Positions 1 to 64,000 of a stretch of DNA of 64,000 bases are shown here, in pieces. The notes below the pieces were generated by a model. That model worked only from the letters and a program-made list of their open reading frames with translations, searched no databases and was not told the DNA's origin. The DNA lies in IMG/VR virus record IMGVR_UViG_3300037484_000491, positions 1 through 64,000 of that record; one strand, 5' to 3'. The DNA comes from a virus. The position numbers were made by a program, and so were the translations under genes. Within the stretch, counting starts at the first letter, position 1; the number at the start of each line of letters is the position of its first letter.

Positions 1-1
1 G

Positions 2-115
2 GTAAAGACTAAAGAACAACAGATAAAGGCAGCAGAAATCTCTGTAAAGCGTTTGGAAAAGGAATTTGAAGAAAGTTTCCCGGATACGTGTCCTTTATGT
101 AATAAACCTAAATAA
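2..115 (+). CDS. 3' end of a coiled-coil protein ending in a CxxC motif; candidate N-terminal half of a split SbcC/Rad50-like ATPase (5' end outside window)
   Basis: Frame 2 is open from the window edge to TAA 113-115: ...KTKEQQIKAAEISVKRLEKEFEESFPDTCPLCNKPK*. A charged helical segment is followed by C-P-L-C. Lies directly upstream of the SbcD-like gene. Confidence 0.35.
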   Translation, partial: VKTKEQQIKAAEISVKRLEKEFEESFPDTCPLCNKPK

Positions 116-303
116 ATTAAAATTATGGAAATGACATATATTTATAAAGTACAACATCTTAAAAATAATATCTATCAAGTAGTTCAAAAAATTGCAATAC
201 AAGATATAAGAAATATAGAAATTATTCAAGGGAAGATGAATAACATCTTATTTCAAGGAGAATTGCAAGAATGTGAATCATTTATAAATTTAAAAAAACA
301 AGG

Positions 304-1182
304 ATGTTTATAATGGAAAGAAGCAAACCAAATAAAACCCCTACTTGTATTTTTTGCAGTGACTTTCACCTTCGAGAGGATACACCAACCTGCTTTACCG
401 GTGATTTTCAAAAGGAGCAGTGGGATGCTTTAGATTTTATTTATGATTTGCAAACTAAATATGACTGTGAAGTTTATCATGCAGGGGATCTTTTTCATCA
501 TTGGAAACCTTCTCCTTGGTTACTTTCTATGACAATAAAACATTTACCAAAGAATTTTTTTACAATTTTTGGTCAGCATGACCTCCCTTCCCATCAGTTA
601 TCCCTTGTAGATAAATGTGGAATTCAAACACTTCATTTAGCACAAAGTCTTGTTATTCTTCCCGGATGTCATTTTGGACAAAAGCCAGAAGGATATTTGC
701 CAATAAGTGGTAAAAAAATATTGATTTGGCATCACTTAACATACCTTACTAAACCATTTCCAGGAGCAGAAGGAGGAATGGCAGAAAGTATTTTAAGGAA
801 ATATTCTCAGTTTGACCTGATTTGCACAGGGGATTGTCATCAAAGTTTTACAGTAGAATATCAGGGCAGAAGATTAATTAATCCCGGAAACATTACAAGA
901 CAGAGTGCTGCACAGATAGATTTTCAACCACGAATTGCTTTATGGTATGCAGAAGACAACTCTATTGAATGGGTTAATTTGCCTATACAGGAAGGAGCCA
1001 TTACCAGGGAGCATATAGAAATTAAGGAAAAGAGAGATTACCGAATACAAGCCTTTGTAAGTCAGTTAAACAGTGATTATAAAACAGAGATGTCCTTCGA
1101 GGATAATATAGAGGAGTTTTTTAAAGTTAATAATACCAGAGAACCTATTAAACAAATCATTTATAAAAATTTAGAAGTATGA
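304..1182 (+). CDS. Calcineurin-like metallophosphoesterase, SbcD/Mre11-type nuclease candidate
   Basis: Ordered phosphoesterase motifs: CSDFHL (D-x-H), AGDLFHH (G-D), FGQHD (GNHD/E-like), IWHH, TGDCHQ. Flanked by SbcC-like fragments. Confidence 0.65.
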   Translation: MFIMERSKPNKTPTCIFCSDFHLREDTPTCFTGDFQKEQWDALDFIYDLQTKYDCEVYHAGDLFHHWKPSPWLLSMTIKHLPKNFFTIFGQHDLPSHQLSLVDKCGIQTLHLAQSLVILPGCHFGQKPEGYLPISGKKILIWHHLTYLTKPFPGAEGGMAESILRKYSQFDLICTGDCHQSFTVEYQGRRLINPGNITRQSAAQIDFQPRIALWYAEDNSIEWVNLPIQEGAITREHIEIKEKRDYRIQAFVSQLNSDYKTEMSFEDNIEEFFKVNNTREPIKQIIYKNLEV

Positions 1183-1382
1183 AGTCACTTAGAAAAGTAA
1201 TTGAAATTAATGTAGTAGCCTACAATTCCCCACTTAAAGAAACTGTAAAAAGCATGGATATTATTACTTTGTTACGTAATTGTCATCCTATTGACAGAAT
1301 TACTTTTGCTTATGCTTTATTAAGAGATAAAGTAATTAATAAATATGAGGCTAAAGAATTTGTAAAATTAGTAGGAGAATGA
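1179..1382 (+). CDS. hypothetical protein (67 aa)
   Basis: ORF track; ATGA start/stop overlap with the preceding gene. Confidence 0.4.
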   Translation: MKSLRKVIEINVVAYNSPLKETVKSMDIITLLRNCHPIDRITFAYALLRDKVINKYEAKEFVKLVGE

Positions 1383-1570
1383 ACATGCTTCCAATTCAAT
1401 TACTTCAGCAAGAACTCAATGTTTATAAAAAAGCATTGGAACTTTCTAAAAAGAAATTTGCAGAAAGTATAATTTCAAAAGAATTACATGAAACTCATGT
1501 AAAAAATCTTGAACCTAAAATTTCTTGTTATACACAGGCGTTAAGAATATTAACAACTTATATGGATTGA
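1379..1570 (+). CDS. hypothetical protein (63 aa)
   Basis: ORF track; ATGA overlap with the preceding gene. Confidence 0.4.
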   Translation: MNMLPIQLLQQELNVYKKALELSKKKFAESIISKELHETHVKNLEPKISCYTQALRILTTYMD

Positions 1571-1573
1571 ATT

Positions 1574-1837
1574 ATGAAACAATTAGATGAACAAGGATTA
1601 CTTGATTTGCGAGATCAGATAAGTGAAGCCAAAACTTCTGTATCAGAACTCAAAGGACATCAACAGGCTTTATTAAATCAACTCAAAACTGACTATGGTT
1701 GTAAAACTGTTGAAGAAGCTGAAAAGAAACTCAAAACAATGGGTAAAGAAATTACTGATTTGGATAATCAGATTACAGAAGGGATTGAAGAATTGGAAAA
1801 AAGTATAATAAGAAAGAGGAATGAGAATAACAATTAA
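1574..1837 (+). CDS. hypothetical coiled-coil protein (87 aa)
   Basis: ORF track; charged heptad-like sequence (LLDLRDQISEAKTSVSELKGHQQALLNQLK...). Confidence 0.4.
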   Translation: MKQLDEQGLLDLRDQISEAKTSVSELKGHQQALLNQLKTDYGCKTVEEAEKKLKTMGKEITDLDNQITEGIEELEKSIIRKRNENNN

Positions 1838-2051
1838 ATCTATTGAAGCTGAGATAATCAATGCTTCAACAAATACAGAAGACAATTTTATCATAGATTA
1901 TTGGGTTATTAAATATGAAATAATATTAGAAGAAGGACATACTATTGAAGGAACTTTAAAATGGGATGCTGTACCATATATTTACAAAATTATTAAATTT
2001 ATAAAATGGTTTTATGGCAAACGAAATACAAACACTCCGGAACCGATTTGA
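1821..2051 (+). CDS. hypothetical protein (76 aa)
   Basis: ORF track; overlaps both neighbours by 17 and 38 nt, so uncertain. Confidence 0.3.
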   Translation: MRITIKSIEAEIINASTNTEDNFIIDYWVIKYEIILEEGHTIEGTLKWDAVPYIYKIIKFIKWFYGKRNTNTPEPI

Positions 2052-2658
2052 ACAGGCTAAGGGGGAGAAACAACAGATCCAAAAGTCTTTGGAAATTGTT
2101 TTATCTGAACTAAATGACAAAAAACGATCATTAGTCAGGCATGAACAGGCAAGAGAAATTGTCAGAGAAGTAGGTTTAAAAACACAACAACAATTACAAT
2201 TTCACATATCTGATATTACTTCTCTTGCGCTTGAAGCAGTTTTTGATGATCCGTATAATTTAAAAGTTGATTTTATTCAAAGAAGAAATAAAACAGAATG
2301 TGACTTATTATTTGTCAGAGATGGGAATGAAATAGATCCGATTACAGCAAGTGGAGTGGGTGCAATAGATGTTGCAGCTTTTGCACTTAGGATTGCAAGT
2401 TGGTCTATGATGATTCCTCATACAAGAAATACTATTATATTGGATGAACCTTTTAAACATCTCAAAGGAGAAAATGCAAATCATAGAGTATTAGATATGA
2501 TAAATGAAATATCCAAAAAAATGAATATTCAAATAATTATGATTAGTGATGAGCGGATTTCAAGAGAAGATATTATTGCATCTGCTAATAAAGTATTTGA
2601 AGTAAAATTAAGAAAAGGAGTTAGTGGAATTGTTTCTTTCCCGGCACGGTTACGCTGA
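2014..2658 (+). CDS. SbcC/Rad50-like ATPase, C-terminal half (coiled coil + signature + Walker B)
   Basis: N-terminal ~70 aa are helical and charged. These are followed by ASGVGAIDVAAFALRIAS (signature-like), IILDEPF (Walker B) and IMISDE (H-loop region). No P-loop is present in this ORF. Confidence 0.6.
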   Translation: MANEIQTLRNRFEQAKGEKQQIQKSLEIVLSELNDKKRSLVRHEQAREIVREVGLKTQQQLQFHISDITSLALEAVFDDPYNLKVDFIQRRNKTECDLLFVRDGNEIDPITASGVGAIDVAAFALRIASWSMMIPHTRNTIILDEPFKHLKGENANHRVLDMINEISKKMNIQIIMISDERISREDIIASANKVFEVKLRKGVSGIVSFPARLR

Positions 2659-2739
2659 AGATATTTGGTATAACTGGAAACTAAAGAAAATTAAGGAAGT
2701 TTTACACCAAAATTGAGTAATAACAGTAATTAAATAACT

Positions 2740-3114
2740 ATGAGAATACAAGAATTAAGAATCGGAAATTATGTATCAAATCAAGACGGAACACTAAATA
2801 ATGTTCATACCGGAAATCCTCATAAATTTACTATTGATGATTTTAAATGGGTTGATTTATATATACCAATTCCTCTGACTGAAGAGTGGCTTTTGAAGTT
2901 TGGTTTTGAGAAAGATGATTCAGGAGTTGAGATAGATCATCCTGATTATTGCGAATGGTATCAAAAAAACTTTCCTATTATTGGTGAATTGTGCCAAAGT
3001 TCTGATAAGACATATTTATTTGACATAGAAACAGATACCTTGAGAATAAAATATGTTCATAGTTTGCAAAATCTATATTTTGCCCTTTGCGAGAAGGAGT
3101 TAATCATTAAATAA
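2740..3114 (+). CDS. hypothetical protein (124 aa)
   Basis: ORF track; no competing ORF. Confidence 0.5.
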   Translation: MRIQELRIGNYVSNQDGTLNNVHTGNPHKFTIDDFKWVDLYIPIPLTEEWLLKFGFEKDDSGVEIDHPDYCEWYQKNFPIIGELCQSSDKTYLFDIETDTLRIKYVHSLQNLYFALCEKELIIK

Positions 3115-3228
3115 CCCAAAATGGAGAAATACATAAAAGTTTTTATTAAGTCGGAAGCCACACGAAAACCTTTGTATGGAATTAGAACAAATAAAGAAAC
3201 TTAATTAACTAATTAAATAATAAAAAAC

Positions 3229-3414
3229 ATGGAAACTTTAAAAATTACCAAACAGGACTTAAATGCCAATAATGAAAACAATAGAAATGAATATATTGGC
3301 AAGACAGATGTTACTAATTTTGATGGGAACATTGAAATTGATGAATCATTAGCAGGATCGGGAATTGAAGCAGTAGAGGGAATAAGGACGGCAGATGAAA
3401 TACTCGCAAGATAA
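3229..3414 (+). CDS. hypothetical acidic protein (61 aa)
   Basis: ORF track; an antisense ORF 3213-3446 also exists, and the plus strand was chosen from operon direction. Confidence 0.3.
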   Translation: METLKITKQDLNANNENNRNEYIGKTDVTNFDGNIEIDESLAGSGIEAVEGIRTADEILAR

Positions 3415-3602
3415 TTATGGTATACTTCAAAATCAACTGTAAACAATCAGTTTAATGGTGATAATGATAAAGAAGTTGATATATGGAGTGATATTTTAGA
3501 AGCCATGCACAACTATCACGCTCAATTCTCTTTTACACGGCAGGAGAGTAAGCCTGTGAGTAATGAGAATGTCACGCTTTGAGATTTAATAATAAAAACG
3601 AC

Positions 3603-3902
3603 ATGAAAAAGTTAATGAATTTAAAGCCAAAACGAAGAGCTTTGCATATTGCTAACGCAAGTCAACGTGCTTTTTTATCACAAGTATTTTTTGAAAACTT
3701 TCTACGAAAAAACTCAGAGGGCGGAAATGATTTCAGATTGGTTATTAGTAAGAACTATACTGATGGGACACTCGAATTTTATTGTCATCCATTTGGGAGG
3801 GATGGTGAAACGTTTGATGGCTATGTTAAAGGAACTGAAGTATATCCTAAGACAGCTATTGATAATTTAATGAAATATTTAAATGAAACCCCTTGTAAAT
3901 AA
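3603..3902 (+). CDS. hypothetical protein
   Basis: The ORF track entry 3579-3902 begins at TTG. The first ATG (MKKLMNLKP...) is at 3603. Confidence 0.4.
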   Translation: MKKLMNLKPKRRALHIANASQRAFLSQVFFENFLRKNSEGGNDFRLVISKNYTDGTLEFYCHPFGRDGETFDGYVKGTEVYPKTAIDNLMKYLNETPCK

Positions 3903-3966
3903 AGGCACTCAGGGATAACAAGATTAAATAACTAATTTAAGAATTTAAACTAAAAATTAAATAATT

Positions 3967-4173
3967 ATGAAAAAAGACAAACCTGTCAGTAAAGTAACTA
4001 TAACAAATTTAGATAATGCTTTAAGAATGTGTGGTATTGAAATCAACAAGTTGATAATTGATAAAATAATTGATTTGGTTGAACTGATTGAGGAGAAAGG
4101 TAATTTAACATCTATTCAAGATGTTTGTAAATTACAAGAAGAATGGGAACGGTTAAGGCAAATTAAAGGATAA
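3967..4173 (+). CDS. hypothetical protein (68 aa)
   Basis: ORF track. Confidence 0.4.
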   Translation: MKKDKPVSKVTITNLDNALRMCGIEINKLIIDKIIDLVELIEEKGNLTSIQDVCKLQEEWERLRQIKG

Positions 4174-4177
4174 TACT

Positions 4178-4459
4178 ATGGCAAAAACAGATGAACTTAT
4201 AAGTAAACTGGAAGAGTATTTACAGTACATTTTAAAATATGCTTGTGTAACTGATTCCGACAAGTCAATAAGAATGACTAACTTCGAGAATGAAATATCT
4301 CAGTTGAAAGAACAGATTAAAAAGGAAGAAACTCTGATGGAGCAAATAAGAGAAGTTTTTGAACCGATTCAGTTAGGTGAAAATTCAATTGTAAACGCAG
4401 CAATGGATTTGGCAAGTAAAAAATCCGGTAAAAAAGAAAAAACAATTAATCCGACGTAA
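4178..4459 (+). CDS. hypothetical coiled-coil protein (93 aa)
   Basis: ORF track. Confidence 0.4.
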   Translation: MAKTDELISKLEEYLQYILKYACVTDSDKSIRMTNFENEISQLKEQIKKEETLMEQIREVFEPIQLGENSIVNAAMDLASKKSGKKEKTINPT

Positions 4460-4522
4460 TGCCTAATATTTGCTGCGGGAAGTACGAAGAAGAACAATCT
4501 AAATAAATTAAATAAATAGTCA

Positions 4523-5098
4523 ATGAAAACAAAAATCACATTTAGAGATTTAGTAAAGATGTCGCCTTGTTATCATCCGAATGACATAGGTATAAAAAAC
4601 GGATATTCCGCTTCTATTCCTGACTTTATAAAAAAATATCGGGATAAAGTAAAAATGAAAGAAGATATTATTTGGGTTCTTTGTAGAAATGACTATATGA
4701 CAGATAAGAATATAAGGCTATTTGCTGTGTGGTGTGCACGAGAGGCACTGAAATTAGATGATAAACCCGATGCAAGAAGTATTGAGGCTTGTAATGTGTC
4801 TGAAAAATTTGCTAATGAACAGGCTACTCAAAAGGATCTGGCTGCTGCTAGGGCTGCTGCTTGGGATGCTGTTTGGGATGCTGCTTGGGATGCTGTTTGG
4901 GATGCTGCTTGGGATGCTGCTTGGGATGCTGCTAGGGCTGCTGCTTGGGATGCTGCTGCTTGGGCTGCTTGGGATGCTGCTTGGGCTGCTGCTAGGGATG
5001 CTGCTTGGGCTGCTGCTTGGGCTGCTAGGGATGCTGCTAGGGATGCTGTTTGGGCTAGGGATGCTCAAATAGATAAATTACTAACTTATTTTGAATAG
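4523..5098 (+). CDS. repeat protein: ~105-aa N-terminal domain followed by A-A-W/R-D tetrapeptide repeats
   Basis: Translation shows ...AAARAAAWDAVWDAAWDAVWDAAWDAAWDAARAAAWDAAAWAAWDAAWAAARDAAWAAAWAARDAARDAVWARDA... From memory it resembles Ala/Trp/Arg-repeat 'Imm5-like' proteins; not verified. Confidence 0.6.
   Translation: MKTKITFRDLVKMSPCYHPNDIGIKNGYSASIPDFIKKYRDKVKMKEDIIWVLCRNDYMTDKNIRLFAVWCAREALKLDDKPDARSIEACNVSEKFANEQATQKDLAAARAAAWDAVWDAAWDAVWDAAWDAAWDAARAAAWDAAAWAAWDAAWAAARDAAWAAAWAARDAARDAVWARDAQIDKLLTYFE
4841..5065. repeat. 12-nt periodic tandem repeat (GCT GCT TGG GAT and variants) inside CDS 4523-5098
   Basis: Direct reading. Every Ala codon in the tract is GCT, so synonymous sites are not diverged. 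Confidence 0.9.
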
Positions 5099-5286
5099 TT
5101 ATGGAACGAAATAAACTGATTATTGAAAAACAAAGAGAACCGGTTGTAAAAATTATAAAAGGTGAAGTACTTTTTTATTACGAGATCTGAGTTAATGAAC
5201 TGAAGACTTATTTAGAATCATTCGTCACTAAAAAACATACATTCATCAAAATAATATTAAAATGACTAAAATAAGTGACTATTTAT

Positions 5287-5332
5287 TTGGCAGATTAAAA
5301 TATAGTGCTTATATTTACTAAGTAATCAAAAA
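5287..5332 (+). repeat. 46-nt dispersed repeat, copy A (partner 43928-43973, 2 mismatches)
   Basis: ttgg[c/t]agattaaaatatagtgcttat[a/c]tttactaagtaatcaaaaa is present at both sites. Each copy covers the end of a small ORF (...GRLKYSAY[I/L]Y*). Confidence 0.85.
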
Positions 5333-5515
5333 GATAAGGCAATGAAAAGTAAGTTAAAAATAATGAATATAGAGTATTGGTTTGATGGAATGACCTCATG
5401 TTATAAAGTTGAAAGGAAAGATTTTTACAATAGTTACCTCAGCTGTTTTTCCAAATTTATGATTTTATTTTTTGAAGATGGAACAACAAAAATAATAAAC
5501 AAATAAATTAATAAC

Positions 5516-5734
5516 ATGAAAAAATCAATTCAAGAGGCCCGGCAACAAATCGGGTTGCAATTAATCGAAGTGATGAAAGAAAGAGGTATGAACCGCAGCG
5601 AGCTTGCATCACGCTCAGGTATCACGAGGGAGCAACTTAAATGGGTACTGTCTGGCGAAAGAGAGATCACTATGACAACCTTTTTAAAGATAGTTGAAGT
5701 CTTGGGTTTTTTGGATAAATTTTGTCCAAAATAA
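5516..5734 (+). CDS. XRE-family helix-turn-helix transcriptional regulator
   Basis: MNRSELASRSGITREQLKWVLSGEREITMTTFLKIVEVLG is a typical HTH_3/XRE pattern in a 72-aa protein. Confidence 0.7.
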   Translation: MKKSIQEARQQIGLQLIEVMKERGMNRSELASRSGITREQLKWVLSGEREITMTTFLKIVEVLGFLDKFCPK

Positions 5735-5798
5735 CAATACATGACAAAAGTCATGATTTGTAATAAATCTCTCTTGTACTTTTACAGAAAAACAAGAG

Positions 5799-5990
5799 AT
5801 GCTAATTTTGATAATCGAATCTGACGAGTATAAATTACATGGCAGTTACAAAAAACAAAAGGAATTGATTTATGAGCTTCTCAGCCGATATTCTGATGAA
5901 ACAATAGTGACCATTACTGATGAGGACGGCATCGAGCTTGAAAAAACACAACTGCAAGATTTATTTGGGGAAATGAAATATATAAACTAA
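5799..5990 (+). CDS. hypothetical protein (63 aa)
   Basis: ORF track. Confidence 0.35.
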   Translation: MLILIIESDEYKLHGSYKKQKELIYELLSRYSDETIVTITDEDGIELEKTQLQDLFGEMKYIN

Positions 5991-6038
5991 AAACTATGAA
6001 ACCACTTAAAAATGTATTACAAAAATATCAGGTAAAAA

Positions 6039-6374
6039 GTGAAACAGGAAATAGTAATAAATAAAATCTTGCGGGATCTGAAATTTATGGGTTTAGTATC
6101 AGAAAATATTGATGGAGAATTTAAAGTATATCTAAATGCTCTGTGGGTTGCTGGATGGGAACAGGCTAGAAAAGAATTTGCTGAAAGAACAAATAAGTCA
6201 GTTTATCAATATGATATAAACAATATATTTCTAAAAGAATATAAAAGTATTCAGAATGCAGCAGATCAATTGAAAGTACATAGAGAAACTATTGCAAGAG
6301 CAATTAAAACAAAAAAACTTACGGCAAAAAACCATTTATGGAAATTTAAATCTATTTTAAAACAGCAATCTTAA
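6039..6374 (+). CDS. putative DNA-binding protein (C-terminal HTH)
   Basis: C-terminal SIQNAADQLKVHRETIARAIKTKKL resembles the small HTH modules of homing-endonuclease/IENR-type proteins. The ORF starts at GTG, so the start is uncertain. Confidence 0.4.
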   Translation: MKQEIVINKILRDLKFMGLVSENIDGEFKVYLNALWVAGWEQARKEFAERTNKSVYQYDINNIFLKEYKSIQNAADQLKVHRETIARAIKTKKLTAKNHLWKFKSILKQQS

Positions 6375-6506
6375 ATTATTTTAATTATTTGAAAATTCAA
6401 ATTGCTTATTTTTTCTTTTTGCCCACAATTTTTTTAAAGATTCACTTATTTTATTTTTGATTGAATTTGATATATACCAGATATTATCATTCAATAAAGA
6501 TACAAA

Positions 6507-7229
6507 TTATTTCTTAACTATTTGATGAATTGTTTCAAATATTATTGCTCCTGAAAACAAATGAAACCATGTTTTGTTATAAAACTTATCAGGTTCTTTT
6601 ACAATCAAAACATCCATGTTATTAATTTTTATATATGGGTTTTCAGTTATAAAGATCCCTTTTGGTGTGGTCTTTAAAAATCCTGATTTAACGTATCCTA
6701 TTGAGATATTTCCAATGAAAGGAACTGATAAATAATACCACGCCTTCCTGTTAATATCCATCCCAGTATTAAGAGAAACATATTTTTCATTCAATTTAAG
6801 CAAGTCAAACGGAATCCTGACGTAATCATGTGTAATCCCTGAAGTGTCTTTAACAGTAATAAAAATTGTATTAGGAGGTAATTTTAACAGAGAGTCTTGC
6901 TTGTGTATAATTCCTGATAATTCAGCATTGGTAATTAAATTTTTTACGTGTAGTTTTTTCAATAAATCTTCTCTTATAATTCCAGCTTTAATGCTTTCTT
7001 CTTGCCCTAAAATTATTGCATTTTTTTCCCATATAGAATTTTTCAACCCTTCAATAGTAACTTCTAATTGTTTTACAGAATCACGAGCTGCAATAAGATT
7101 GTTTATCCCCTGCTTTTGTTCTTTCTGTCTATTACATTTACTAATAACAGACACAAGCAAAACAAATACAACAAATAAAATAAGATATTTGATATTTGCT
7201 TTTAACCAAAGTAATAATTTAGCTTTCAT
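6507..7229 (-). CDS. membrane-anchored protein at the end of the late operon (lysis-cassette member, function unknown)
   Basis: N-terminal TM segment (YLILFVVFVLLVSVI); 4-nt overlap with the holin-like ORF. Confidence 0.4.
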   Translation of the reverse strand: MKAKLLLWLKANIKYLILFVVFVLLVSVISKCNRQKEQKQGINNLIAARDSVKQLEVTIEGLKNSIWEKNAIILGQEESIKAGIIREDLLKKLHVKNLITNAELSGIIHKQDSLLKLPPNTIFITVKDTSGITHDYVRIPFDLLKLNEKYVSLNTGMDINRKAWYYLSVPFIGNISIGYVKSGFLKTTPKGIFITENPYIKINNMDVLIVKEPDKFYNKTWFHLFSGAIIFETIHQIVKK

Positions 7230-7438
7230 TTTATTTCAGAGGTGAACTTGGTTAATCCTTTCAACGTGATTGTAACCATTGTAATTGCAAATGGTAACCA
7301 TATTTTCAGGTTTTCACTGAATGGTGCTGCTTGAATAGTAATCAGATAAAGAGGCAATGAATACAAAAAGAAATCAGCCACACCCTTCCATTTTTTGTTT
7401 GAAGGTTTGTTAATGTTTGAAAATTTAAGTGCTTCCAT
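7226..7438 (-). CDS. holin-like small membrane protein (two predicted TM helices)
   Basis: 70 aa with hydrophobic segments ADFFLYSLPLYLITIQAAP and IWLPFAITMVTITL; adjacent to a candidate wall enzyme. Confidence 0.35.
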   Translation of the reverse strand: MEALKFSNINKPSNKKWKGVADFFLYSLPLYLITIQAAPFSENLKIWLPFAITMVTITLKGLTKFTSEIK

Positions 7439-7442
7439 AATT

Positions 7443-7895
7443 TTACTGTTTAATAGTTAAATACAATACATTTTTTGCTTCATATATTTCTGTAATCTTG
7501 TTTATAATTACTGCTTCCCAATATTTTCCATTTATCAAACCGCCTTTTACTTTGTTTTCACCCAAACAAATACACCCTTCTGTCCAATTTTCATTTAAAC
7601 CATAGTGCATCCTTATTCCTGAATATCCCGGAACATCTAATAATAACGGGAGAACTCTTTTAAGTTTTGGAGAATAGTTTAAAATAACTTTATACCTCCC
7701 ATAAGGAATTGCAGTTTTCCCATAAATTTTACCTTCACCAGGATCATCAAAATCCCCATCATGGTTTATGTCCTGCAAATCCCTCACTTTATCTTCAAGT
7801 GTACCCGTAATAATTTTCTGATCTTCTAATAATTTCCCAATAGTATAATTTTCATTAAAATACTTTCTTATTAAAAACCATTCTATCGTTTTCAT
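7443..7895 (-). CDS. DUF5675-like protein, candidate cell-wall-acting enzyme
   Basis: GKTAIPYGRYKV...LPLLLDVPGYSGIRMHYGLNENWTEGCICLG matches my recollection of the DUF5675 pattern (IH-x-GN...T-x-GCI-x-G). The role is inferred from context only. Confidence 0.4.
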   Translation of the reverse strand: MKTIEWFLIRKYFNENYTIGKLLEDQKIITGTLEDKVRDLQDINHDGDFDDPGEGKIYGKTAIPYGRYKVILNYSPKLKRVLPLLLDVPGYSGIRMHYGLNENWTEGCICLGENKVKGGLINGKYWEAVIINKITEIYEAKNVLYLTIKQ

Positions 7896-7900
7896 TTTAA

Positions 7901-8089
7901 TTAAGTATTATAAATCCATTTAGAATACATTTTATTTAATCTGTCTGCCATAAAATCTTTCCCTGTCCAAATCCAATAAAAACAATTGGGTAAAAATAAA
8001 ACTATCAAGTTTAACAAAACCAAAATAACAAATACAATTCGTTTTAATATTTTCATATATATATATATCACGATTCTAATAAATACCAT
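7901..8089 (-). CDS. small hydrophobic protein (62 aa)
   Basis: ORF track; TM-like IVFVILVLLNLIVLFL. Confidence 0.3.
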   Translation of the reverse strand: MVFIRIVIYIYMKILKRIVFVILVLLNLIVLFLPNCFYWIWTGKDFMADRLNKMYSKWIYNT

Positions 8090-10476
8090 TCAAGACTATC
8101 AAATGTCATTGTTATCAATCTATGTGGGGCAAGCACATATGTTTTTGTATTATTACCACTATACCAAAATGTATCTGTTTGGGATACTGTTGTTATATTT
8201 AGATTATAGGTTGCATTTTGATTTATTATTGTTATTACAGGGTACATTGCGCTCTTTCCTCCACCGAATTGTGTATTTATATCTGCTGCAACAGGAAAAG
8301 TTATAGTTTTTGATGCAGTTGCAGCAATTGTTAAGATATAAATTGATGATATTATTGATGATGGAGAGTAATCAATACTAAATTCATAAGGCTTAAAAGC
8401 AAATGCTTTTGAAATAGCAATTACGCCTTTACTTCCAATGGCTTCAAGTAAGTAGCCTATCTTCCCATCTCCAAGATAAGTATTTCGATATTTTGTTGTT
8501 CCTCCTTGATAGCCAATACTATTAATATATAAAGATCCGGCATCATCATTTCTTGAACTTTCATAAATATAGCAATTTTTTATTGCTACATTATTTGTAT
8601 CTGCACTTTCTGGGTCAAGACCAACTGCTGTACCTAATTCTGCTATCCCCGTTGCTGTTAATGCCCCATTTTGAGTTACTTTATATGGGGCAATTGCCCT
8701 ATTTGCATAAGTATCCCCTGCATATATTCTTACTGAAGAAGCAGCAGAACCTTCATTAGTCATCCCGGCAGTAGGCAATACTAATTTTCCTGTTAAATAA
8801 GCATTTGAAGAATACAAACCATTTCCTGAAAGTGAAGATGGATCAAAACTTGCATCTATTATTCCTGTCAAATTCCCAATTCTCAATATTTGCTTACCTG
8901 CAAAATCCCCATCAGTAACTCCTGATAACATATCAATATAAGGATTATTGTCATCAGCAGCAGTAATATAAATAATATTTTGTCTGTCTGTGTCAGAAGA
9001 ATTTCCCACTTGCACCAAATCTGCACCTTCCCAACAAATATAACCAGCACTAGATTCTTGTTTTTCTACTGCAATATGGGCATACCCCAAAATATCTGAA
9101 TGAAAAACCCGAATTACTCTGGCTTGATAATAATCAATTTCTCTACCAGTCCATTCTTGTGCTCTTACATAATCATTTGCTTGAAATTGAATTATATTAC
9201 CTACTCCTGCTGCAGATTCATCTTCATCAAAATATATCTTTTCCTCATCATCTTTAATTGACACGGAAGTAAAAGAAAAAGTACCTATTCCACAACTAAG
9301 TGTCATAGATACCCCTACGTTTGCTCCGACTACAGTATATGTTATATTGTTTGCTCCAACATTTAATATTGTATTAGATACTTCTGCATCTTCCTCATAT
9401 ATAATTAATCTGCATACACCTGTCCCCGCTATCTTTGCATGAGTTATATCTATTGTAATTTCAGTACCAGCTAATTCAAAATATTCATAATCTGCATCAA
9501 AATATGCTTGAGCTAAAGATGCAGCTGATGAAACAGCATTTGTAATTTCCAATCCACTTGATGTAAAAGAATCCCAACCAATAGGTGTCCATCTATCAAA
9601 TATGTTATTTTCTGTAATTGAATATACTTTACCGTTAGCTACAGAAACCATTATACCACCATTGATACTTGAAATTTTATTTATTTCAAGTTCATACACA
9701 CGCATCATTTTTCTTACTGTTAAATTATCAACAGTAAGTGAATAATCCGTTGTTTTATCTAATTTCCATCCTGATCCTGTAAAACCTGATACAAAAGTTT
9801 CATTTCCTTTTAAATCATCATTAAAAGTAGCAACACCAGAAACTAAGAAGGTTCCATCAACCAAAAGATTATTATCACCTGCATCACTTGTACCTCCTAT
9901 ATGTAAACCTCCAGTAGGTCCTATTGTCATTGCTGATACATCATATGGATTTGTTACACTTAGGCGAAATCTTATGCTTCCTCCGATTCCCGCCTGGTCA
10001 ATATAAGAAACAGATCCTGCACGATTAAATACTAAACTATTTACTGCAAGCTTAGTATAATAAGCATCAGCTTGCATACCAATTTGTAACACACCGTTAA
10101 AAAGATTTAGTGCACTTTCTGGTGAACTTGTATTAATCCCCACATATCCACTGGTAGGTTGTAATAAAACATAACTAGTTGTTTTGGTAGCACTTGAAGT
10201 TCCTTCAATAGTAATATCTCCATTTAATGCAGAACTACCATAAATTAACGGCGAAGTAATTTGTGTTATAAATACAGGGGAATCTATTGGTGCAAATCCT
10301 ATATGTCCGGCAGAAGCATAATCAAGTTGAGTTAAAGCCGAATGAGCTGTTATTCCCACACTACCTCCACTGATAGCCGCAGAACCTCCCCCACCTCCTC
10401 CTAAAGTAAAAGAACTCCCTGTTTGTTTGTCTCTACGAACAGGTAGTATTGATCTTTCTGTAATAACTATATTCAT
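8068..10476 (-). CDS. tail fibre / receptor-binding protein candidate (802 aa)
   Basis: Large ORF, second downstream of the tape measure. Gly-rich N-terminus (GGGGGGS), beta-rich composition, SD-like AGAGGAG upstream. Confidence 0.45.
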   Translation of the reverse strand: MNIVITERSILPVRRDKQTGSSFTLGGGGGGSAAISGGSVGITAHSALTQLDYASAGHIGFAPIDSPVFITQITSPLIYGSSALNGDITIEGTSSATKTTSYVLLQPTSGYVGINTSSPESALNLFNGVLQIGMQADAYYTKLAVNSLVFNRAGSVSYIDQAGIGGSIRFRLSVTNPYDVSAMTIGPTGGLHIGGTSDAGDNNLLVDGTFLVSGVATFNDDLKGNETFVSGFTGSGWKLDKTTDYSLTVDNLTVRKMMRVYELEINKISSINGGIMVSVANGKVYSITENNIFDRWTPIGWDSFTSSGLEITNAVSSAASLAQAYFDADYEYFELAGTEITIDITHAKIAGTGVCRLIIYEEDAEVSNTILNVGANNITYTVVGANVGVSMTLSCGIGTFSFTSVSIKDDEEKIYFDEDESAAGVGNIIQFQANDYVRAQEWTGREIDYYQARVIRVFHSDILGYAHIAVEKQESSAGYICWEGADLVQVGNSSDTDRQNIIYITAADDNNPYIDMLSGVTDGDFAGKQILRIGNLTGIIDASFDPSSLSGNGLYSSNAYLTGKLVLPTAGMTNEGSAASSVRIYAGDTYANRAIAPYKVTQNGALTATGIAELGTAVGLDPESADTNNVAIKNCYIYESSRNDDAGSLYINSIGYQGGTTKYRNTYLGDGKIGYLLEAIGSKGVIAISKAFAFKPYEFSIDYSPSSIISSIYILTIAATASKTITFPVAADINTQFGGGKSAMYPVITIINQNATYNLNITTVSQTDTFWYSGNNTKTYVLAPHRLITMTFDSLEWYLLES

Positions 10477-12608
10477 ACAATAACTCCTCTTGTATCTGTT
10501 AATTCTATCATTTCTACTTTCATACTTTCCTCTCTATCCTGATATGTTCCCGAAACAATATAAAATGCTTTTGTTCCCATGTGTCCACTATCTTTTATCA
10601 AATAAAAATTAATATCTGCTATGTAATCTTTTACATTTAATTGTCCGGTTAATTTAAAACGTTGTTCAGCATATTGTCCCATTAAAGATTGTAATAATAA
10701 TTTATTAGTAGTATATTCCACAGAATCTGCTCTTGATAATCCTGTAACAACTGCTCCGGCAATAGGGGCTTCATTACTTACAAAAGCACCTTTAGCTACA
10801 CCATTTGATCGAAAATTAAAAGATCCAATTCCATTTTTTAACTGTATGTCTAATTTCGATTTTTTCATACTTGTTGCTGAAGAAATAACAGCATTTGATA
10901 ATACACCATCATTTGTTATAGGATTTTTCTTTAAATCAACGATTTGTACATTTACATTTTTTATTAAAATATTTAATATATTATTATCTTCTCCTTCTGG
11001 ATAAACATCAGTAAAAGACATTTCTTTTGGAATAATTACAGAAATAGAACCATTTAATAAACCACCTCCATCAACAACAGAAGATGCAATTGGAATTCTT
11101 AATATTGCAGAAGCCCAAGTATCATTTATAATACTGGCATCTATTGGAGCATAATATTTTGGTTTTGCTGTCCACCATCTATTATATGTGTAGTATCCTT
11201 CAATTCTTTCTAAATCATACTGACGAACAATTAATTTACAATAAGCAATGGTATCTTGCCACTTTTGATAAATCCAATTATACCAATAACCTCCTATTTT
11301 TATTTGAATATTAGCAAAATCAACCTCTTGAATTAAAGTACTTAGTTCCGCAGGATCAAATATGTTACTTTCATGTCTTGTATTTACAAATATATCCATA
11401 GATAATTCTAACATTAAATTATCATCTTGTTGAATATTAGAAAAAGGAAAAATATATGCGAATGTTCCTGTTCCTCCTGTTTGTTGTCGAATAACATAAT
11501 CAACTGCTATTACATCAGGATCCATTTCTTCAAATCCTTCAAAATAAGGAGTGCCGGATATTGTCCAATCTAACATTGTAATATCTATATGTACTCTGTA
11601 AGTTACTCCATTATTTGTATATTCTCCATAAGTTCCTGTATTACCAGCATTTCCTTCTTCATTAAAATCATACCCTCTTTCTGTAAAATTATATGGATCA
11701 TAAGTAATATCAATATAATTAAAAGATAAAATTATATCACGAACCTGCCCTGTTTGATACCAAGAAATAAAACCATCTGTAATATCTAAATATCCTCCAA
11801 ATCCTGTTATAGATTCATTAGAACCAAATATAGGATGTGTGTCATATTCTTTAGCATCTAACTCACTTAAATGTAAATGAATAGGATCAATTACATAAAT
11901 AATTAATCCTTTTAATGATACTATTAAACCTAAACCTCTAAATATAGATTCTAAAACTTCTCTACAAGACATTGCTAAGCCTTCTTCATCATAATAATTT
12001 TCATTATTCACAGATAAACATGTAAATAAATTAGTATGTCCATCATATTCCAAATCTGTAGCAGTTCTTATAGTAAGAAATTCTAATTCAAGTTTATCAA
12101 ATATGTTTTTCATCACGGCTCCAACAGTAGAATATCCTATATAATCAGATCCTCCTACTGTTTGTGTATATGGTAAATCTTCCAATAAAATCATCCCATC
12201 ATTACAATAAATTGTAATTGGTGATCTTAATGATATTGGAGTACTATAACTTTGCGTATAAATCCCGGTATTAACAAATCCTTGCCAAACTAAATTATTT
12301 GCTTCACTACTATCCTCATCATTTCCATTATATATTTTTACCATGAATTTTTGTGGATCTGTGGTAAACAAATCTTCAAGAGATAAAGGAGTAGCCATTA
12401 TCTTTATTGTTGCCCCTGAACCAATAGTAGGTTTATAAATATTGTTTACATCCCCTTCAAAAGATATTTCCAATGGATCTTCAGCAGCAAGTAAATGAGT
12501 AATCCCTCCTGACGAATCTTCTATATAATCTTTTTCAAGAATATTTATAGTAGTTTGGCCACCACTTTTGCGATAATATGATATTTGATAATGAATTGAA
12601 TATGCCAT
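10473..12608 (-). CDS. distal tail / baseplate-type structural protein (711 aa)
   Basis: Position immediately after the tape measure; 4-nt overlap with the next gene. Confidence 0.4.
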   Translation of the reverse strand: MAYSIHYQISYYRKSGGQTTINILEKDYIEDSSGGITHLLAAEDPLEISFEGDVNNIYKPTIGSGATIKIMATPLSLEDLFTTDPQKFMVKIYNGNDEDSSEANNLVWQGFVNTGIYTQSYSTPISLRSPITIYCNDGMILLEDLPYTQTVGGSDYIGYSTVGAVMKNIFDKLELEFLTIRTATDLEYDGHTNLFTCLSVNNENYYDEEGLAMSCREVLESIFRGLGLIVSLKGLIIYVIDPIHLHLSELDAKEYDTHPIFGSNESITGFGGYLDITDGFISWYQTGQVRDIILSFNYIDITYDPYNFTERGYDFNEEGNAGNTGTYGEYTNNGVTYRVHIDITMLDWTISGTPYFEGFEEMDPDVIAVDYVIRQQTGGTGTFAYIFPFSNIQQDDNLMLELSMDIFVNTRHESNIFDPAELSTLIQEVDFANIQIKIGGYWYNWIYQKWQDTIAYCKLIVRQYDLERIEGYYTYNRWWTAKPKYYAPIDASIINDTWASAILRIPIASSVVDGGGLLNGSISVIIPKEMSFTDVYPEGEDNNILNILIKNVNVQIVDLKKNPITNDGVLSNAVISSATSMKKSKLDIQLKNGIGSFNFRSNGVAKGAFVSNEAPIAGAVVTGLSRADSVEYTTNKLLLQSLMGQYAEQRFKLTGQLNVKDYIADINFYLIKDSGHMGTKAFYIVSGTYQDREESMKVEMIELTDTRGVIV

Positions 12609-12610
12609 TT

Positions 12611-15600
12611 TTAGCTATATGAACTTACTTTTCTACTATGATTTTTAAAAACCCCCACGAGTTCAGTTCCTTCAATATGAAAAACTACATCTTTTAATTG
12701 ATCTGATATACTATTTTGTCTTCCAATATTACTTAATTTATTTGGAGGAGTTACAGTTTCCCCTGATGTAAGCAATGCTGGATAAGTGTCATTTGGATAA
12801 CCTGATGGAACAATCCCTCCTTCTTTCATCTTTTGCCCTGCAATAATTGCTATCTGGGCAGCAGTAGATGCAGCAGCAACTCCTATTCCTACCCATGTAG
12901 CAGGATTTAATACAGACATCGGGACATTAGCAATTAAATTAGTAACAGCCAAAGCCCCATTAATAAGAGCCTGAGCAATCGCCCAAGCCTTTTGCTTCTG
13001 CATATATTCTCTTTCAATCTTCTCTCTTCTTTTTGCATTATTTCCAGCTGCAGATAATTCCTTTTGTTTGCTTGCTTCAATCAAAGCACTAATACTATTT
13101 ATAGCTTCTGATGCAGAATTTAAATAAGATTGAATATCATTTAAATTTAATCTATTAACTTCTTTATTATACCTGTAAATAATTAATGCTGTATCTTTAC
13201 CTATCTTTTTGGCTGCTGCAATATCCATTTTATATTTAGCATCAAGATATGCTCTTTCCGACATTAATTTTTCTTCAAGAGGAGGTTCACCTACATCTTT
13301 CTGCCAACCACCTGTCCCTGGAGTTTCAAAAGGCAACCCCATGCCAAATCCTTTTCCTACACCTACTTTAGCATTTGCAGCATTACGTGAAGCTTTGAAA
13401 GCATTGAAACTGGTTGCAGCTTGTTGTCCTTTTTCCATGGCTGCTTGTAATTGTTCCAAAATAAGAAATTCCTTTTTTACAGTCTGTACAGCAGGACCAG
13501 TACTTTCAAAACTTTTAATAACATTTTCTGTCCAAGCATCCCCTATTACTTTTGCTAATTTTGTGAATTTATCAACTTCTGCAACATCTATATTTAATTG
13601 ATTCTTCCAACGCATCGGAAAATCTAATACACGTAAAGCTTTTCTTCTTTCCCCTGCTGTTTGTTTATTCCCACCAGTAGTCCCCATTATTTCTTTAACT
13701 TTTACAGCATTATCATATTCTTTTTGGCTTATCCCTGCTTCTTGAAGGTGATATGCAAGTCTTTGTTTTGCATTTATTAAACTATCATCAGCCCATTGTT
13801 TCCATTTTGCAGAACCCTCTAATCCTTTTCCTGCAAAGTCTGCAACAGTCATATCAGTTAATCTTTTTAAAGTTCCTTCAACTGTTGCGAGAGTTTTGTT
13901 ATATGCTGTATTCCCTTCAGCGGCTTTAACTGCTGCATTATGTTGATCTGAAAACCATCCTATTAATTTTACTAACCCTACTCCCACAGCAACCCAAGGT
14001 AAGGCTCGTAAAGCAAAACCAAGTCTCATAAAACTTTTTGATGCTCCTTCTACAACAAGAGCAGAAGACATAATACTTTTTGCTAATTTATCATACACTA
14101 AAATAAGTGGCCCTGCAATATATCCGATTAAACTAAGTGCAAGTGATAAAGGACCAAGTGCTGCAATAATGGCTAAAATTCCTAATGTTAATTTTTTACC
14201 TGATTCATTTAATGAATCAAACCATTTTATAAGACTTGTCAACCAACCAATTAGTTTTTCTAAAATAGGAATTACTGCCATGGCAACAACTGTCCCAAAA
14301 TCTCTTAAAGAATTTTTCCCATCTTCTATTGCCTTGTTCCATCGCATTTCCATTGTTGTTGACATTTCTACAAGATGCTTTTGGAAATCTCCTGTTGCTT
14401 TTTTTACTTCATTTGTGTTATCTTTTAATCTCTGTAATCCTGCTCCTATGTAGTTTAATGCTCCAAGCAAAGATCGCATTTCAGGAAAAATAGAATCCAT
14501 AGTCACCCCATATTTCTCCGTAGTAATTCCTAACAATTCCATTGTTTTAATAAAACCATCCGGGGATTTGAGTAATTTATGTATTTGCTCCATTGAAATA
14601 CCCATACTATCCATAGCATCTACTACTTCTGGGGTAGGATTAAGTAATTTCATTAATACATTTCGGAAATAAGTTGCAGAAGTTGCTGTTGAGTTTGTAA
14701 TCAATGTCATGGTGGCTAAAGCACCACTCATATCTTCTACTGTCAATCCTAATTTTTCTGCTATTGGAAGTATTGTGCCAAGTGCAGTTACCATTTCTGC
14801 CGGTTCTGCTTTTCCTACTCTGATCGTTGCAGTAAGAACATCCATCATTTTTGTTACGGTTAATCCTGAATCTGCATAAGCGTTCATGGCAGAAGTGAGC
14901 AATTTTGCAAGATCACTAATTTCTCCCATACCACTTGCAGCACCTTTAGCCGCCATTTCTGTTACTTTCAAAACATTTGCTCCCTTTATACCAGAAGAAG
15001 CAACGTAATAATATGCCTCTGCTATTTTTTGTGCCCCAACTCCTGTCTCCTTTGATATTTTGTTTGCTTCTTCCCCTATTTTTGCCAAACTATCTTTTGC
15101 AACTCCGGCTAACCCAATCATTTTTTTAAGAGTAAACTCAAAATCCATACCCATCTTAATTGTACTTTTTGCTATCATTACCATTGGTAAAGTCACCATT
15201 GCAGAAGATAAATAACCAAAAGTTCTTAATTTTTGTGAAATTGTACTCAAACGAGTTACAAAATTACCAACCGCAGCATTGTTTACAGCAGTTATTTTTG
15301 CAGTATTGACTTCTGCTATTTTTGTTCTTTTTATGTCTTCTGTAATAGCCTGACTGTGCATTTTATTAAATGTCATAATTCGCTTTGTGGCAGCATCTGC
15401 TTCTGCATAAGCTTCTTTTATTCTGTTTGCATTGCAAATTTGTGTTCTTTTATTATCCATTGCAATAGCCTGATTGTGCATTTTATTAAAAAGTGCTGTT
15501 TGTTTTGCAGTTTCTCTTGCAACAACTATTGTTTGATTGATTGCATCTTTTGCTATCATTGGAGAAACATTATAAGCAGTTGCCACACCACGCACACCAG

Positions 15601-15949
15601 CAGCACCAGCCAAACTATTGTTTATAGCAGATTGAGAAATAGCAGATGTTCCCTTTGTTACAACAGATGCTTTAGTAGCAACATTAGCAGCAACCACAGC
15701 ACTTGTGTATTGCGTAGTTGCTACTGTTGCTACTTTAGCTGCATTTGCTGTTGCAGTAAACCCTGCTACTGTTTTATTTCGCATATCAAGAGCAGCCCCC
15801 GTCACTCCTGCCATAGATGCTTCCATTCTTTCTAAAGTAGAATCTATCTTATTTATCAAAGTAATCATCGTTCTTTCAAAATGAGTCATACTATTGATAG
15901 CTCCTTGAGAATCTACCCCTAACATCACAGTAAGTTGCCCTATAGTCAT
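12611..15949 (-). CDS. tail tape measure protein
   Basis: 1112 aa, Ala/Lys-rich and helical, with internal TM-like segments. The core GVGAQKIAEAYYYVASSGIKGANVLKVTEMAAKGAASGMGEISDLAKLLTSAMNAYA is typical of TP901-type TMP cores. Preceded by the chaperone pair. Confidence 0.85.
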   Translation of the reverse strand: MTIGQLTVMLGVDSQGAINSMTHFERTMITLINKIDSTLERMEASMAGVTGAALDMRNKTVAGFTATANAAKVATVATTQYTSAVVAANVATKASVVTKGTSAISQSAINNSLAGAAGVRGVATAYNVSPMIAKDAINQTIVVARETAKQTALFNKMHNQAIAMDNKRTQICNANRIKEAYAEADAATKRIMTFNKMHSQAITEDIKRTKIAEVNTAKITAVNNAAVGNFVTRLSTISQKLRTFGYLSSAMVTLPMVMIAKSTIKMGMDFEFTLKKMIGLAGVAKDSLAKIGEEANKISKETGVGAQKIAEAYYYVASSGIKGANVLKVTEMAAKGAASGMGEISDLAKLLTSAMNAYADSGLTVTKMMDVLTATIRVGKAEPAEMVTALGTILPIAEKLGLTVEDMSGALATMTLITNSTATSATYFRNVLMKLLNPTPEVVDAMDSMGISMEQIHKLLKSPDGFIKTMELLGITTEKYGVTMDSIFPEMRSLLGALNYIGAGLQRLKDNTNEVKKATGDFQKHLVEMSTTMEMRWNKAIEDGKNSLRDFGTVVAMAVIPILEKLIGWLTSLIKWFDSLNESGKKLTLGILAIIAALGPLSLALSLIGYIAGPLILVYDKLAKSIMSSALVVEGASKSFMRLGFALRALPWVAVGVGLVKLIGWFSDQHNAAVKAAEGNTAYNKTLATVEGTLKRLTDMTVADFAGKGLEGSAKWKQWADDSLINAKQRLAYHLQEAGISQKEYDNAVKVKEIMGTTGGNKQTAGERRKALRVLDFPMRWKNQLNIDVAEVDKFTKLAKVIGDAWTENVIKSFESTGPAVQTVKKEFLILEQLQAAMEKGQQAATSFNAFKASRNAANAKVGVGKGFGMGLPFETPGTGGWQKDVGEPPLEEKLMSERAYLDAKYKMDIAAAKKIGKDTALIIYRYNKEVNRLNLNDIQSYLNSASEAINSISALIEASKQKELSAAGNNAKRREKIEREYMQKQKAWAIAQALINGALAVTNLIANVPMSVLNPATWVGIGVAAASTAAQIAIIAGQKMKEGGIVPSGYPNDTYPALLTSGETVTPPNKLSNIGRQNSISDQLKDVVFHIEGTELVGVFKNHSRKVSSYS

Positions 15950-16362
15950 TGTTTCTTATTTATTTTCTTCGTTGGAGGACTATTCCTCACTGCTACTTTC
16001 TTATTCTGACTCTTTGCAATTCCAAGTAATATGTTTTTCATTTCTTCAACACTTTGCTTTTTAGGTTCCAATTCACATCTTTCTCCACCCCAATCAACCA
16101 TAAAATCTAATGGTGTAGTTACTTTTGGTGTACTTCCTTTCTTTGCATACAGTTGTTGAACTATATTGGTAATTAAACTTTCAAGTTTCGCCCCTCTAAA
16201 ATCTTCTCTCCAAGAACCTATTGGATCAATTCTGTCGTATGCTTCCCATTCACTAATCTGCTTTGAAGTAAGTTGATCTAATAAGTAATCCGGATGAACT
16301 ATTCCTAATTCTTTGCAGAGTCGGAACTGGAATTGTCTTCCGGTTCTGCACTTGAGTTTTTT
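15946..16362 (-). CDS. -1 frame extension giving a gpGT-like fusion chaperone (joined to 16363-16745 by ribosomal frameshift)
   Basis: By hand translation the -1 frame is open from the slippery site to TGA 15946-15948 (...LKCRTGRQFQFRLCKELGIVHPDYLLDQLTSKQISEWEAYDRIDPIG...NSPPTKKINKKQ*). Its stop overlaps the TMP ATG (ATGA). Confidence 0.7.
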   Translation of the reverse strand, partial: KKLKCRTGRQFQFRLCKELGIVHPDYLLDQLTSKQISEWEAYDRIDPIGSWREDFRGAKLESLITNIVQQLYAKKGSTPKVTTPLDFMVDWGGERCELEPKKQSVEEMKNILLGIAKSQNKKVAVRNSPPTKKINKKQ

Positions 16363-16745
16363 ACAAGAGCTTCCTTATCCTCTTCCGAAATAGCATTGAG
16401 TTTTTGAGCTGCATTAACAATTATTTCTAATCGTTTTGCACTCATATTTTGACTTAACAATGAATAGTCATCAGGTAAAAATAATGCTTTTCCTTCCTCA
16501 TCACATACTGTGACAACAGCAAGTTTGGCACGAAAATCCCCAAGTGCCCTATCGTAACTCACAACCTCCCCTTTTGCATTTTTCTTTTCTTTAATAAGGG
16601 ACTGTTCAAAATTGTCCCTCTCACGTCCTGTCATCTGTCTTACAAAGACAAATTCACCTTTTCCAAGGTCAACTTTAACTTTTTCAAGTTCTTCTTTTTG
16701 CAATAATAAATTTCTACTTAATGATTTTTCTTCCTTTTTTTCCAT
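16305..16745 (-). CDS. tail assembly chaperone (gpG-like, zero-frame product)
   Basis: 146-aa acidic protein between the major tail protein and the tape measure; contains the slippery heptamer near its 3' end. Confidence 0.7.
   Translation of the reverse strand: MEKKEEKSLSRNLLLQKEELEKVKVDLGKGEFVFVRQMTGRERDNFEQSLIKEKKNAKGEVVSYDRALGDFRAKLAVVTVCDEEGKALFLPDDYSLLSQNMSAKRLEIIVNAAQKLNAISEEDKEALVKNSSAEPEDNSSSDSAKN
16356..16362 (-). promoter_or_regulatory. programmed -1 frameshift slippery heptamer A_AAA_AAC
   Basis: Minus strand reads GTA AAA AAC in the zero frame (X_XXY_YYZ phasing is correct). Confidence 0.65.
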
Positions 16746-16805
16746 TTGATTATGTATTTTTAATTTGTTAGTAATAAAAATTCTTGATTAGAATTTCAAA
16801 TAATT

Positions 16806-17237
16806 TTATACTGCTGATCCTGATCCTGAATTAACAACTACCTGTCCACTGATCTGGATCGTAACATCCGCTGTGATCTTGTCATCAGCCGGAATAGTTA
16901 AGGGTAATTCAGTTACCAAACCTTCAAACTCTAATGAAGTGTTTTCATCATCCGGTAAATAAATTTCGTAATTCTGCAAATTATCACTCTCAAAATCTGC
17001 CTTCATATCGTCATAAGTATCACGAGTGAAGTTCATTGCAAGAGTAATAGTCCCGGCATTGCGAAACCCTGTTATGAATTCACGATAACCACCTGTACTA
17101 TCAAGAGAAGTCACATCAATAGTGTCCCTTGACATCCCTGGCCCTGTTATCGAATTAATTTCGGCAATGTCAACCCAATCTGAGCCGTTCCATCTCCGAA
17201 ATTTTGTCCCTACACCTGCTACGGCATTGCTTGCCAT
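16806..17237 (-). CDS. major tail (tube) protein
   Basis: 143 aa. GTKFRRWNGSDWVDIAEINSITGPGMSRDTIDVTSLDSTGGYREFITGFRNAGTITLAMNF is typical of the TP901/phi13-type tail tube family. Strong SD (AAGGAGG). Confidence 0.7.
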   Translation of the reverse strand: MASNAVAGVGTKFRRWNGSDWVDIAEINSITGPGMSRDTIDVTSLDSTGGYREFITGFRNAGTITLAMNFTRDTYDDMKADFESDNLQNYEIYLPDDENTSLEFEGLVTELPLTIPADDKITADVTIQISGQVVVNSGSGSAV

Positions 17238-17252
17238 TTTTTACCTCCTTTT

Positions 17253-17663
17253 TTACAAAATTCTTCGTTGAATTAAAAAATTACATACTAATCTGCAATT
17301 CCCGTTATCATCCCAATCAAGCAAAGCGGGGCCACTTGAGCAGTAGATAACACTATATAAAGTCCCATTAACAGTTTGTTGTGACAAACCATGTAATAAG
17401 TTCTTTATCCTTTCTATAAGATTCCATCCGGTAGTATATTTTGTATTCCTGACTCTTACCTGGATAGAAGGTCTTTCATATCCCTGATTTGCCAATCCTA
17501 AATCTGCGGCAAATCCAGGGGTATCAAATATCGTTACACAATTTATTGGCAAAGCAGGTTCTTTATTAGTAAATAAATTAGTAGCATATACCAAATCATC
17601 AAATCCTGAGGATTCCCCTGCTTCTTCTAATATCTGTACCACATCTTTACTTGAAGCGTTCAT
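17253..17663 (-). CDS. tail completion / tail terminator-type protein
   Basis: Size and position between the neck genes and the tube gene. Confidence 0.4.
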   Translation of the reverse strand: MNASSKDVVQILEEAGESSGFDDLVYATNLFTNKEPALPINCVTIFDTPGFAADLGLANQGYERPSIQVRVRNTKYTTGWNLIERIKNLLHGLSQQTVNGTLYSVIYCSSGPALLDWDDNGNCRLVCNFLIQRRIL

Positions 17664-17666
17664 ACC

Positions 17667-18236
17667 TTATCCTTTTATTTGTGCATCATCTTTTACAATC
17701 TGAACTATCTTTGCTATATTTTTATAAATTGCAGACTGCAACCATTTTGCACCTGCACCTTCTCTTCTTCTTGCTTTTCCTCTTCTTTTTTCAGGATTAA
17801 AATTTGCACCTATCATTTCATGTACGAATCCTGAATAAGGAGCAGAATACCCCATCATTAAAAACTTCTTTGTAGCTGTGCTTTGACTTGATACTATTGC
17901 TTGTGCCTCTGCCACTGTCTTTGAATGATTAGAAGCCATTTCTGCTGCATCATCTGCTGTAAACCCCGGTGAACCCCCTCCTTTTGCAACTCGTGTTGGT
18001 GTCACCACGAACCAACTTGCTCTCATATTCCCTGTATCTACAGGAGTTAATGGAGCCTCACTTTCAGTTTTTTTATAAATAAAAGCTGCTGCTTTAATCA
18101 ACCCCGCCATACTTCTTGTTTTAATCCCTTCTAACTGCTTATTAAGATTAGTCATTACAATTTCTTCACCTTTCACCCCCCAGGTAAACCCCCTCATATA
18201 ATCTGTACCACGACTTGTTCCCGGATGTTTTCCCAT
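17667..18236 (-). CDS. HK97 gp10-like neck/tail-component protein
   Basis: Position, plus NLNKQLEGIKTRSMAGLIKAAAFIYKKTESEAPLTPVDTGNMRASWF resembles the HK97 gp10 family. Confidence 0.5.
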   Translation of the reverse strand: MGKHPGTSRGTDYMRGFTWGVKGEEIVMTNLNKQLEGIKTRSMAGLIKAAAFIYKKTESEAPLTPVDTGNMRASWFVVTPTRVAKGGGSPGFTADDAAEMASNHSKTVAEAQAIVSSQSTATKKFLMMGYSAPYSGFVHEMIGANFNPEKRRGKARRREGAGAKWLQSAIYKNIAKIVQIVKDDAQIKG

Positions 18237-18238
18237 TT

Positions 18239-18643
18239 TTAAAATCCTCCAAATGATAAACTCGGTGTTAAATATGCTTTTCTTAAAAACTCTGTTCCCT
18301 GTAAATTAGGTGTTTTCTGAAACCTTTTTATAAAGTACGTTCCGGGAATTGTTTTTGGATCATTTACCCCACCCCCACTACTTTCTGTTGCATAATTATC
18401 ATATAAACTTTCTAAAGTCCCTAAATACAACATTCCTTCTTCATCCACATCTTGTGTAAGAAATACAACTGCTCTTGAAGTAATTGCATTTCCTTTTGAA
18501 TCAGTCGTCAACTGGGTCATTTCCTCCCACCTGCAATCCAACTCAATGGAATCATCAAAAGTGAACCCTCCTTCTCCATCGTTTGCCGGGGAGGGCCAGT
18601 AAACACATTTTTGATTACATTTACTTGCTATGAATGTTTCCAT
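18239..18643 (-). CDS. head closure / head-tail adaptor protein
   Basis: Gene order (connector, closure, gp10-like, terminator, tube); 134 aa. Confidence 0.4.
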   Translation of the reverse strand: METFIASKCNQKCVYWPSPANDGEGGFTFDDSIELDCRWEEMTQLTTDSKGNAITSRAVVFLTQDVDEEGMLYLGTLESLYDNYATESSGGGVNDPKTIPGTYFIKRFQKTPNLQGTEFLRKAYLTPSLSFGGF

Positions 18644-19020
18644 TAGTCGTCAAATTCTTCTACTGCATGTATTGTAGCTGATTGTTTGCCTAATTTACCC
18701 ATCAATCCATTAATATCTAATATCATAACCATTTGCCCATAAGGAGTAGAAGCTAATCCTTCTCCTTTGGTAGAATTATACTTTACAGAAGCATCTCCAA
18801 GTTTTTCTTCAACCGCTGTTCTGTATATAGTAGAAGCAATCATGTGAGCCGTGAACCACTTTTCAATTTCCTCTAACAGAGTATCGTCAACAGAAACATC
18901 AGCAAAAACTTCATCTATCATTGTCCCCGCTGCTGCAAGAAAAGGTGCTATCATAACATCTGTTAAAGTTGTTATACTCACATTCATTATTAATCTTACA
19001 TCACTTGCCGTTACTGCCAT
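18643..19020 (-). CDS. gp6-like head-tail connector protein
   Basis: 125 aa; position and an N-terminal VTASDVRLIMNVSITTLTDVMIAPFLAAA pattern typical of DNA-packaging/connector proteins. Confidence 0.45.
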   Translation of the reverse strand: MAVTASDVRLIMNVSITTLTDVMIAPFLAAAGTMIDEVFADVSVDDTLLEEIEKWFTAHMIASTIYRTAVEEKLGDASVKYNSTKGEGLASTPYGQMVMILDINGLMGKLGKQSATIHAVEEFDD

Positions 19021-19023
19021 AGT

Positions 19024-19686
19024 TTACCCCTTTCTTTTATTTTGCTTTGAGTTCCACATTAACGGAGTTATAATATCTATGATATCATCACTCCAATCTA
19101 ATCCTAACCATTCTATCGTTTTTTCCATTTGTTTATAATCCCCTGTTACCATTCTTTCAGGCCACACCTGCCTGCAATTTACACCAGCATTCATCATTTC
19201 CACAAACAACTTTTCATGCAAATGAATCCATTGCAACCAATCATCTTGTGTTGAATATGCAACCATCCATCCTGTTTTCATACATGAGTCAATAATATCC
19301 CCTGTTCTTCTTCTTACAATTACCCATTTTGCATTTGGGAAAGCATAATGCCACATAGGCCATGTTTGACAAAGTCTCGAATCTTTAAACATCCATATTC
19401 TTTCTTTTTCACATTTCTCATCTGACAAAATATACATAACTTTTTGTCTCCAATTAGTCGGAATAATCAATTTCATCGTATCTGGTAATGGGTTTTGTCC
19501 TTTTTTATCAAACCCAAGCAAATTATAATAAGAATCCAGTAATTTTCCAATTTCTAAATTTTCATACATTTCAGAAGTCCTCCCGGAAAATGCCCCACAA
19601 TGATTCACAATCCTTGCAATAATAGAACTTCCTGATCTCTCAATGCCTGTAATAAAAATTGGATTATCTGATTTACTCTGTATCAT
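19024..19686 (-). CDS. PAPS-dependent sulfotransferase-family protein
   Basis: ITGIERSGSSII (5'-PSB-like loop) near the N-terminus and VRRRTGDIIDS (R-x7-S, 3'-PB-like) mid-protein. Confidence 0.6.
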   Translation of the reverse strand: MIQSKSDNPIFITGIERSGSSIIARIVNHCGAFSGRTSEMYENLEIGKLLDSYYNLLGFDKKGQNPLPDTMKLIIPTNWRQKVMYILSDEKCEKERIWMFKDSRLCQTWPMWHYAFPNAKWVIVRRRTGDIIDSCMKTGWMVAYSTQDDWLQWIHLHEKLFVEMMNAGVNCRQVWPERMVTGDYKQMEKTIEWLGLDWSDDIIDIITPLMWNSKQNKRKG

Positions 19687-21002
19687 GTCAATTTATATTT
19701 ATCTATTACTTTTTTTCTATTTATTGTCCGGACCTTTCTATTTGTTTTCTTAATCAACTGATTCGGATGTCTTCTGTAAAAAGCCAATGTAGAATTACAG
19801 TACCCTATCTTCATCCCCATTTGCAAACATCTGATATTAAATTCATATTCTTCAAATGATCTCACCTGCTCCGTTTCATTAAACAAACCAACTTTTTGAA
19901 ATACTTCCCTGCGATACATTGTAGTGGCACTGTGAATAGTATTTTTCACTAATAATTGTTGTAATGTGGGAAATTTAATTGTTGGTTTCCACACAATTTC
20001 ACCTCCTGTTTTTTGACTGTGCTGAATTGCATTTCCATGAATAAAATCAACTCCCTGCTCTTCCAACGCTTTTACAGAATCTTCAATGCAATTTGGTGTG
20101 AGCATATCATCCTCATGAAGATATTTAATATAATCTCCTTCTGCCTGATTTAAAACCTTATTAAAGTTTTGTGGCCAATTCCCCTCCCCCTGACTTAAAA
20201 TCAATTGCACACTATCAGGAACGCTTGCAACAGCATTTTTTAAATACCCCCTATCTATATTATAAGGGATGATAATTGTGACTTTCTTTTTAGCAGTCTT
20301 AACTTCTGATTTGCTAAAACAACTTTGATTTACATAACTTTTTACCCATTGTAAACTGATAGAAGCCTCGGCTGCCTGAAATATTCTTGGCTTTCCATGA
20401 AAACAAACCAAATCAGCATCTTCCGGTAAAAGGCTCAATACAAGTTTTGTTTTAGGTTTAAAATCATATATTGTAGTTGTCAATTGCTGCCAGAATAAAT
20501 CAGGTTGCACACATTTTCGTAAAAAAACATCCATCCGGAAACCCTGAACCTGATTTCCTTTGTTCCACTTTTCCCATATTATTTTTATTTTTTCTGAATT
20601 TGCAGGAAACCAAACCAACCCTGTTGCTAATTGCCCTTTTTGCCAAAAGTCTTCAAGTACAATAAACTTATCAGGTTCTTTTACTAAATTAAATATCTTT
20701 TCTAAAGAATTAATTACAGCAGTATCGAGATCAATATAAAGTAATGGACGATATTGTTCCATTTCAGGACTATAAAGTTGCATACGTGACCATGTGCCTT
20801 TGTAAGTATTAGTAAGTGGAATAATTTGAATGTTCCCCAAATCATACGATTCACTTGCTTTATCCCAAAGACAAATAATTCTTGGGGTGTTTGCAAATCT
20901 CCATTTTCCGTTGATGTGTCTTGAAATAAGTTCCACATCCCGAAATGCAAAATCCCCTCCTGAGCGCAAAACTAAAACTACTGTGTGTTGTAAATTCTCC
21001 AT
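19683..21002 (-). CDS. two-domain glycosyltransferase (N-terminal DxD domain + C-terminal GT2 domain)
   Basis: C-terminal KVTIIIPYNIDRGYLKNAVASV...AEGDYIKYLHEDDML is GT2-like. The N-terminal half contains LLYIDLDTAV. I chose ATG 21002 (MENLQ...); the track start 21068 would overlap the upstream gene by 65 nt. Confidence 0.65.
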   Translation of the reverse strand: MENLQHTVVLVLRSGGDFAFRDVELISRHINGKWRFANTPRIICLWDKASESYDLGNIQIIPLTNTYKGTWSRMQLYSPEMEQYRPLLYIDLDTAVINSLEKIFNLVKEPDKFIVLEDFWQKGQLATGLVWFPANSEKIKIIWEKWNKGNQVQGFRMDVFLRKCVQPDLFWQQLTTTIYDFKPKTKLVLSLLPEDADLVCFHGKPRIFQAAEASISLQWVKSYVNQSCFSKSEVKTAKKKVTIIIPYNIDRGYLKNAVASVPDSVQLILSQGEGNWPQNFNKVLNQAEGDYIKYLHEDDMLTPNCIEDSVKALEEQGVDFIHGNAIQHSQKTGGEIVWKPTIKFPTLQQLLVKNTIHSATTMYRREVFQKVGLFNETEQVRSFEEYEFNIRCLQMGMKIGYCNSTLAFYRRHPNQLIKKTNRKVRTINRKKVIDKYKLT

Positions 21003-21003
21003 A

Positions 21004-22107
21004 TTAAATTTTTGAATGATAATCTTCAACAGGAATTCGCCAATCACTAAGAAGATAATGCCTGTCAAAATAAGCCTCTACATCATGCACCGTTTTGAAA
21101 TCCTGACCATATAATTTTATATTTGAAAGTCCGTTATCAATTTGAAATGCTTCAATAGTATATGTTTTCCCGGAACGATACAATCCTTTATCTTTTTCAA
21201 AAAACCAAAAATCTATGTAATCCATTTTATATTGTAAAGCTTTTAAATGATGTTTACCATACCATTCACGAATAAATAACAATCCATGAATAGCAAAATA
21301 TCCATCATCTATAAGTTGTGTGATCTTATCATTATATTTTTCCAACAAAGCTAAATCAATATCAGTATCATGCAGAATAAAAGAACCATTCCTGTGGGCC
21401 CCTAAAAGTGTACCAAACACAATAAAAAATGGAATATTGTAGTCTTCAAATATTTGTTTAACAGTAAAAAGTAAATATATAGATTGCATCAAATGAAGTT
21501 TGCCATAAGTACGTTTTTCATCTCTTTGTGAGCCTCTTGTGTTTATTTCCCCTTTCTTCTTTGCCACAACTCTTATTAATACCGGATTTTCCCTATTATA
21601 TATGGACAACCCATCACTTTCTGTTTCAAATAATATCTCAAAATTCAGATAAAATAATTTTTCTAATAATTTTTCTTTATCTATTCTTCTACGATAATGC
21701 TTGTCAATTTTAGAAGATAACACACCTTTATCACTTCTAACTTCAATAAATAACAAACCCCCTGTATTTAATACATGATTGGAATTAATCAATATGTAAT
21801 CTTCAATATGTTCAGGTACACTATGCAAAACAAACCTGCAATATACATTATCAAAAAATTGATCATAATTAAATTTTGAAATTTTGTCAAATAAATTTAA
21901 AGTTTCATGGTCAAAAGAAGAAACTTTCATCTTGTTACTTTTAAAATATTTTGAATCCCTGCCATTCCCACAACAAATATCCAACACACTACTTTTTAGT
22001 TTCATATAAGGCAAACAAAATTCAGAAAATGAAGAAGGTGCCAATGTGACTTTTTGCCAATCATACTTTTTCCAAAAATTAAAACTATATGTGTTGTTTG
22101 CTTCCAT
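21004..22107 (-). CDS. fusion protein: SAM-dependent methyltransferase domain + LicD-family phosphotransferase domain
   Basis: VLDICCGNGRDSKYF (SAM motif I) in the N-terminal half. FFIVFGTLLGAHRNGSFILHDTDIDLAL (LicD hallmark GTLLGA-R...D-DID) in the C-terminal half. Confidence 0.65.
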   Translation of the reverse strand: MEANNTYSFNFWKKYDWQKVTLAPSSFSEFCLPYMKLKSSVLDICCGNGRDSKYFKSNKMKVSSFDHETLNLFDKISKFNYDQFFDNVYCRFVLHSVPEHIEDYILINSNHVLNTGGLLFIEVRSDKGVLSSKIDKHYRRRIDKEKLLEKLFYLNFEILFETESDGLSIYNRENPVLIRVVAKKKGEINTRGSQRDEKRTYGKLHLMQSIYLLFTVKQIFEDYNIPFFIVFGTLLGAHRNGSFILHDTDIDLALLEKYNDKITQLIDDGYFAIHGLLFIREWYGKHHLKALQYKMDYIDFWFFEKDKGLYRSGKTYTIEAFQIDNGLSNIKLYGQDFKTVHDVEAYFDRHYLLSDWRIPVEDYHSKI

Positions 22108-23325
22108 CTAAAATATTGTTAACAAATCTTTATTTATATCATCCAAATTAGAAAGTAATGAAGTAACTGGCCCTCCTTTTTGCAAATGATGCTGATGCTT
22201 AAATCCTGAAAAATCCCATTTATAAGAAAATCCGGGGTATGTAAAATTATTAGCCACTTCTTCTGTATCATGCACTATAAAATAATCAACATTGTCCTTA
22301 ATTACTTCAATAAATTTTTGTCTGGATATATTGCTCGATCCATCAATAAATGCAATAGCATATTTTTTCTTAAATAATTTATGATCCCATTTCCCTAATT
22401 CATCATACGACATACAAATTAATTCATGTAAATCAGTTTTATATTTTTTAAATTTATCCATCCATTTTTTATCTGTCTCTACCGATAAAAGTTCCCTGCC
22501 CTGCATCCCACAAATAATGTGCATAATCTGACTGCTATTATCCCCCATCCCATATTCTAATACAGCACCTTCTTTAATTGTATTTAATGTATGAATTAAA
22601 ACAGGCTGATGTGATGCCCAAGGATGCAATATCTTATTTTGCTTAAACAATGAATACGAAACTTTACAATCATTATCCACCAAATCCATATACCTGTCAT
22701 TTATCACAACCGATGGTGATTCACCTGTAATAATTTTAACATACTCATCAAATGAGATCCATTGCAATAATATTTTTCTATTCCTGATATATTGATTCCA
22801 AGAAATATCACGTTTAAAATTTACTTGTGCATTAGGTAAAATTTTCCTTGGTGTCAATATGCCACACCCCCAACCACCCCCTACGACAAAACAACTCCAA
22901 TCAGACAACTCATTCTTTAACTGAATAAAAGCTTTATACATTGTTCCTAACCAGCAACCACCAACTCTTAAAAATTCTTTATAAGATACTGTAAGATGCT
23001 CATGTCTTGGATCACAAGAATGTATAATAATAAAACCCCCATCATTAAGATGTGTCATTGCATTTATGGCATCCTTATATGCCTGTTCTTTAGTCTGCAT
23101 CCCATCAATAAAAATAACATCATACTTTTTATCCGGGTATTTTTTAAAAAAAGCATCGCTTGTCATAACATGAGTACAATCTCCTTTTGGAAATGGATCA
23201 ACCGATTCTTTAATTTTCGCATTTATCCTGTTAAAGTTATTTTCAGGATATTCCAAACCAATTTCCAAATAAGATTGAAAATTATATTTATTAAAAAGTA
23301 TATTTATGATAGCTGTTCTATTCAT
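22108..23325 (-). CDS. tandem class I methyltransferase-like protein (two Methyltransf_24-like halves)
   Basis: YLEIG...KYDVIFIDGMQTKEQAYKDAINAMTHLNDGGFIIIH, and a second half VLEYGMG...KYAIAFIDGSS...YFIVHDTE. Confidence 0.5.
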   Translation of the reverse strand: MNRTAIINILFNKYNFQSYLEIGLEYPENNFNRINAKIKESVDPFPKGDCTHVMTSDAFFKKYPDKKYDVIFIDGMQTKEQAYKDAINAMTHLNDGGFIIIHSCDPRHEHLTVSYKEFLRVGGCWLGTMYKAFIQLKNELSDWSCFVVGGGWGCGILTPRKILPNAQVNFKRDISWNQYIRNRKILLQWISFDEYVKIITGESPSVVINDRYMDLVDNDCKVSYSLFKQNKILHPWASHQPVLIHTLNTIKEGAVLEYGMGDNSSQIMHIICGMQGRELLSVETDKKWMDKFKKYKTDLHELICMSYDELGKWDHKLFKKKYAIAFIDGSSNISRQKFIEVIKDNVDYFIVHDTEEVANNFTYPGFSYKWDFSGFKHQHHLQKGGPVTSLLSNLDDINKDLLTIF

Positions 23326-24107
23326 GTTTGTGGGTATTTAACTATTATATAATCTTCTTTTTTTAAATTTCCTCTTTCATTAAAATCATAATAATATGTT
23401 TTATCATCTTTAATAGGAAGCTGTTCCCATTTATGCTTCATACAACCATAATACAAATTCATAATCGCCTGTTCATTTGCTATACTATTCACGTACCTGT
23501 AAGCCAATCTCCACAATATATCAAATGTGCTATCTTCAATTATAATTGTATCATACAACATAACCGTTGCCTGAAAATGGTCAATGTCCAAATTATACAA
23601 AGTGTTTAATTCAGCATATAATTCAGGATAAACAACTTTATCAAATTGTGTGTATAATTTATCTTCCGGTTTATATTCAGGGTAAGCATTGGAATGTGTT
23701 AAAAGTTTATTAGTGCAATCCAAATTAATCAATTTATCCAAAGGCTTAAATATCTGGGCACCCACATCAATATAAAAGCATTTCTTATAATTTTCTTTGA
23801 ACCATGAATGAAACATATAAAACCCATGATAATGAATCATTTTTCTTTTCATCGGAAAATAAGGATAAGCAAACTTTTCCATTCTTTTAGGATGATTCAG
23901 TATTGGGGAGGTATCATATTGAAAAAAGTTTTTGCATATCACATTATCATCTTTGCGTAAAAGATTATGGTAGTTGTGTAAATCATTAGCCAAAATACAA
24001 ACTATATCTCCTTTATAAGTCCCAACATTTCTAATTTGAGAAATAGTCAGTGATGCCTTTTTTACAAACTTCCTGTCAAACATTAATATAATACAAAGAT
24101 CCTTCAT
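23322..24107 (-). CDS. putative nucleotide-diphospho-sugar transferase-fold protein
   Basis: Only context and an N-terminal LCIILMFDRKF...GDIVCI beta-alpha pattern; weak. Confidence 0.3.
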   Translation of the reverse strand: MKDLCIILMFDRKFVKKASLTISQIRNVGTYKGDIVCILANDLHNYHNLLRKDDNVICKNFFQYDTSPILNHPKRMEKFAYPYFPMKRKMIHYHGFYMFHSWFKENYKKCFYIDVGAQIFKPLDKLINLDCTNKLLTHSNAYPEYKPEDKLYTQFDKVVYPELYAELNTLYNLDIDHFQATVMLYDTIIIEDSTFDILWRLAYRYVNSIANEQAIMNLYYGCMKHKWEQLPIKDDKTYYYDFNERGNLKKEDYIIVKYPQT

Positions 24108-24991
24108 GTGCTTAATATCTTATTTTTCCAATATGAAAAATTCAATTTTTCCATGTTCCATTTAATTAAACGAATTCTTTTCCATTCTGCTTCAAGAAAA
24201 TCAGGATTTACTTCTGACCAATCATCTACAAAACAAATGGGTAAATCCGTGTAAAACCGATTATTCAAATTTCGTTTTTCAATTGGTATAGTCCCCATAT
24301 ACAAACATTCCCATGTTCTTATCGTGTCTATCCCATTGCCTTCAGGACAAAATACAAATTTGTGATTATACATTTGATGAATATATCTTTCAAACTGATC
24401 CCCATTCCTGCCCTCATGAGAAGTCACCCATTTTTCCTTTCCAAACATAGCATACAATGGCTGTCGTTCTTTTGCATTAGTTTTTATATTATGATTCATA
24501 TAAACTAAATTTCTAACCCCTCTGTGTTGCTTGCACTGGTGCTTCATTATTTCCAACTTAGGAACCTTTTTAAACCACCTGTCATTTTCAACACCTATTG
24601 GAATTGATTCAATCCGTGAATTTATAGTATTTACATTTTTACTATGCCAACATATTATATTTGCCGGTATTTCAAATTCAAAAATTTCCTTTACTGCCCC
24701 TTTCCCATCAGGTTGCCTTATTCCATAATCTTCAATACTACAATCACAACTATGAGTAATCAATATGTATTTTTTGCTAAAATATTGCATAATATCAAAT
24801 AATGATTTAACATATCTCATGTGAGTATAAATAAGATCCCCATCTTTCATCTTTGATAAATCAAGCGTATTAGGAAGATCATCATAATCATCTCTTGGAC
24901 GTGGCACAGGTCTTGGAGAATATGTGAAATGTACCATACCCCTAAACTTATCCCCTTGAACCCAATCAATATTTTCTAACTTGTTTTCCAC
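24104..24991 (-). CDS. exostosin (GT47)-like glycosyltransferase
   Basis: C-terminal YNHKFVFCPEGNGIDTIRTWECLYMGTIPI matches the exostosin-family motif (F-C-x-P-G...R-x-x-E-x-x-x-x-G-x-IP). Confidence 0.5.
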   Translation of the reverse strand: MENKLENIDWVQGDKFRGMVHFTYSPRPVPRPRDDYDDLPNTLDLSKMKDGDLIYTHMRYVKSLFDIMQYFSKKYILITHSCDCSIEDYGIRQPDGKGAVKEIFEFEIPANIICWHSKNVNTINSRIESIPIGVENDRWFKKVPKLEIMKHQCKQHRGVRNLVYMNHNIKTNAKERQPLYAMFGKEKWVTSHEGRNGDQFERYIHQMYNHKFVFCPEGNGIDTIRTWECLYMGTIPIEKRNLNNRFYTDLPICFVDDWSEVNPDFLEAEWKRIRLIKWNMEKLNFSYWKNKILST

Positions 24992-26414
24992 TTTTTATAA
25001 TTTCCTGATGTGCCTTTATCCATAATAACTCCCAATAATGAATTGCATAAGAATATTCAGTTATATATTTTCTGCTATTGTCTTTTTCAAATCCAGGTTT
25101 GTTGGGATAAGCATAAAAATATTCAGTAGGCATAATTAAAACCCCATCCACCGGTTCAATCACTACCTCAAAAAACTTATCGGTAAATAAATAATTACCT
25201 GTGGTTCTGAATATATCCTGTGAACCTGTTACTTTTTTATTGACAATTGAATTAATCATATTTTTAATTACAGGATGATTAGGCGTGCAACCAATTAAAG
25301 CATTATAAAATTCTACTTTAGAAGGATACCCCACACCCATTAAAAAATTAAGATGCGTAAAAGCATTAAACGATTTAAAACACTCAAAATCAGTGTCTAT
25401 ATATAATCCACCAAATTTATCAAGTATATAATAACGCAATAAATCTGATTTACTTCCATAATTATTCATTGAATCATATAAATTCCTGTCAGGCAACAAA
25501 TCATCAACATCTTTATCCATCCACAATCTATACTCCCAATCAGGATTAAATTTCTTCCATGAATTTACTAATTTTACATGACACTCTAAAGGATCACTGC
25601 CAAGCCATATCTGGTGTATTTTCTTTGGTAAAACATCATAATCCCTTTTACCCCCAATATCAACAAAATTCTTTTGGTACAATGCTTTCAAAAGATCCCA
25701 TTTAATTTTGTTGTCATCAAAAACTTTCTGATTAAAACAATACGACTTTTTTACAGATACTTCAAAATCAACAGGTTTTCTTTTAATATATAAAGCATCA
25801 CCCCACGTATTTCTATCTTTTGCAGACTTACTATCTTTAGTAAGAACCCTCTTAAACCCATAAACATTTAAAAACTCATCTAACTCACTTACCAGACAAC
25901 AACCTTTATAAACATCTTCAAAATTAACTTCCGTGTATATTACATCAATTGATTTTAACGTTTCTGCACTGCCTTTAAACACTTCTAATTCAAACCCCTG
26001 AACATCAATATTTATCATATTAAACAACTCCCTATCAAAAACAACATTGTCAAGTTTAGTAATTGTCACATTTTCAAATCCTGTAAACTTAATATGAGGA
26101 TGCAGTTCTAAATGAGTTCCTGGTTCAAGAAAAGAACAACTTTGTCCTTTTACCTTTTCAATATACATTCTCCGTTCTCCTGTTTCATTCCCCAATGCCA
26201 AATTATATAATTTGATATCATTTCTTCTTAAAACACGAAAACACAACTTTTTATAGTTTGCTTTAACAGGTTCAAAAAATAACATATTCTTCACACCTTG
26301 CTCTGCATACATATTATATTCTTGTCCATAGTGAGCCCCAATATGAATCACTCCACGAATGTTTAATTTATAATCAGATATTATTTGAGATAATTTAATT
26401 AACATTTTATCCAT
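24966..26414 (-). CDS. fusion protein: FkbM-family methyltransferase + GT32-type (DXD sugar-binding) glycosyltransferase
   Basis: N-terminal VIHIGAHYGQE...NIDVQGFELEVFKGSAETLKSIDVIYTEVNF (FkbM-like). C-terminal IHQIWLG...SDLLRYYILDKFGGLYIDTDFEC (Gly_transf_sug DXD region). Confidence 0.65.
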   Translation of the reverse strand: MDKMLIKLSQIISDYKLNIRGVIHIGAHYGQEYNMYAEQGVKNMLFFEPVKANYKKLCFRVLRRNDIKLYNLALGNETGERRMYIEKVKGQSCSFLEPGTHLELHPHIKFTGFENVTITKLDNVVFDRELFNMINIDVQGFELEVFKGSAETLKSIDVIYTEVNFEDVYKGCCLVSELDEFLNVYGFKRVLTKDSKSAKDRNTWGDALYIKRKPVDFEVSVKKSYCFNQKVFDDNKIKWDLLKALYQKNFVDIGGKRDYDVLPKKIHQIWLGSDPLECHVKLVNSWKKFNPDWEYRLWMDKDVDDLLPDRNLYDSMNNYGSKSDLLRYYILDKFGGLYIDTDFECFKSFNAFTHLNFLMGVGYPSKVEFYNALIGCTPNHPVIKNMINSIVNKKVTGSQDIFRTTGNYLFTDKFFEVVIEPVDGVLIMPTEYFYAYPNKPGFEKDNSRKYITEYSYAIHYWELLWIKAHQEIIKSGKQVRKY

Positions 26415-27157
26415 TCTTTAGGATCATAAACTTCAAATTCTTTATTAACAATTCTTTGCCTTATCTTACACTCTAATTGTTGTTTTGGAACTATTACAAT
26501 TTTATCAGAATTAGAATTAAGATGTGCCGCCCACCATGAAAAAGAACTACGTGAGCAAATCTGATGCTGACACAATCTCATCAATTCAAAATCCAAGTAT
26601 TCCTGAAAATGAATAAATGAAACCCCTTTAAAATTCTCTCTACACCATCCCATATCATCACTAAATATATAATAATCACCTTTTACCAACTCCATTGCAT
26701 CAAGATAGTACTTTAAAGACAAAACAGGAAATCCTTCAAGAGTTAAATAATCTCCTCTGCGCACATGTACCGCTATCGCATTAGGATTTAATATAATTTC
26801 TTCTCTGACATTTAAAAATTCTCCTATATAAAACTCTTTTCTAACCTCACACTCCTTCCTAAGCGCAGGTAAAATTGATTTAGAATATGCCGGGTATTGC
26901 CAATACCCACTAAAATTAAAACCATCCTTCTTTAATAATTCTGAATCAAACCCTCTTTCATGTATGGTTTTTGCTAACCTGTGTTCTTCCAATTTTAAAT
27001 CTATTGCAAACTTATCCAAAACATAACAACGAGATGTGACTTTCCTGTACCATGAATTATTAAACCGCACATCAATGCCATATTTCATTTGCGCTCTGCC
27101 AAAAGCATATTGAAATAACTGATTCCCTAACCCTCCACAAAGTTTAATTACATTCAT
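26399..27157 (-). CDS. GT11 alpha-1,2-fucosyltransferase-family protein
   Basis: CGGLGNQLFQYAFG at the N-terminus and AVHVRRGDYL are both GT11 hallmarks. Confidence 0.75.
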   Translation of the reverse strand: MNVIKLCGGLGNQLFQYAFGRAQMKYGIDVRFNNSWYRKVTSRCYVLDKFAIDLKLEEHRLAKTIHERGFDSELLKKDGFNFSGYWQYPAYSKSILPALRKECEVRKEFYIGEFLNVREEIILNPNAIAVHVRRGDYLTLEGFPVLSLKYYLDAMELVKGDYYIFSDDMGWCRENFKGVSFIHFQEYLDFELMRLCQHQICSRSSFSWWAAHLNSNSDKIVIVPKQQLECKIRQRIVNKEFEVYDPKEWIKC

Positions 27158-27161
27158 TTTT

Positions 27162-27872
27162 TTAACTATTATCTAAAATCAATTCTTTCAAATTATACTT
27201 AGGAAATTCTTTAATCATACTATCAGGACTGCAATTCAAAATTTCAATACCTCTGTGTTTTGCATCTTTAGCAATTTCAGAAAACCCTCTTAAATGCCTG
27301 TCAAATGGTAAATGATGTGCTTTCTTTGGATTTGGATTAGTGTAATTCCTGTTATATACATTATGCCAATGCTGATGTTTTGAATCACTCAATTTCATAT
27401 CAAACCCAAGTAATATAATTCTCTTTGCACCTATATTAGCAGCAACACTAATTGCTGCGGCCCCACTATTACTATTCCAACTCACCATTTTTGGATTACT
27501 ACTAATTCCCCTTGGATGTTTAGTATCTCTTGGAAGATATTTAATCCAATCATATTTATTTGCTGTTGGGTGACATGAAACTTTTATTCCGGGAAATTGT
27601 GCCAAAGCATCCCTGTGCTTTAAAAAAAAACCAACATCTCCAAAAAAAACAATATCAATCCAATTTCCTATTAAATAAGCAGCATTAATGCCAATAACAT
27701 GCTTATCATGCAAAAAAGACATATATGATGAATACGTATTGGGGGAAGAAGAACCTTCAAAAACACTATTAACAATATTCTTTGGAATATTAAATTGCTC
27801 TGTTACTGACGGCCCCCCTCCTAATATCCAAACATCCCCCCCATCCCATATACGAGGCACTTGCCAAATCAT
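27162..27872 (-). CDS. MptE/Maf (DUF115)-like putative glycosyltransferase
   Basis: VWILGGGPSV...VIGINAAY...IVFFGDVGF...GAAAISVAANIGAKRIILLGFDM resembles the DUF115 layout; from memory, unverified. Confidence 0.35.
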   Translation of the reverse strand: MIWQVPRIWDGGDVWILGGGPSVTEQFNIPKNIVNSVFEGSSSPNTYSSYMSFLHDKHVIGINAAYLIGNWIDIVFFGDVGFFLKHRDALAQFPGIKVSCHPTANKYDWIKYLPRDTKHPRGISSNPKMVSWNSNSGAAAISVAANIGAKRIILLGFDMKLSDSKHQHWHNVYNRNYTNPNPKKAHHLPFDRHLRGFSEIAKDAKHRGIEILNCSPDSMIKEFPKYNLKELILDNS

Positions 27873-28231
27873 TTTTGCAAATCAATAATAAGTTTTTCAG
27901 CCACTTCCTTTTTTAAAGACTTTTCATTAAGAATTTTCCCCTGCCCATCAACAATGTCAAACAAGTATAAACTCTTCCCATGAGGCTGTAAAACATAAAC
28001 AGGCTTTACTATATTTGATGGAAGAACCACCTTCTCTGTTTCATCTTTCCATACTTCAACATCCCCATCCAAAGAAATTACCAAATTCTTAAAAGATTTA
28101 GAAATTTCACTGGGAAATGCTTCAAAAACCTGACCCGGTTTAATAATTCTTCCACCAAGTCGTAAAGATCCCCCACCTACTTTTTTCCATCTCATTTTAC
28201 CTTCTGTTGTATCTGTCCTTGCACGTTCCAT
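27869..28231 (-). CDS. hypothetical protein (120 aa) between the capsid gene and the transferase island
   Basis: ORF track; ATGA overlap with the next gene. Confidence 0.45.
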   Translation of the reverse strand: MERARTDTTEGKMRWKKVGGGSLRLGGRIIKPGQVFEAFPSEISKSFKNLVISLDGDVEVWKDETEKVVLPSNIVKPVYVLQPHGKSLYLFDIVDGQGKILNEKSLKKEVAEKLIIDLQK

Positions 28232-28279
28232 AATTATAAATATTTAATAAATAAAAAACTACTTGATTAGTAGATAAAA

Positions 28280-29392
28280 TTAAGCCAATTTCACAATACC
28301 GCACTTGCCGTTCTGATCAGAACGAATTTGCGGAATTTGTATTGCCATTACTTTGTACTTTGTAATCATCCCACCTTCAACACTCCACTGAATGTTAGTA
28401 AGGCCAAACCCGTTTACTAAACGAACTGTTTCCTTCTTCATTTCAACTAACAAAACCGTGTCATCCGGGAGTTTGTCAATAACTTTGATACCACCGATAC
28501 CTGCAATATCCAAAAGACGTTTTCTAATTGTCGTCCCAGGAGTAGTTGTATCATAATCATCATCAAGAACAACTTCATAATCAGTAGGAATATAAAGCTG
28601 CCAAGGACCATAATGATAAGCCCCTATACTCGATTTCTTCATATTAAGAACATCATTAAGAATACCTGCTGCCGTTTTAGCAGAAGCATCCCAGGCAGTG
28701 CCAAGAGTCACACCATTAATATCAGGAAAATTTATATAACTGTAAATTTTATTCCTGCTACGATCATCTTTAGTCCCATAAGCATAATCAGTATCAGTAA
28801 ACAACATTTCTTCCTGTTTTTCCAAAATTCTACGTGCTGCTCTTTCTGCAAGAGTAGTGTCAAGTGGATTTCCAAGTTTCCTGCTTGCTTCCAAATGCCT
28901 TGCATTGATTTCATAATCAACATGCAATATTGGAATAGGCAAATAATTGGTCTGATACACTACTGTATCATTTACTCCACGAGTTACTGCATCCATTGTT
29001 AATTCAACAGACAGAGCATCACTTACATCATGCCATTCAAGAACAGTTGTGCCCATTGCATTACCAAGATTGTAAGTCAGACCTTTATCAAGTAAATCCT
29101 GTACTCCACCAAGTCTGCCACGGGCAACATCCATTAACGCTTCATCCAACTGCTTCCACTCATCCCTCCGAAGGGTATTTGTATTATTCAGCGGATTTGC
29201 ATTAATGCAGATTTCACGGTAACTTGATGGTTTAGTAGGAGAACCTCCCATATATGTATTTACATATATTTTACCATCGTCACCAAGATAAGGTTTCATT
29301 TGTCCAACATTCAAGTTCCCGGAACTAAACCGGCTTGCTACGGGACCTTCAACCCCACCATTTGCCAAAAAATCAACTTTTACATCAAGCAT
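28280..29392 (-). CDS. major capsid protein (encapsulin-like / DUF2184-type HK97 fold)
   Basis: 370 aa. NTLRRDEWKQLDEALMDVARGRL...LPIPILHVDYEINARHLEASR follows the encapsulin/DUF2184 pattern. Consensus SD AGGAGG at 29401-29406. Downstream of the scaffold/protease gene. Confidence 0.7.
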   Translation of the reverse strand: MLDVKVDFLANGGVEGPVASRFSSGNLNVGQMKPYLGDDGKIYVNTYMGGSPTKPSSYREICINANPLNNTNTLRRDEWKQLDEALMDVARGRLGGVQDLLDKGLTYNLGNAMGTTVLEWHDVSDALSVELTMDAVTRGVNDTVVYQTNYLPIPILHVDYEINARHLEASRKLGNPLDTTLAERAARRILEKQEEMLFTDTDYAYGTKDDRSRNKIYSYINFPDINGVTLGTAWDASAKTAAGILNDVLNMKKSSIGAYHYGPWQLYIPTDYEVVLDDDYDTTTPGTTIRKRLLDIAGIGGIKVIDKLPDDTVLLVEMKKETVRLVNGFGLTNIQWSVEGGMITKYKVMAIQIPQIRSDQNGKCGIVKLA

Positions 29393-29414
29393 TGTTTTAT
29401 CCTCCTTTTTATAG

Positions 29415-29903
29415 TTATGTGATTCTTACTCTAAGAAACTGTTTTGTAGGAGCTTCACTGGAACCGGCAGCAGAAAGGCTGGAAAGTTCCAATTTCTCTA
29501 ATGCCTGAGCAACAATCTGTAAAGGATACACTGTATCAACTGCCTGAGAAGAAACCTCTACATCTGTTATTTTCTGTAAGTACCCTGCTCCATTTGATTC
29601 AAGGAAATCACCAATAGCAATATCCTGTTCGTCTTCAAGTTGAGCATAAACCTCATCTCCTTTTTGCGGAATCCAAACCCGAACTTTATCCCCAGCTGCA
29701 TAAGCGTCTGTAAGTCCCTTGCCCTGAAGACTATCTTCAATTGCAAACATCGGAATTGCATTCCCTCCTTCAGTAGCATGTTTTCTTAAAGTTGAATACC
29801 CCGGACGAGGTTCAACTAACATACCAGGGGACAGAGCTTCGTAAGCTTCATATTCCACGAAGTTATTCCCATAATTTTTCAGTATTACTGTGTTGTACGC
29901 CAT
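29415..29903 (-). CDS. head decoration/auxiliary capsid protein candidate
   Basis: 162 aa between the scaffold/protease and capsid genes; strong SD (AGGAGG). Confidence 0.4.
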   Translation of the reverse strand: MAYNTVILKNYGNNFVEYEAYEALSPGMLVEPRPGYSTLRKHATEGGNAIPMFAIEDSLQGKGLTDAYAAGDKVRVWIPQKGDEVYAQLEDEQDIAIGDFLESNGAGYLQKITDVEVSSQAVDTVYPLQIVAQALEKLELSSLSAAGSSEAPTKQFLRVRIT

Positions 29904-29920
29904 TTCTATTTTCCTCCTGT

Positions 29921-31285
29921 TTATTTGACGGTTTCCATTTCAACACCAACGGGATACATCACACCACCGCTGCCACTTGCATTAGCCTGAACAAATGCAG
30001 CAGCATTAAGTGAATAATTCCCATTATCTTCTTTTACAACGGATTTATATATCCCTTCAAGGGTATCGTCATCCATCTTACTCAACTTCTCATCAGTCCA
30101 TACTTTATCAGTATTAGCCTGAATCCCTTTAATCAGTTTCTCCCTCTGCTCCTTCAACTGTTTCTTGCCAAAAGCAAGAGCTGCCTGATCTTCCGCAGAA
30201 AGTTTGTTAATCTCCACTGTCTTTTCAACAACTTTCTCAACTTCTACCACCTTTGGGGCAATAGCTTTATCAAGGGCTGCTTCTGACAATGTTTCCAACC
30301 ACACCCTATCTGTTTCGTCAAAACCAGACTCCTTGTTTGCAAGAAGCGTATTGATTTTTTCAAGGCATTTTGGGCATTCGTTTTTTGCCATTTTACTTTC
30401 CTCCATTTTATTATTATTACTAAATTTACCTCTTGTCAAACTACTGTTGACAACATTAGCAGAATTAAGATCGTTGATTTTCCCGCTTTCAATTTCTTCA
30501 TCCTGTTTATCTTTGATTTCATTATCTTTCTTTTCATTTGCCCCTAACCCACAACCATCTTTACAACTACAAGCCCCAATCTGGTCATGCAATATTGCCA
30601 AATGGTCAGGTCTGTGATTCTTTGCTACCCCAATATATTTCTCCCCTTCGTATTCCCCTTCTTCCATTTCATTTTCTGTAAACATCCCAAGAGAAACTTC
30701 AACTTCTTTTGTTTCATTTATATCTTCCAAAGTTTCAGTTGACACATTGTTAAGTTTATCCTCATCCAACCAAACCTCTGCTTTAAGTTTCTTCCCTTCC
30801 ACAGAAGTATTATAAACCCTACCCACCGTTCTCTTATCAATAACATCAGGAGAATTTGCAGAAATAGCATTTCCATCTTCATCCTCTGGGTGATAAATAA
30901 CAACCGGAATCCCATTCCACGATTCAGGGAATTTACCAAGTTCAGTTATTGTATGCAATAATGGCCCCTGACTTCCATTATGCACCCCCTCTACCATCAT
31001 TACGACTGGAATAACCAAATGTGCTTTCTCCTGATGTACTGTGAGTTTTATTTCATAATCTAATACCTGCTTATTCTTATAAACAGAGTATTTTCCTTTG
31101 CTTTCATTAGTATTCATTACTGCACCATTAGCTTGCTTTATAGCAGAAGCAGCACACTCTTTTTCAGAACCTCCTTTTGCCATACATCTTTTAAGTACAG
31201 AATTGCAAATTCTTGCCCACTGTTTTGCTTGTTTTTCCGTAAGGCCGGCTTTGTGCTTTTTTGCATCTTCCCAAGTCCAAGGCAT
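29921..31285 (-). CDS. DUF2213-like prohead protease/scaffold protein
   Basis: GIPVVIYHPEDEDGNAISANSPDVIDKRTVGRVYNTSVEGKKLKAEVWLDEDKL resembles DUF2213. The C-terminal third is charged coiled coil (scaffold-like). Strong SD. Confidence 0.55.
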   Translation of the reverse strand: MPWTWEDAKKHKAGLTEKQAKQWARICNSVLKRCMAKGGSEKECAASAIKQANGAVMNTNESKGKYSVYKNKQVLDYEIKLTVHQEKAHLVIPVVMMVEGVHNGSQGPLLHTITELGKFPESWNGIPVVIYHPEDEDGNAISANSPDVIDKRTVGRVYNTSVEGKKLKAEVWLDEDKLNNVSTETLEDINETKEVEVSLGMFTENEMEEGEYEGEKYIGVAKNHRPDHLAILHDQIGACSCKDGCGLGANEKKDNEIKDKQDEEIESGKINDLNSANVVNSSLTRGKFSNNNKMEESKMAKNECPKCLEKINTLLANKESGFDETDRVWLETLSEAALDKAIAPKVVEVEKVVEKTVEINKLSAEDQAALAFGKKQLKEQREKLIKGIQANTDKVWTDEKLSKMDDDTLEGIYKSVVKEDNGNYSLNAAAFVQANASGSGGVMYPVGVEMETVK

Positions 31286-31304
31286 CTTTCTTTCCTCCTA
31301 TATT

Positions 31305-31547
31305 TTAACTAAATTTAGATATTCTTTTCTTTGAAATCCTCCACCCACATTCAATACAATTATACATGTAATTATTTGTTCTATTACGAGTTATATACTT
31401 CATGTCACCCCAATTCATGTGCAATCTTTCTATACAACTTCTACAATAAAGATCACCATTTGCCGTAACTCCACCAACAGCTTTATTACTTGCAGTAGGA
31501 GTAAGTACAGGAAAATCAGCATAAGTAACATTCATTGTAAGTGCCAT
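31305..31547 (-). CDS. small zinc-ribbon protein (80 aa)
   Basis: CRSC...(x27)...CIEC Cys pairs. Confidence 0.4.
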   Translation of the reverse strand: MALTMNVTYADFPVLTPTASNKAVGGVTANGDLYCRSCIERLHMNWGDMKYITRNRTNNYMYNCIECGWRISKKRISKFS

Positions 31548-31550
31548 ATT

Positions 31551-32507
31551 TTACATATATTTTTGAATATCTGCAATCCATGGAAGCCAGCAACATCTGC
31601 AATTCGGGTGAACCGGGATTATTCCACTTGCTTCATCCAATGTAAATACTTTACCTTGCAAATGTTCACAAATCGAACATACTCGATCATCCCCAGCAGT
31701 TTGAAACTCTACTAAAGCAGAAACCCCTTCAATTCCCCAATTACGATATTCTTGTAAAGTACTTTCTGCAAAACTTCTTATTGTTTCAGTTCTGGCCAAC
31801 ATCTCTGCCCTTCTCATTGCAGGAATAAATCTTCCCAAAGTATCAGTAATTCCTAATTCACCCATTCCTGTACCATTTATTGCAGCCACAAGTTTTCGTG
31901 CAATCAAAGCAGGAGCTTCACCATTTAAAAACCCTTGTGTGAGAATCCTGCTTATTTGTGTACTCATTGCATCAGTGATGCCCTTTAAATCTGTAAATAC
32001 TTTTCCTTGCAACAATCCCAACCTTTCAACATGATAAATATTTTTCAACACCATGTCAATTCCTCCCATTTCTTCTATGGTTGGTATTTTCATCCCTGCT
32101 TTTATCAATTCCTGTCTTGCCCTTGTTACCCCCATCTTGTAAGCCTCGTACACATACCTATTTGTCCAAGGGTCTGTAAACCTTGCTGTACTTAAAATTC
32201 CCCTGTCAACTTGTGTCTGTACCCAAATAAGGAATAATGCTATTTTCTCTGAACTATTCCTATACTTTAATTCTTCTTCCGAAAGAGGTTGCATTTGGTT
32301 TGCTTGCAATTTATCTTTCTTCAACCCAAAACAATCATTGTTGTAAACTGACCTTTTAACCATCAAAGCAAGTTCAGTAAACCTTTTGTTTACATCTTTG
32401 AAAAAAGCATTTCTCAACCTCATAGTTAAGGTTGGGTCAACTTTCTTTACTTGCTGATATGTTGTTAATTCTTTCATATTATTTCGTGTCGTCTGACTGC
32501 AACTCAT
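31551..32507 (-). CDS. phage head morphogenesis protein (Mu F / SPP1 gp7 family)
   Basis: RAEMLARTETIRSFAEST...AGDDRVCSICEHLQGKVFTLDEASGIIPVHPNCRCCWLP is the classical Mu F C-terminal motif. Confidence 0.8.
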   Translation of the reverse strand: MSCSQTTRNNMKELTTYQQVKKVDPTLTMRLRNAFFKDVNKRFTELALMVKRSVYNNDCFGLKKDKLQANQMQPLSEEELKYRNSSEKIALFLIWVQTQVDRGILSTARFTDPWTNRYVYEAYKMGVTRARQELIKAGMKIPTIEEMGGIDMVLKNIYHVERLGLLQGKVFTDLKGITDAMSTQISRILTQGFLNGEAPALIARKLVAAINGTGMGELGITDTLGRFIPAMRRAEMLARTETIRSFAESTLQEYRNWGIEGVSALVEFQTAGDDRVCSICEHLQGKVFTLDEASGIIPVHPNCRCCWLPWIADIQKYM

Positions 32508-32512
32508 TTAGA

Positions 32513-33031
32513 TTACCTCCTTCTATATAATTTCCTCGACGGGGTAAGCTCATTTATTGGTATGCTTATGCCAAATATTAGCGACACTCCTCTGCCGGTC
32601 AGAAACCCATCGGGCGGAGCCATCCTGCTAAGTGTTTTATCCCAAAGCGATGTTCCTCCGATATATGTTACCGGCAATCCTCTTGTAACATTGTAAGCCG
32701 GATCAAATATTGAGATCCTAAGAGATACATACGATGCAAGATACCACCCCCACTTACTTTTATCGTAATCAATTATAAAAGGACTTGTGAGTAGTAATCC
32801 GATGCTGGCAGCGTTACAGGCATGACCCCACTGCTTTTTACCATCATCATTCAGCCCGTCGCCAACAGCATTAAGAATTATCGAACCTGTATAAATAGAG
32901 ATTACCTTTACATAATTCGGCACTCTGCTTTCCTTAAACGGCTTTTTATACTTAAAGTCGTCAATGATATATTGAGATGATAAATTAGCAAATAAGAAAC
33001 TAATTAATAATATCAGTAATATCTTTTTCAT
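32513..33031 (-). CDS. secreted/membrane protein with N-terminal signal peptide (172 aa)
   Basis: MKKILLILLISFLFANLSSQ signal-like N-terminus plus further hydrophobic segments. Confidence 0.45.
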   Translation of the reverse strand: MKKILLILLISFLFANLSSQYIIDDFKYKKPFKESRVPNYVKVISIYTGSIILNAVGDGLNDDGKKQWGHACNAASIGLLLTSPFIIDYDKSKWGWYLASYVSLRISIFDPAYNVTRGLPVTYIGGTSLWDKTLSRMAPPDGFLTGRGVSLIFGISIPINELTPSRKLYRRR

Positions 33032-33292
33032 TTACTTATTTTTATCTATTGACACAAAATCAACACACTTACTCAATGATACTTTACCTTCAGATATAAC
33101 TATTTTATCATTTGATTCAAGAATCTTTTTTATATCAATTTTTGACACATCATTTATTAGATTTTTGTCTTTGTAATCTTTATATAATATTACGTTGACA
33201 TCATCGTCTGTATATATGGTACATTTCTCCGCCAATATAATTTCCTTAGTAGATTCAATCAATGCAACCCCCAAATTGAGTATCTTTTTCAT
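33032..33292 (-). CDS. hypothetical protein (86 aa)
   Basis: ORF track; abuts neighbours without a gap. Confidence 0.4.
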   Translation of the reverse strand: MKKILNLGVALIESTKEIILAEKCTIYTDDDVNVILYKDYKDKNLINDVSKIDIKKILESNDKIVISEGKVSLSKCVDFVSIDKNK

Positions 33293-34695
33293 TATGCTCC
33301 AAGATTAACTGTTGTAATTGATTTTGTTGATTTTAATGTTGTAACCGCATCTGTTACTTCTGACGGAGGAGAAGCATAATCAGCATAGTCATTTATTGTA
33401 ACAGTTGCTGGAAGTGTGCCTGTTCTATTGGTCATTTGTGTTAATAATGTAACCATATCAGAGGAACTCATCTTTGTATCTCGGTAATTTAAAAGTGAGA
33501 ATGTTCCGATATTGCCATTATTGCCAACATCCAATCCTGTCCATGCTATCGAAGTACCTGAAAGATACAGAGTTATAAGTCCTGTTGGTAATGCTCCTGA
33601 GTATGTCCATGCTATCGAAGTACCTGAAAGATACAGAGTTATAAGTCCTGTTGGTAATGCTCCTGAGTATGTCCATGATATCGAAGTACCTGAAAGATAC
33701 AGATATGTGAGGCCTGTTGGTAATGCTCCTGAGTATGTCCATGATATCGAAGTACCTGAAAGATACAGATATGTGAGGCCTGTTGGTAATGCTCCTGAAT
33801 ATGTCCATGATATCGAATTCCCTGAAAGAAGCAGAGTTGTAAGTCCTGTTGGTAATGCTCCTGAATATGTCCATGATATCGAATTCCCTGAAAGATACAG
33901 ATATGTGAGGCCTGTTGGTAATGCTCCTGAATATGTCCATGATATCGAAGTACCTGAAAGATACAGATATGTGAGGCCTGTTGGTAATGCTCCTGTTAAT
34001 TCACTTGTGCCTGTAATTCTAAGTTTAGTCAATGGCATTTTACCAATAATAGAAGTTATCTTAGACGCATTAGTCGTACTCGTCCAGCCATCAGTTATAC
34101 TATTTCCCCATTCCGTTATTTTTGAAATATCGCTGAATGTCATCAGTGCAGTTCCGGCAGTGCATTTCAAGTAGATAGTTCTCAATGCACCCGATGTAAT
34201 TGTCCATGTTGCACTTTCATTTAAAGTCCCCGCTGCATCTGAATAGAACTTAGCATTTGCACCAAGAGTAACAGTAATATCTGAACTTACTGTCATCTTT
34301 AAAGTACTTACACCTGCTCCCGTACCCGTTGAAGTGAGAAGCATGGTATAGAGAACATTATTAATAACATTTGCAGTTCCTCCTGTCTTTACAAAAGTAA
34401 CTACCGGTGTATCACCGTAAATAAATGGAAGCGATACTGTTAATGTCAGAATTTTATTTGTGGCATCTCTTTCAAGTAATGTAATTGTTTTCCCCGCAAT
34501 AGTAAAATCAGAGGCGACTACTTTTGTGTCTGCCTTACTAAAAGTCAATACTACTTTAGTTGGCTCAGCATCTTCTACTACTGCGGAAGTTAATGAGTTC
34601 CATAGTGTCGTCCAGTAACTACTCCACGAAAAATCACTCGCCACAACACTCCTTACAACGGAACTTACTACACCCCTTACTACTGGTTTACTCAT
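33292..34695 (-). CDS. leucine-rich-repeat (LRR)-type virion-associated protein candidate
   Basis: Seven 22-aa units GALPTGLTYLYLSGTSISWTYS (L-x-x-L-x-L-x-x-x-x-I pattern) after an Ig/beta-rich N-terminal half; immediately downstream of the portal gene. Confidence 0.6.
   Translation of the reverse strand: MSKPVVRGVVSSVVRSVVASDFSWSSYWTTLWNSLTSAVVEDAEPTKVVLTFSKADTKVVASDFTIAGKTITLLERDATNKILTLTVSLPFIYGDTPVVTFVKTGGTANVINNVLYTMLLTSTGTGAGVSTLKMTVSSDITVTLGANAKFYSDAAGTLNESATWTITSGALRTIYLKCTAGTALMTFSDISKITEWGNSITDGWTSTTNASKITSIIGKMPLTKLRITGTSELTGALPTGLTYLYLSGTSISWTYSGALPTGLTYLYLSGNSISWTYSGALPTGLTTLLLSGNSISWTYSGALPTGLTYLYLSGTSISWTYSGALPTGLTYLYLSGTSISWTYSGALPTGLITLYLSGTSIAWTYSGALPTGLITLYLSGTSIAWTGLDVGNNGNIGTFSLLNYRDTKMSSSDMVTLLTQMTNRTGTLPATVTINDYADYASPPSEVTDAVTTLKSTKSITTVNLGA
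33539..34000. repeat. 7 x 66-nt near-identical tandem repeat encoding the LRR units
   Basis: Units start at 33539, 33605, 33671, 33737, 33803, 33869 and 33935; only a few substitutions between units. Confidence 0.9.
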
Positions 34696-34701
34696 CTTGT
34701 T

Positions 34702-36168
34702 TTATTTAACTACTGGTTTTTTCTTAACTACTGGTTTAAGAGCTGCAACAGGTGCGGGAGGTTCAGGGGGTTCTGTAATATCCTTAATCTCCTCCATCAA
34801 TTTTCTCTGCTCATCACTTACACCATCACCAATCATCTTATTTGCCAAGTCAATCTCTGCCTGTGAAAACCCAAGACATTTCTCCAAGAACAAACTTGGT
34901 GGTACTAGTCCTTCTGCCATCGGATTTGTCGTGTACGACCTTATCGCCTCTGCCCTTTGCTGACCAATAGCAACCCTTTCCTTCTCACTGATTGAAAATA
35001 AATCCAACCAATCCACAGTATATTTTCCACTTTCAGGTTTTGGTAAAATCCCTAATTCAATTAACCTGCCCACAAATGGTTCAATAATATGTGGTTCAGC
35101 ATGGTCTTCCCTTCTACTTTGTACATATGTTTTCCATTCTCCTGTATCCTGTGTACTCGCAAGTTCACCTCTTTCACTTCCACTTAATATTCTCTTTGGA
35201 ATCCCTGTTACAGCAGAAATCATAGTCAACTGAATATCAACGTGCCCTGAAGGATCAGCAATCTGTTGTGCAAGAGCTTTCAGGTCTATCCCTTCATTTA
35301 TTAAAATCCTTCTTAAACCATTTTCGTATTCATCTATCTGATCTTTTAAATCATCTTTAGTAGTTTGTGTCATTGAGTAATCTTTATCTATCATACCCTG
35401 ATACCCCGGTCTGGCACCTCTCCAAAACATCTCAGCATCGCCACCTACTAATTTTTCAAGATCAAACAACCTGTTAAATACAGCTTCTAACTTCGGAATC
35501 CCTAAAACTTCACTTTCCAAATGATCTTCCAATATATGAATCATCCTTGAATGATGGACTTTTATCAATGAACTGCTACCACTTGCCACATCTGCCACCT
35601 GAACATCATAAATTAAAGGCATCCCATATCTCTGATTATTCGGGTTTGATTCATATGTAGATATTTTTGCACCACTCTCACCAAAAGGCTTCACATACAA
35701 TAATTTTTTTACCCCTGAATCCTTTACAGGTTTCATAAAATCTTCATTGCTTCCCACATCATTCAACCCAAGAAGCAAAACCCCATATCTGCCAATCCCT
35801 GTCAACCTGTCAACTCTTGCAAGTAATGAACGCAACTTTAACTTTTTATTCAAATCGTACCAAGATTGTTCAAATGGTGTTTTTTGAGCATCCTCTGATT
35901 CAATAAGTTCTAACTGCCCCTGCCACGTGGCTTTTACAGGTCTGTCAATCACAGCCTTTGCTATATCCTGCCTTGAATACCTTGCAAAATAATCATCATA
36001 ATCAAGTATTAATTTATACCCAAGAGCTTGATAAACATCCCTATCACCACCATACTGCTGTCCAAGCCTTGATGCGAGATTGGCTCTGGCAACTACCATA
36101 CTTGTCAAAATCTGCAATTGCTTATTTGACAGAGGTTGTATTGTTGTTGAATGTTTTGTTCTTTCCAT
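34702..36168 (-). CDS. portal protein (DUF1073-type)
   Basis: 488 aa. ARANLASRLGQQYGGDRDVYQALGY...SRQDIAKAVIDRPVKATW and LARVDRLTGIGRYGVLLLG are typical of this portal family. Confidence 0.75.
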   Translation of the reverse strand: MERTKHSTTIQPLSNKQLQILTSMVVARANLASRLGQQYGGDRDVYQALGYKLILDYDDYFARYSRQDIAKAVIDRPVKATWQGQLELIESEDAQKTPFEQSWYDLNKKLKLRSLLARVDRLTGIGRYGVLLLGLNDVGSNEDFMKPVKDSGVKKLLYVKPFGESGAKISTYESNPNNQRYGMPLIYDVQVADVASGSSSLIKVHHSRMIHILEDHLESEVLGIPKLEAVFNRLFDLEKLVGGDAEMFWRGARPGYQGMIDKDYSMTQTTKDDLKDQIDEYENGLRRILINEGIDLKALAQQIADPSGHVDIQLTMISAVTGIPKRILSGSERGELASTQDTGEWKTYVQSRREDHAEPHIIEPFVGRLIELGILPKPESGKYTVDWLDLFSISEKERVAIGQQRAEAIRSYTTNPMAEGLVPPSLFLEKCLGFSQAEIDLANKMIGDGVSDEQRKLMEEIKDITEPPEPPAPVAALKPVVKKKPVVK

Positions 36169-36274
36169 TATTTCTTTTTCTAAAGAATAAATACCATAAA
36201 AAAGCTACAATTAATGATATTATTATCCATTTGAAAATCATCTTTTAAAATATAAAAGTTATTATTTGAATTAT

Positions 36275-36463
36275 TCATATTTTCTTCTTAGTCATTATTA
36301 TCTCATCCTTCCTTACACATTCATCCGGGCAAATTGGGGAACCTTTTTCATCAACAGTTGGATGCAAGCAATCCTCAATAAATTCACAAAACCAACATTC
36401 CCTGTAAGGCAGATTTATTTTCTGCTTACCATACTTTACATATATCTCTCCAAAAGTACCGAT
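36275..36463 (-). CDS. candidate Cys-rich 62-codon ORF without ATG/GTG start, in frame with and directly after the TAA of 36464-36922
   Basis: Hand translation: IGTFGEIYVKYGKQKINLPYRECWFCEFIEDCLHPTVDEKGSPICPDECVRKDEIIMTKKKI*. It fills most of an otherwise unexplained 295-nt gap in a tightly packed operon. Confidence 0.25.
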   Translation of the reverse strand: MGTFGEIYVKYGKQKINLPYRECWFCEFIEDCLHPTVDEKGSPICPDECVRKDEIIMTKKKI

Positions 36464-36922
36464 TTACTTTATTTTTATTGAATCACCTAAACCCTGATCA
36501 TTAAATTTTACATATCCTCCTCTTGTAACTTTTGAAACACCTTCTTGCATGCGTATTTCATGTCTTATAATATCTTCCATGTTTTTTAATTGATTAGGAA
36601 CTTGTGTTGTCTTTACAACACTAATAAGAGTAATAACTACAAGAATAACTATCATTCCTATAAACACTTTTGGATATTTTTTTATCATCTTATACTCTTC
36701 CAAATCTTTTTTTATTTCTGTTATTTCTTTTGCCGGATTACAATTAACAAGATGTGTTAAAAAATCTTTTTCAAGTATTGTAACTCTGCCATTCGTTTTT
36801 GTTGTTTGTATTTTTATCTCTTCAAGTCGTTCATGAACATTTTCAAACTGAGCATGAAGATGTTTCGTTAATCCTTCAAATTTATTCTCCAAATACAACC
36901 TATAATCTGAATCATTTACCAT
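36464..36922 (-). CDS. coiled-coil protein with C-terminal TM segment (152 aa)
   Basis: ORF track; VFIGMIVILVVITLISVV hydrophobic segment. Confidence 0.5.
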   Translation of the reverse strand: MVNDSDYRLYLENKFEGLTKHLHAQFENVHERLEEIKIQTTKTNGRVTILEKDFLTHLVNCNPAKEITEIKKDLEEYKMIKKYPKVFIGMIVILVVITLISVVKTTQVPNQLKNMEDIIRHEIRMQEGVSKVTRGGYVKFNDQGLGDSIKIK

Positions 36923-36983
36923 AGCATATTGTATTTTCTGTTATAAATATTTATTTTTGATTTCATTTTATTAATCTTTTATA

Positions 36984-37373
36984 TTACCAATCAAACCCAA
37001 ACGTCAAACTACCACTGGTATAATCTCCATCCTTTACCCCAGCTCTCCAACGAACTGCTGCTCCGGTATCTTCGACCTCTATACGATTACCCACAGCAAG
37101 TTCATTTCCACCAAAATCTACAAAATCCTGCCAACCTGCATCCCCATCACATTTAAACTGGAGGGTAACTGTCATACTGGATGTATCCGATGCTCCTGAA
37201 GAGTCAGATTCATTTTCCCGTATAGAAAAATACATCTTTCCTTTAGATATCCCATCATTCACCTTGTCTCGTAGACAGACTTCATTGGTCCAATACCCTA
37301 ATTCTGAACCTGAAGGTTGAGTGTCTATCGTTGCATATTCCTTAAAAGGACCTGAACTTTTACTATTTGCCAT
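36984..37373 (-). CDS. hypothetical beta-rich protein (129 aa)
   Basis: ORF track. Confidence 0.5.
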   Translation of the reverse strand: MANSKSSGPFKEYATIDTQPSGSELGYWTNEVCLRDKVNDGISKGKMYFSIRENESDSSGASDTSSMTVTLQFKCDGDAGWQDFVDFGGNELAVGNRIEVEDTGAAVRWRAGVKDGDYTSGSLTFGFDW

Positions 37374-37430
37374 TGTTTTACGTTTTTAAAACCCCACACC
37401 CCTATATAATATAAAGGTGTAGGTTTAAGT

Positions 37431-37754
37431 TTATTTTTCAATTCGTAACCCTATTTCAGGTGAAAACTTATCAAATAATGAAATATTACCTTCATTCACT
37501 TTCCCCTCTTTATCAATTTTCTGCAAAGCAGTTTTAATAATTATAGAAGCTTGCTCTCCAATAGCAATTTCTACCTCCTTTGACTTTGCCCAAAAAATCC
37601 TTCCATCCTTCTGTTCAATTTTAAACTCTTTGAGTTCTTTTTCCGTGAATGAAAGTACTTTTTTCAAATCTGTAAGAATCCTAAAAGTAACAAAACTACC
37701 TTCTACCGGTAATAATTGTACTAAATTAATACGTTCCAAAACATTTAATTTCAT
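37431..37754 (-). CDS. hypothetical protein (107 aa)
   Basis: The track ORF 37431-37874 overlaps the upstream gene by 77 nt. The internal ATG at 37754 (MKLNVLERINL...) removes the overlap. Confidence 0.45.
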   Translation of the reverse strand: MKLNVLERINLVQLLPVEGSFVTFRILTDLKKVLSFTEKELKEFKIEQKDGRIFWAKSKEVEIAIGEQASIIIKTALQKIDKEGKVNEGNISLFDKFSPEIGLRIEK

Positions 37755-37797
37755 AATCGTAATTTTAAAGTGTTTGATTAACAAAATATTTATCTTT

Positions 37798-38526
37798 TTA
37801 AGTTGTTTCAGTAGCAAATAATGGAATGAAGTAATCCAAACCACCAATATCAATACGAATACAAGCATCAGCACCTAATCCACCACCACTCGGTGCTTCG
37901 TTAGGATTGACATCCACAGCAAGTATACAACCAGCAATAGCATTGAATTTAAAGAGATTAGTTATGTTGGTTACTGCGGCAAGTTCAAATGCGTTAGCAA
38001 CAGTACCTGAAGTAATTTTAAAAGCAGAAGTGGCATTACCTGTAAGATTAACCCCAGTAGTAACATTACCTACAATAGTAACCCCTGTCGTACAAGCTCC
38101 TATGCTAATACCAGTGGTTAATGTCCCCGCCACACTAAGACCAGTAGTAAAAGTACCAGTTAATATTCCTATTGCAGTAGTGCAACTACCTGTAATTTCA
38201 AGTCCTTTTCCACAAGCCCCTGAAATTAAAATACCAGCATTGCTACCTGTACCGGCAAGGGAAATCATATTTACTCCTGAAAATGCTGAAGTAATTGCAA
38301 CTCCGGTAGTTCCGTCTGCTGCTATACTGATACCGGTTGTAAACGCTGCTGTTATCCTTAAAGCAGTCGTTGTGGCAGCAGTTACAGAAATACCATTTGT
38401 AGCAGCCGTGTCCATTGTAATTGCCGGAGTACTCCCGGTAGAAAACAAATCAGTTTTAAATGCCGTGAACCTACTGGCATTAGGATACCCCTGCAAACCG
38501 TACATAACATCCACTAATCTTTTCAT
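37798..38526 (-). CDS. Thr/Gly/Ala-rich repeat protein, predicted beta-solenoid-like
   Basis: About ten ~10-11-aa units of the type G-[IV]-x-[IL]-x-G-x-x-T-T (TTGISIAADGT, TGVAITSAFSG, GLEITGSCTTA, GLSVAGTLTT, GVTIVGNVTT, GVNLTGNATS). Confidence 0.5.
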   Translation of the reverse strand: MKRLVDVMYGLQGYPNASRFTAFKTDLFSTGSTPAITMDTAATNGISVTAATTTALRITAAFTTGISIAADGTTGVAITSAFSGVNMISLAGTGSNAGILISGACGKGLEITGSCTTAIGILTGTFTTGLSVAGTLTTGISIGACTTGVTIVGNVTTGVNLTGNATSAFKITSGTVANAFELAAVTNITNLFKFNAIAGCILAVDVNPNEAPSGGGLGADACIRIDIGGLDYFIPLFATETT

Positions 38527-38684
38527 TTCTTTACATTTTTAGTTAGAACTTATCATTATTAACATCTCAATTGAACCTGATTAGTTCCCTCTAATTCATA
38601 TAAATTGGAAATCTCAATAAAATCTCTTTATAAACCAACTTTATTAAAATCCGTTCCCAAACTACAATAATAGAAACCTCTATT

Positions 38685-38927
38685 TTACTTTTTACCCTCT
38701 TCACCCTTTTTTCTTTTAACACTCACAGCATTTAAACCTTTTTTGCCTTCTATCAAATTGTACTCAACTTTATCATCTTTATCTATCTTGTCTAACGTGT
38801 TAGTCACATGGAAAAAAAACTGACGATGTTCCCCTTTTTCATCCAATTCATCATCATCCAAAATAAACCCATACCCCTTGTCTTTTAAAAAGAAACGAAC
38901 TGTGCCCTTGTTTGTTGAATTAATCAT
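38685..38927 (-). CDS. cold-shock-domain (CspA-like) protein
   Basis: KGTVRFFLKDKGYGFILDDD...FFHVT fits the CSD RNP1/RNP2 layout (KGFGFI / VFVH-like). Confidence 0.65.
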   Translation of the reverse strand: MINSTNKGTVRFFLKDKGYGFILDDDELDEKGEHRQFFFHVTNTLDKIDKDDKVEYNLIEGKKGLNAVSVKRKKGEEGKK

Positions 38928-38950
38928 TTTATTTAAATTTTTAATTAATA

Positions 38951-40477
38951 TTATGTGATTCTCCTTGCAATTTTCTTTGGTACTAATTTAGAAAACCCCC
39001 CCGACAGACTATCTGTGATATCTTTGTGCGTACTATAAGGAAAAAACCTTAATTCATTTATTACCGCCATGTTCCATCCTGCTTCAACCATTAACACATT
39101 CCCATTATTCACCTGAACAGAAAATGGATCTGCCCTGAATACTTTGTTCCCTGTCGGTCTTTCTTTATACACACTGAACCCTGCCAAATTCCTAATTGTC
39201 CCTTCCGCACTTTCAACCCCACTGCTACCAGGCTCTTGTTCCATCCACACGATCACTGCACTGCCATCCGACATTGCAGTATTTAAAATCATTTGTTCTC
39301 TTACTTCAGAACTCCATTGCCCCCTCACAATATTCTCAATAACCCATTTACCATTATACAATAAGGACATTTTTGCCCCTACCGTGTATGCACCCCCACC
39401 TTCCGTTCCTGCTTTGTCCCAATACCTGACAGTTTTTACAATCTGATTTAAAGGAGGCAATGCGTTTAACATGATAAACCGGTCAACCTTAAACATCCCT
39501 CCACCAGGTGGCACAGGATTCTGTCCTATCTGTCCTGCATAACCATATTGGCCAAGGTCTGTCTCCAAATCTGTTAAAACTTTCCAAGGTAGCCTATTGG
39601 CATCCAAAAGGTCATTTACATAAAATTTCTTTAGTTCCGGGGGATTGAGATATTTCTCATAATTTCTGATCTCACCCGGAAGACTGATATGTTTAATATT
39701 TTCTTTTTGTTTGTTAAGAATGTGTCCCGCCGGATCGTCCGCATGAAGTCTCTGCATTATTAATATGGTAGGTGTGACATCTTTGTTAGTTTTACGTGTT
39801 GGCAGGGATTGCTCCATCCATTGATTTGCTATACCAAGTTGCACATCAGAAGCAGCCTGTGTAGGATTCAAAGGATCATCTATTATTAATATGTCCCCAT
39901 GAAATCCTGTAATAGTGGCCCCTACTGATGTACTATATCTTCCCCCACCTAAAATTTGCCTCTGTGATCTTGTTTTATTTAAACCATCTACACGTTTAAC
40001 AATTTTAAAATTTGATTTTGTGTCTTTATCTTCTTTAATTCCAATTTCGGGATATATTGATTGAAACAGATCACTTTTAACTATGTCACGACAATAGTCG
40101 GCTCCTTCGAGTGCAAGTTTTTCAGAATAACTTGCTGTAATAAATTTCATCCAATGCCATTTTGACCAGCACCAAACAGGAAATATTACACTGACACACA
40201 GCGTTTTGGTCGTGCCAGGTGGCACATTTATAATTAGATCATAAAGTCTGGGTTCTCTTTTAGCAACTCTTTCCGTAACCTTTTCAAGTTCATTGCAAAG
40301 GTATTCGATGTGCCAGTTTCCCTGGAAGTTGTGAGGGCTGACTATTGGCCAGAAGCATTGAAGAAAGTGATAGAGGCTCCTATCGTTAAGTTCACGAGTT
40401 ACTTTAATCGGGTTTTTAAAAGCTTCCCTCATAAGCTCCTCTTTAGAAAGAGTAGTGCTAACCTCCTGCTCCCTCAT
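38951..40477 (-). CDS. terL: terminase large subunit
   Basis: INVPPGTTKTL (Walker A-like), DILIIDDPLNP (Walker B), and C-terminal nuclease-domain pattern YWDKAGTEGGGAYTVG. Confidence 0.85.
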   Translation of the reverse strand: MREQEVSTTLSKEELMREAFKNPIKVTRELNDRSLYHFLQCFWPIVSPHNFQGNWHIEYLCNELEKVTERVAKREPRLYDLIINVPPGTTKTLCVSVIFPVWCWSKWHWMKFITASYSEKLALEGADYCRDIVKSDLFQSIYPEIGIKEDKDTKSNFKIVKRVDGLNKTRSQRQILGGGRYSTSVGATITGFHGDILIIDDPLNPTQAASDVQLGIANQWMEQSLPTRKTNKDVTPTILIMQRLHADDPAGHILNKQKENIKHISLPGEIRNYEKYLNPPELKKFYVNDLLDANRLPWKVLTDLETDLGQYGYAGQIGQNPVPPGGGMFKVDRFIMLNALPPLNQIVKTVRYWDKAGTEGGGAYTVGAKMSLLYNGKWVIENIVRGQWSSEVREQMILNTAMSDGSAVIVWMEQEPGSSGVESAEGTIRNLAGFSVYKERPTGNKVFRADPFSVQVNNGNVLMVEAGWNMAVINELRFFPYSTHKDITDSLSGGFSKLVPKKIARRIT

Positions 40478-41018
40478 TTTCCGGTATTTGTTTTTTATGG
40501 ATGCTTTCCATCAAAGAAAGTTCAGCCACACTTAAAAGTTTATAGTCTATGGTGCAATTATTAAAAGTGTTCATGTTTCCCGAAGTTGCAGTCTTATAAG
40601 ATTCGGACCATGTTTCAGGTTGTCTTGCAGAGAGCCACTTTATTTGTGCTCTTGATTCACCCTTGTAGAATTTTTTTACTTTCACCCTCACGATTTGTTT
40701 ATTCACTACATGTATTTCTTCTTCTTCTACCCATCGGTCAATACAATTGAGATAATGTGATTCTGCCACTCGCATATCCGCCATTGCTTTTCCTCTTTTG
40801 ATAGCATCAAAAAATTGTGGTCTTTCCCTTTTCCAAATGTTAAGTGTAACCGTAGAGATTCCAAGAATATCGCAGATATGTGTGTCAAGTGCTCCAAGGC
40901 AAGCCAGTTTAAACACGAGAAGGGTGTTTGAGTCTTTCCACAGTGTTTCTCTTTCAAGGTAAGCAGCCTTAGCTTTCTCTTGCAGGTATTCAAGTTTTCT
41001 GCCCCTGGTAAGTATCAT
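40458..41018 (-). CDS. terminase small subunit candidate (HTH)
   Basis: First gene of the late arm; 20-nt overlap with terL; HICDILGISTVTLNIWKRERPQFFDAIKRG HTH pattern. Confidence 0.55.
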   Translation of the reverse strand: MILTRGRKLEYLQEKAKAAYLERETLWKDSNTLLVFKLACLGALDTHICDILGISTVTLNIWKRERPQFFDAIKRGKAMADMRVAESHYLNCIDRWVEEEEIHVVNKQIVRVKVKKFYKGESRAQIKWLSARQPETWSESYKTATSGNMNTFNNCTIDYKLLSVAELSLMESIHKKQIPENEGAGG

Positions 41019-41188
41019 ATTAAAAAATTTTGTCTAATTTATACCTTTTATTTATATACATATGTGTATTTTTACATACATTCTCGGAAAAAGTTTTTAA
41101 AATATTCCTATTTAACATAATAAATTAATTAGAAGACAATAGATTAGGGGTTGTATTGGTTGCTTATTTTTATTGAATCTAAATAACA

Positions 41189-41216
41189 AGCAAATCAGAA
41201 GTTAAGACTGCTAAAA
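41189..41216 (+). repeat. 28-nt dispersed motif AGCAAATCAGAAGTTAAGACTGCTAAAA, copy 1
   Basis: Exact 28/28 identity with 42255-42282 and 45711-45738. Confidence 0.95.
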
Positions 41217-41231
41217 ATGTTTATATTTGGG

Positions 41232-41254
41232 AAATTAATTGTATAATACAGAAA
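41232..41254 (+). promoter_or_regulatory. 23-nt element AAATTAATTGTATAATACAGAAA containing an extended -10 (TGTATAAT), copy 1
   Basis: Exact copy at 54991-55013. Both lie just upstream of a start codon (41261, 55044). Confidence 0.5.
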
Positions 41255-41260
41255 AATAGA

Positions 41261-42163
41261 ATGAAAGTAGGTTTACTTGACATAGACGGTCATAATTATC
41301 CTAATTTAGCTTTGATGAAGATTTCCGCTTATCACAAATCTCAGGGGGATTTTGTTGAGTGGGCATTATTAGATAACTATGATCAGACTTACATGAGTAA
41401 GATTTTCACGTTTACCGAGGAACATATTCCCCCTTTTTGTAAGTATGGAGAAATTATTAAAGGGGGAACCGGATATAATTTAGATAAACTCCCGGATGAC
41501 ATTGATAAATTTCAACCTGATTATTCTATTTACCCACAATTTAAATCTGCTTACGGATTTTTAACAAGAGGATGTCCTAATAAATGTAGTTGGTGTGTTG
41601 TCCCGAAAAAAGAAGGGGGAATTAAACCCTATATGACAATAAAAGAAATTGCAGGAAACAGAAAAGAGGTTATTTTGATGGGCAACAATGTTCTTGCTTC
41701 AGATTTTGGTTTACAACAAATAGAACAGGCAATCAGATTAAATTTAAAATTAGATTTCAATCAGGGGTTAGATACAAGACTAATAAATAACAATATTGCT
41801 CAACTCTTGTCAAAAGTGAAATGGAAACCTTATTTAAGAATGGCTTGTGATTCTTCTTCAATGAAAGAACCATTAAAAAAAGCAATAACTTTATTAAGAA
41901 AATATAACACAAAACCCCAAAGATTTTTTATTTATATTCTTTTAAAAGATTTACAAGATAGTTATGAAAGAGTAAATTTTTGTAAAGAATTAAAATGTGA
42001 TGTTCATTCCCAACCTTTCAGAAACTTTACACCAAATCAAATAATCCCACAATGGCAATCAGATATGGCCCGTTATACAAACCATCATGGAATATATAAA
42101 ACAGTAGATTTTAAAGAATATCAACCAAGAAAAGGATTTACCTGTAATCAATACTTTAAATAA
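41261..42163 (+). CDS. radical SAM enzyme (COG1032/B12-binding-like N-terminus)
   Basis: GFLTRGCPNKCSWCVVPKKEG contains CX3CX2C. The N-terminal KVGLLDIDGHNYPNLALMKISAYHK resembles the Rossmann-like domain of this class. Confidence 0.7.
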   Translation: MKVGLLDIDGHNYPNLALMKISAYHKSQGDFVEWALLDNYDQTYMSKIFTFTEEHIPPFCKYGEIIKGGTGYNLDKLPDDIDKFQPDYSIYPQFKSAYGFLTRGCPNKCSWCVVPKKEGGIKPYMTIKEIAGNRKEVILMGNNVLASDFGLQQIEQAIRLNLKLDFNQGLDTRLINNNIAQLLSKVKWKPYLRMACDSSSMKEPLKKAITLLRKYNTKPQRFFIYILLKDLQDSYERVNFCKELKCDVHSQPFRNFTPNQIIPQWQSDMARYTNHHGIYKTVDFKEYQPRKGFTCNQYFK

Positions 42164-42254
42164 CTCTAAATTTACTTTCCCAACATTTAAAAATTTTTAC
42201 AATTTTTTAGAACTCACTCCCTATAAGAGATTCTGAAATTCCTTAAGTAGTTTT

Positions 42255-42282
42255 AGCAAATCAGAAGTTAAGACTGCTAAAA
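42255..42282 (+). repeat. 28-nt dispersed motif, copy 2
   Basis: Exact. Here it is extended into a hairpin, TTTTAGCA (42251-42258) / TGCTAAAA (42275-42282). Confidence 0.95.
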
Positions 42283-43218
42283 CTCCCTATGCAAAATTAA
42301 AATTTATATAATCTAAAGTTGAAGCTTGCTTCAGATTGAGAAATCACTTTCTAAGTGATTAAAATTCATACGTTTATAGAGGGGTGGTTCTGAGGGTTGT
42401 TACTTTTCCATCGGAGGACTTAGGTAGCCCCCTTCTCTTCTATTTTACATAATAATAATTATGAGACTTATTATTTACACATACATCATTGTAACATAAT
42501 ACATTACCAATATTCCTGCACTATTATACTATGTTAATAGCTTACTTTGTCATATTACCATAACTTATTTACTGATCAGGGCATTCAAATCTGATGCAAC
42601 TATGCTTGATGTGGCATAACCTTAAATTTTGCCTTAACATACTATTAACTTTATTTATTATGTTACTAACTGATCTTTGCATGGTATAATACAGCTCACA
42701 TTATATTTCATGGTATAAGTTCAGTTAATTATCTTAACACAGGGTGATTTTACATATATTACTAATTATCAACATATTAACATATATTGAGAATTAGATA
42801 AGTTAAAGTTTTACAATTATTGTAAATATTTTTGTAAATCGTATTGTCATGTCAATTATTCTTTTTATCTTTGATTTGTTAAGTCGTTGCAGTGATGCCT
42901 CGCAACTTAACTGAGCGTTACGAGGATTAACGCCTACGCAGGAAACGTATATTCTGTACCAGTGTACCCTGGGACAACATGTCAAAAGTACTAAATGCCG
43001 GGATACGGCTGATATATTGACAAAGATATATATTCTTCATTTTGCCTTGTTTTCATGTGATTGTGATTTATCCACACATGAAACGACCTATTTTTTAGCG
43101 AGCGAAATAGATATATATCTGATAGATATTTTTTATGATTTAGAGGTGTTACAGGCGTGATGCTGAGAATCGGATTCTTAACACCCCACTAATTTTATTA
43201 ACCTCAAATTTTAAAATT

Positions 43219-43392
43219 ATGAAACCAAATGATTTTTTAAATGAACAATGGAATGGAAAAATATTTGATCAAAAATATTATGCTCCTTCAGAAAGTTATG
43301 AATTTTATGACAATAAAACTGATACATATTACAATGTACATGGAGAATCATTAAAAAATCCTGAAGTGTACACACCTTTTGAAAATGAATAA
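43219..43392 (+). CDS. hypothetical protein (57 aa, below track threshold)
   Basis: Hand translation: MKPNDFLNEQWNGKIFDQKYYAPSESYEFYDNKTDTYYNVHGESLKNPEVYTPFENE*. Confidence 0.35.
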   Translation: MKPNDFLNEQWNGKIFDQKYYAPSESYEFYDNKTDTYYNVHGESLKNPEVYTPFENE

Positions 43393-43395
43393 AAT

Positions 43396-43453
43396 TTGCT
43401 AATCAGGTCGTTTGTTCAGATATTCACAACTAAAACCAGGTAATTATGAAAAC
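43396..43453 (+). repeat. 58-nt duplicated leader + start codon, copy A (partner 43772-43829, 2 mismatches)
   Basis: ttgct[a/g]atcaggtcgtttgttcagatattcacaactaaaacca[g/a]gtaattATGAAAAC. Confidence 0.9.
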
Positions 43454-43712
43454 AGAAATCAATTACATCAGCAAAGAAACTACGGAAGAGAGTAAAAAAA
43501 TGTTAACCTCTGCTCTTTCTTTGATAAAAGATAAAAATTGCGTTACATGGAATGGTCGACATGCTTGCATTGATAGAATGGTTGCAAATATGGGTCATAA
43601 TATATATACTACTGACATTACCTTAAGAGATCAGAATAATGGTGTTCAGGCTTATTTTTTCAATGGTCAGTTTTGGTCTGCAATAACAAAACAATTACTA
43701 ACATTAATATAA
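43446..43712 (+). CDS. hypothetical protein (88 aa)
   Basis: ORF track. Confidence 0.45.
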   Translation: MKTEINYISKETTEESKKMLTSALSLIKDKNCVTWNGRHACIDRMVANMGHNIYTTDITLRDQNNGVQAYFFNGQFWSAITKQLLTLI

Positions 43713-43771
43713 AAATCATGAACTATATTATTTATTTCCCGCTTTATTTGTTTTGCCTGGTTACATTAACT

Positions 43772-43829
43772 TTGCTGATCAGGTCGTTTGTTCAGATATT
43801 CACAACTAAAACCAAGTAATTATGAAAAC
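43772..43829 (+). repeat. 58-nt duplicated leader + start codon, copy B
   Basis: See copy A. Confidence 0.9.
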
Positions 43830-43962
43830 TTCAGCAACTATTCAGCAACTAAATGAAGCCCTGAATTTCATTAACCAAAAATTTGATGATAACATACAAT
43901 TTAAGGAAATAAAACAAATTTCTGCAATTGGTAGATTAAAATATAGTGCTTATCTTTACTAA
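43822..43962 (+). CDS. hypothetical protein (46 aa, below track threshold)
   Basis: Hand translation: MKTSATIQQLNEALNFINQKFDDNIQFKEIKQISAIGRLKYSAYLY*. It shares leader and MKT start with 43446, and its C-terminal peptide with the mini-ORF 5262-5321. Confidence 0.35.
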   Translation: MKTSATIQQLNEALNFINQKFDDNIQFKEIKQISAIGRLKYSAYLY

Positions 43963-43973
43963 GTAATCAAAAA
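43928..43973 (+). repeat. 46-nt dispersed repeat, copy B (partner 5287-5332)
   Basis: See copy A. Confidence 0.85.
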
Positions 43974-44057
43974 ACAAAACGTGTTAATTTTACTTTGAGG
44001 GTAAAAAACTAATTCAGGACCTTCCGGCACAAACAACATTGTTATATTTATGCTAAA

Positions 44058-44085
44058 TTTTAGCAGTCTTAAAATCTGATTTGCT
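44058..44085 (-). repeat. 28-nt dispersed motif, copy 4 (inverted, 26/28)
   Basis: Plus strand ttttagcagtcttaaaatctgatttgct, versus the reverse complement of the motif ttttagcagtcttaacttctgatttgct. Confidence 0.85.
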
Positions 44086-44119
44086 TATATTATTGATTAT
44101 TAACCAAAAGTAAAACAAA

Positions 44120-44353
44120 ATGAAAACAAAAAAACTTAATTTATTTTATGATCCTAATCAGCAGGAATGGGATTATGCAATTATTAGCTCTGGTTTTTAC
44201 GGTACAAAAGACTATTATTCAAAGGACTATTGTTCAAAAACAGGATTAAAAAAAGGCTTAATTGCACACGGTTACAAAGAAAAACAGCCGTTTAACGGGG
44301 AACGCTGGAATTATGGAGGAAAACAATATAAAGTATCTTTTGATTACAAATAA
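44120..44353 (+). CDS. hypothetical protein (77 aa)
   Basis: ORF track. Confidence 0.45.
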   Translation: MKTKKLNLFYDPNQQEWDYAIISSGFYGTKDYYSKDYCSKTGLKKGLIAHGYKEKQPFNGERWNYGGKQYKVSFDYK

Positions 44354-44362
44354 CTGAATAAA

Positions 44363-44689
44363 ATGAAACAAATAGCTATTTTTCCTGATACACAAATAAA
44401 ACGGTTTAACAGGCTTGAAAAAATCAAATTAATTTTTGATAAGTTGGATGTTTATTTGCAGCCGGTTGAGATCACTATTGAAACATCAAAAAAACAAAAT
44501 AACCAAGTTTATTTTAATACTTGCAATTTTGACAATGTGCAAAATATCAAAATTCCTTTCCCGGAATTTGACGTTTCAATAAATGAAAAAAAAATAACAA
44601 TCCGGGAAGAAGACAAAATGAAAATGGAATTTGCACCAAATCAGTTATTAACAATTTACAGAAGAATTTTAAAAATTAAAGAGTTATGA
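44363..44689 (+). CDS. hypothetical protein (108 aa)
   Basis: ORF track. Confidence 0.45.
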   Translation: MKQIAIFPDTQIKRFNRLEKIKLIFDKLDVYLQPVEITIETSKKQNNQVYFNTCNFDNVQNIKIPFPEFDVSINEKKITIREEDKMKMEFAPNQLLTIYRRILKIKEL

Positions 44690-45012
44690 ACTACAAATGG
44701 AAACCTTCAAAAACTGCAAAAAGAGAATTTGCACAAAATATGCAAAATCCTGAATTTGCAAATGATTATTACGCAAGAAAAGAAGCAAAGGCAGACAAAA
44801 GAAGATCAACTTCAAAATTTGACTATAATTCTGCAGGTGGTAATTATATACCTACAAAGGCTCAACATGACTTTTGTTTTGATCATTTATATTTATTTAA
44901 AGAAGGGTCCGACTTCATCGCCTCACTATCTGTAATGCAAGGTTATTTGGATCAAGAAAAAGTACATCATGATTATATTCATATTGTCAACGAAAAAATG
45001 AGAACAAAATGA
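44686..45012 (+). CDS. hypothetical protein (108 aa)
   Basis: ORF track; ATGA overlap. Confidence 0.45.
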   Translation: MNYKWKPSKTAKREFAQNMQNPEFANDYYARKEAKADKRRSTSKFDYNSAGGNYIPTKAQHDFCFDHLYLFKEGSDFIASLSVMQGYLDQEKVHHDYIHIVNEKMRTK

Positions 45013-45203
45013 AAAAACAATTTACAATATCTGACAAAAAAATATCAGAAATGAAAAAAACTGATATTGAAAAAATGATAACACAGCCAGAAAATCTTTG
45101 TTATTGCCAAAGTTTAGAAACTTATAAAAAATTGGTGAAGTATTGCAACCAGTTAAATATAAATTTTATTCCTGATGAAAAAAAATTAACTATAATAATG
45201 TAA
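45009..45203 (+). CDS. hypothetical protein (64 aa)
   Basis: ORF track; ATGA overlap. Confidence 0.4.
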   Translation: MKKQFTISDKKISEMKKTDIEKMITQPENLCYCQSLETYKKLVKYCNQLNINFIPDEKKLTIIM

Positions 45204-45222
45204 AAAGATAAAAAGATTTGAT

Positions 45223-45426
45223 TTGCGTTTAGAATACAAAAAACAAACAGGAAACTATCCTGTAAAACACAACCCAAATTCATTAACTTCGGGATTATCT
45301 TCATTTGTAGATCCTTTTGATTTTGATTTGGTAAAATACCCTGACGATGTTTCTATTTTATTTGAGAATATAAATAATATTCTTAATTATGTTGACTATT
45401 TAGAGGAATTATTAATCAGAAAATAA
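45223..45426 (+). CDS. hypothetical protein (67 aa, TTG start)
   Basis: ORF track. Confidence 0.3.
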   Translation: MRLEYKKQTGNYPVKHNPNSLTSGLSSFVDPFDFDLVKYPDDVSILFENINNILNYVDYLEELLIRK

Positions 45427-45427
45427 A

Positions 45428-45595
45428 ATGAAAATTATAAATTTAATTGCCAGTATCATGTTTGCCATTATTTGCATTTTTGCAATAACTATCTCTATAA
45501 TTCAAAAAAGAATTGATCTATCGTGCTTGGGATTCATTTTTGGGATTATTTCTTATATTGCTTATAAAGACTTTTGTGATCCTTATCAGCTGTGA
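45428..45595 (+). CDS. small membrane protein (55 aa, two hydrophobic segments; below track threshold)
   Basis: Hand translation: MKIINLIASIMFAIICIFAITISIIQKRIDLSCLGFIFGIISYIAYKDFCDPYQL*. Confidence 0.35.
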   Translation: MKIINLIASIMFAIICIFAITISIIQKRIDLSCLGFIFGIISYIAYKDFCDPYQL

Positions 45596-45710
45596 AAAAA
45601 ACAAAAAAGAAATACTATTGCCGATATTGTAAAAAAAAATTTGATACTCTTTACATGTCTGAAATTTGTTTTAATCTTGATTTAAAAGTATTAGAAAATG
45701 AAAAACCGGA

Positions 45711-45738
45711 AGCAAATCAGAAGTTAAGACTGCTAAAA
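45711..45738 (+). repeat. 28-nt dispersed motif, copy 3
   Basis: Exact 28/28; 87 nt upstream of the SNF2 helicase start. Confidence 0.95.
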
Positions 45739-45824
45739 AAATAATTGTTAATTCAAAAGGTTTCTTCGATTTTGACTAACAAATGTAAAAAGTTATATAT
45801 GTATATATATTAATAAGTAAATGT

Positions 45825-47435
45825 ATGATCCAAAACACAGCTTCTCTTGCTCAAAATGAGAAAGGAGAAAAAGTAATAAAAGTTTCATTTAGTTTTGATC
45901 TTGACATGCTTGACAAAGTAAGATCAATTCCAGGTAGAAAATATTATCCTGAAGATAAATTTTGGTCTGCTCCTTTGTCTATTGAAAATATTGAGCAATT
46001 ACAAAAATGGGACTACAAAATAGATAGTACTTTAAATTCCTATTCAGAAAAAGCAAAAGAGAAAAAAGCAGAAATTTCTTTAAATGGAATTCCCGGATTA
46101 AAAGGAACCCCCAGACCTTTTCAAAATGTAGCTGCTGCATTTGCAGAAGATAAAAATGGACGCTTCTTAAATGCGGACGATCAAGGGATTGGAAAAACAA
46201 TCGAAACATTAATGTGGATTCAATTACATAGAAATAAAATACCGGTTGCAATTATTTGCCCGGCTTCATTAAAACTAAATTGGGAAAGGGAAACAGAAAA
46301 ATGGTTACCTAACCCTTTTATTGAAATTTTATCAGGTACAAAAATATGGAAAACTTCTGCTGATATCCTTATTTTAAATTATGATATTGCTTTTGCATGG
46401 TTGCCTGAATTGAAAAGAAGAAATTTACAAATTTTAGTATTAGATGAATGTCATGCTCTAAAAGCATCTTCTGCAAGAAGGACAAAAGCAGTTAAGAAAA
46501 TTGCAAAAGGAATCCCTCATATTTTAGCCTTGTCCGGCACACCAATTTTAAACAGACCGGTTGAAATTTATAATACAATTCAAATTATAAATCCTGATTT
46601 ATTTCCTAATTTCATGGCTTTCACTTTAAGATATTGTAACAGAAAACATAATGGGTTTGGCTGGACTTATAACGGATCTTCTCATGCAGACGAATTAAAT
46701 TCTATCCTTTTATCAAATTGCATGATCAGAAGAAAAAAACAAGATGTTTTGAAAGAACTACCAGATAAAGTTTATTCTTTTGTCCCAATGGCTCTCGATA
46801 ACTTAAAAGAATACAAAGAAGCTGAAAAGTCTTTTATTGCTTATATAAGACAAACAAAAGGAAATGAAGCAGCGGAACGAATAAAACGAATTGAACAACT
46901 TGCAAAAATTGAAGGATTGAAACAACTTGCTGTTCAGGGAAAACTTTTACAGGTAATTGACTGGATAAAAGAATTTCTTGAAACAGGAAATAAACTTGTT
47001 GTTTTTTGTGTTCATAAATTTGTTGTTAATAGTTTGATGACAGAATTTAAAGAAATTGCAGTTAAAATTGATGGATCTGTGGCAACAAATAAACGACAAA
47101 TTCTTGTAGATGCTTTTCAAAATGATGAAAAGATACGATTATTTGTGGGAAATATAAAAGCAGCAGGAGAAGGAATTACTTTAACTGCATCTTCAAATGT
47201 TGCTATCCTTGAACTTCCATGGTCCCCAAAAACAATTGATCAGGCAGGTGACAGAGTGCATAGAATTGGGCAAAAAGACAGTGTTACTATTTATTACCTA
47301 CTTGCTCAAAACACTATTGAAGAAAAAATAGCAAAACTGTTGGATGCAAAAAGAAAAACAGTTGATGCTGTAGTGGATGGGGAAGACACCTCAAATGAAA
47401 ACCTTTTACATGCTCTTATGAATTCTTATAAATAA
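45825..47435 (+). CDS. SNF2-family helicase/ATPase
   Basis: DDQGIGKTIE (motif I), LVLDECHALK (DExH), LSGTPILNRPVE, and a C-terminal helicase domain with AAGEGITLTASSNVAILELPWSP...QAGDRVHRIGQ. Confidence 0.85.
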   Translation: MIQNTASLAQNEKGEKVIKVSFSFDLDMLDKVRSIPGRKYYPEDKFWSAPLSIENIEQLQKWDYKIDSTLNSYSEKAKEKKAEISLNGIPGLKGTPRPFQNVAAAFAEDKNGRFLNADDQGIGKTIETLMWIQLHRNKIPVAIICPASLKLNWERETEKWLPNPFIEILSGTKIWKTSADILILNYDIAFAWLPELKRRNLQILVLDECHALKASSARRTKAVKKIAKGIPHILALSGTPILNRPVEIYNTIQIINPDLFPNFMAFTLRYCNRKHNGFGWTYNGSSHADELNSILLSNCMIRRKKQDVLKELPDKVYSFVPMALDNLKEYKEAEKSFIAYIRQTKGNEAAERIKRIEQLAKIEGLKQLAVQGKLLQVIDWIKEFLETGNKLVVFCVHKFVVNSLMTEFKEIAVKIDGSVATNKRQILVDAFQNDEKIRLFVGNIKAAGEGITLTASSNVAILELPWSPKTIDQAGDRVHRIGQKDSVTIYYLLAQNTIEEKIAKLLDAKRKTVDAVVDGEDTSNENLLHALMNSYK

Positions 47436-47454
47436 ATTTAAAAACTAATTAAAA

Positions 47455-47901
47455 ATGAATTACGATTTGTTACTTAGAAAACTTGCATGGGATTTCTCGC
47501 AAAAGTCAGGACTTGACATTGATGATCTGTTTCAGGAGGCCTCCCTGGCTTATCTGGAAGCCGTTAGAACGTATGATCCTGCAAAAAGCAAGATTAGCAC
47601 CTATGTCTGGCATTGTGTTCACAACAGACTCACAAATTACCTCAGGGACTATCAAAAGTATTCCGCTGAATCTCTTGAAGTTGTTACAATCACAAAAACA
47701 ACAAATGAAACTGCTTACTTTGAAAATTTAAGTGATACAGCTTCAAAAATTGCAAAAGTTGTTTTGTCTTCACCTGAAAACTTTGCTTGTCTTACTCAGA
47801 ATGAAGCAAAGAAAAGAATCAGAAACACACTCCATAAAGAAGGTTGGAGTATTGAAAAAATATTTGCAGGGTTTAAAGAATTGCAAATGATTTATAGTTA
47901 A
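47455..47901 (+). CDS. sigma-70-family (ECF-like, short) sigma factor candidate
   Basis: DIDDLFQEASLAYLEAVRTYDPAKSKISTYVWHCVHNRLTNYLR matches the sigma region 2 pattern. At 148 aa, region 4 is short or divergent. Confidence 0.5.
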   Translation: MNYDLLLRKLAWDFSQKSGLDIDDLFQEASLAYLEAVRTYDPAKSKISTYVWHCVHNRLTNYLRDYQKYSAESLEVVTITKTTNETAYFENLSDTASKIAKVVLSSPENFACLTQNEAKKRIRNTLHKEGWSIEKIFAGFKELQMIYS

Positions 47902-47911
47902 TTCAAAATAA

Positions 47912-48226
47912 ATGTGTATAATACAAAAATTAAGAAAAATGAAAACAATCATTAAATTAATCATCCGTTTCTTTATCCTTATCCGAAATTTTTTATTTGG
48001 TAAGAAAGTAAAAGAATCTGTAAAATTGGAAAACACTTCTGTTCCAATGGTTAAAATATTAAATCAACCTGTTATTCCCAAACACAACAACCGCAGGATA
48101 ACAAGAGGGAGATTTGTTCAATACGTAAATATGGGAGAAGGAAGAACAAGACCAATTTTTTATGGTGCTAAAAATAATTATTATAAAAAGCAGGAAGAAA
48201 TCTACTCTGATAGCAATAGAACATAA
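47912..48226 (+). CDS. hypothetical basic protein (104 aa)
   Basis: ORF track. Confidence 0.35.
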   Translation: MCIIQKLRKMKTIIKLIIRFFILIRNFLFGKKVKESVKLENTSVPMVKILNQPVIPKHNNRRITRGRFVQYVNMGEGRTRPIFYGAKNNYYKKQEEIYSDSNRT

Positions 48227-48311
48227 AAATGCTATCTATCATAAAACTATATTATATAATATTGAAGAAAAAGAAATGGTATCAGTTTATTGAAATAAAA
48301 GAAAAAATAAT

Positions 48312-49772
48312 ATGAAACAATTAACCCATTTAACCACAAAACAAGAAGCCTTGATTTCCGTTGTAAGACAGGAGTGGCTTGATTTATTTTTTAAAAATAA
48401 AGGAAATTTGAATAAAATAGTTTTTGAAGAACAAATAGAATGGCTTTATAAAAAATTAAATTATAAAAAACCATTTATTTGGTATTGTGATTCTCCTATG
48501 ATGTGTCAATTAATTATAAATATTCTAAAAAGTACACTTAATATTGATTGGCTAAACATTGGTTCAAACATTAAGTCAAACATTGATTCAAACATTGGTT
48601 CAAACATTAAGTCAAACATTGAGTCAAACATTGGTTCAAACATTTGGTCAAACATTTGTTCAAACATTTGGTCAAACATTTGTTCAAACATTGGTTCAAA
48701 CATTGATTCAAACATTTGGTCAAACATTAGGTCAAACATTAGGTCAAACATTGGTTCAAACATTAGTTCAAACATTGATTCAAACATTTGGTCAAACATT
48801 GGTTCAAACATTGGTTCAAACATTGATTCAAACATTTGGTCAAACATTAGGTCAAACATTGGTTCAAACATTGGTTCAAACATTGGTTCAAACATTGGTT
48901 CAAACATTGAGTCAAACATTAAGTCAAACATTAAGTCAAACATTGGTTCAAACATTAATTCAAAAATTAGGTCAAACATTGGTTCAAACATCAGGTCAAA
49001 CATTGGTTCAAACATCAGGTCAAACATTGATTCAAACATTTGGTCAAACATTGGTTCAAACATTAATTCAAACATTAATTCAAAAATTAGGTCAAACAAA
49101 CTAATTTATGAACCTTTTTCTTATTACGGTAATATAACCGATTATGGGTGGGTTGCTTTTTATGATTATTTTATGAGGTTGGATTATTTTAAATTCAATT
49201 GGTCTGATTTTATTTGTTTTCAAAAATTATTAAAATCAGGAGTCTATGATTTTGTGGCTTTTAAAGATATTCTTTTTGTTTCTTCATGCCCAATAGAAAT
49301 CTATCAAAATTCTAATAATAGATTACACAACACAAACAAACCGTCTGTTCTTTTTAAAGATGGGTATTCTGTTTATGCAATTCATGGAAGAATTCTTCCA
49401 TCTTGGATATGGGAGAAAAAAGAAACAATTACGAAAGAAATGTTTATTAATGAGAAAAATGCAGAAATAAGAGGAGGAATTTATTCTGTTCTTGGAGAAA
49501 AGAGAATGATGGAAATATTAAGAGGAATAGAAGTTGACAAACAAATTATTCAACATTTAAACGATAAAGTTGAAATTATTAAACTTTACAAAACAAAAGA
49601 AACTTTTCCCGAAATAGATAATAAATCATTGGCTTGGGTGAAATTCACTTGCCCTTCTACTGGAACTGATTATTTAATAGCTTGTGAACCTCATTTTACT
49701 AATGCTAAAACAGCCGCTGCTTCACTTAGTATATTTAAAAAAGAAGAATATCAATTTGATTTTAGAACTTAA
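48312..49772 (+). CDS. repeat protein: N-terminal domain, 45 S-N-I-x tetrapeptide units, ~220-aa C-terminal domain
   Basis: Translation reads LNIG SNIK SNID SNIG ... SNIN SKIR. From memory the flanking domains resemble the uncharacterised family in which [DS][QN][VI]x tetrapeptides are reiterated (DUF6745-like?); unverified. Confidence 0.65.
   Translation: MKQLTHLTTKQEALISVVRQEWLDLFFKNKGNLNKIVFEEQIEWLYKKLNYKKPFIWYCDSPMMCQLIINILKSTLNIDWLNIGSNIKSNIDSNIGSNIKSNIESNIGSNIWSNICSNIWSNICSNIGSNIDSNIWSNIRSNIRSNIGSNISSNIDSNIWSNIGSNIGSNIDSNIWSNIRSNIGSNIGSNIGSNIGSNIESNIKSNIKSNIGSNINSKIRSNIGSNIRSNIGSNIRSNIDSNIWSNIGSNINSNINSKIRSNKLIYEPFSYYGNITDYGWVAFYDYFMRLDYFKFNWSDFICFQKLLKSGVYDFVAFKDILFVSSCPIEIYQNSNNRLHNTNKPSVLFKDGYSVYAIHGRILPSWIWEKKETITKEMFINEKNAEIRGGIYSVLGEKRMMEILRGIEVDKQIIQHLNDKVEIIKLYKTKETFPEIDNKSLAWVKFTCPSTGTDYLIACEPHFTNAKTAAASLSIFKKEEYQFDFRT
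48552..49098. repeat. ~45 x 12-nt tandem repeat (TCA AAC ATT NNN)
   Basis: Direct reading. The first three codons are almost invariant, including synonymous positions. The fourth codon varies (ggt, aag, gat, gag, tgg, tgt, agg, agt, aat). Confidence 0.95.
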
Positions 49773-49800
49773 TTTATAAACCAATTTAAAATTTATTATA

Positions 49801-50169
49801 ATGAAAAAAATGATTAAAGGACATCAAGGTGACGTTATGTTTAAAATGATTGCTACTATTCCGGCAAATGCAAAAAGAATTGAAAACACCCCATTAGCGT
49901 ATGGGGAAATCTCTGGGCATATTCATATCCTTACAGGAGATGTTAAATTGCTTGAAGCAGAAGGCAAGAGATTTGCTAAAGTTGGAAAAGGAAAAGCAAG
50001 ACTTCAACATATTCTTGAAGGGAACTTAAAACCATTCTGTATGACAGAAGTAAAAGAACTCCCCATTGCTGATCATAAAAGCATTCTTCTTCCTCCAGGG
50101 ACATATGAAATAGGGATACAAAAACAATTTAATCCTTTTAAGAAAGTGTTTGAACAAGTTCAAGATTAA
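49801..50169 (+). CDS. hypothetical protein (122 aa)
   Basis: ORF track. Confidence 0.5.
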   Translation: MKKMIKGHQGDVMFKMIATIPANAKRIENTPLAYGEISGHIHILTGDVKLLEAEGKRFAKVGKGKARLQHILEGNLKPFCMTEVKELPIADHKSILLPPGTYEIGIQKQFNPFKKVFEQVQD

Positions 50170-51067
50170 ATTGAACATAATTCAACTACTCCAGAATTTT
50201 AGTGTCCCTTATTCAACAGAAGGTAAAAACGTACAAAATGGTTGGATAGGTGTCCAATGTCCTTTTTGTGGGGATATTTCAAATCACATGGGGTTCAATT
50301 TGCAAGATAATTATTTTTCATGTTGGAGGTGTGGCGGAAGACCTTTGATCACCACTATTTCAAAACTAATTAATGTTAATGAAGCTGAGGTTCGGAAAAT
50401 TATCAAAAGATATGATTTAGTCGTCCCTAAACGCACTGATGAATCATTGGTGAAAATCCGAACCAAAGCTTTTAAACTACCTTCAAACACAGTTGCATTA
50501 TTACCTCATCACAAAGAATATCTTGCAAAAAGAAACTTTGATCCTGACTATCTTGAAAAAAAATGGGGTTTGTTGTCAACTGGCCCTGTCAGCAAACTTG
50601 ACAATATTGACTACAAACACAGGATAATAATTCCTTTTATCTGGGATGAGAAAATAGTTACATTTGACAGCAGGGATGTCACAGGAAAAGATCTTGCGAG
50701 GTACAAAGCTTGCCCAAAAGACAGAGAATTAATACCTCATAAAAGTATATTGTATGGGAAACAAGAAAAATGGAAAAAAACAGGTATATTGGTGGAAGGT
50801 CCTACTGACGTTTGGCGTTTTGGTCCTTTTGCTTGTGCTACATCTGGAATTAAGTACACAAATAGACAAGTTAGATGTATTTCCAAATCGTTTAGTCGTG
50901 TGGCTGTGTGTTTCGATAGTGACAATCAAGCTAGTTATCAAGCTGATAAAATGGTCTCTGAACTAAAGTTTCGTGGTGTAGATGCTTTCAGAGTTGATAT
51001 TGAAAGTGATCCTGGTTCAATGAAACAAGAAGATGCAAATTATTTAGTTAAAAATTTAATAGGATGA
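50150..51067 (+). CDS. DNA primase (zinc-finger + Toprim)
   Basis: CPFCGD...CWRCG zinc-binding pairs, Toprim-like ILVEGPTDVW and AVCFDSDNQ. Confidence 0.65.
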   Translation: MNKFKIKLNIIQLLQNFSVPYSTEGKNVQNGWIGVQCPFCGDISNHMGFNLQDNYFSCWRCGGRPLITTISKLINVNEAEVRKIIKRYDLVVPKRTDESLVKIRTKAFKLPSNTVALLPHHKEYLAKRNFDPDYLEKKWGLLSTGPVSKLDNIDYKHRIIIPFIWDEKIVTFDSRDVTGKDLARYKACPKDRELIPHKSILYGKQEKWKKTGILVEGPTDVWRFGPFACATSGIKYTNRQVRCISKSFSRVAVCFDSDNQASYQADKMVSELKFRGVDAFRVDIESDPGSMKQEDANYLVKNLIG

Positions 51068-51306
51068 AACGACTTATTAACCACTCTTGGCTGAAACAAG
51101 ATGGATTCAGAACTCATATTTGCATCCATTGTGGGATAATTAGGTATTGGGACGATAGTTTTAAAAAACTGATATATAAGACAAAATATAAAATCTGGTA
51201 TTACAATATGCCTGAATGTAAAAGAACTTATCTTTGTGATAAAGTAGAAATGCAATTACCTGCAAATATTCAAAAAAGTATTTATAATCACAACAGAAAA
51301 ATTTAA
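51064..51306 (+). CDS. small Cys/His-containing protein (80 aa)
   Basis: ORF track; ATGA overlap; HICIHCG...PECKRTYLC. Confidence 0.4.
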   Translation: MKRLINHSWLKQDGFRTHICIHCGIIRYWDDSFKKLIYKTKYKIWYYNMPECKRTYLCDKVEMQLPANIQKSIYNHNRKI

Positions 51307-51309
51307 TTT

Positions 51310-51594
51310 TATGAATTATATAGAACGTAAAAAAATGGAAACAACTAAATTAGAAAAACTACACACATGTTCTGATGCAAAAGATTATGTTAGAACACAA
51401 AAAACAATTCTTAGTGCTTGGCAAAATTGTGAAAGATGAGATTGGATGTTATGGCTTGCTAAACAGCTAAATGTTGATGATAAAAAATTAACAATGTCAA
51501 AAATAATGTGTGCAAAACAAGTTGAACATTTGATGAAAGATCAAAGAAGCAAAAATGCTTTACTGAAGAAGTTTTATCTAAATATAAAAAATTA
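51310..51594 (+). pseudogene. 94-codon reading frame interrupted by one in-frame TGA (51436-51438)
   Basis: Hand translation: MNYIERKKMETTKLEKLHTCSDAKDYVRTQKTILSAWQNCER*DWMLWLAKQLNVDDKKLTMSKIMCAKQVEHLMKDQRSKNALLKKFYLNIKN*. Confidence 0.3.
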
Positions 51595-51599
51595 AAATA

Positions 51600-51890
51600 A
51601 TGAAATGGGTAATTTATTTAACACTTATTTCTTTTTTTGGATTTATTATTTTGTTTATAAAAGCAATTAATGAAACTAAAAAAGAACCTGAAAAAGGAAA
51701 TGTATTATATCCTGATGAGGATGAAAAAGTATTCAGTGAATTTGAAGACAATGAACATTCTCCTTTGAACTTAGACGTTGATAAAACTTTAAAAAGATTA
51801 TCTTTACAAAAACAATTAAATAAAATTGAAGAAGAAAGAGAAAGAGAAAAAGAAAGTTTTGATTTTAATAATAAAAAATATGAAAAGTAG
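51600..51890 (+). CDS. membrane-anchored acidic protein (96 aa)
   Basis: N-terminal TM (VIYLTLISFFGFIILFI) followed by a Glu/Lys-rich tail. Confidence 0.45.
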   Translation: MKWVIYLTLISFFGFIILFIKAINETKKEPEKGNVLYPDEDEKVFSEFEDNEHSPLNLDVDKTLKRLSLQKQLNKIEEEREREKESFDFNNKKYEK

Positions 51891-51910
51891 TATTCACTAA
51901 AAAAAGAGAA

Positions 51911-52315
51911 ATGCAAAAAATGACATTAACAATTTTATTTATATTACTTACAATAATTGTTCACGCTCCTATATATAGTTACCTGCCAATTATTGTATCC
52001 GAGCCAACACAACCTTATGAAGCAATTTGGAGGGCTGTATGCCAGGTAGAAAGTTCTAATGATCCTTTGGCTTACAATAAAAACGAACATGCCGTAGGCA
52101 TTGCCCAAATACGACAATGCAGGGTTGATGACTTTAATAAACAAACAGGCAAAAATTACAAACTTCAGGAAATGTATTGCCCCGTGAAAAGCAAAGAAGT
52201 ATTCTTATTCTTTGCTGATAAACTTCAAACTCCTGATCTTATTATAAGGAAATGGAACGGATCAGGTGTAAAAACCTATTCATATTTAGCAAAAGTACAG
52301 GGAGTTATAAAGTAG
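51911..52315 (+). CDS. SLT-domain lytic transglycosylase with N-terminal signal/anchor
   Basis: AVCQVESSNDPLAYNKNEHAVGIAQIRQ fits the E-S...GL/IMQI transglycosylase motif; N-terminal LTILFILLTIIVHAP. Confidence 0.6.
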   Translation: MQKMTLTILFILLTIIVHAPIYSYLPIIVSEPTQPYEAIWRAVCQVESSNDPLAYNKNEHAVGIAQIRQCRVDDFNKQTGKNYKLQEMYCPVKSKEVFLFFADKLQTPDLIIRKWNGSGVKTYSYLAKVQGVIK

Positions 52316-52510
52316 TTTGAAAAATATTTGTTTATTAGTTTTATTTAGTTTTACTTTGTAGAGAATTAAAAAGCATCCTATGAGTACAGAAGTTTTCATT
52401 TTGGTTAATAATACTGCCCGCCGGCAGAGAATCTCCCTCGCAAGGTTTGTTGGATGCTTACCTACGAGGGTTTTTCTTTTGTTGGTGGGCTTCTTTTTAT
52501 AATATTAATA

Positions 52511-53329
52511 ATGGATGGTTGGATAAAATTACACCGTAAATTTTGTAAATGGGAATGGTACGATAAATCAGAAATGGTACACTTATTTATTCACTTACTT
52601 TTGAATGCAAACCATGAAGATAAAAAATGGAGAGGGGTAATTATAAAAAGAGGAGAACTTGCTACAGGGTTATCTTCTTTGAAAGCTAAAACACACATTT
52701 CAATACGCACTTTACGTACTTGTATAAACAGGCTAAAATCGACAGGCGAACTGACACGCAAAGTGACAAACAAATATAGTATTTTAACTATTTGTAACTA
52801 TGAGAGTTATCAATGCCAAGAAAATGAAACCGACAAGCTAATTGACACCCTACCTAACAAACAACCGACAAGCAACCGACAACAAACAAGAAGTATAAGA
52901 AAGAAAAGAAGAAAAGAAGAAATCCCTCCACCGAACAAGTCGGTGGACTTTATTGACCAAATAATTAATTGTTTTGTGGAAGAATATGGAGATTATAAAA
53001 TCCTTGCTAAAGGAAAAGAAAGAGCAGCAGCAGGAAAAATACTTTCTGAATACAAAAAAGAATTTCCTGAACATTCTTCTGAGGAAACACTTGAAGGGCT
53101 TCAAATATTTTTTAGACAATGTTTAAGTATTACTTCTGATAAGTGGTTATATGATAATATGAGTTTGCCAATAATTGTCAGTCAGTATAACAAAATAATA
53201 AATATAATTAAAAATGGAGAAACAACAACAAAACAAAAAGGAGCAACCCCCAAGCAAATTGCCGGAGCAGTTGCCAAACATTTTGCAATTGACTACAAAA
53301 AACCTGATGAAAGGTATAGTGAAAATTAA
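52511..53329 (+). CDS. replisome organiser / replication initiation protein candidate
   Basis: MDGWIKLHRKFCKWEWYDKSEMVHLFIHLLLNANHEDKKWRGVIIKRGELATGLSSL...IRTLRTCINRLKSTGEL is typical of phage replisome-organiser N-terminal winged-helix domains. The start is moved from 52454 to ATG 52511. Confidence 0.5.
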   Translation: MDGWIKLHRKFCKWEWYDKSEMVHLFIHLLLNANHEDKKWRGVIIKRGELATGLSSLKAKTHISIRTLRTCINRLKSTGELTRKVTNKYSILTICNYESYQCQENETDKLIDTLPNKQPTSNRQQTRSIRKKRRKEEIPPPNKSVDFIDQIINCFVEEYGDYKILAKGKERAAAGKILSEYKKEFPEHSSEETLEGLQIFFRQCLSITSDKWLYDNMSLPIIVSQYNKIINIIKNGETTTKQKGATPKQIAGAVAKHFAIDYKKPDERYSEN

Positions 53330-53621
53330 AACAGCGTTTCCTTCACTTCCTGTAGAATTTTATGATATTCTTTGTGAACGTTTAAAAGAAAAGGAGTTTT
53401 CTAATGAAAGATTTAACAATGCTGTGGACGGTGTAATTGATACTTGTAAATATCCCACACCAACAGTTGCCCATTTTATGTGTTTTGATGAAGAGTACAC
53501 TTGTGCTTTTGGATTTAAGTTTGGAGAAGATCATACACTTTATGCCGGTTGTGAAGATTGTGAAGATTATTCAAAAGACAAATTTAAAAAATGTTTTCTG
53601 GCAAGAGTAAAGAAAAAATGA
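53307..53621 (+). CDS. hypothetical protein
   Basis: The track ORF 53214-53621 overlaps the upstream gene by 116 nt. The internal ATG 53307 (MKGIVKIK...) reduces the overlap to 23 nt. Confidence 0.4.
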   Translation: MKGIVKIKTAFPSLPVEFYDILCERLKEKEFSNERFNNAVDGVIDTCKYPTPTVAHFMCFDEEYTCAFGFKFGEDHTLYAGCEDCEDYSKDKFKKCFLARVKKK

Positions 53622-54853
53622 TAGACGAAAGAAAAATAATTATCTCTCTGATTACCAACACAGAATTTACAAAACAAATTCGTTCTTGTTGGAATCTCAA
53701 CTTTATTGAGAGTGCAACAGCACGTAAACTTGCAATGTGGTGTATTGAGTTTTTTGATAAATACCAAAAAGCACCTCAAAAAGAAATTGAGGACATTTAC
53801 CAACAAAAACTTCAAACAGGCAAACTTTCAAAAGAGGAGGGATCAGATATTGAGGAGATATTATCAGGACTAAGTGAACAATATGAGCAAGAAGAAACAA
53901 GTCAGAATTTAATTGATCTGACACTTCAACATTTTCAGGAAAGGCATTTGCTTATTTACACAGAAAATATCAAAGCATTTATCAAAGCCGGTCAAATTGC
54001 AGAAGCCAACAAACTTGTGGGTCAATTTAAACCGCTTGATACTGATACAAAAAAACTCAATGAGTTTATCCTGACCGTAAACGAGATCAGGCAAAAACAA
54101 ATACCAAAGTTAAAAACACTTATGTCTCCTTGGTTGAAAGAAAGTCAACTCACAATTCTGCATGGCAAGTCAGGTGCAGGTAAATCTCTGTTGGTGATAT
54201 CTGTTGCTTATGTTTTAGGTTTGAAAGAATTTGACAGGGATGAATGTGACATTGGGGAATGGTGCGTGAAGTATCCTACCGGTTGTTTGTACGTGGACGG
54301 GGAATTAGGTCAGCAAGAAATGGAAGATAGGGTCAGGCAATTTGAATGGTTGGGCAAACAAAAATACAGAATGAGAATATTCTCTGTACCGGAATATCAA
54401 CTTGCAACAGAAAATACGTTTTATCTGTCAGAAAGAACAAACCAATTAAAAATTATAACATGGCTCAGGGAACACCCAACTTACAAACTTATCATCTTGG
54501 ATAGTGTGAGTACTCTTTTTGGGTTGGAGGAGGAAAACAACAATTCAGAGTGGAATAACAAGATAAACCCCTTTTTAAGAGATTTAAGGGCATATGGGGT
54601 TGCAACCATACTCCTGCATCACACAGGTAAAGATAATAAAAGGGGACTACGTGGTGCAAGTTCTATGAGTGCCATGGCACACAACATCTTCTACCTGAAG
54701 GATCATCAGGACAAAAATGAAGGAAATGCCTGGTTCATTGTCAGCAAAGATAAAAAGCGATCAGGTGGAAAAGGGTTTAAAACATTTGCTTTAAAATATT
54801 CACAAAATGAAAATGAAACAGAAACTCGTTGGGAAGACACAGAGAATTTTTGA
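53591..54853 (+). CDS. RepA/DnaB-like (AAA_25-type) replicative helicase candidate
   Basis: LTILHGKSGAGKSLLV (Walker A) and KLIILDSVSTLF (Walker B), then TILLHHTGKD. Confidence 0.6.
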   Translation: MFSGKSKEKMIDERKIIISLITNTEFTKQIRSCWNLNFIESATARKLAMWCIEFFDKYQKAPQKEIEDIYQQKLQTGKLSKEEGSDIEEILSGLSEQYEQEETSQNLIDLTLQHFQERHLLIYTENIKAFIKAGQIAEANKLVGQFKPLDTDTKKLNEFILTVNEIRQKQIPKLKTLMSPWLKESQLTILHGKSGAGKSLLVISVAYVLGLKEFDRDECDIGEWCVKYPTGCLYVDGELGQQEMEDRVRQFEWLGKQKYRMRIFSVPEYQLATENTFYLSERTNQLKIITWLREHPTYKLIILDSVSTLFGLEEENNNSEWNNKINPFLRDLRAYGVATILLHHTGKDNKRGLRGASSMSAMAHNIFYLKDHQDKNEGNAWFIVSKDKKRSGGKGFKTFALKYSQNENETETRWEDTENF

Positions 54854-54990
54854 AACGTGTACGTTAACGGAAGGTGCCTGTTCAATTTAAAAGGCAAAAT
54901 GGTAGGTAACTATCACTTTAATATAAAAATGGTTTAAAACGCTTTAAAATGAGTTTTAAAAATATATTTGAAAAAGTAGCTTTATTAAAA

Positions 54991-55013
54991 AAATTAATTG
55001 TATAATACAGAAA
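54991..55013 (+). promoter_or_regulatory. 23-nt element with extended -10 (TGTATAAT), copy 2
   Basis: Exact copy of 41232-41254; 30 nt upstream of the ParB-like start codon. Confidence 0.5.
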
Positions 55014-55043
55014 TTTGAGAATTATAAACCATTAAAATTTTAT

Positions 55044-56351
55044 ATGAATACAAAAACAGAATTGCAAGTAGTAGGAAACGAACTTATCAAAGTAATGGAT
55101 CTTTATGACAAAGATGAAAATGGAGACAGGGTAGATATATCTTTACCAGAAAATGAAAAAGAGCTTGAAAAGTTTATCAAAACAGCAATGGATCAGATTG
55201 ACCCTGTTCTTGACTCGTTCACAAAGAAAACTTTAAAAATTCTTAAAGAGTATGGATGTGATATTTCAGTTTTGAAAGAAGCACCTACGGAAGCAAACAC
55301 CATTGAACAGGAAATTGAAAATGCAGAAACTTTAAAAGAACTTAAAGAAATTGCTCAATCTGAATTCCAGTTTAAATCAATTCGGGGAAAACTTGCAAGT
55401 TTTAAGGACATTGATAAGTTGCGAAAAGAAATGATGTGGCTTTTTACTGATGCAAAGCCAACAAAAGTAAAAGAACATGAATTGTTTTTAGAAAAAGAAG
55501 AAACTCAGGAGGAGGTTGCAGAAAGACTGCATGAAAAACTTGAAAAGAAAGAAATTAAAAAGTCAAAAATTGAAAAGGTAAAAGAAGAAGTTGCAGATGA
55601 AGATGAGAATTATCCTGATGACACGGAACTTCTTGGGCTTGGGACAATGAAAACAGAAGATATTGTTACAATAAAACCTTTTAACAGTTTATTTTCAATT
55701 GATGATAAGGTATTTGATGCTGTGTTGAAGGACATGGAAGACAATGGATATGACTACGCCTTTCCTATTATTGTATGGGGTGATGTTGTGATAGATGGTC
55801 ATACAAGGCTTGAAGCAGCGGAAGTCTGCAAAATAGCAGAAATTCCTATTCTCAGGAAAGAGTTCAAAGATGAAAAAGAGGCATTGGAGTATGCTATTCA
55901 TAACCAGAGGGACAGGAGAAACGTATCTGATGCTGAACTTCTCAGGTGCATTGAAGCTATTGATGCTCCGATGACTAAAAAAGAGGCAGGTGCAAAGGGG
56001 GGAGCAAGCAAATCAGAAGTTAAGAAAGCTTCTGAACCGGTGAAATCACATAAAGAAACAGCTAAGAAACTTGGAGTAGGTGAAACTAAAGTAACGGATG
56101 CAAGAGTTGTCTTGGTTGATGAAGAGGCAAGAAAAGAAGTTGAAAGTGGAAAGAAGACAATTTCAAAAGCTGCAAAAGAAGTAAGGGAGAAGAAAGCTGT
56201 TGATAAACCTGCAAAAGCAAAACCTGAAAAGAAAAAGTTACCAAAAACTAAAAAAGAGTTTAAGAAGTTTCTTGAAGATTTCTTAAGAATAGTAGTTGAA
56301 TTTGGTGATGCAATTGATATTGAAGGGTATCTTAAAGAGTTTGAGGAGTAG
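55044..56351 (+). CDS. ParB/Srx-domain protein with C-terminal HTH and long acidic N-terminal region
   Basis: IVWGDVVIDGHTRLEAAEVCKIAEIPI (ParB N-domain DGHHR-type motif) and ETAKKLGVGETKVTDARVVL (HTH). Confidence 0.7.
   Translation: MNTKTELQVVGNELIKVMDLYDKDENGDRVDISLPENEKELEKFIKTAMDQIDPVLDSFTKKTLKILKEYGCDISVLKEAPTEANTIEQEIENAETLKELKEIAQSEFQFKSIRGKLASFKDIDKLRKEMMWLFTDAKPTKVKEHELFLEKEETQEEVAERLHEKLEKKEIKKSKIEKVKEEVADEDENYPDDTELLGLGTMKTEDIVTIKPFNSLFSIDDKVFDAVLKDMEDNGYDYAFPIIVWGDVVIDGHTRLEAAEVCKIAEIPILRKEFKDEKEALEYAIHNQRDRRNVSDAELLRCIEAIDAPMTKKEAGAKGGASKSEVKKASEPVKSHKETAKKLGVGETKVTDARVVLVDEEARKEVESGKKTISKAAKEVREKKAVDKPAKAKPEKKKLPKTKKEFKKFLEDFLRIVVEFGDAIDIEGYLKEFEE
56007..56025 (+). repeat. 28-nt dispersed motif, copy 5 (partial: first 19 nt exact, 22/24 overall) inside the ParB-like CDS
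   Basis: agcaaatcagaagttaaga|aagct versus agcaaatcagaagttaaga|ctgct. Confidence 0.85.
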
Positions 56352-56352
56352 T

Positions 56353-56634
56353 ATGAAAAACTTATTAATTTTTAGTTTGTTAATGTTTCTTTTTTCTTGT
56401 GAAAAAGATGAACCTGTTTGCTGGGTGTGTAAAGTGGATTCTATTACAATGATAGATGGTGTTATTGTAGGTCACTTATCTACACTGACACATCCTTGTG
56501 ATATTTCAGTAGAAGATATTTTCTTTTATGAGGAAAGAGGCTCCACTACTACTAAAATTGATAAATTACAGAGTGGGTATATTTGTATCTATAATGTAGA
56601 AGTTCAGTCAGTTACAAATTGTAAGAAAAAATAA
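56353..56634 (+). CDS. small lipoprotein (93 aa)
   Basis: MKNLLIFSLLMFLFSCEKDEP: signal peptide, lipobox-like LFSC, acidic residues after Cys+1. The start is moved from the track start 56296 to ATG 56353, just after the ParB stop. Confidence 0.5.
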   Translation: MKNLLIFSLLMFLFSCEKDEPVCWVCKVDSITMIDGVIVGHLSTLTHPCDISVEDIFFYEERGSTTTKIDKLQSGYICIYNVEVQSVTNCKKK

Positions 56635-56997
56635 TTAGGAAAAGTTCTTTGATATTAAAATAATTTGTTTACATTTGCCCCCATAATTGTGTTAGCACCA
56701 CAAAATTGGAGAAAAATGAAAAATGTAATTAGGCAAAATATTGCCTCTGTCAAAGTCCAAGCTCTTATAAGTCTAAACTCCTTATTTGTGGTGCTACTTG
56801 GACACGACAGAGGTTCTTAAAACTACCAATCAACTTTGGTAGAGTCAAAGCCAAATATCAAAAGATACACTTACAAGAAACCAATGTTTGGAACAGACAA
56901 TGAAATTAAAATGTTTTTCTGGTTGCTTCTTTTTCTTCTTTTCTTTTTGTCCTTTTTCTTTTCTTCTTTTTCTAAAAAAGTTTAAGAATTAAAGTAT

Positions 56998-57954
56998 ATG
57001 TTTGAAATAAATAAAATATATAACGAGAATTGTTTAACAACAACAAAAAGAATTTCTGACAATTCTATTGATTGCATCATAACTTCACCCCCTTATTGGC
57101 AATGCAGAGATTATGGTTATTCTGAACAATGGGGGTTAGAACCAACTTTTCAAAAATATTTAGAACATTTTTGGCAATTTATGGATGAGGCTTACAGGAT
57201 TTTAAAACCAAAAGGAACTTGTTTTATTAATTTGGGGGATACATATAATACCAAATCAGGGAATATGAATCCGGAAAATCATAAAGATACAATAAATGTT
57301 TGTATGAATAATTCTTTAATTTCAAAAAATATTTACACCAAAGATAAAAATTTACCAAATAAATGCCTTTTGCTTCTTCCACACAGGTTTGCTATAGGTT
57401 GTATTGATAGGGGTTGGATAATGAGAAATGATATAATTTGGGCAAAAAGAAATGGTATGCCTGAAAGTGTAACAGACAGGTTCTCTAAAAAACATGAGTA
57501 TTTCTTTTTTATGGTTAAGTCTGAAAAATATTATTTTGATTTAGATTCTATCAAGGATCAAACAACAACAAAAGATAAAAGTATAAGAAACAGGGATATT
57601 ACAAAATTAAATAATACTCCCGGCAGAACAAAAATGAAGGGGTTGAAAGAAAATAATTATGATTTTAAAAATCCCGGTTCTGTTTCTGATTTTTGGGATA
57701 TACCCACACAACCAAATTCAGAAGAACATTATGCAAGTTATAATGAAATGTTATTGAAAAAACTTGTTTTAGGGGGTTGTCCTGAGGGTGGTGTAATTTA
57801 TGACCCTTTTATAGGCTCAGGTGAAACAGCAATAACAGCAATTCGATATAAAAGACAATTTCTTGGTTCTGATGGAAATAAAAAATATTGCAGAATAGCA
57901 GAACGAAGAATAGAACAACATTTAGCACGTCCAAAATCTTTTTTTAATATATAA
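56998..57954 (+). CDS. DNA N6-adenine/N4-cytosine methyltransferase (beta class, SPPY)
   Basis: IITSPPYW catalytic motif N-terminal, and a C-terminal SAM motif VIYDPFIGSGET. Confidence 0.8.
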   Translation: MFEINKIYNENCLTTTKRISDNSIDCIITSPPYWQCRDYGYSEQWGLEPTFQKYLEHFWQFMDEAYRILKPKGTCFINLGDTYNTKSGNMNPENHKDTINVCMNNSLISKNIYTKDKNLPNKCLLLLPHRFAIGCIDRGWIMRNDIIWAKRNGMPESVTDRFSKKHEYFFFMVKSEKYYFDLDSIKDQTTTKDKSIRNRDITKLNNTPGRTKMKGLKENNYDFKNPGSVSDFWDIPTQPNSEEHYASYNEMLLKKLVLGGCPEGGVIYDPFIGSGETAITAIRYKRQFLGSDGNKKYCRIAERRIEQHLARPKSFFNI

Positions 57955-57958
57955 AATT

Positions 57959-58969
57959 ATGATCATCAACAAAAATGAACTTTTACAAGCGTTGGAGACA
58001 GTAAAACCAGGTCTCTCAGACAAAAACATCATTGAACAGTCAACTTCATTTGCTTTCTTAAAAGAGAAAGTTGTGACGTACAACAATGAATTGAGCATCA
58101 GTTCTCCTTTAGCGAATTGTAAAATTGAAGGTGCAATAAAAGCTGACAAACTTTATGCTTTTCTTGGCAAAATTAAAAAAGATGAACTTGATCTTTCCAT
58201 AAAAGGCAATGAAGTTATTCTTACAACTGGAAAAGCAAAAGCAGGTTTGCCCCTTCAATCTGAGATAACTCTCCCACTTGAAGAAGTGGATGAAAAAAAG
58301 AAGTGGCATCCTATCCCTGAGAATTTCATAAAGTTCTTATCTTTTGCAATGGCCAGTTGCAGCAAGTCTCAGGCTACACCTGTTTTGCAAAATGTTCATG
58401 TCACAAAAGATGGGAAAATAGAGGCTTCAGACAACTACCGGATGGTGCAATGCACGTTAAAAGAAGGATTGCCGGTAAAGGACTTTTTGATACTTGCAAG
58501 GTCTGCTGTGGAAGTTGTGAAATTGCAACCTACTCAGATTTCTGAAGGAAAAGCATGGGTTCACTTTAAAACAGAAAAAGAAACTGTGATCAGTTGCAGG
58601 ATAGTAGAAGATAAATTTCCAAACATACCACCCCTACTAAAAGTAGAAGGGGAAACAATAGTTTTTCCAAAGACGATAGAAGAAGTCTTGGATAGGGCTA
58701 TGGTGTTTTCTAAGAGAGAAAAGATGCTTGATGAGAGTATTACTATTACTTTGGCAGAAAAGAGGCTTAAAATACGTGCTGAGAGTGATTCCGGGTGGTT
58801 TGAAGAAGATTTAAATATGAATTATAAGGGGCAACCTTTGAAGATAAATGTCACCCCTTATTTGCTTAAAGGGATAATCTCTGAAACTCTTGAATGTGTA
58901 ACAAACGGGAAGTTGATGAAGTTTGTGGGGGATGGTTGGTGTTATGTAACTGCATTGAGGGGTCAGTAA
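57959..58969 (+). CDS. DNA polymerase sliding clamp (beta-clamp-like) candidate
   Basis: 336 aa. N-terminal LLQALETVKPGLSDKNIIEQSTSFAFL...NNELSIS and a mid-protein IEASDNYRMV (compare ATDGHRLA of DnaN). Confidence 0.55.
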   Translation: MIINKNELLQALETVKPGLSDKNIIEQSTSFAFLKEKVVTYNNELSISSPLANCKIEGAIKADKLYAFLGKIKKDELDLSIKGNEVILTTGKAKAGLPLQSEITLPLEEVDEKKKWHPIPENFIKFLSFAMASCSKSQATPVLQNVHVTKDGKIEASDNYRMVQCTLKEGLPVKDFLILARSAVEVVKLQPTQISEGKAWVHFKTEKETVISCRIVEDKFPNIPPLLKVEGETIVFPKTIEEVLDRAMVFSKREKMLDESITITLAEKRLKIRAESDSGWFEEDLNMNYKGQPLKINVTPYLLKGIISETLECVTNGKLMKFVGDGWCYVTALRGQ

Positions 58970-59581
58970 ATGGAAGGCTTCTTCACAATCAAAGATACCC
59001 AATCAATTTCACAAATTAATGGTCGTTCACTTTCCTGTGCTTCTTGTGGATTATATCAGCATTGCACAAGTCCAAGAATGAAGCCTTATGGCAACTTCAA
59101 AAAGGGTATTTTAAATATTGGGGAATTTCCAATTGATGCAGATGACAAATTGAATATACCATTTCAGGGAAGAACAGGTAAATTTTTGCAAAACACTTAT
59201 AGCAAACTTGGAATTGATTTATTTGAAGACTGCCTCAATATGAATGCTGTTAAATGTTATTCTAACAAACCTCCTACAAACTATCAGGTGGACTGTTGCC
59301 GGGGACTCGTGTTAAAAACTATCCATGAATATAAGCCAAAAGTTATTATCCTGTTTGGAAACATTGGAGTTTACAGTTTGATAGGGTCCAGGTGGAAGAA
59401 AGACTTGGGCATTATTGCAAAGTGGAGGGGTTGGACTATTCCTGATCAGGATTTGCAAACCTGGGTTTGTCCTGTTTTTACTCCGAGTTATGTAGAGGGT
59501 GCTTTGGAGAAAGACAGGTATTGTGTGGAAGAAGTTATTTGGAAAAATGATCTAAAACAAGCATTTGAATTGATATGTTAG
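58970..59581 (+). CDS. uracil-DNA glycosylase superfamily (family 4-like) protein
   Basis: CASCGLYQHC Cys cluster, then GILNIGEFPIDADDKLNIPFQGRTGKFL (compare GEAPGxxEDxxGxPFVGxAGxLL) and NAVKC. Confidence 0.6.
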   Translation: MEGFFTIKDTQSISQINGRSLSCASCGLYQHCTSPRMKPYGNFKKGILNIGEFPIDADDKLNIPFQGRTGKFLQNTYSKLGIDLFEDCLNMNAVKCYSNKPPTNYQVDCCRGLVLKTIHEYKPKVIILFGNIGVYSLIGSRWKKDLGIIAKWRGWTIPDQDLQTWVCPVFTPSYVEGALEKDRYCVEEVIWKNDLKQAFELIC

Positions 59582-60372
59582 AATTAAATAAAATATATAA
59601 TGAGGATTGTTTAATTACAATGGCAGGGATGCCAGATAATTATATTGATATGATTTTTACTGATCCCCCTTATGGGCATAATAATAATAATAATGGGGAT
59701 ATGGCCTCCCGATGGGAGTCCATATTTGAGGGCAAGAAGGATAAATATATACCCGAAAAAGATTGGCGACCTATTGCAAATGATGGCATAGAGGCAAATG
59801 ATTTAATACAAAAATGTTTTAAAGAATGGTACAGAATATTAAAACCGGGGAGCTGCTGCTGCTGCTGCTGCTGCGGCGGCGGCGGCCCTGATCCACAATT
59901 TGCGAGATGGTCGCTTTGGTTAGATGAGGCTTTTAATGGTGGATTTAAGCACATGATAATATGGGATAAAGGGCCAATGGGTATGGGGCATCATTATAGA
60001 AGAAGTTATGAAACTATACTTGTGGCACAAAAGAAAGGAGCAGCCTGTAAATGGTATGCAAATAGCAAAAATATTGAAAATGTTATCCGGCCTGGAATGT
60101 ATGGAATAGGTAAAATAATACCACAAGCAAATCAACATCCAACTGAAAAACCAAGTACACTTGCTAAATTATTTATTAAACTACATTCACAAGAAAATGA
60201 TATAATTTATGATCCTTTTGTTGGTAGTGGATCTACTTTGCAAGCTGCTATTGAATTGGATTGTAATTGGATAGGCTCAGAAATAGATCAAAAATATTGT
60301 GAAGAAGCAAATAAAAGAATTAGAATAATTTTAAGTCGTATTAAACCTTTTTTTAAAGAAAGAATATTATAA
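59575..60372 (+). CDS. DNA N6-adenine/N4-cytosine methyltransferase (DPPY) containing a Cys7-Gly4 run
   Basis: IFTDPPYG catalytic motif and a C-terminal IIYDPFVGSGST SAM motif; RILKPGSCCCCCCCGGGGPD. Confidence 0.8.
   Translation: MLELNKIYNEDCLITMAGMPDNYIDMIFTDPPYGHNNNNNGDMASRWESIFEGKKDKYIPEKDWRPIANDGIEANDLIQKCFKEWYRILKPGSCCCCCCCGGGGPDPQFARWSLWLDEAFNGGFKHMIIWDKGPMGMGHHYRRSYETILVAQKKGAACKWYANSKNIENVIRPGMYGIGKIIPQANQHPTEKPSTLAKLFIKLHSQENDIIYDPFVGSGSTLQAAIELDCNWIGSEIDQKYCEEANKRIRIILSRIKPFFKERIL
59854..59886 (+). repeat. trinucleotide microsatellite (TGC)7(GGC)4 inside the methyltransferase CDS
   Basis: Direct reading. Confidence 0.95.
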
Positions 60373-60977
60373 TGATTCCATTTCCTGTTTACAAAGAGCC
60401 AACAATAGAAGTTATAGACGACTTGTATATCCTGACTAATATAAAAAATGGGCAAACTATTGCCTTTGATTTTGAAACTACCGGTTTAAAAAGTCAGGCA
60501 GCAGGACAGAGGATAATTTGTTGTTCTGTTGCAGTGAGTGAGAATCACGTTTACGTGTTTATGATGCCTAAAACTCCAAAAGAAAGGCAACCATTGATAA
60601 ATGTTTTGAAGAACCCAGAAATATTTAAAGTTGTCCAAAATTCAAAATTTGAACATTCCTGGTCACAGGTGAGATTAAATGTAGAAGTTCAGGGGTGGAT
60701 TTGGGACACAATGATAATGGCACATATTTTGGATAATAGAGAACGGATAACATCTTTGCAATTTCAAACGTATGTGCAGTTTGGTTGCATAGATTTCAAA
60801 GATGATACTCAAAAGTATCTTGAAGCAGATAAAAAAGATGGTAATGCAATAAATAAGATTTTTGAGTTGCTTGAACTTCCGGGTGGCAAAGAGAAACTTT
60901 TAAAAAGAAATGCTTTAGATAGCATTTTTGAATATAGGCTTTATAAACAACAGGAATTACAACTTTTACCTTTCTAA
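60372..60977 (+). CDS. 3'-5' exonuclease (DnaQ/PolA proofreading domain) as a separate gene
   Basis: IAFDFETTGL (ExoI), VQNSKFEHSW (ExoII-like), ALDSIFEYRLY (ExoIII-like). Confidence 0.65.
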   Translation: MIPFPVYKEPTIEVIDDLYILTNIKNGQTIAFDFETTGLKSQAAGQRIICCSVAVSENHVYVFMMPKTPKERQPLINVLKNPEIFKVVQNSKFEHSWSQVRLNVEVQGWIWDTMIMAHILDNRERITSLQFQTYVQFGCIDFKDDTQKYLEADKKDGNAINKIFELLELPGGKEKLLKRNALDSIFEYRLYKQQELQLLPF

Positions 60978-60979
60978 TT

Positions 60980-61468
60980 ATGATAAGATTACATAATTCA
61001 AATATTGAATTAATTGATTTAAATAGAAAATATGCACAAAAGGGACTTATTTTTAAACCAAAAGGAGTGTGGTATTCAATAGATAATGAATGGTTAGATT
61101 GGTGTATTAATGAAATGCCACATTGGATAAAACAAAATATTTTTGATTTAGAAATAGACATAAATCAAATTTTAAATCTTAAAACAAAAAAAGATGTGCT
61201 TTTATTTAATAAAAAATATAAAACAACACCTTTTAATGAAAAATATATCTCATATATTGATTGGGAATTAGTTTCAAATGAATATAAAGGCATTGAAATT
61301 CAAAATTATCATCAAATTAAGTGGGGAATAACTGATAAAATCTGGCCTACTTGGTTTTATGGTTGGGATATATCCGGAGGTTGTCTATGGGATTTGTCTG
61401 TGATAAAAGGTATTAAAAAAATGAAAACCTCAGAAGAATATTTAAAACTTTTAATTGTTAATGATTGA
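60980..61468 (+). CDS. hypothetical Trp-rich protein (162 aa) between the exonuclease and polymerase genes
   Basis: ORF track. Confidence 0.45.
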   Translation: MIRLHNSNIELIDLNRKYAQKGLIFKPKGVWYSIDNEWLDWCINEMPHWIKQNIFDLEIDINQILNLKTKKDVLLFNKKYKTTPFNEKYISYIDWELVSNEYKGIEIQNYHQIKWGITDKIWPTWFYGWDISGGCLWDLSVIKGIKKMKTSEEYLKLLIVND

Positions 61469-64000
61469 TATGCGAGTTAACCCAAGAACTGAAGAAGCAG
61501 CCGACTTATTTTTACAGGGTTCACTTGCTTTGGCAAGGGCTGAGATGGCAGGTATCCATTTGGACGTGCCATACTGTGAACGACAGAAGCGACTTCTTAC
61601 AAATAAGATAAACCAATTAGAAGATGAGTTTAAGCAAACCACATTTTACAGGCATTGGGAACATTCTGTCAATGGGGTTGTAAACATCAATTCTGACACA
61701 CAGTTAAGGCATTTTTTATATGATGTTAAGAAATATAAAATTTCAAAATACACATATTCAGGTCAGGGGGCAACTGATGCAGAGGCGTTGTCACAATTAG
61801 GTATCCCTGAACTTGACATTCTTGCACAGAGGGATAAACTGAAAAGGTTGAGAGATGTAAACATAGATGGGTTTTTAAGAGAACAAGTCAATGGTGTGAT
61901 TCATCCGTTTTTTAATTTGCATTTAGCACATTCTTACCGATCTTGTATTGCTAAAGGAACTCTTGTTTTAGTGGTTAGAGATTTTTTAAAGTATCCTAAA
62001 GGAGTTCCAATTGAAGAAATTAAAGAGGGTAATTTTGTTTATTGTTTTGATGATAAATTAAATCCGGCAATTAGAAAAGTTCTTTGGGCGGGTAAAACAG
62101 GACATCGAGAAGTTATTAGAGTTCATTATTCTGTAAAAGGAAAACACAAAAATGGTTATTTGGATGTTACACCAGAACATTTAATAAGATTAATTGATGG
62201 TAACTATGAAGAAGCACAAAATTTAGTAGGTGATTTTAGAAAACCTTGGGAAAGCAATAAATTGCAAAAAATAAGGACACTTTCTTGTGCAAGAGTAGAT
62301 GATAAATTAAATTTCACAGGACATTTAAAAAGCGGTAAAGGAATACATGAACATAGATTAATTTATAAAGAATTGATTGGAGAATTAACAAAAAAAGATA
62401 TAATTCATCATGAAAATGAAATTCATTTAGATCATACACCAAGTAATCTAAAAAAAACAAATCTTCCCGCTCATAGCAGTTATCATTCAAAAAATGTATC
62501 AGAAAAAAGAAATCAAGAAAGGATTCAAACATTAAAAGATAATAGATATAAAATAATTTATAAGTCTGGATTTGAAAATTCAAATAGTTTAAAATTATCT
62601 AAATTTAGTTGCTATCGGTTACTTATTAAAGTTTTTGGACATTTAACAAAAGTAGTTTATGATTTTGAATCTTTTAAAAAATGTCTGGAATATCATAATA
62701 TTGATTTTAGAGATGTACTTATTAGATTTGATAAAAATGGAAACTATATTTGGAAATCAAAGTTAAAAGAAATATCAAAATTAGGAAGGGCAAAAGTTTC
62801 AAAAATAATTGGTTGTGGGAGTGAACGATTAATCAAATTATATGGTTTATATAATATTGATACAAAGAGAAAATGGGGAAATCAATTTGGTTCTTTTGTT
62901 CCGGGAAATCATAATATAACTAAAATAGAATGGATTAAAAAAATTGTTGATGTTTATGATATTGAAGTAGAAGAATTTCATAATTTTTTTGCAAATGAAA
63001 TTTGTGTTCATAATTCATCAAATTCTCCTAACTTCCAAAATATCCCAATCAGGGATGAAGAATCCATGAAAGTTTGCAGGAAGGCACTTTATCCAAGACC
63101 GGGACACCAGTTGTTAGAAGTGGATTTTAAAGCTATTGAAGTTGCAGTAAATGCCTCAATTAATAAAGACACAAATCTTTTGAAATATTGCAGGGATCCA
63201 AAGTCAGATATGCACGGGGATATGGCAAAGCAGATTTTCAAATTGGACAAATTTGATGCAGTGAACCATGATATTTTGAGACAGGCTACTAAAAATGGAT
63301 TTGTATTTCCTGAGTTCTATGGGGATTATTATGTAAATTGTGCAGAGAACATGGCTTGTAATTGGGGAAAACTTGGAAAAGGAAGATGGAAAGAAGGGGA
63401 AGGGATTCCTTTGGATGGTGGGAACCTATCTGACCATTTAATTTCAAAGGGTTTTATTTCATTGAAGAAGTTTGAAGATCATATACAAAAAATTGAAAAA
63501 GACTTTTGGCAAAACAGGTTTCCTGAATATGATGAATGGAAAGACAGATGGTACAATATTTATAAAAAGTACGGATATTTTGACATACCAACCGGATTTC
63601 GTTGTTCAGGAGTATTAGATAAAAAACAAGTATGTAATATTCCTGCACAGGGGTGTTTGCAAGGAGACGTAAAAGTATTTACAATAAATGGGTTTGTTGC
63701 TATAAAAGAACTTGTTAATATCAGAACTAAAATTTGGACTGGGTTTAATTGGGCAGAAGCAATTGGATTAAATAAAGGGGAATGTCAATTGGCAGAAATT
63801 GAATTAAATTCTGGGGTAACAATAAAGTGTGATATAAGACACAGATTAAAAAATGAAAATAATGAATGGGTTGATTTTTCTGATTTAAAAATTGGTAATT
63901 ATGTAGCGTTACCCAAAAATATAACGCCAATTGAACCTTCTAAGGAAATGAATTGGGCTTTTATTTTTGGGTTTATAATTGGGGATGGGTGCTTATATTC
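61461..64000 (+). CDS. family A DNA polymerase (polymerase domain), interrupted by two inteins; 3' end outside window
   Basis: By hand translation the frame is open from ATG 61461 to the window edge. It is not in the ORF track because no stop is reached. Extein motifs: HSYRS|SSNSPNFQNIP (compare TGRLSSSDPNLQNIP), LLEVDFKAIEV (motif A), RQATKNGFVFPEFYG (motif B), NIPAQG|. Confidence 0.8.
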   Translation, partial: MIDMRVNPRTEEAADLFLQGSLALARAEMAGIHLDVPYCERQKRLLTNKINQLEDEFKQTTFYRHWEHSVNGVVNINSDTQLRHFLYDVKKYKISKYTYSGQGATDAEALSQLGIPELDILAQRDKLKRLRDVNIDGFLREQVNGVIHPFFNLHLAHSYRSCIAKGTLVLVVRDFLKYPKGVPIEEIKEGNFVYCFDDKLNPAIRKVLWAGKTGHREVIRVHYSVKGKHKNGYLDVTPEHLIRLIDGNYEEAQNLVGDFRKPWESNKLQKIRTLSCARVDDKLNFTGHLKSGKGIHEHRLIYKELIGELTKKDIIHHENEIHLDHTPSNLKKTNLPAHSSYHSKNVSEKRNQERIQTLKDNRYKIIYKSGFENSNSLKLSKFSCYRLLIKVFGHLTKVVYDFESFKKCLEYHNIDFRDVLIRFDKNGNYIWKSKLKEISKLGRAKVSKIIGCGSERLIKLYGLYNIDTKRKWGNQFGSFVPGNHNITKIEWIKKIVDVYDIEVEEFHNFFANEICVHNSSNSPNFQNIPIRDEESMKVCRKALYPRPGHQLLEVDFKAIEVAVNASINKDTNLLKYCRDPKSDMHGDMAKQIFKLDKFDAVNHDILRQATKNGFVFPEFYGDYYVNCAENMACNWGKLGKGRWKEGEGIPLDGGNLSDHLISKGFISLKKFEDHIQKIEKDFWQNRFPEYDEWKDRWYNIYKKYGYFDIPTGFRCSGVLDKKQVCNIPAQGCLQGDVKVFTINGFVAIKELVNIRTKIWTGFNWAEAIGLNKGECQLAEIELNSGVTIKCDIRHRLKNENNEWVDFSDLKIGNYVALPKNITPIEPSKEMNWAFIFGFIIGDGCLY
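61944..63014 (+). mobile_element. intein 1 (357 aa) with HNH endonuclease domain
   Basis: Starts CIAKGTLVLV and ends VYDIEVEEFHNFFANEICVHN, followed by Ser+1. Internal HEHRLIYKEL...IIHHENEIHLDHTPSNL...AHSSYH (HNH). Removal restores the conserved PolA motif. Confidence 0.75.
63654..64000 (+). mobile_element. intein 2 (N-terminal part; LAGLIDADG type), continues beyond the window
   Basis: Cys1 follows the conserved NIPAQG (CLQGDVKVFTINGF...). A LAGLIDADG-like AFIFGFIIGDGCLY lies at the window edge. Confidence 0.6.

Follow-up and report, generated by a model that had tools for sequence, protein, structure and literature searches.

The question raised by this locus is why an uncultured tailed phage, whose host is likewise uncultured, should carry a run of carbohydrate-active enzymes in the midst of its late structural genes. 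In the window, by which is meant the whole 64,000-nucleotide stretch analyzed, nine co-oriented ORFs span positions 19024-27872, exactly where the initial annotation had placed them (like the flanking genes and acceptor segments given below, all are on the minus strand). This island is hosted by a siphovirus late operon, with the major capsid gene and a 120-aa ORF on its 5' side and a head-tail adaptor gene on its 3' side, and PHROGs matches confirm these flanks. Terminase, portal, and minor head protein genes lie upstream, along with those of a decoration protein (29415-29903; phrog_766, head decoration) and the major capsid protein (28280-29392; phrog_771, phrog_264), the upstream anchor of the insertion site. 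The downstream anchor is the adaptor-like gene (18643-19020; phrog_302, phrog_37884), followed by neck genes, the major tail (tube) protein gene (16806-17237; phrog_158), and then chaperone and tape measure genes. Most junctions within the island are, as had been described, gaps of 0-4 nt or overlaps of 4 nt; the two exceptions, 16 nt at 26399/26414 and 26 nt at 24966/24991, come from longest-ORF calls. No terminator-like site was seen inside the island on the coding strand, and its transcription together with the late structural genes is proposed. The island-associated 120-aa ORF, o120 (27869-28231), which has two small domains and a variable linker (AlphaFold2 pLDDT 77), has no match in Pfam, PHROG, NCBIfam, or Foldseek; it is found whenever the site is occupied and is missing from empty sites.

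Graded against the curated Pfam cut-offs, the GT11, FkbM with GT32-type, GT2, Methyltransf_23 with LicD, Methyltransf_24, and Sulfotransfer_3 assignments, which had been read from motifs, are all borne out. The ORF at 26399-27157, whose translation contains the motifs GGLGNQLFQYAFG and HVRRGDY, encodes a GT11 glycosyltransferase of the alpha-1,2-fucosyltransferase type (Glyco_transf_11, 2.3e-22, 80 bits versus a cut-off of 23.9; phrog_2644, 7e-34). That at 24966-26414 joins an N-terminal FkbM-type methyltransferase (Methyltransf_21, 4e-18; FkbM, 66.6 bits; TIGR01444, 4.5e-17) to a C-terminal GT32-type DXD glycosyltransferase (Gly_transf_sug, 3.7e-15, 56.8 bits), halves that in relatives are separate genes or have other fusion partners. 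The class I SAM methyltransferase at 22108-23325 (Methyltransf_24, 7.7e-11, 43.2 bits) has a related second, C-terminal half (residues 206-405) that is a stand-alone gene in 6 loci. At 21004-22107, an N-terminal SAM methyltransferase (Methyltransf_23, 2.5e-7, 31 bits) is fused to a C-terminal LicD-family phosphotransferase (LicD, 4.3e-5, 24.1 bits versus a cut-off of 22.6; NCBIfam cholinephosphotransferase Mf1 motif, 2.4e-10). The two-domain glycosyltransferase at 19683-21068, for which the ATG at 21002 is the probable start, combines a C-terminal GT2 domain (Glycos_transf_2, 2.4e-9, 37.8 bits) with an N-terminal GT-A domain; the second domain had been noticed earlier and, although its Pfam match is weak and under the cut-off, phrog_1962 "glycosyltransferase" covers it at 4.3e-24 (residues 29-243), and several relatives have a separate gene for each half. 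A PAPS-type sulfotransferase (19024-19686; Sulfotransfer_3, 6e-9, 36.9 bits versus a cut-off of 27) forms the 3' bookend of the island.

Two further glycosyltransferases are putative. The ORF at 24104-24991, described initially as exostosin-like, does match exostosin/RXYLT1-like families of GT-B-like type, but under the cut-off (RXYLT1_C, 3e-4; Exostosin_GT47, 1e-3); among the first 80 related loci, 27 carry a homologue of it, some fused to a GT32 domain. The ORF at 23322-24107, left undescribed by the initial annotation, is weakly GT8-like with a GT-A assignment (Glyco_transf_8, 0.004, under the cut-off) and is a family singleton, with no homologue among the same 80 loci. A scan for the hydrophobic 19-residue windows typical of polytopic membrane proteins found none in the island, in agreement with the earlier view that these enzymes are soluble, and an initiating phosphoglycosyl transferase is absent from the island domain matches. 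No nucleotide-sugar synthesis gene, flippase, or polymerase occurs in the window's island; as regards nucleotide-sugar synthesis, that claim holds here but not across relatives, whose islands include a GDP-fucose-synthase-like epimerase and a cupin.

The remaining ORF (27162-27872; 236 aa), here termed the core enzyme, is DUF115/MptE-like and GT42-sialyltransferase-like by phrog_4603, Foldseek, and hhalign. Its earlier designation as DUF115/Maf-like fits family matches that fall short of the Pfam cut-off: MptE-like scores 20.1 bits against a gathering score of 34.6, a match that, though weak, recurs in 43 of 44 relatives. The PHROGs match is to phrog_4603, "alpha-2;3-sialyltransferase" (1.6e-33), a family named after the enzyme type of Campylobacter jejuni Cst-II (GT42; PDB 1RO7/2WQQ). 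Foldseek searches of BFVD gave 25 matches at E<=1e-3, with viral proteins named DUF115 or MptE-like at 8e-7 to 9e-4 and the best, unnamed matches at 6e-12; against solved structures there was no significant match, and GT42 structures were not retrieved. The hhalign comparison with Cst-II is statistically marginal (E 0.0012, probability only 19%) and collinear, sharing GxGPS, N, SG, and GxD motifs and the catalytic His. The invariant residues G18/G20/P21/S22/N63/S136/G137/D158/H193 fall on Cst-II G8/G10/P11/S12/N31/S132/G133/D154/H188, that is, on its CMP-sugar site and on the catalytic residue His188. The substrates of Cst-II are lipooligosaccharide sugars, in contrast to the protein target proposed for the core enzyme. 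The core enzyme frequently occurs joined to GT2, methyltransferase, ATP-grasp, or acyltransferase domains, and in one locus (L012) it is the sole enzyme while both of the Ser-rich segments described below are still present, a pattern that fits direct action on protein. The core enzyme is predicted to be the initiating transferase for a CMP-activated ulosonic acid.

How this site has changed across the phage family can be followed from the major capsid protein, which has 203 relatives in IMG/VR, and from the capsid-adaptor interval compared in ~165 related contigs (166 loci). The interval ranges from 36 nt, when empty, to >10 kb, and island gene number from 0 to >12. The assembly chimera that had been offered as an alternative is set aside by the occupation of the same site in ~146 related phage contigs; the core enzyme is present in 146 of the 166 loci. 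Among 84 complete, non-identical islands there are 60 architectures and 95 protein families, so that the enzyme combination thought distinctive at first, while present here, is one of at least 60 architectures rather than one fixed system. Phages with capsid proteins 95% identical may differ in having 2 versus 7 island genes, and in 54 of 62 loci the island's GC is lower than on either side. What emerges is an accessory, fast-shuffled cassette site whose position is conserved across a large phage family. The island is dispensable for assembly, since relatives exist with an empty site (L091, L115, and L152), in which the adaptor-like gene lies 36-101 nt directly behind the capsid gene. The TerL-portal and portal-minor-head junctions are further insertion hot spots in the same family.

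The proteins on which such enzymes might act can be sought among those that vary with the core enzyme. Two of the acceptors first suggested, the Thr-rich protein at 37798-38526 and the LRR protein, are not general acceptors because they are missing from most phages that have the core enzyme: none of the related loci encodes a homologue of the former, and just two encode one of the latter. The capsid and decoration proteins had also been named; the capsid protein shows no segment covarying with the core enzyme, whereas the decoration protein has a Ser-rich loop that does so (LELSSLSAAGSSEAPT; 29445-29492), just before its last strand. Nearly all decoration proteins from core-enzyme loci have this loop, with a median of 4 serines (range 1-7) in 140 loci, versus 0-1 in 5 loci without the enzyme; it is missing wherever the decoration protein of such a locus could be retrieved. 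The second segment is the C-terminal Ser/Gly tail (NSGSGSAV; 16809-16832) of the major tail protein. In 65 core-enzyme loci this tail runs for 10-16 aa past the conserved strand; in those without the enzyme it runs for 5-9 aa, and the two ranges do not overlap. Of the unique sequences, 54 of 57 with the enzyme have an SG-type motif versus 0 of 6 without, and the Ser/Gly tail is missing from all six to seven loci lacking the enzyme. These loci group as three apparently independent losses on a neighbor-joining tree of one protein, the capsid, and the covariation rests on those three. One of the loci without the core enzyme (L084) keeps another glycosyltransferase and a sulfotransferase while lacking the Ser-rich segments, which therefore track the core enzyme specifically. 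The decoration loop and tail-tube tail are the predicted acceptors.

The sulfotransferase follows a different pattern. Present in 35 of 44 complete islands, it is kept in relatives without any glycosyltransferase, and its nearest solved structure is human TPST2, a protein-tyrosine sulfotransferase (E 0.002). Thus, the sulfated glycan proposed earlier is not its sole reading. Part of the island has another target, because the sulfotransferase and o120 are also kept where both glycosyltransferases and Ser-rich segments are missing.

The best explanation, with a probability of roughly 0.6, is that virion proteins are O-glycosylated in the cytoplasm, the core enzyme starting the glycan and variable cassettes elaborating it. 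Late-operon position, soluble enzymes, covariation, and the precedent of mycobacteriophages all support this reading, and the polysaccharide-locus-like behavior of the site is also counted in its favor. The fixed-position accessory site and the covarying Ser-rich segments strengthen the earlier suggestion that the phage glycosylates its own virion, for which we infer the following chemistry. The soluble enzymes would act on freshly made virion proteins in the host cytoplasm, with the core enzyme placing the first sugar on serines of the decoration-protein loop and the tail-tube Ser/Gly tail; the simplest candidate for this sugar is a CMP-activated ulosonic acid supplied by the host, for example Kdo or a nonulosonic acid. 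Strain-variable cassettes would extend and decorate this sugar; here they would comprise the GT11, GT32, GT2, and GT-A domains, the GT47-like and GT8-like transferases, three to four O-methyltransferase domains, and the LicD phosphotransferase. With donors drawn from host precursor pools, the outcome would be a strain-specific glycan over capsid and tail, which the sulfotransferase may sulfate unless it separately modifies a protein. The role of such a coat may be to shield the particle or tune its surface properties under diversifying selection.

Several known systems offer partial parallels. In the flagellin glycosylation islands of Campylobacter, Helicobacter, and Aeromonas, the Maf (DUF115) transferases, multidomain proteins of ~600 aa, use CMP-nonulosonic acid to O-glycosylate surface-exposed Ser/Thr of a self-assembling structural protein in the cytoplasm, before it is assembled, and strain-variable accessory genes there include methyltransferases. 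Cytoplasmic Ser O-glycosylation (here proposed), a DUF115-like enzyme, and strain-variable methyltransferases are common to both; in contrast, the phage enzyme is a minimal domain of 236 aa under the Pfam cut-off, nonulosonic-acid synthesis genes are missing from the phage islands, and the predicted acceptors are virion proteins. Chlorovirus PBCV-1 makes fucose-containing, O-methylated glycans on its capsid protein by its own cytoplasmic multi-enzyme pathway, which includes exostosin-like and multidomain transferase-methyltransferase fusion proteins. A similar virus-encoded set, with an exostosin-like transferase and a transferase-methyltransferase fusion, would act here, but PBCV-1 is a giant virus of eukaryotes, its glycans are N-linked, and its genes are dispersed and form no hypervariable cassette.

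The closest precedent among phages concerns mycobacteriophages such as Che8, Corndog and other cluster O phages, and Myrna, for which the cited accounts describe capsid and tail-tube subunits glycosylated at their C-termini by phage-encoded transferases; in cluster O, an O-methyltransferase and the glycosyltransferases are encoded in tandem (PMC12619734, PMC11600133, citing Freeman et al. 2023, Cell Host Microbe 31:1216). Soluble transferases in tandem, an O-methyltransferase, O-linked glycans at Ser/Thr-rich C-terminal ends of tail-tube or head subunits (here predicted), and donor sugars from host pools (here probable) would be shared. Unlike those systems, the present one has a low-GC host that is probably Gram-negative (Bacteroidota make up about half of the MAG labels), a DUF115/GT42-like core enzyme, a far broader repertoire (GT11, GT32, LicD, sulfotransferase, several methyltransferases), a head acceptor predicted on the decoration rather than the capsid protein, and a cassette site that is fixed in position and hypervariable in content, with 0 to >12 genes. 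If the virion reading is true, phage particle glycosylation reaches beyond the mycobacterial phages in which it has already been shown.

Late in infection, the same enzymes might instead modify glycans of the host envelope (LPS, capsule, or exopolysaccharide) by way of lipid-linked intermediates on the cytoplasmic side of the membrane, possibly to mask receptors against superinfection, to prevent progeny from adsorbing again to debris, or to help release. This is doubtful, even though GT11, GT2, GT32, LicD, FkbM, and sulfotransferase are families typical of bacterial polysaccharide loci, the low-GC mosaic resembles O-antigen loci, soluble cytoplasmic transferases could also act on lipid-linked host intermediates, PHROGs places several island genes under "moron, auxiliary metabolic gene and host takeover," and an exopolysaccharide target has been speculated on by the authors who described a sialyltransferase-like gene of an Azotobacter phage (PMC12772287). 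Envelope remodeling leaves the coincident loss of the core enzyme and of Ser-rich segments on two virion proteins unexplained. Moreover, known phage serotype converters have membrane proteins and their own promoters, whereas the island has neither, nor a separate terminator; no integrase was seen in the window; and genes housed in the latest-expressed operon leave little time for a change in the cell surface.

Decidedly improbable is a second possibility, that the DUF115-like protein is an assembly factor or minor virion component binding the Ser-rich tails, the other enzymes being passengers of a hot spot such as the other head-gene junctions also provide. The core family does lie under the Pfam cut-off without a significant solved-structure match, and its homologue in Pseudomonas phage PAJU2, ORF010, is labeled "structural protein" in GenBank AP009624; should virion proteomics underlie that label, the protein might have no catalytic role. 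Arguing for a transferase are the coincidence of the invariant residues with Cst-II nucleotide-sugar-binding motifs and catalytic His, the repeated fusions to GT2, methyltransferase, ATP-grasp, and acyltransferase domains, and the cargo downstream of the core gene, which in relatives is always carbohydrate enzymes and never random; empty-site relatives, too, assemble without the DUF115-like protein. Glycosylation of phage DNA at hypermodified bases to evade restriction is hardly credible, since, although DNA is a frequent target of phage glycosyltransferases and there are known pathways in which several enzymes build glycans on DNA (bioRxiv 10.1101/2023.12.21.572611; PMC13326640), the 64 kb window has no hydroxymethylase, TET-like, or 5-hmC/5-hmU pathway gene, its replication module has just two N6/N4 DNA methylases, the island sits in the structural operon and not in an early/middle region, the GT11, LicD, and sulfotransferase families are without known precedent on DNA, and the virion-protein covariation would go unexplained.

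Smaller versions of the island occur in cultured phages, in PAJU2 (ORF010-012) and in Caulobacter phage CcrBL9 (gp522-527), and no experimental study of them was found in the literature searched. As in the island, a core-enzyme homologue and a methyltransferase lie within or abutting head-tail or tail genes, with a GT9-like gene also present in CcrBL9; unlike it, these mini-islands have 3-6 genes, inserted after a head-closure gene or after tail genes, and identity is 24-31%.

The nine enzyme genes of the island occupy the minus strand from 19024 to 27872, exactly where the initial annotation had described nine tightly packed, same-strand ORFs between the capsid gene (plus a 120-aa ORF) and the connector. 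Their junctions measure 0–4 nt, the two exceptions being overlaps of 16 and 26 nt that arise with longest-ORF calls, and no terminator-like hairpin was found on the coding strand inside the island. The surroundings, as assigned with PHROGs, are those of a standard siphovirus late operon transcribed from right to left. On the minus strand, the small terminase (40458-41018) and large terminase (38951-40477) are followed by the portal (34702-36168), an SPP1-gp7-like minor head protein (31551-32507), a scaffold/protease-like gene (29921-31285), the head decoration protein (29415-29903), the major capsid gene (28280-29392), and the 120-aa ORF, here o120 (27869-28231). Downstream of the island come an adaptor-like gene (18643-19020) and three neck genes, the major tail protein (16806-17237) and a chaperone, and the tape measure (12611-15949) with the distal tail proteins. 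A replication module takes up the remainder of the window, with an SNF2 helicase, a sigma factor, primase, a DnaB-like helicase, two DNA methylases, a clamp, a UDG-like protein, and a PolA exonuclease; no integrase was found in the window. The phage-encoded sigma factor of this replication/early module (47455-47901, plus strand; Sigma70_r2, 1.4e-12) may drive transcription of the late operon, including the island.

The enzyme classes previously read from motifs are in part borne out by profile searches. Assignments to GT11, FkbM with GT32, GT2, Methyltransf_23 with LicD, Methyltransf_24, and Sulfotransfer_3 all exceed the Pfam curated cut-offs, whereas the cut-offs are not reached by the assignments to exostosin-like, GT8-like, and DUF115 families. 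The GT11 protein scores 80 bits against PF01531 (cut-off 23.9), with the HxRRGD motif present in its translation as HVRRGDY, and the fused GT32 (Gly_transf_sug) and FkbM domains reach 56.8 bits (cut-off 23) and 66.6 bits (cut-off 22.7), with a DXD motif in YIDTDFE. The sulfotransferase matches Sulfotransfer_3 across the full profile (36.9 versus 27 bits), its translation holding GIERSGSS and VRRRTGDIIDS as 5'-PSB-like and 3'-PB-like motifs. For the LicD protein, the PF04991 match (24.1 versus 22.6 bits) is confined to the N-terminal motif region, and the match to the NCBIfam Mf1 cholinephosphotransferase motif, with E 2.4e-10, stays far short of the full-length cut-off. The exostosin/GT47 candidate misses the thresholds of both PF03016 (18.8 versus 33.4 bits) and RXYLT1_C (20.6 versus 27 bits). 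Pfam and NCBIfam searches of the island return no match to an initiating phosphoglycosyl transferase, a flippase/ABC exporter, or a polymerase, and none of the window's island proteins has a polytopic hydrophobic profile, in agreement with the earlier reading that a flippase, a polymerase, and polytopic membrane proteins are absent. Among the island proteins of relatives, just 28 of 333 contain a hydrophobic segment (one each), mostly within Rossmann strands.

The site occupied by the island is hypervariable across the phage family. The window's capsid protein has 203 relatives in IMG/VR; the best 80 of these 203 matches, together with a second scan and a scan of a genome collection, gave 166 loci, all of which keep the capsid-adaptor synteny while the interval between the two genes varies. 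The comparison with island-less relatives proposed in the initial annotation identifies three empty sites (loci L091, L115, and L152) in which capsid is joined directly to adaptor across 36–101 nt, the adaptor start following directly on the capsid stop. The interval is about 1.0–1.2 kb in L058, L089, and L012, extends up to 9.7 kb in the largest cases, and exceeds 10 kb where the contig ends within the island. An occupied interval contains same-strand ORFs without exception. The 84 non-identical complete islands show 60 different gene orders, and their proteins fall into 95 families, of which 48 are singletons. Loci with capsid proteins 85–95% identical have only about half of their island families in common, and L109 and L114, with 94.9% capsid identity, carry two and seven island genes, respectively. 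Domains are also recombined, with FkbM, GT32, and GT47-like domains occurring alone or variously fused among relatives and the 19683-21068 protein divided, in several loci, into one gene per half. Relatives carry cassettes not present in the window, among them a GDP-fucose-synthase-like epimerase/reductase (3e-64; 10 loci), a cupin, GT10-like, GT9-like, and GT1-like transferases, and additional GT2 enzymes. Island GC content is lower than that of both flanks in 54 of 62 loci (mean difference 3.9 points), the values for the window being 0.31 against 0.37–0.38. Turnover at this pace suggests that the virion surface is under diversifying selection.

Two other junctions of the late operon are variable insertion sites as well. 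The TerL-portal junction (36168-38951 in the window, minus strand) ranges from 3 to 3054 nt in relatives and the portal-minor-head junction (32507-34702, minus strand) from 54 to 2926 nt. The window has four small ORFs at these sites, one of them encoding a Thr/Gly/Ala-rich repeat protein (37798-38526), as well as the gene for an LRR protein (33292-34695).

Nearly every island begins at its 5' end with o120 and the 236-aa DUF115-like protein encoded at 27162-27872, here termed the core enzyme. The latter is present in 146 of the 166 loci; of the other 20, seven are fully covered at the site and lack the gene, and 13 mostly end too soon past the capsid gene for its presence to be scored. In L012 it is the sole enzyme. 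The core enzyme family has 4908 representatives at 50% identity (E<=1e-3), and many members bear a C-terminal extension with GT2, methyltransferase, TupA-type ATP-grasp, hexapeptide acyltransferase, or GT9 domains. Such fusions reach up to about 1200 aa, examples being L043 (a 1108-aa ORF after o120) and the proteins P0121, P0163, P0182, and P0189. The o120 protein (P0271; minus strand) has no family, PHROG, or fold match and no recognisable fold; its JGI name is "exopolysaccharide biosynthesis protein," but neither this nor any other function is supported by the searches.

Several lines of comparison bear on the chemistry of the core enzyme. Against PF01973 (DUF115/MptE-like, which includes Maf) it scores 20.1 bits, short of the gathering threshold of 34.6, and weak MptE-like/DUF115 matches are obtained for 43 of 44 close and 33 of 74 distant relatives (best E 4.9e-6 and 8.7e-7). 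An AlphaFold2 model (pLDDT 88.6) compared by Foldseek with the predicted viral structures of BFVD gives 25 matches at E<=1e-3, some named MptE-like and DUF115. The same comparison against the PDB has no significant match (best E 0.03, with SteA and GT29 sialyltransferases reaching TM 0.35–0.40), and phmmer and profile searches of PDB sequences return only a 27-residue MptE motif. In PHROGs, the protein falls in phrog_4603, "alpha-2,3-sialyltransferase" (1.6e-33). A 74-sequence profile aligned by hhalign with the sialyltransferase Cst-II (GT42; sequence verified against PDB 2WQQ/1RO7) is collinear over 186 columns with E 0.0012 and a probability of only 19%. That marginal alignment places the invariant residues G18/G20/P21/S22/N63/S136/G137/D158/H193 on Cst-II G8/G10/P11/S12/N31/S132/G133/D154/H188, which correspond to the GNGPS loop, N31, S132-G133, D154, and the catalytic base His188. 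A weak NCBIfam match to the Kdo transferase WaaZ agrees in direction. On the basis of these matches, the prediction that the core enzyme is a minimal transferase of CMP-activated ulosonic acids is moderately supported. No CMP-sugar synthesis genes are found in the islands, so that a host pool such as CMP-Kdo, which is universal in Gram-negative bacteria, would be the simplest donor.

The strongest evidence for an action of the island on virion proteins comes from covariation between the core enzyme and two serine-rich segments, the predicted acceptors. In essentially all members, the tail-tube protein ends in a Ser/Gly/Thr tail beyond its last strand (NSGSGSAV in the window), and the decoration protein contains a Ser-rich, often acidic loop immediately before its last strand (LELSSLSAAGSSEAPT in the window). 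Neither segment is found in the core-enzyme-negative loci, for each protein wherever its sequence was retrievable. These loci are L058 and L166, with a truncated o120 and a sulfotransferase; L089, with o120 and a sulfotransferase; L084, with o120, a GT-A/ATP-grasp fusion, and a sulfotransferase; and the empty sites of L091, L115, and L152. The tail extends 10–16 aa past the conserved strand in 65 loci with the enzyme and 5–9 aa in those without it, the two ranges being disjoint, and among unique tail-tube sequences 54 of 57 with the enzyme, but 0 of 6 without, show an SG-type motif in their final 11 residues. The decoration loop, scored by its Ser count, has a median of 4 serines (range 1–7, n=140) with the enzyme and 0–1 (n=5) without; a stricter pattern fits 82 of 113 loops, the misses visibly having Ser runs.

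Fitch parsimony on a neighbour-joining capsid tree indicates an enzyme-positive root and three independent losses, and the nearest neighbour of L058 (80% capsid identity) has the core enzyme and both Ser-rich segments. As L012, with the core enzyme only, retains both segments and L084, with another transferase and a sulfotransferase, has neither, the segments track the core enzyme specifically. With three evolutionary events on a single-gene tree, the covariation is suggestive rather than conclusive.

Other candidate acceptors fare less well. The capsid C-terminus is conserved and not Ser-rich with or without the core enzyme. The Thr-rich repeat protein and the LRR protein, which the initial annotation had put forward as acceptors, are missing from nearly all core-enzyme-positive relatives and hence are not general; the repeat protein has no homologue at any related locus. 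Inspection by eye of tyrosines near the decoration loop against sulfotransferase presence gave no consistent pattern. The tail-tube protein of L089 (13943-14335 and downstream), a relative without the core enzyme, bears an Ig-like C-terminal extension in place of the Ser/Gly tail, which may be an alternative decoration of the tail surface.

The earlier proposal that the island modifies the phage's own virion proteins is supported in part, without its acceptors and sharpened by the core enzyme, the two acceptor segments, and their covariation; a probability of about 0.6 is assigned to this reading. Late in infection, the operon would be transcribed as one unit. Acting in the cytoplasm, ahead of assembly or in the course of it, the core enzyme would place a first sugar on serines in the decoration loop and in the tail of the tail-tube protein. 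Lengthening and decoration of the chain would then fall to the variable enzymes. In the window, these are the GT11 (fucose type), GT32, two-domain GT-A/GT2, GT47-like, and GT8-like transferases, the FkbM, Methyltransf_24, and Methyltransf_23 methyltransferases, and a LicD-type enzyme that would take a phospho-alcohol from a CDP donor. The outcome would be a strain-specific glycan present in hundreds of copies per virion on both head and tail. A more elaborate version, put at somewhat less than even odds, is that environmental tailed phages have an O-antigen-like "virion serotype locus" in which a fixed capsid-neck site swaps glycan cassettes so fast that close relatives differ in their head and tail glycans, these being started by a minimal DUF115/GT42-like protein O-ulosonyltransferase and then fucosylated, methylated, phospho-substituted, and possibly sulfated.

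The sulfotransferase (19024-19686 in the window, minus strand) does not fit into this scheme. Together with o120, it persists in relatives without a glycosyltransferase or Ser-rich segments (L058 11366-12085; L089 11535-12242), and its closest solved structure is human protein-tyrosine sulfotransferase 2 (TPST2; E 0.002). Its target may therefore be a protein or a host molecule rather than the phage glycan.

Among other explanations, the island may instead remodel glycans of the host envelope, as soluble transferases are able to act on lipid-linked intermediates. Such a role, however, leaves the covariation of core enzyme and Ser-rich segments unexplained, and the island has neither the membrane components nor the separate control that known serotype converters have. 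That the core protein is solely structural, in keeping with the label "structural protein" given by the depositors of AP009624 to its homologue ORF010 in phage PAJU2, is at odds with the conserved pattern of putative catalytic-site residues and with the domain fusions. Glycosylation of phage DNA has no support, because base-hydroxymethylation genes were not found within the 64 kb window. Two N6/N4 DNA methyltransferases (56998-57954 and 59575-60372, plus strand) lie on either side of the sliding-clamp-like and UDG-superfamily genes, a pairing that suggests methylation-based anti-restriction rather than DNA glycosylation.

To our knowledge, glycosylation of phage particles has been demonstrated in mycobacteriophages only, and the 2023 study of that system by Freeman et al. 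reportedly found little evidence for the trait in the broader phage population. The mycobacteriophage system is the nearest known counterpart of the island, which by analogy is predicted to work in the same way. Both have phage-encoded transferases linked to virion genes and Ser/Thr-rich segments on tail-tube and head proteins, which in the present case are predicted acceptors. The island differs in its core enzyme, repertoire, host lineage, and head acceptor, and above all in its hypervariable cassette organisation; no close actinophage relationship was found by TerL and MCP searches. The covariation seen here parallels the mycobacteriophage case, in which capsid and tail-tube subunits carry glycans at their C-termini (PMC12619734). 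Bacterial loci for O-antigen and capsule resemble the island in their fixed site, conserved ends, mosaic middle, and low GC, but their export and polymerisation genes are absent from it. Similarities also extend to Maf-based flagellin glycosylation islands and to the chlorovirus capsid glycosylation machinery.

If the island does glycosylate virions, strain-specific glycans would cover the heads and tails of a large family of uncultured phages sampled across the globe, and virion glycosylation would be common and under diversifying selection, not a peculiarity of mycobacteriophages. The core enzyme would stand for a new, minimal class of ulosonic-acid transferases that act on protein, with 4908 clusters at 50% identity, and the islands a compact toolbox of soluble protein-glycosylating enzymes. 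Glycan "serotypes" would constitute an unrecognised axis of phage diversity, requiring phage surface properties such as adsorption, aggregation, binding to mucus or particles, grazing, and immune or defence recognition to be rethought. With predicted acceptor sites and a core enzyme in hand, the idea is directly testable in Escherichia coli or PAJU2.

No match to the island was obtained by megablast in a collection of 50,697 phage records, and tblastn with MCP and TerL against the phage collection recovered distant relatives only, at 31–38% identity. Homologous mini-islands are present in the cultured Pseudomonas phage PAJU2 and Caulobacter phage CcrBL9 and in Brevundimonas jumbo phages. In PAJU2 (NC_011373; L168), ORF010, the core-enzyme homologue, lies with ORF011 and the methyltransferase ORF012 at 5674-7617, between head-closure and tail-completion genes. 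In CcrBL9 (NC_048047; L170), gp522-527 at 6037-10526, after the tail genes, comprise the gp527 homologue, three unknown genes, a methyltransferase, and a GT9-like gene. Experimental studies of these mini-islands did not turn up in the literature searches, and a paper on an Azotobacter phage only speculates on host exopolysaccharide as the target (PMC12772287). A search for tRNAs as a clue to the host found none. The 13 genome-collection matches are all phage-sized MAG contigs with conflicting labels, six of them Bacteroidota (Balneolales counted). The labels of family contigs (L081-L093; P0112) include Bacteroidota, Patescibacteria/Paceibacterota, Omnitrophota, Spirochaetota, Deltaproteobacteria, and Hyphomicrobiales, a conflict that probably reflects mis-binning.

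Follow-up and report, generated by a model that had tools for sequence, protein, structure and literature searches.

A dispersed 24-bp dyad site with a copy inside a ParB-like gene: candidate operators of a KorB-like regulator in a group of uncultured phages

The ParB-like gene and its surroundings

The DNA considered here belongs to an uncultured phage of about 75 kb, represented by a 74.7-kb contig of which 64 kb (the window, as we call this whole stretch) were analysed; two further contigs, L096 and L097, represent this phage as well. Among cultured phages even the nearest are only remotely related (the SNF2 protein is about 30-36% identical to those of Tenacibaculum, Cellulophaga, Bacteroides and Thermus phages), and tblastn of the ParB-like and sigma proteins against cultured phage records gave no match. 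Scans of the window for tRNAs and Rfam families gave no match.

The gene at the centre of this analysis encodes a ParB-like protein (Table 1) made up of a family-specific N-terminal region (residues 1-136), a ParB/Srx N-domain (about 198-318) with the motifs DGHTRL and HNQRDRRN, a linker (318-333), a ParB-type HTH (about 335-387) and a short C-terminal helical part. An earlier note, made from the sequence alone, had described it as a ParB/Srx-domain protein with an HTH, and this identity is borne out by PHROG, PDB profile and Foldseek matches. The protein matches PHROG 12047 (“ParB-like partition nuclease”, E=2.2e-12), and a profile of 22 homologues finds the pNOB8 ParB N-domain (5k5a/5k5d, 8e-6) and Spo0J (4e-3) in the PDB; Pfam PF02195 was not reached by the single ParB-like sequence. 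In the AlphaFold2 model residues 198-318 have pLDDT >90, and the Foldseek matches are ParB, Noc, KorB, PadC and sulfiredoxin, the alignments to ParB, Noc and KorB structures that lack the C-terminal domain (N-terminal domain plus HTH) spanning about 190-220 columns. The N-domain thus has the ParB/Srx superfamily fold and is followed by a central HTH: helices are predicted at 335-387 with pLDDT about 90, and the pattern K.TAK.LG....KV.DAR.VL...A..EV..GK.(T/S)I..AA is one that we take to resemble the HTH region of Spo0J. The canonical CTP-binding boxes are kept only in part: box I lacks Q.R (KPFNSLF vs QPR), box II reads DGHTRLEAA instead of GERRxRA and keeps only GxxR, and box III is HNQRDRRN vs ENLQRxDL. 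Since other proteins with the ParB-CTPase fold bind CTP, ATP or GTP (PMC12704722), nucleotide binding by the phage protein may be possible despite these divergent boxes. The N-domain is also matched by PHROG methyltransferase family 498, and methyltransferase genes of N6/N4 types lie downstream of ParB at 56998 and 59575; in relatives TAGT or queuosine genes flank the ParB-like genes, with TAGT adjoining ParB in L090.

Upstream of the gene stands a promoter-like element, TGTATAATA, which occurs again in the window at 41240 and 47915. The phage also encodes a sigma factor of its own, a Sigma70_r2 protein (gene at 47455-47901). In the window and in L176, L190 and L001 a T-rich tract with TGTATAATA immediately follows the sigma gene and also precedes ParB, the L001 version reading TTTATAATA. 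The element is likely a separate (middle) promoter class driving ParB, and it probably serves the phage sigma factor.

Table 1. Coordinates of the site copies, the ParB-like gene and its promoter-like element in the 64-kb window
Feature	Position	Strand	Context
Site E, full copy	20287-20316	-	inside late two-domain glycosyltransferase ORF 19683-21068 (-), co-directional
Site A, full copy	41188-41217	+	242-nt divergent region between terS (-) and the first + strand gene
Site B, full copy	42254-42283	+	8-bp inverted arms TTTTAGCA...TGCTAAAA
Site C, 2 inner mismatches	44057-44086	-	gap 43963-44119, small early ORFs on either side
Site D, full copy	45710-45739	+	30 nt identical to site A; 115 nt upstream of SNF2 helicase gene
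TGTATAATA promoter-like element	54999-55007	+	45 nt upstream of ParB ATG
ParB-like protein gene, 435 aa	55044-56351	+	ParB N-domain and ParB-type HTH
Site F, in-gene copy	56006-56030	+	first 20 nt exact, core 22/24 (AGCA-N16-AGCT)

Six copies of the site in the window

The ParB-like gene contains a copy of a motif of 28-30 nt that is dispersed over the window and appears to be the local version of a 24-bp, dyad-type site of the protein-binding kind, AGCA-N16-TGCT. That the motif exceeds chance, as the earlier note held, is clear from the counts: the 24-nt core AGCAAATCAGAAGTTAAGACTGCT has 6 matches at ≤3 mismatches in the 64-kb window against 0.00 expected, and the 19-mer AGCAAATCAGAAGTTAAGA occurs five times exactly and once with 2 mismatches, against 0.02 expected from shuffles. 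A further match at 15295-15322 (75%, in the 1112-aa late-region ORF 12611-15949) is weak and was taken as chance. An exact search of IMG/VR viral contigs with the 24-mer gave no match. The earlier count of four full copies, all intergenic and all near early-gene starts, has to be revised on each point: there are five full copies in addition to the one in the ParB gene, and one of the five, site E, sits within an ORF of the late region. The accompanying caveat that the motif is only weakly palindromic needs softening, in that the copies at 42254 and 20287 both have 8-bp inverted arms and relatives frequently carry it as a good 24-bp palindrome.

The copies fall into a few settings. Site A, the only copy with a TATATTTG box downstream, is 170 nt away from where terS starts, and the ATG of a radical-SAM gene comes 73 nt after it; site B follows 91 nt past the radical-SAM gene and opens a stretch of about 1 kb free of ORFs. 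Together the two are probably the counterparts of a pair of sites in the control region of relatives, split here by insertion of the radical-SAM gene. Since relatives hold two close copies at this place without the gene, its flanking by sites is explained by insertion between pre-existing sites, and the idea of a cassette flanked by direct repeats was rejected. Five of the six copies are co-directional with neighbouring genes, site C being the sole exception. Site F lacks the A-rich tail. The exact 19-nt match reported for it (56007-56025) was recovered, with the preceding A extending the exact run to 20 nt (56006-56025), and so was the 22/24 match to the core (56007-56030).

A family of phage-specific sites

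Comparable sites appear to be used by a subgroup of uncultured phages of about 70-79 kb, whose hosts are probably Bacteroidota. Each phage has a version of its own: AGCAATTTTAAAGTTAAAAATGCT in L001 (7 copies), AGCAATATTGAAAAGAAAAATGCT in L008, AGCAAAACTGATTCCAGTGTTGCT in L109 (2 copies in the terS/early non-coding region), AGCATTTTGATAAATCAAAATGCT in L092 (3 copies) and AGCATTTTTGAAATCAAAATAGCT in L176 (4 copies, two of which form a 41-nt perfect inverted repeat). Across the family the outer arms and their spacing are constant, the inner 16 nt are phage-specific, and the whole is frequently palindromic (a good palindrome in L092, L109 and L176); this combination is the signature of a dimeric DNA-binding protein. 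The layout recurs as well. One or two copies stand in the control region between terminase and early genes and more stand before early gene blocks, and the arrangement of the window (control region, early gene starts, in-gene) is found again in L001, L092 and L176. The copies run with the genes in L001 (7/7), L176/L088 (5/5) and L179 (2/2), the orientation of near-palindromic versions being judged from small asymmetries. Some L001 copies directly abut the next ATG (TGCT-ATG).

Copies inside genes give the sharpest view of how the sites change. The placement of site F between the ParB N-domain and the HTH, as first described, is correct: it encodes residues 322-329 (SKSEVKKA), in a linker that is disordered in the AlphaFold2 model (pLDDT <50 at residues 318-333). 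Site F is also present in L096, a 99.8%-identical contig from another sample. An in-gene site occupies the same codons of the ParB gene in at least four lineages, namely the window, L175 (as AGCAAAACAGAAAGCAAAACTGCT), L088/L176 and L179. In L088/L176 it matches the consensus of its own phage at 22/24 and is the sole match in 21 kb (expected 0.00), and in L179 it matches an intergenic copy 190 nt after ParB at 22/24; wherever this can be checked, the in-gene copy follows the version peculiar to its phage. In one ParB subgroup the peptide KSNFE(I/N)K(I/T)AS is no more than the site in translation; here a DNA-level signal clearly dictates which residues make up a disordered linker.

The copy in the glycosyltransferase gene behaves similarly. 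It codes for a variable interdomain linker (aa 252-261), is identical to copy B of the window (28/28), and has an orthologous counterpart in L126, TTTTAGTAGTGTGGAAGTTAGAACCACTAAAA, in which both arms have changed together. It was considered as a fusion scar and rejected as such: the two-domain protein is ancestral and widespread, its linker is variable, and the orthologous site exists in L126. A third gene with an internal site is the SNF2 gene of L001. The earlier argument for conservation at the DNA level had been that the reading frames of the copies differ. They do not, since both coding copies share the SKSEVK frame; the conclusion itself holds on other grounds, through the comparison with relatives, which supports the view that the motif acts as a DNA site recognised in trans, its copies evolving together within each genome.

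A KorB-like regulator as the candidate binder

Taken together the sites look like operators of a phage-encoded dimeric protein. Because the in-gene copy changes together with the other copies in relatives, the ParB-like protein stands first among the candidates for a KorB-like regulator; we judge it the most likely binder of the sites and a putative global regulator, at a confidence slightly short of even. Co-occurrence points the same way, within the limits of a comparison of few and phylogenetically related genomes. Five of six ParB-positive phages (the window, L001, L092, L176 and L179, but not L190) have the dispersed site; the near-complete relatives L115, L116 and L118, which were not returned by a scan for invariant ParB peptides, have no dispersed dyad site (0/3); and in a BLAST screen ParB was the only non-universal window ORF common to all site-bearing genomes. 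The exception is L190 (the P0014 phage): 21.6 kb of it, control and early regions included, contain no AGCA-type site, and neither does L090, which overlaps it and continues downstream. Besides L190, several points described below speak against the ParB-like protein: its nearly invariant recognition helix, a site longer than those known for ParB, Noc and KorB, the incomplete CTP-binding boxes, the separate adaptor of the related pNOB8 system, and the part that other phage ParB-like proteins play in DNA modification.

What the analysis shows are the sites, their joint change within genomes, the conserved copy in the ParB gene, the fold of the protein and the co-occurrence of gene and sites; the identity of the binder, the way in which it would regulate and a possible dependence on a nucleotide are what we infer. 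The protein would bind the dyad sites as a dimer and would shut off or re-time early transcription, controlling the early/late switch region, and it might spread or slide from the sites. A few copies would be embedded in coding DNA where the protein tolerates them, in disordered linkers; the copy in its own gene would tie site and protein together genetically and might provide autoregulation. A fuller picture, which we put forward tentatively and as doubtful in its entirety, is that in a lytic-appearing Bacteroidota phage without ParA a ParB-fold protein acts as a KorB-like global regulator that loads at 24-bp dyads, may slide as a nucleotide-gated clamp and times the early-to-late switch, while the loading site in the disordered-linker codons of its own gene would travel with the protein through mosaic recombination, site and specificity co-evolving fast.

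ParB-family proteins are now seen as nucleotide-gated DNA clamps with roles beyond segregation (KorB, VirB, BisD, Noc), and their phage members are numerous and almost uncharacterised. The present family amounts to a natural experiment, each phage having its own 24-bp version and a copy in the linker codons, and some relatives having neither gene nor sites; protein-site specificity, co-evolution and the regulatory logic of uncultured Bacteroidota phages thereby become directly testable.

Alternative explanations

The strongest alternative is that the sites are operators of another phage-encoded dimeric regulator, for example a small early protein without detectable homology, and that the ParB copy is one of several tolerated in-gene sites or regulates the genes downstream of ParB. 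We regard this as possible, if on the unlikely side. Dyads and co-evolution do not name the binder, and an in-gene location is not specific to ParB, since the glycosyltransferase gene (where the site is kept in L126) also carries one, as does SNF2 in L001. L190 has ParB and no site. The recognition helix of the HTH (KVTDAR.VL) is nearly invariant in the family whereas the inner 16 nt vary strongly from phage to phage, so that the helix could account only for the conserved AGCA/TGCT arms. Nine small early ORFs have no significant match (six against PHROG and Pfam, three against Pfam only), and a fast-evolving regulator among such ORFs could therefore escape the BLAST screen; phi29 p4 shows that small phage regulators use such a site geometry. 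However, no other window ORF is common to all site-bearing phages yet absent elsewhere, and both the fixed position of the in-gene site in the ParB gene of at least four lineages and the co-occurrence of gene and sites favour the ParB-like protein. Three named candidates, TerS, the sigma factor and a DnaD-like initiator, were rejected because their phyletic patterns do not match the site: sigma factor and TerS occur in relatives both with and without it, sigma being missing only from the examined parts of L116 and L118.

A second alternative, raised in the earlier note, is that the sites form a parS-like centromere through which the ParB-like protein partitions a plasmid-like prophage. The ParB-type fold with its HTH is compatible with this, a parS site lies inside spo0J in Bacillus subtilis much as site F lies in the phage gene, and the linear plasmid-prophage N15 is a known case of centromere sites that are dispersed. 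Partition is nevertheless quite improbable, because no ParA was found: no ParA-type ATPase is present among the ORFs of the 64-kb window scanned with Pfam and PHROG or in the gene tables of about 20 kb of six relatives. The motif through which ParB proteins bind ParA, (L/F/I)G(K/R)G(L/F/I) (PMC12704722), is absent from the ParB-like protein, which has LGLGT, and among the scanned window ORFs none was recognised as an integrase, repressor or other lysogeny gene. A 16-bp palindromic parS of the canonical kind is likewise not what is found. Further, the sites concentrate where early genes start and in the early/late control region, nearly all of them co-directional with transcription, and with this clustering and direction a role in transcription control fits better than segregation.

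Third, the motif could be a promoter for the phage sigma factor or other phage-specific transcription machinery, with AGCAA as a -35-like and TGCTAAA as a -10-like box about 16 nt apart. Two conserved boxes with fixed spacing, the prevailing co-direction with genes (5/6 in the window, and every copy in L001 and L176/L088), the Sigma70_r2 protein, and a canonical TTTG-N20-TAnnTTTG promoter in L095 upstream of SNF2, at the position of site D in the window, all speak for this reading, which we still consider very improbable. The site is a good palindrome in L092, L109 and L176, as promoters are not; the sigma gene is also found in site-free relatives; the TGTATAATA element with its T-rich tract is a better candidate for the sigma promoter; and the TGCT-ATG junctions of L001 leave no space for a transcription start. 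The canonical Bacteroidetes promoter TTTG-N19-21-TAnnTTTG fits neither strand of the motif.

The least probable reading, that the motif acts at the level of RNA or single strands (a terminator, processing site or other hairpin) or as a recombination “boundary” for module shuffling, can point to moderate hairpins (-8.8 kcal/mol, z -3.6, in window copy B; -9.5 in L109; -7.5 in L176, followed by a U-tract), to the 41-nt inverted repeat of L176 and to the radical-SAM gene, missing at this position in relatives, between two direct copies, but other copies do not fold (window copy A -1.9, L001 0.0, L092 -1.9 kcal/mol), the window has an A-rich tract past the site where L176 has a T-rich one, Rfam gave no match, relatives have the two close control-region copies with no inserted gene, and a passive scar would not co-evolve inside the ParB and glycosyltransferase coding regions. 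A terminator or hairpin was rejected for this inconsistent folding, and a tyrosine-recombinase core site because no recombinase was found and central spacers of 2-4 bp fall short of what such a core needs.

Comparison with known systems

As a candidate dispersed-site regulator the ParB-like protein has its closest counterpart in KorB, a CTP-dependent global repressor of the ParB family with long-range gene silencing (PMC11790492), and ParB-family VirB and BisD likewise work as regulators (PMC10770331, PMC12409273). KorB of RK2 shares with the phage protein the ParB-type N-domain followed by an HTH (Foldseek matches 8qa9, KorB without its C-terminal domain, with a TM of about 0.58 on the target), and both systems have several dispersed palindromic sites, some near promoters and others distant or in genes, the window having six of which two are in-gene. 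The OB half-sites on RK2, TTTAGC/GCTAAA, even resemble TTTTAGCA/TGCTAAAA of this phage. There are multiple distinguishing characteristics as well. OB is a 13-bp palindrome, and known ParB, Noc and KorB sites measure 13-16 bp, whereas the phage site is 24 bp with arms 20 bp apart. KorB belongs to a plasmid with a ParA/IncC partner and KorA, neither of which is recognised here in an apparently lytic phage, and the KorB-type GERRxR box is replaced by DGHTRL.

The comparison with ParB/Spo0J of B. subtilis rests on the binding-type site inside a ParB-type gene, a position that the phages have kept in at least four lineages. There parS is 16 bp, whereas the phage site is 24 bp, lies in linker codons and changes with the phage's own version; no ParA was found for the phage protein, and segregation in the one case stands against a likely role in transcription control in the other. 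Among solved structures the best sequence match is the pNOB8 ParB N-domain (E=8e-6), with DG(Y/H)TRL in common. In the pNOB8 system a separate adaptor, AspA, reads the centromere, and the C-terminal part of the protein is different; the phage protein has a Spo0J-like HTH.

Dispersed operator regulons are familiar from other phages, such as the C1 operators of P1, the “stoperators” of mycobacteriophage L5 and the p4 sites of phi29, where p4 binds inverted repeats about 15 bp apart in the divergent early/late control region. These regulons resemble the present one in having many copies of one phage-specific site in short intergenic gaps, mostly along transcription, and p4 resembles it further in its short inverted arms within an early/late control region. 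None of their regulators resembles ParB. Both P1 and L5 are temperate phages equipped with immunity repressors, whereas no repressor, integrase or plasmid-maintenance gene was seen among the scanned window ORFs; and L5 stoperators are asymmetric 13-mers, whereas the phage sites are 24-bp dyads.

Finally, phage ParB-like proteins can activate DNA-modifying enzymes, as does the 5mYOX-associated ParB (PMC13229309), and ParB-methyltransferase fusions exist (PMC12704722). The 5mYOX-associated protein is likewise a phage-encoded ParB-CTPase fold beside DNA-modification genes. The modification-activating ParBs lack an obvious DNA-binding domain, whereas the protein described here has an HTH and a co-evolving family of sites.

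A dyad site shared by related phages

The 19-mer that the earlier note had reported inside a ParB-like gene is confirmed there as an exact match, with 22 of 24 core positions retained, and the same copy is present in a 99.8%-identical contig from a different sample. Across the window, the 19-mer has five exact copies and one with two mismatches (0.02 expected), and the 24-nt core (dyad AGCA-N16-TGCT) has six matches (0.00 expected). One copy, which the earlier note had missed as coding, lies in a late glycosyltransferase ORF.

The window covers most of a ~74.7-kb phage-like contig (G+C 33%). Close relatives were not found among cultured phages; the gene order is common to many metagenomic relatives of 60-79 kb. 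Canonical promoters of the Bacteroidetes type (TTTG-N20-TAnnTTTG) in one of these, L095, make Bacteroidota the probable hosts. The family-A DNA polymerase has a probable intein (sequence ...SYRS/CIAKGTLVL...); its homologues include one of 824 aa with a weak Intein_splicing match (L088) and one of just 462 aa (L090).

Positions of sites, promoter-like elements, genes and ParB-adjacent arrays in the window and in related loci (L numbers)
Feature	Genome	Position	Strand	Sequence or remark
Full motif, A	Window	41188	+	
Full motif, B	Window	42254	+	
Full motif, C	Window	44057-44086	-	
Full motif, D	Window	45710	+	
Full motif, coding	Window	20287-20316	-	Inside late ORF 19683-21068 (-), linker between two glycosyltransferase domains
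19-mer in ParB-like gene	Window	56007-56025		AGCAAATCAGAAGTTAAGA
ParB in-gene site, orthologous codons	L175			AGCAAAACAGAAAGCAAAACTGCT
ParB in-gene site, orthologous codons	L088			AGCAATTTTGAAAACAAAATAGCT
ParB in-gene site, orthologous codons	L179			AGCAATTTTGAAATCAAAACAGCT
Site version	L001		+	AGCAATTTTAAAGTTAAAAATGCT; seven copies, all early-operon; most fill stop-to-next-start gaps, one in SNF2 gene
Site version	L008			AGCAATATTGAAAAGAAAAATGCT; two copies
Site version	L112	~190 nt upstream of terS		AGCAATTTTTTTCTCAACAATGCT; one copy
Site version	L109	~0.9-kb non-coding region, terS to first early gene		AGCAAAACTGATTCCAGTGTTGCT; two copies
Site version	L092	Two upstream of terS, one early region		AGCATTTTGATAAATCAAAATGCT; three copies
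Site version	L176			AGCATTTTTGAAATCAAAATAGCT; four copies, each co-directional with adjacent genes
Promoter-like element	Window	41240-41248, 47915-47923, 54999-55007		TGTATAATA
Promoter-like element	L176	12347, 20049		TGTATAATA
Promoter-like element	L190	12370, 21296		TGTATAATA
Promoter-like element	L001	12349, 13187, 21326		TTTATAATA, the L001 form
Late and structural genes	Window	~6.5-41 kb	-	
Large terminase subunit	Window	38951-40477	-	Late region
Small terminase subunit (terS)	Window	40458-41018	-	Late region
Early and replication genes	Window	41.2 kb to window end	+	Radical-SAM protein, SNF2 helicase, Sigma70_r2 protein, Toprim protein, DnaD-like protein, AAA_25 helicase, ParB-like protein, two N6/N4 methyltransferases, sliding clamp, UDG-family protein, 3'-5' exonuclease
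Family-A DNA polymerase ORF	Window	61461-64000, past window end	+	>848 codons
ParB-adjacent array	L176	20432-20659		Upstream
ParB-adjacent array	L179	~2398-2620		Upstream
ParB-adjacent array	L092	20466-20699		Downstream

Relatives carry their own multi-copy versions of the site, with the shared architecture AGCA-N16-TGCT. Several of these versions are good 24-bp palindromes; the window's version keeps the arms alone, and in two copies these reach TTTTAGCA/TGCTAAAA. A dimeric, sequence-specific DNA-binding protein would be expected to leave such a signature of dyad symmetry, conserved arms at a constant distance and a phage-specific inner sequence. The most likely reading is that a phage-encoded dimeric regulator uses the sites as operators, both in the early/late control region and where early genes start. 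Sites A and B are probably the counterpart of the control-region copy pair in L092, L109 and L008; the radical-SAM gene separates them, and relatives do not have this gene there. In L109, the 12-mer GACTGCTAAAAA (~6937-6950) lies between two palindromic sites in the control region upstream of terS and is identical to the right arm and tail of the window motif, possibly by chance.

Copies inside genes

The glycosyltransferase and ParB copies are read in the same frame (SKSEVK). In the ParB-like protein, the copy makes up the codons of residues 322-329, within a segment (318-333) that AlphaFold2 predicts to be disordered and that joins the ParB N-domain (pLDDT >90) to the HTH; this linker is the protein's least conserved part, and in one ParB subgroup the linker peptide KSNFE(I/N)K(I/T)AS is the translated site. 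The glycosyltransferase is conserved as a protein of two domains, with a highly variable linker. At the same codons, L126 (protein ~71% identical) has an orthologous site, TTTTAGTAGTGTGGAAGTTAGAACCACTAAAA, with both arms altered (AGCA/TGCT to AGTA/CACT), whereas the window's own coding copy does not differ from its intergenic counterparts. Copies within a genome evolve in concert.

Sites at the orthologous ParB codons are found in L175, L088 and L179, and the in-gene copy is missing from L001, L092, L174 and L090. L176 is the early region of the same phage as L088: its intergenic consensus agrees with the in-gene ParB copy at 22 of 24 positions, the sole match to that consensus in the 21-kb ParB-centred locus (0.00 expected). 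In L179, too, 22 of 24 positions agree between the in-gene copy and an intergenic one lying 190 nt after ParB. The in-gene ParB site is thus conserved across four lineages or more, and it tracks the site version of the phage that carries it. Compared across relatives in this way, the motif proves to be conserved and co-evolving, more than one genome's curiosity.

Candidate binders

The ParB-like protein (ParB N-domain plus ParB-type HTH) is the leading candidate for the regulator binding the sites, at somewhat short of an even chance. When all window ORFs were compared with ten relatives by BLAST, ParB was the sole non-universal gene common to all site-bearing genomes. The site is present in five of six ParB-positive and none of three ParB-negative phages, a set of few, related genomes; the exception is the P0014 phage (L190), which has ParB and in which an AGCA-type site was not found. 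Scanning IMG/VR with the invariant family peptides HNQR[DN]RRN and G[YF]DxA[FY]P[IV][IV] returned contigs of L001 and L092 and not the near-complete L115, L116 and L118, in which the dispersed dyad site was not found in 10 kb spanning the control and early regions. This co-occurrence is suggestive of a link between ParB and the sites.

Several points count against ParB as binder: its recognition helix is almost invariant across the family, the site exceeds any known ParB-family site in length, and the CTP-pocket motifs survive only in part. Work for DNA-modification enzymes is another role open to phage ParB-like proteins (PMC13229309, PMC12704722), and the position of methyltransferase genes after the ParB-like gene in the window also weighs against it. 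The main rival, that a different phage regulator is the binder, is rated less likely than ParB. A sigma factor was rejected as binder: relatives with and without the site both carry the sigma gene, which is missing solely from the examined parts of L116 and L118. Nor are the sites a conserved hairpin, as folding varies among copies.

In the window, L176, L190 and (as TTTATAATA) L001, a T-rich tract followed by TGTATAATA resembles an extended -10 element; it is found immediately downstream of the sigma gene and again 20-45 nt before the ParB start. It likely marks a class of phage-specific promoters, possibly sigma-dependent, that differs from the TAnnTTTG type of the host, and is a better candidate for a sigma-dependent promoter than the AGCA-N16-TGCT motif; such a role would place ParB in that promoter class.

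Other repeats and the methyltransferase neighbourhood

After site B, ~0.9 kb (42284-43218) is free of ORFs; patches of it are richer in G+C, and two TAnnTTTG boxes lie at 42827 and 42866. In relatives, a similar non-coding stretch of 0.7-1.3 kb separates terS from the early genes. An origin, packaging site, early promoters or RNA could lie here; Rfam gave no match in this stretch. A 46-nt repeat (96% identical) occurs at 5287-5332, after ORF 4523-5098, and at 43928-43973 in the early region beside site C. A 65-nt repeat (94%; 43389-43453 and 43765-43829, the second with a TAACTTTG box) precedes two small early ORFs and resembles a promoter and translation start duplicated as one unit.

Coding repeats include ~55 tandem 12-nt AAACATTGGTTC-like units (48434-49100, in ORF 48312-49772, +) encoding a long run of the tetrapeptide (SNI[GWDKR]) with a DUF6745 domain after it, with analogous arrays of other periods in L176 (15037-15466, 9 nt) and L118 (4959-5453, 15 nt); 12-nt units GGATGCTGCTTG giving W-D-A-A-type repeats (4804-5074, ORF 4523-5098, +); and seven 66-nt units (33472-34065, late ORF 33292-34695, -). 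Hexamer/12-nt arrays (GGTCAC..., ACGGGA...) adjoin the ParB-like gene in three relatives and none does so in the window; they could be ~70-aa dipeptide-repeat ORFs (RS, VR/VK, TG) or iteron- or centromere-like DNA.

The sole indel between the window and its 99.8%-identical contig is a 23-nt deletion (56659-56681; SNP at 56691), overlapping a promoter-like sequence of the canonical host type, TTTG ... TACATTTG (56670), ~330 nt upstream of the methyltransferase gene. The two N6/N4 methyltransferase genes are paralogues, because their 5' ends (56996-57101 and 59573-59678) are 75% identical over 106 nt. Downstream of the ParB-like gene, relatives have C5 methylase (L175) or TAGT glycosyltransferase (L090) genes; a queuosine/7-deazaguanine gene cluster occurs in L095, whose ParB-like ORF is distant (31% identical).

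Comparison with known systems

Partition of a plasmid prophage, also raised in the earlier note, is unsupported because ParA, a ParA-binding motif, an integrase and a repressor were not found within 64 kb of the ~74.7-kb contig. The window protein does not class with the canonical partition ParBs, judged by ParA, parS and GERRxR. Among known systems, the nearest counterpart is the KorB-OB network of plasmid RK2, a ParB-family regulator with its operators.
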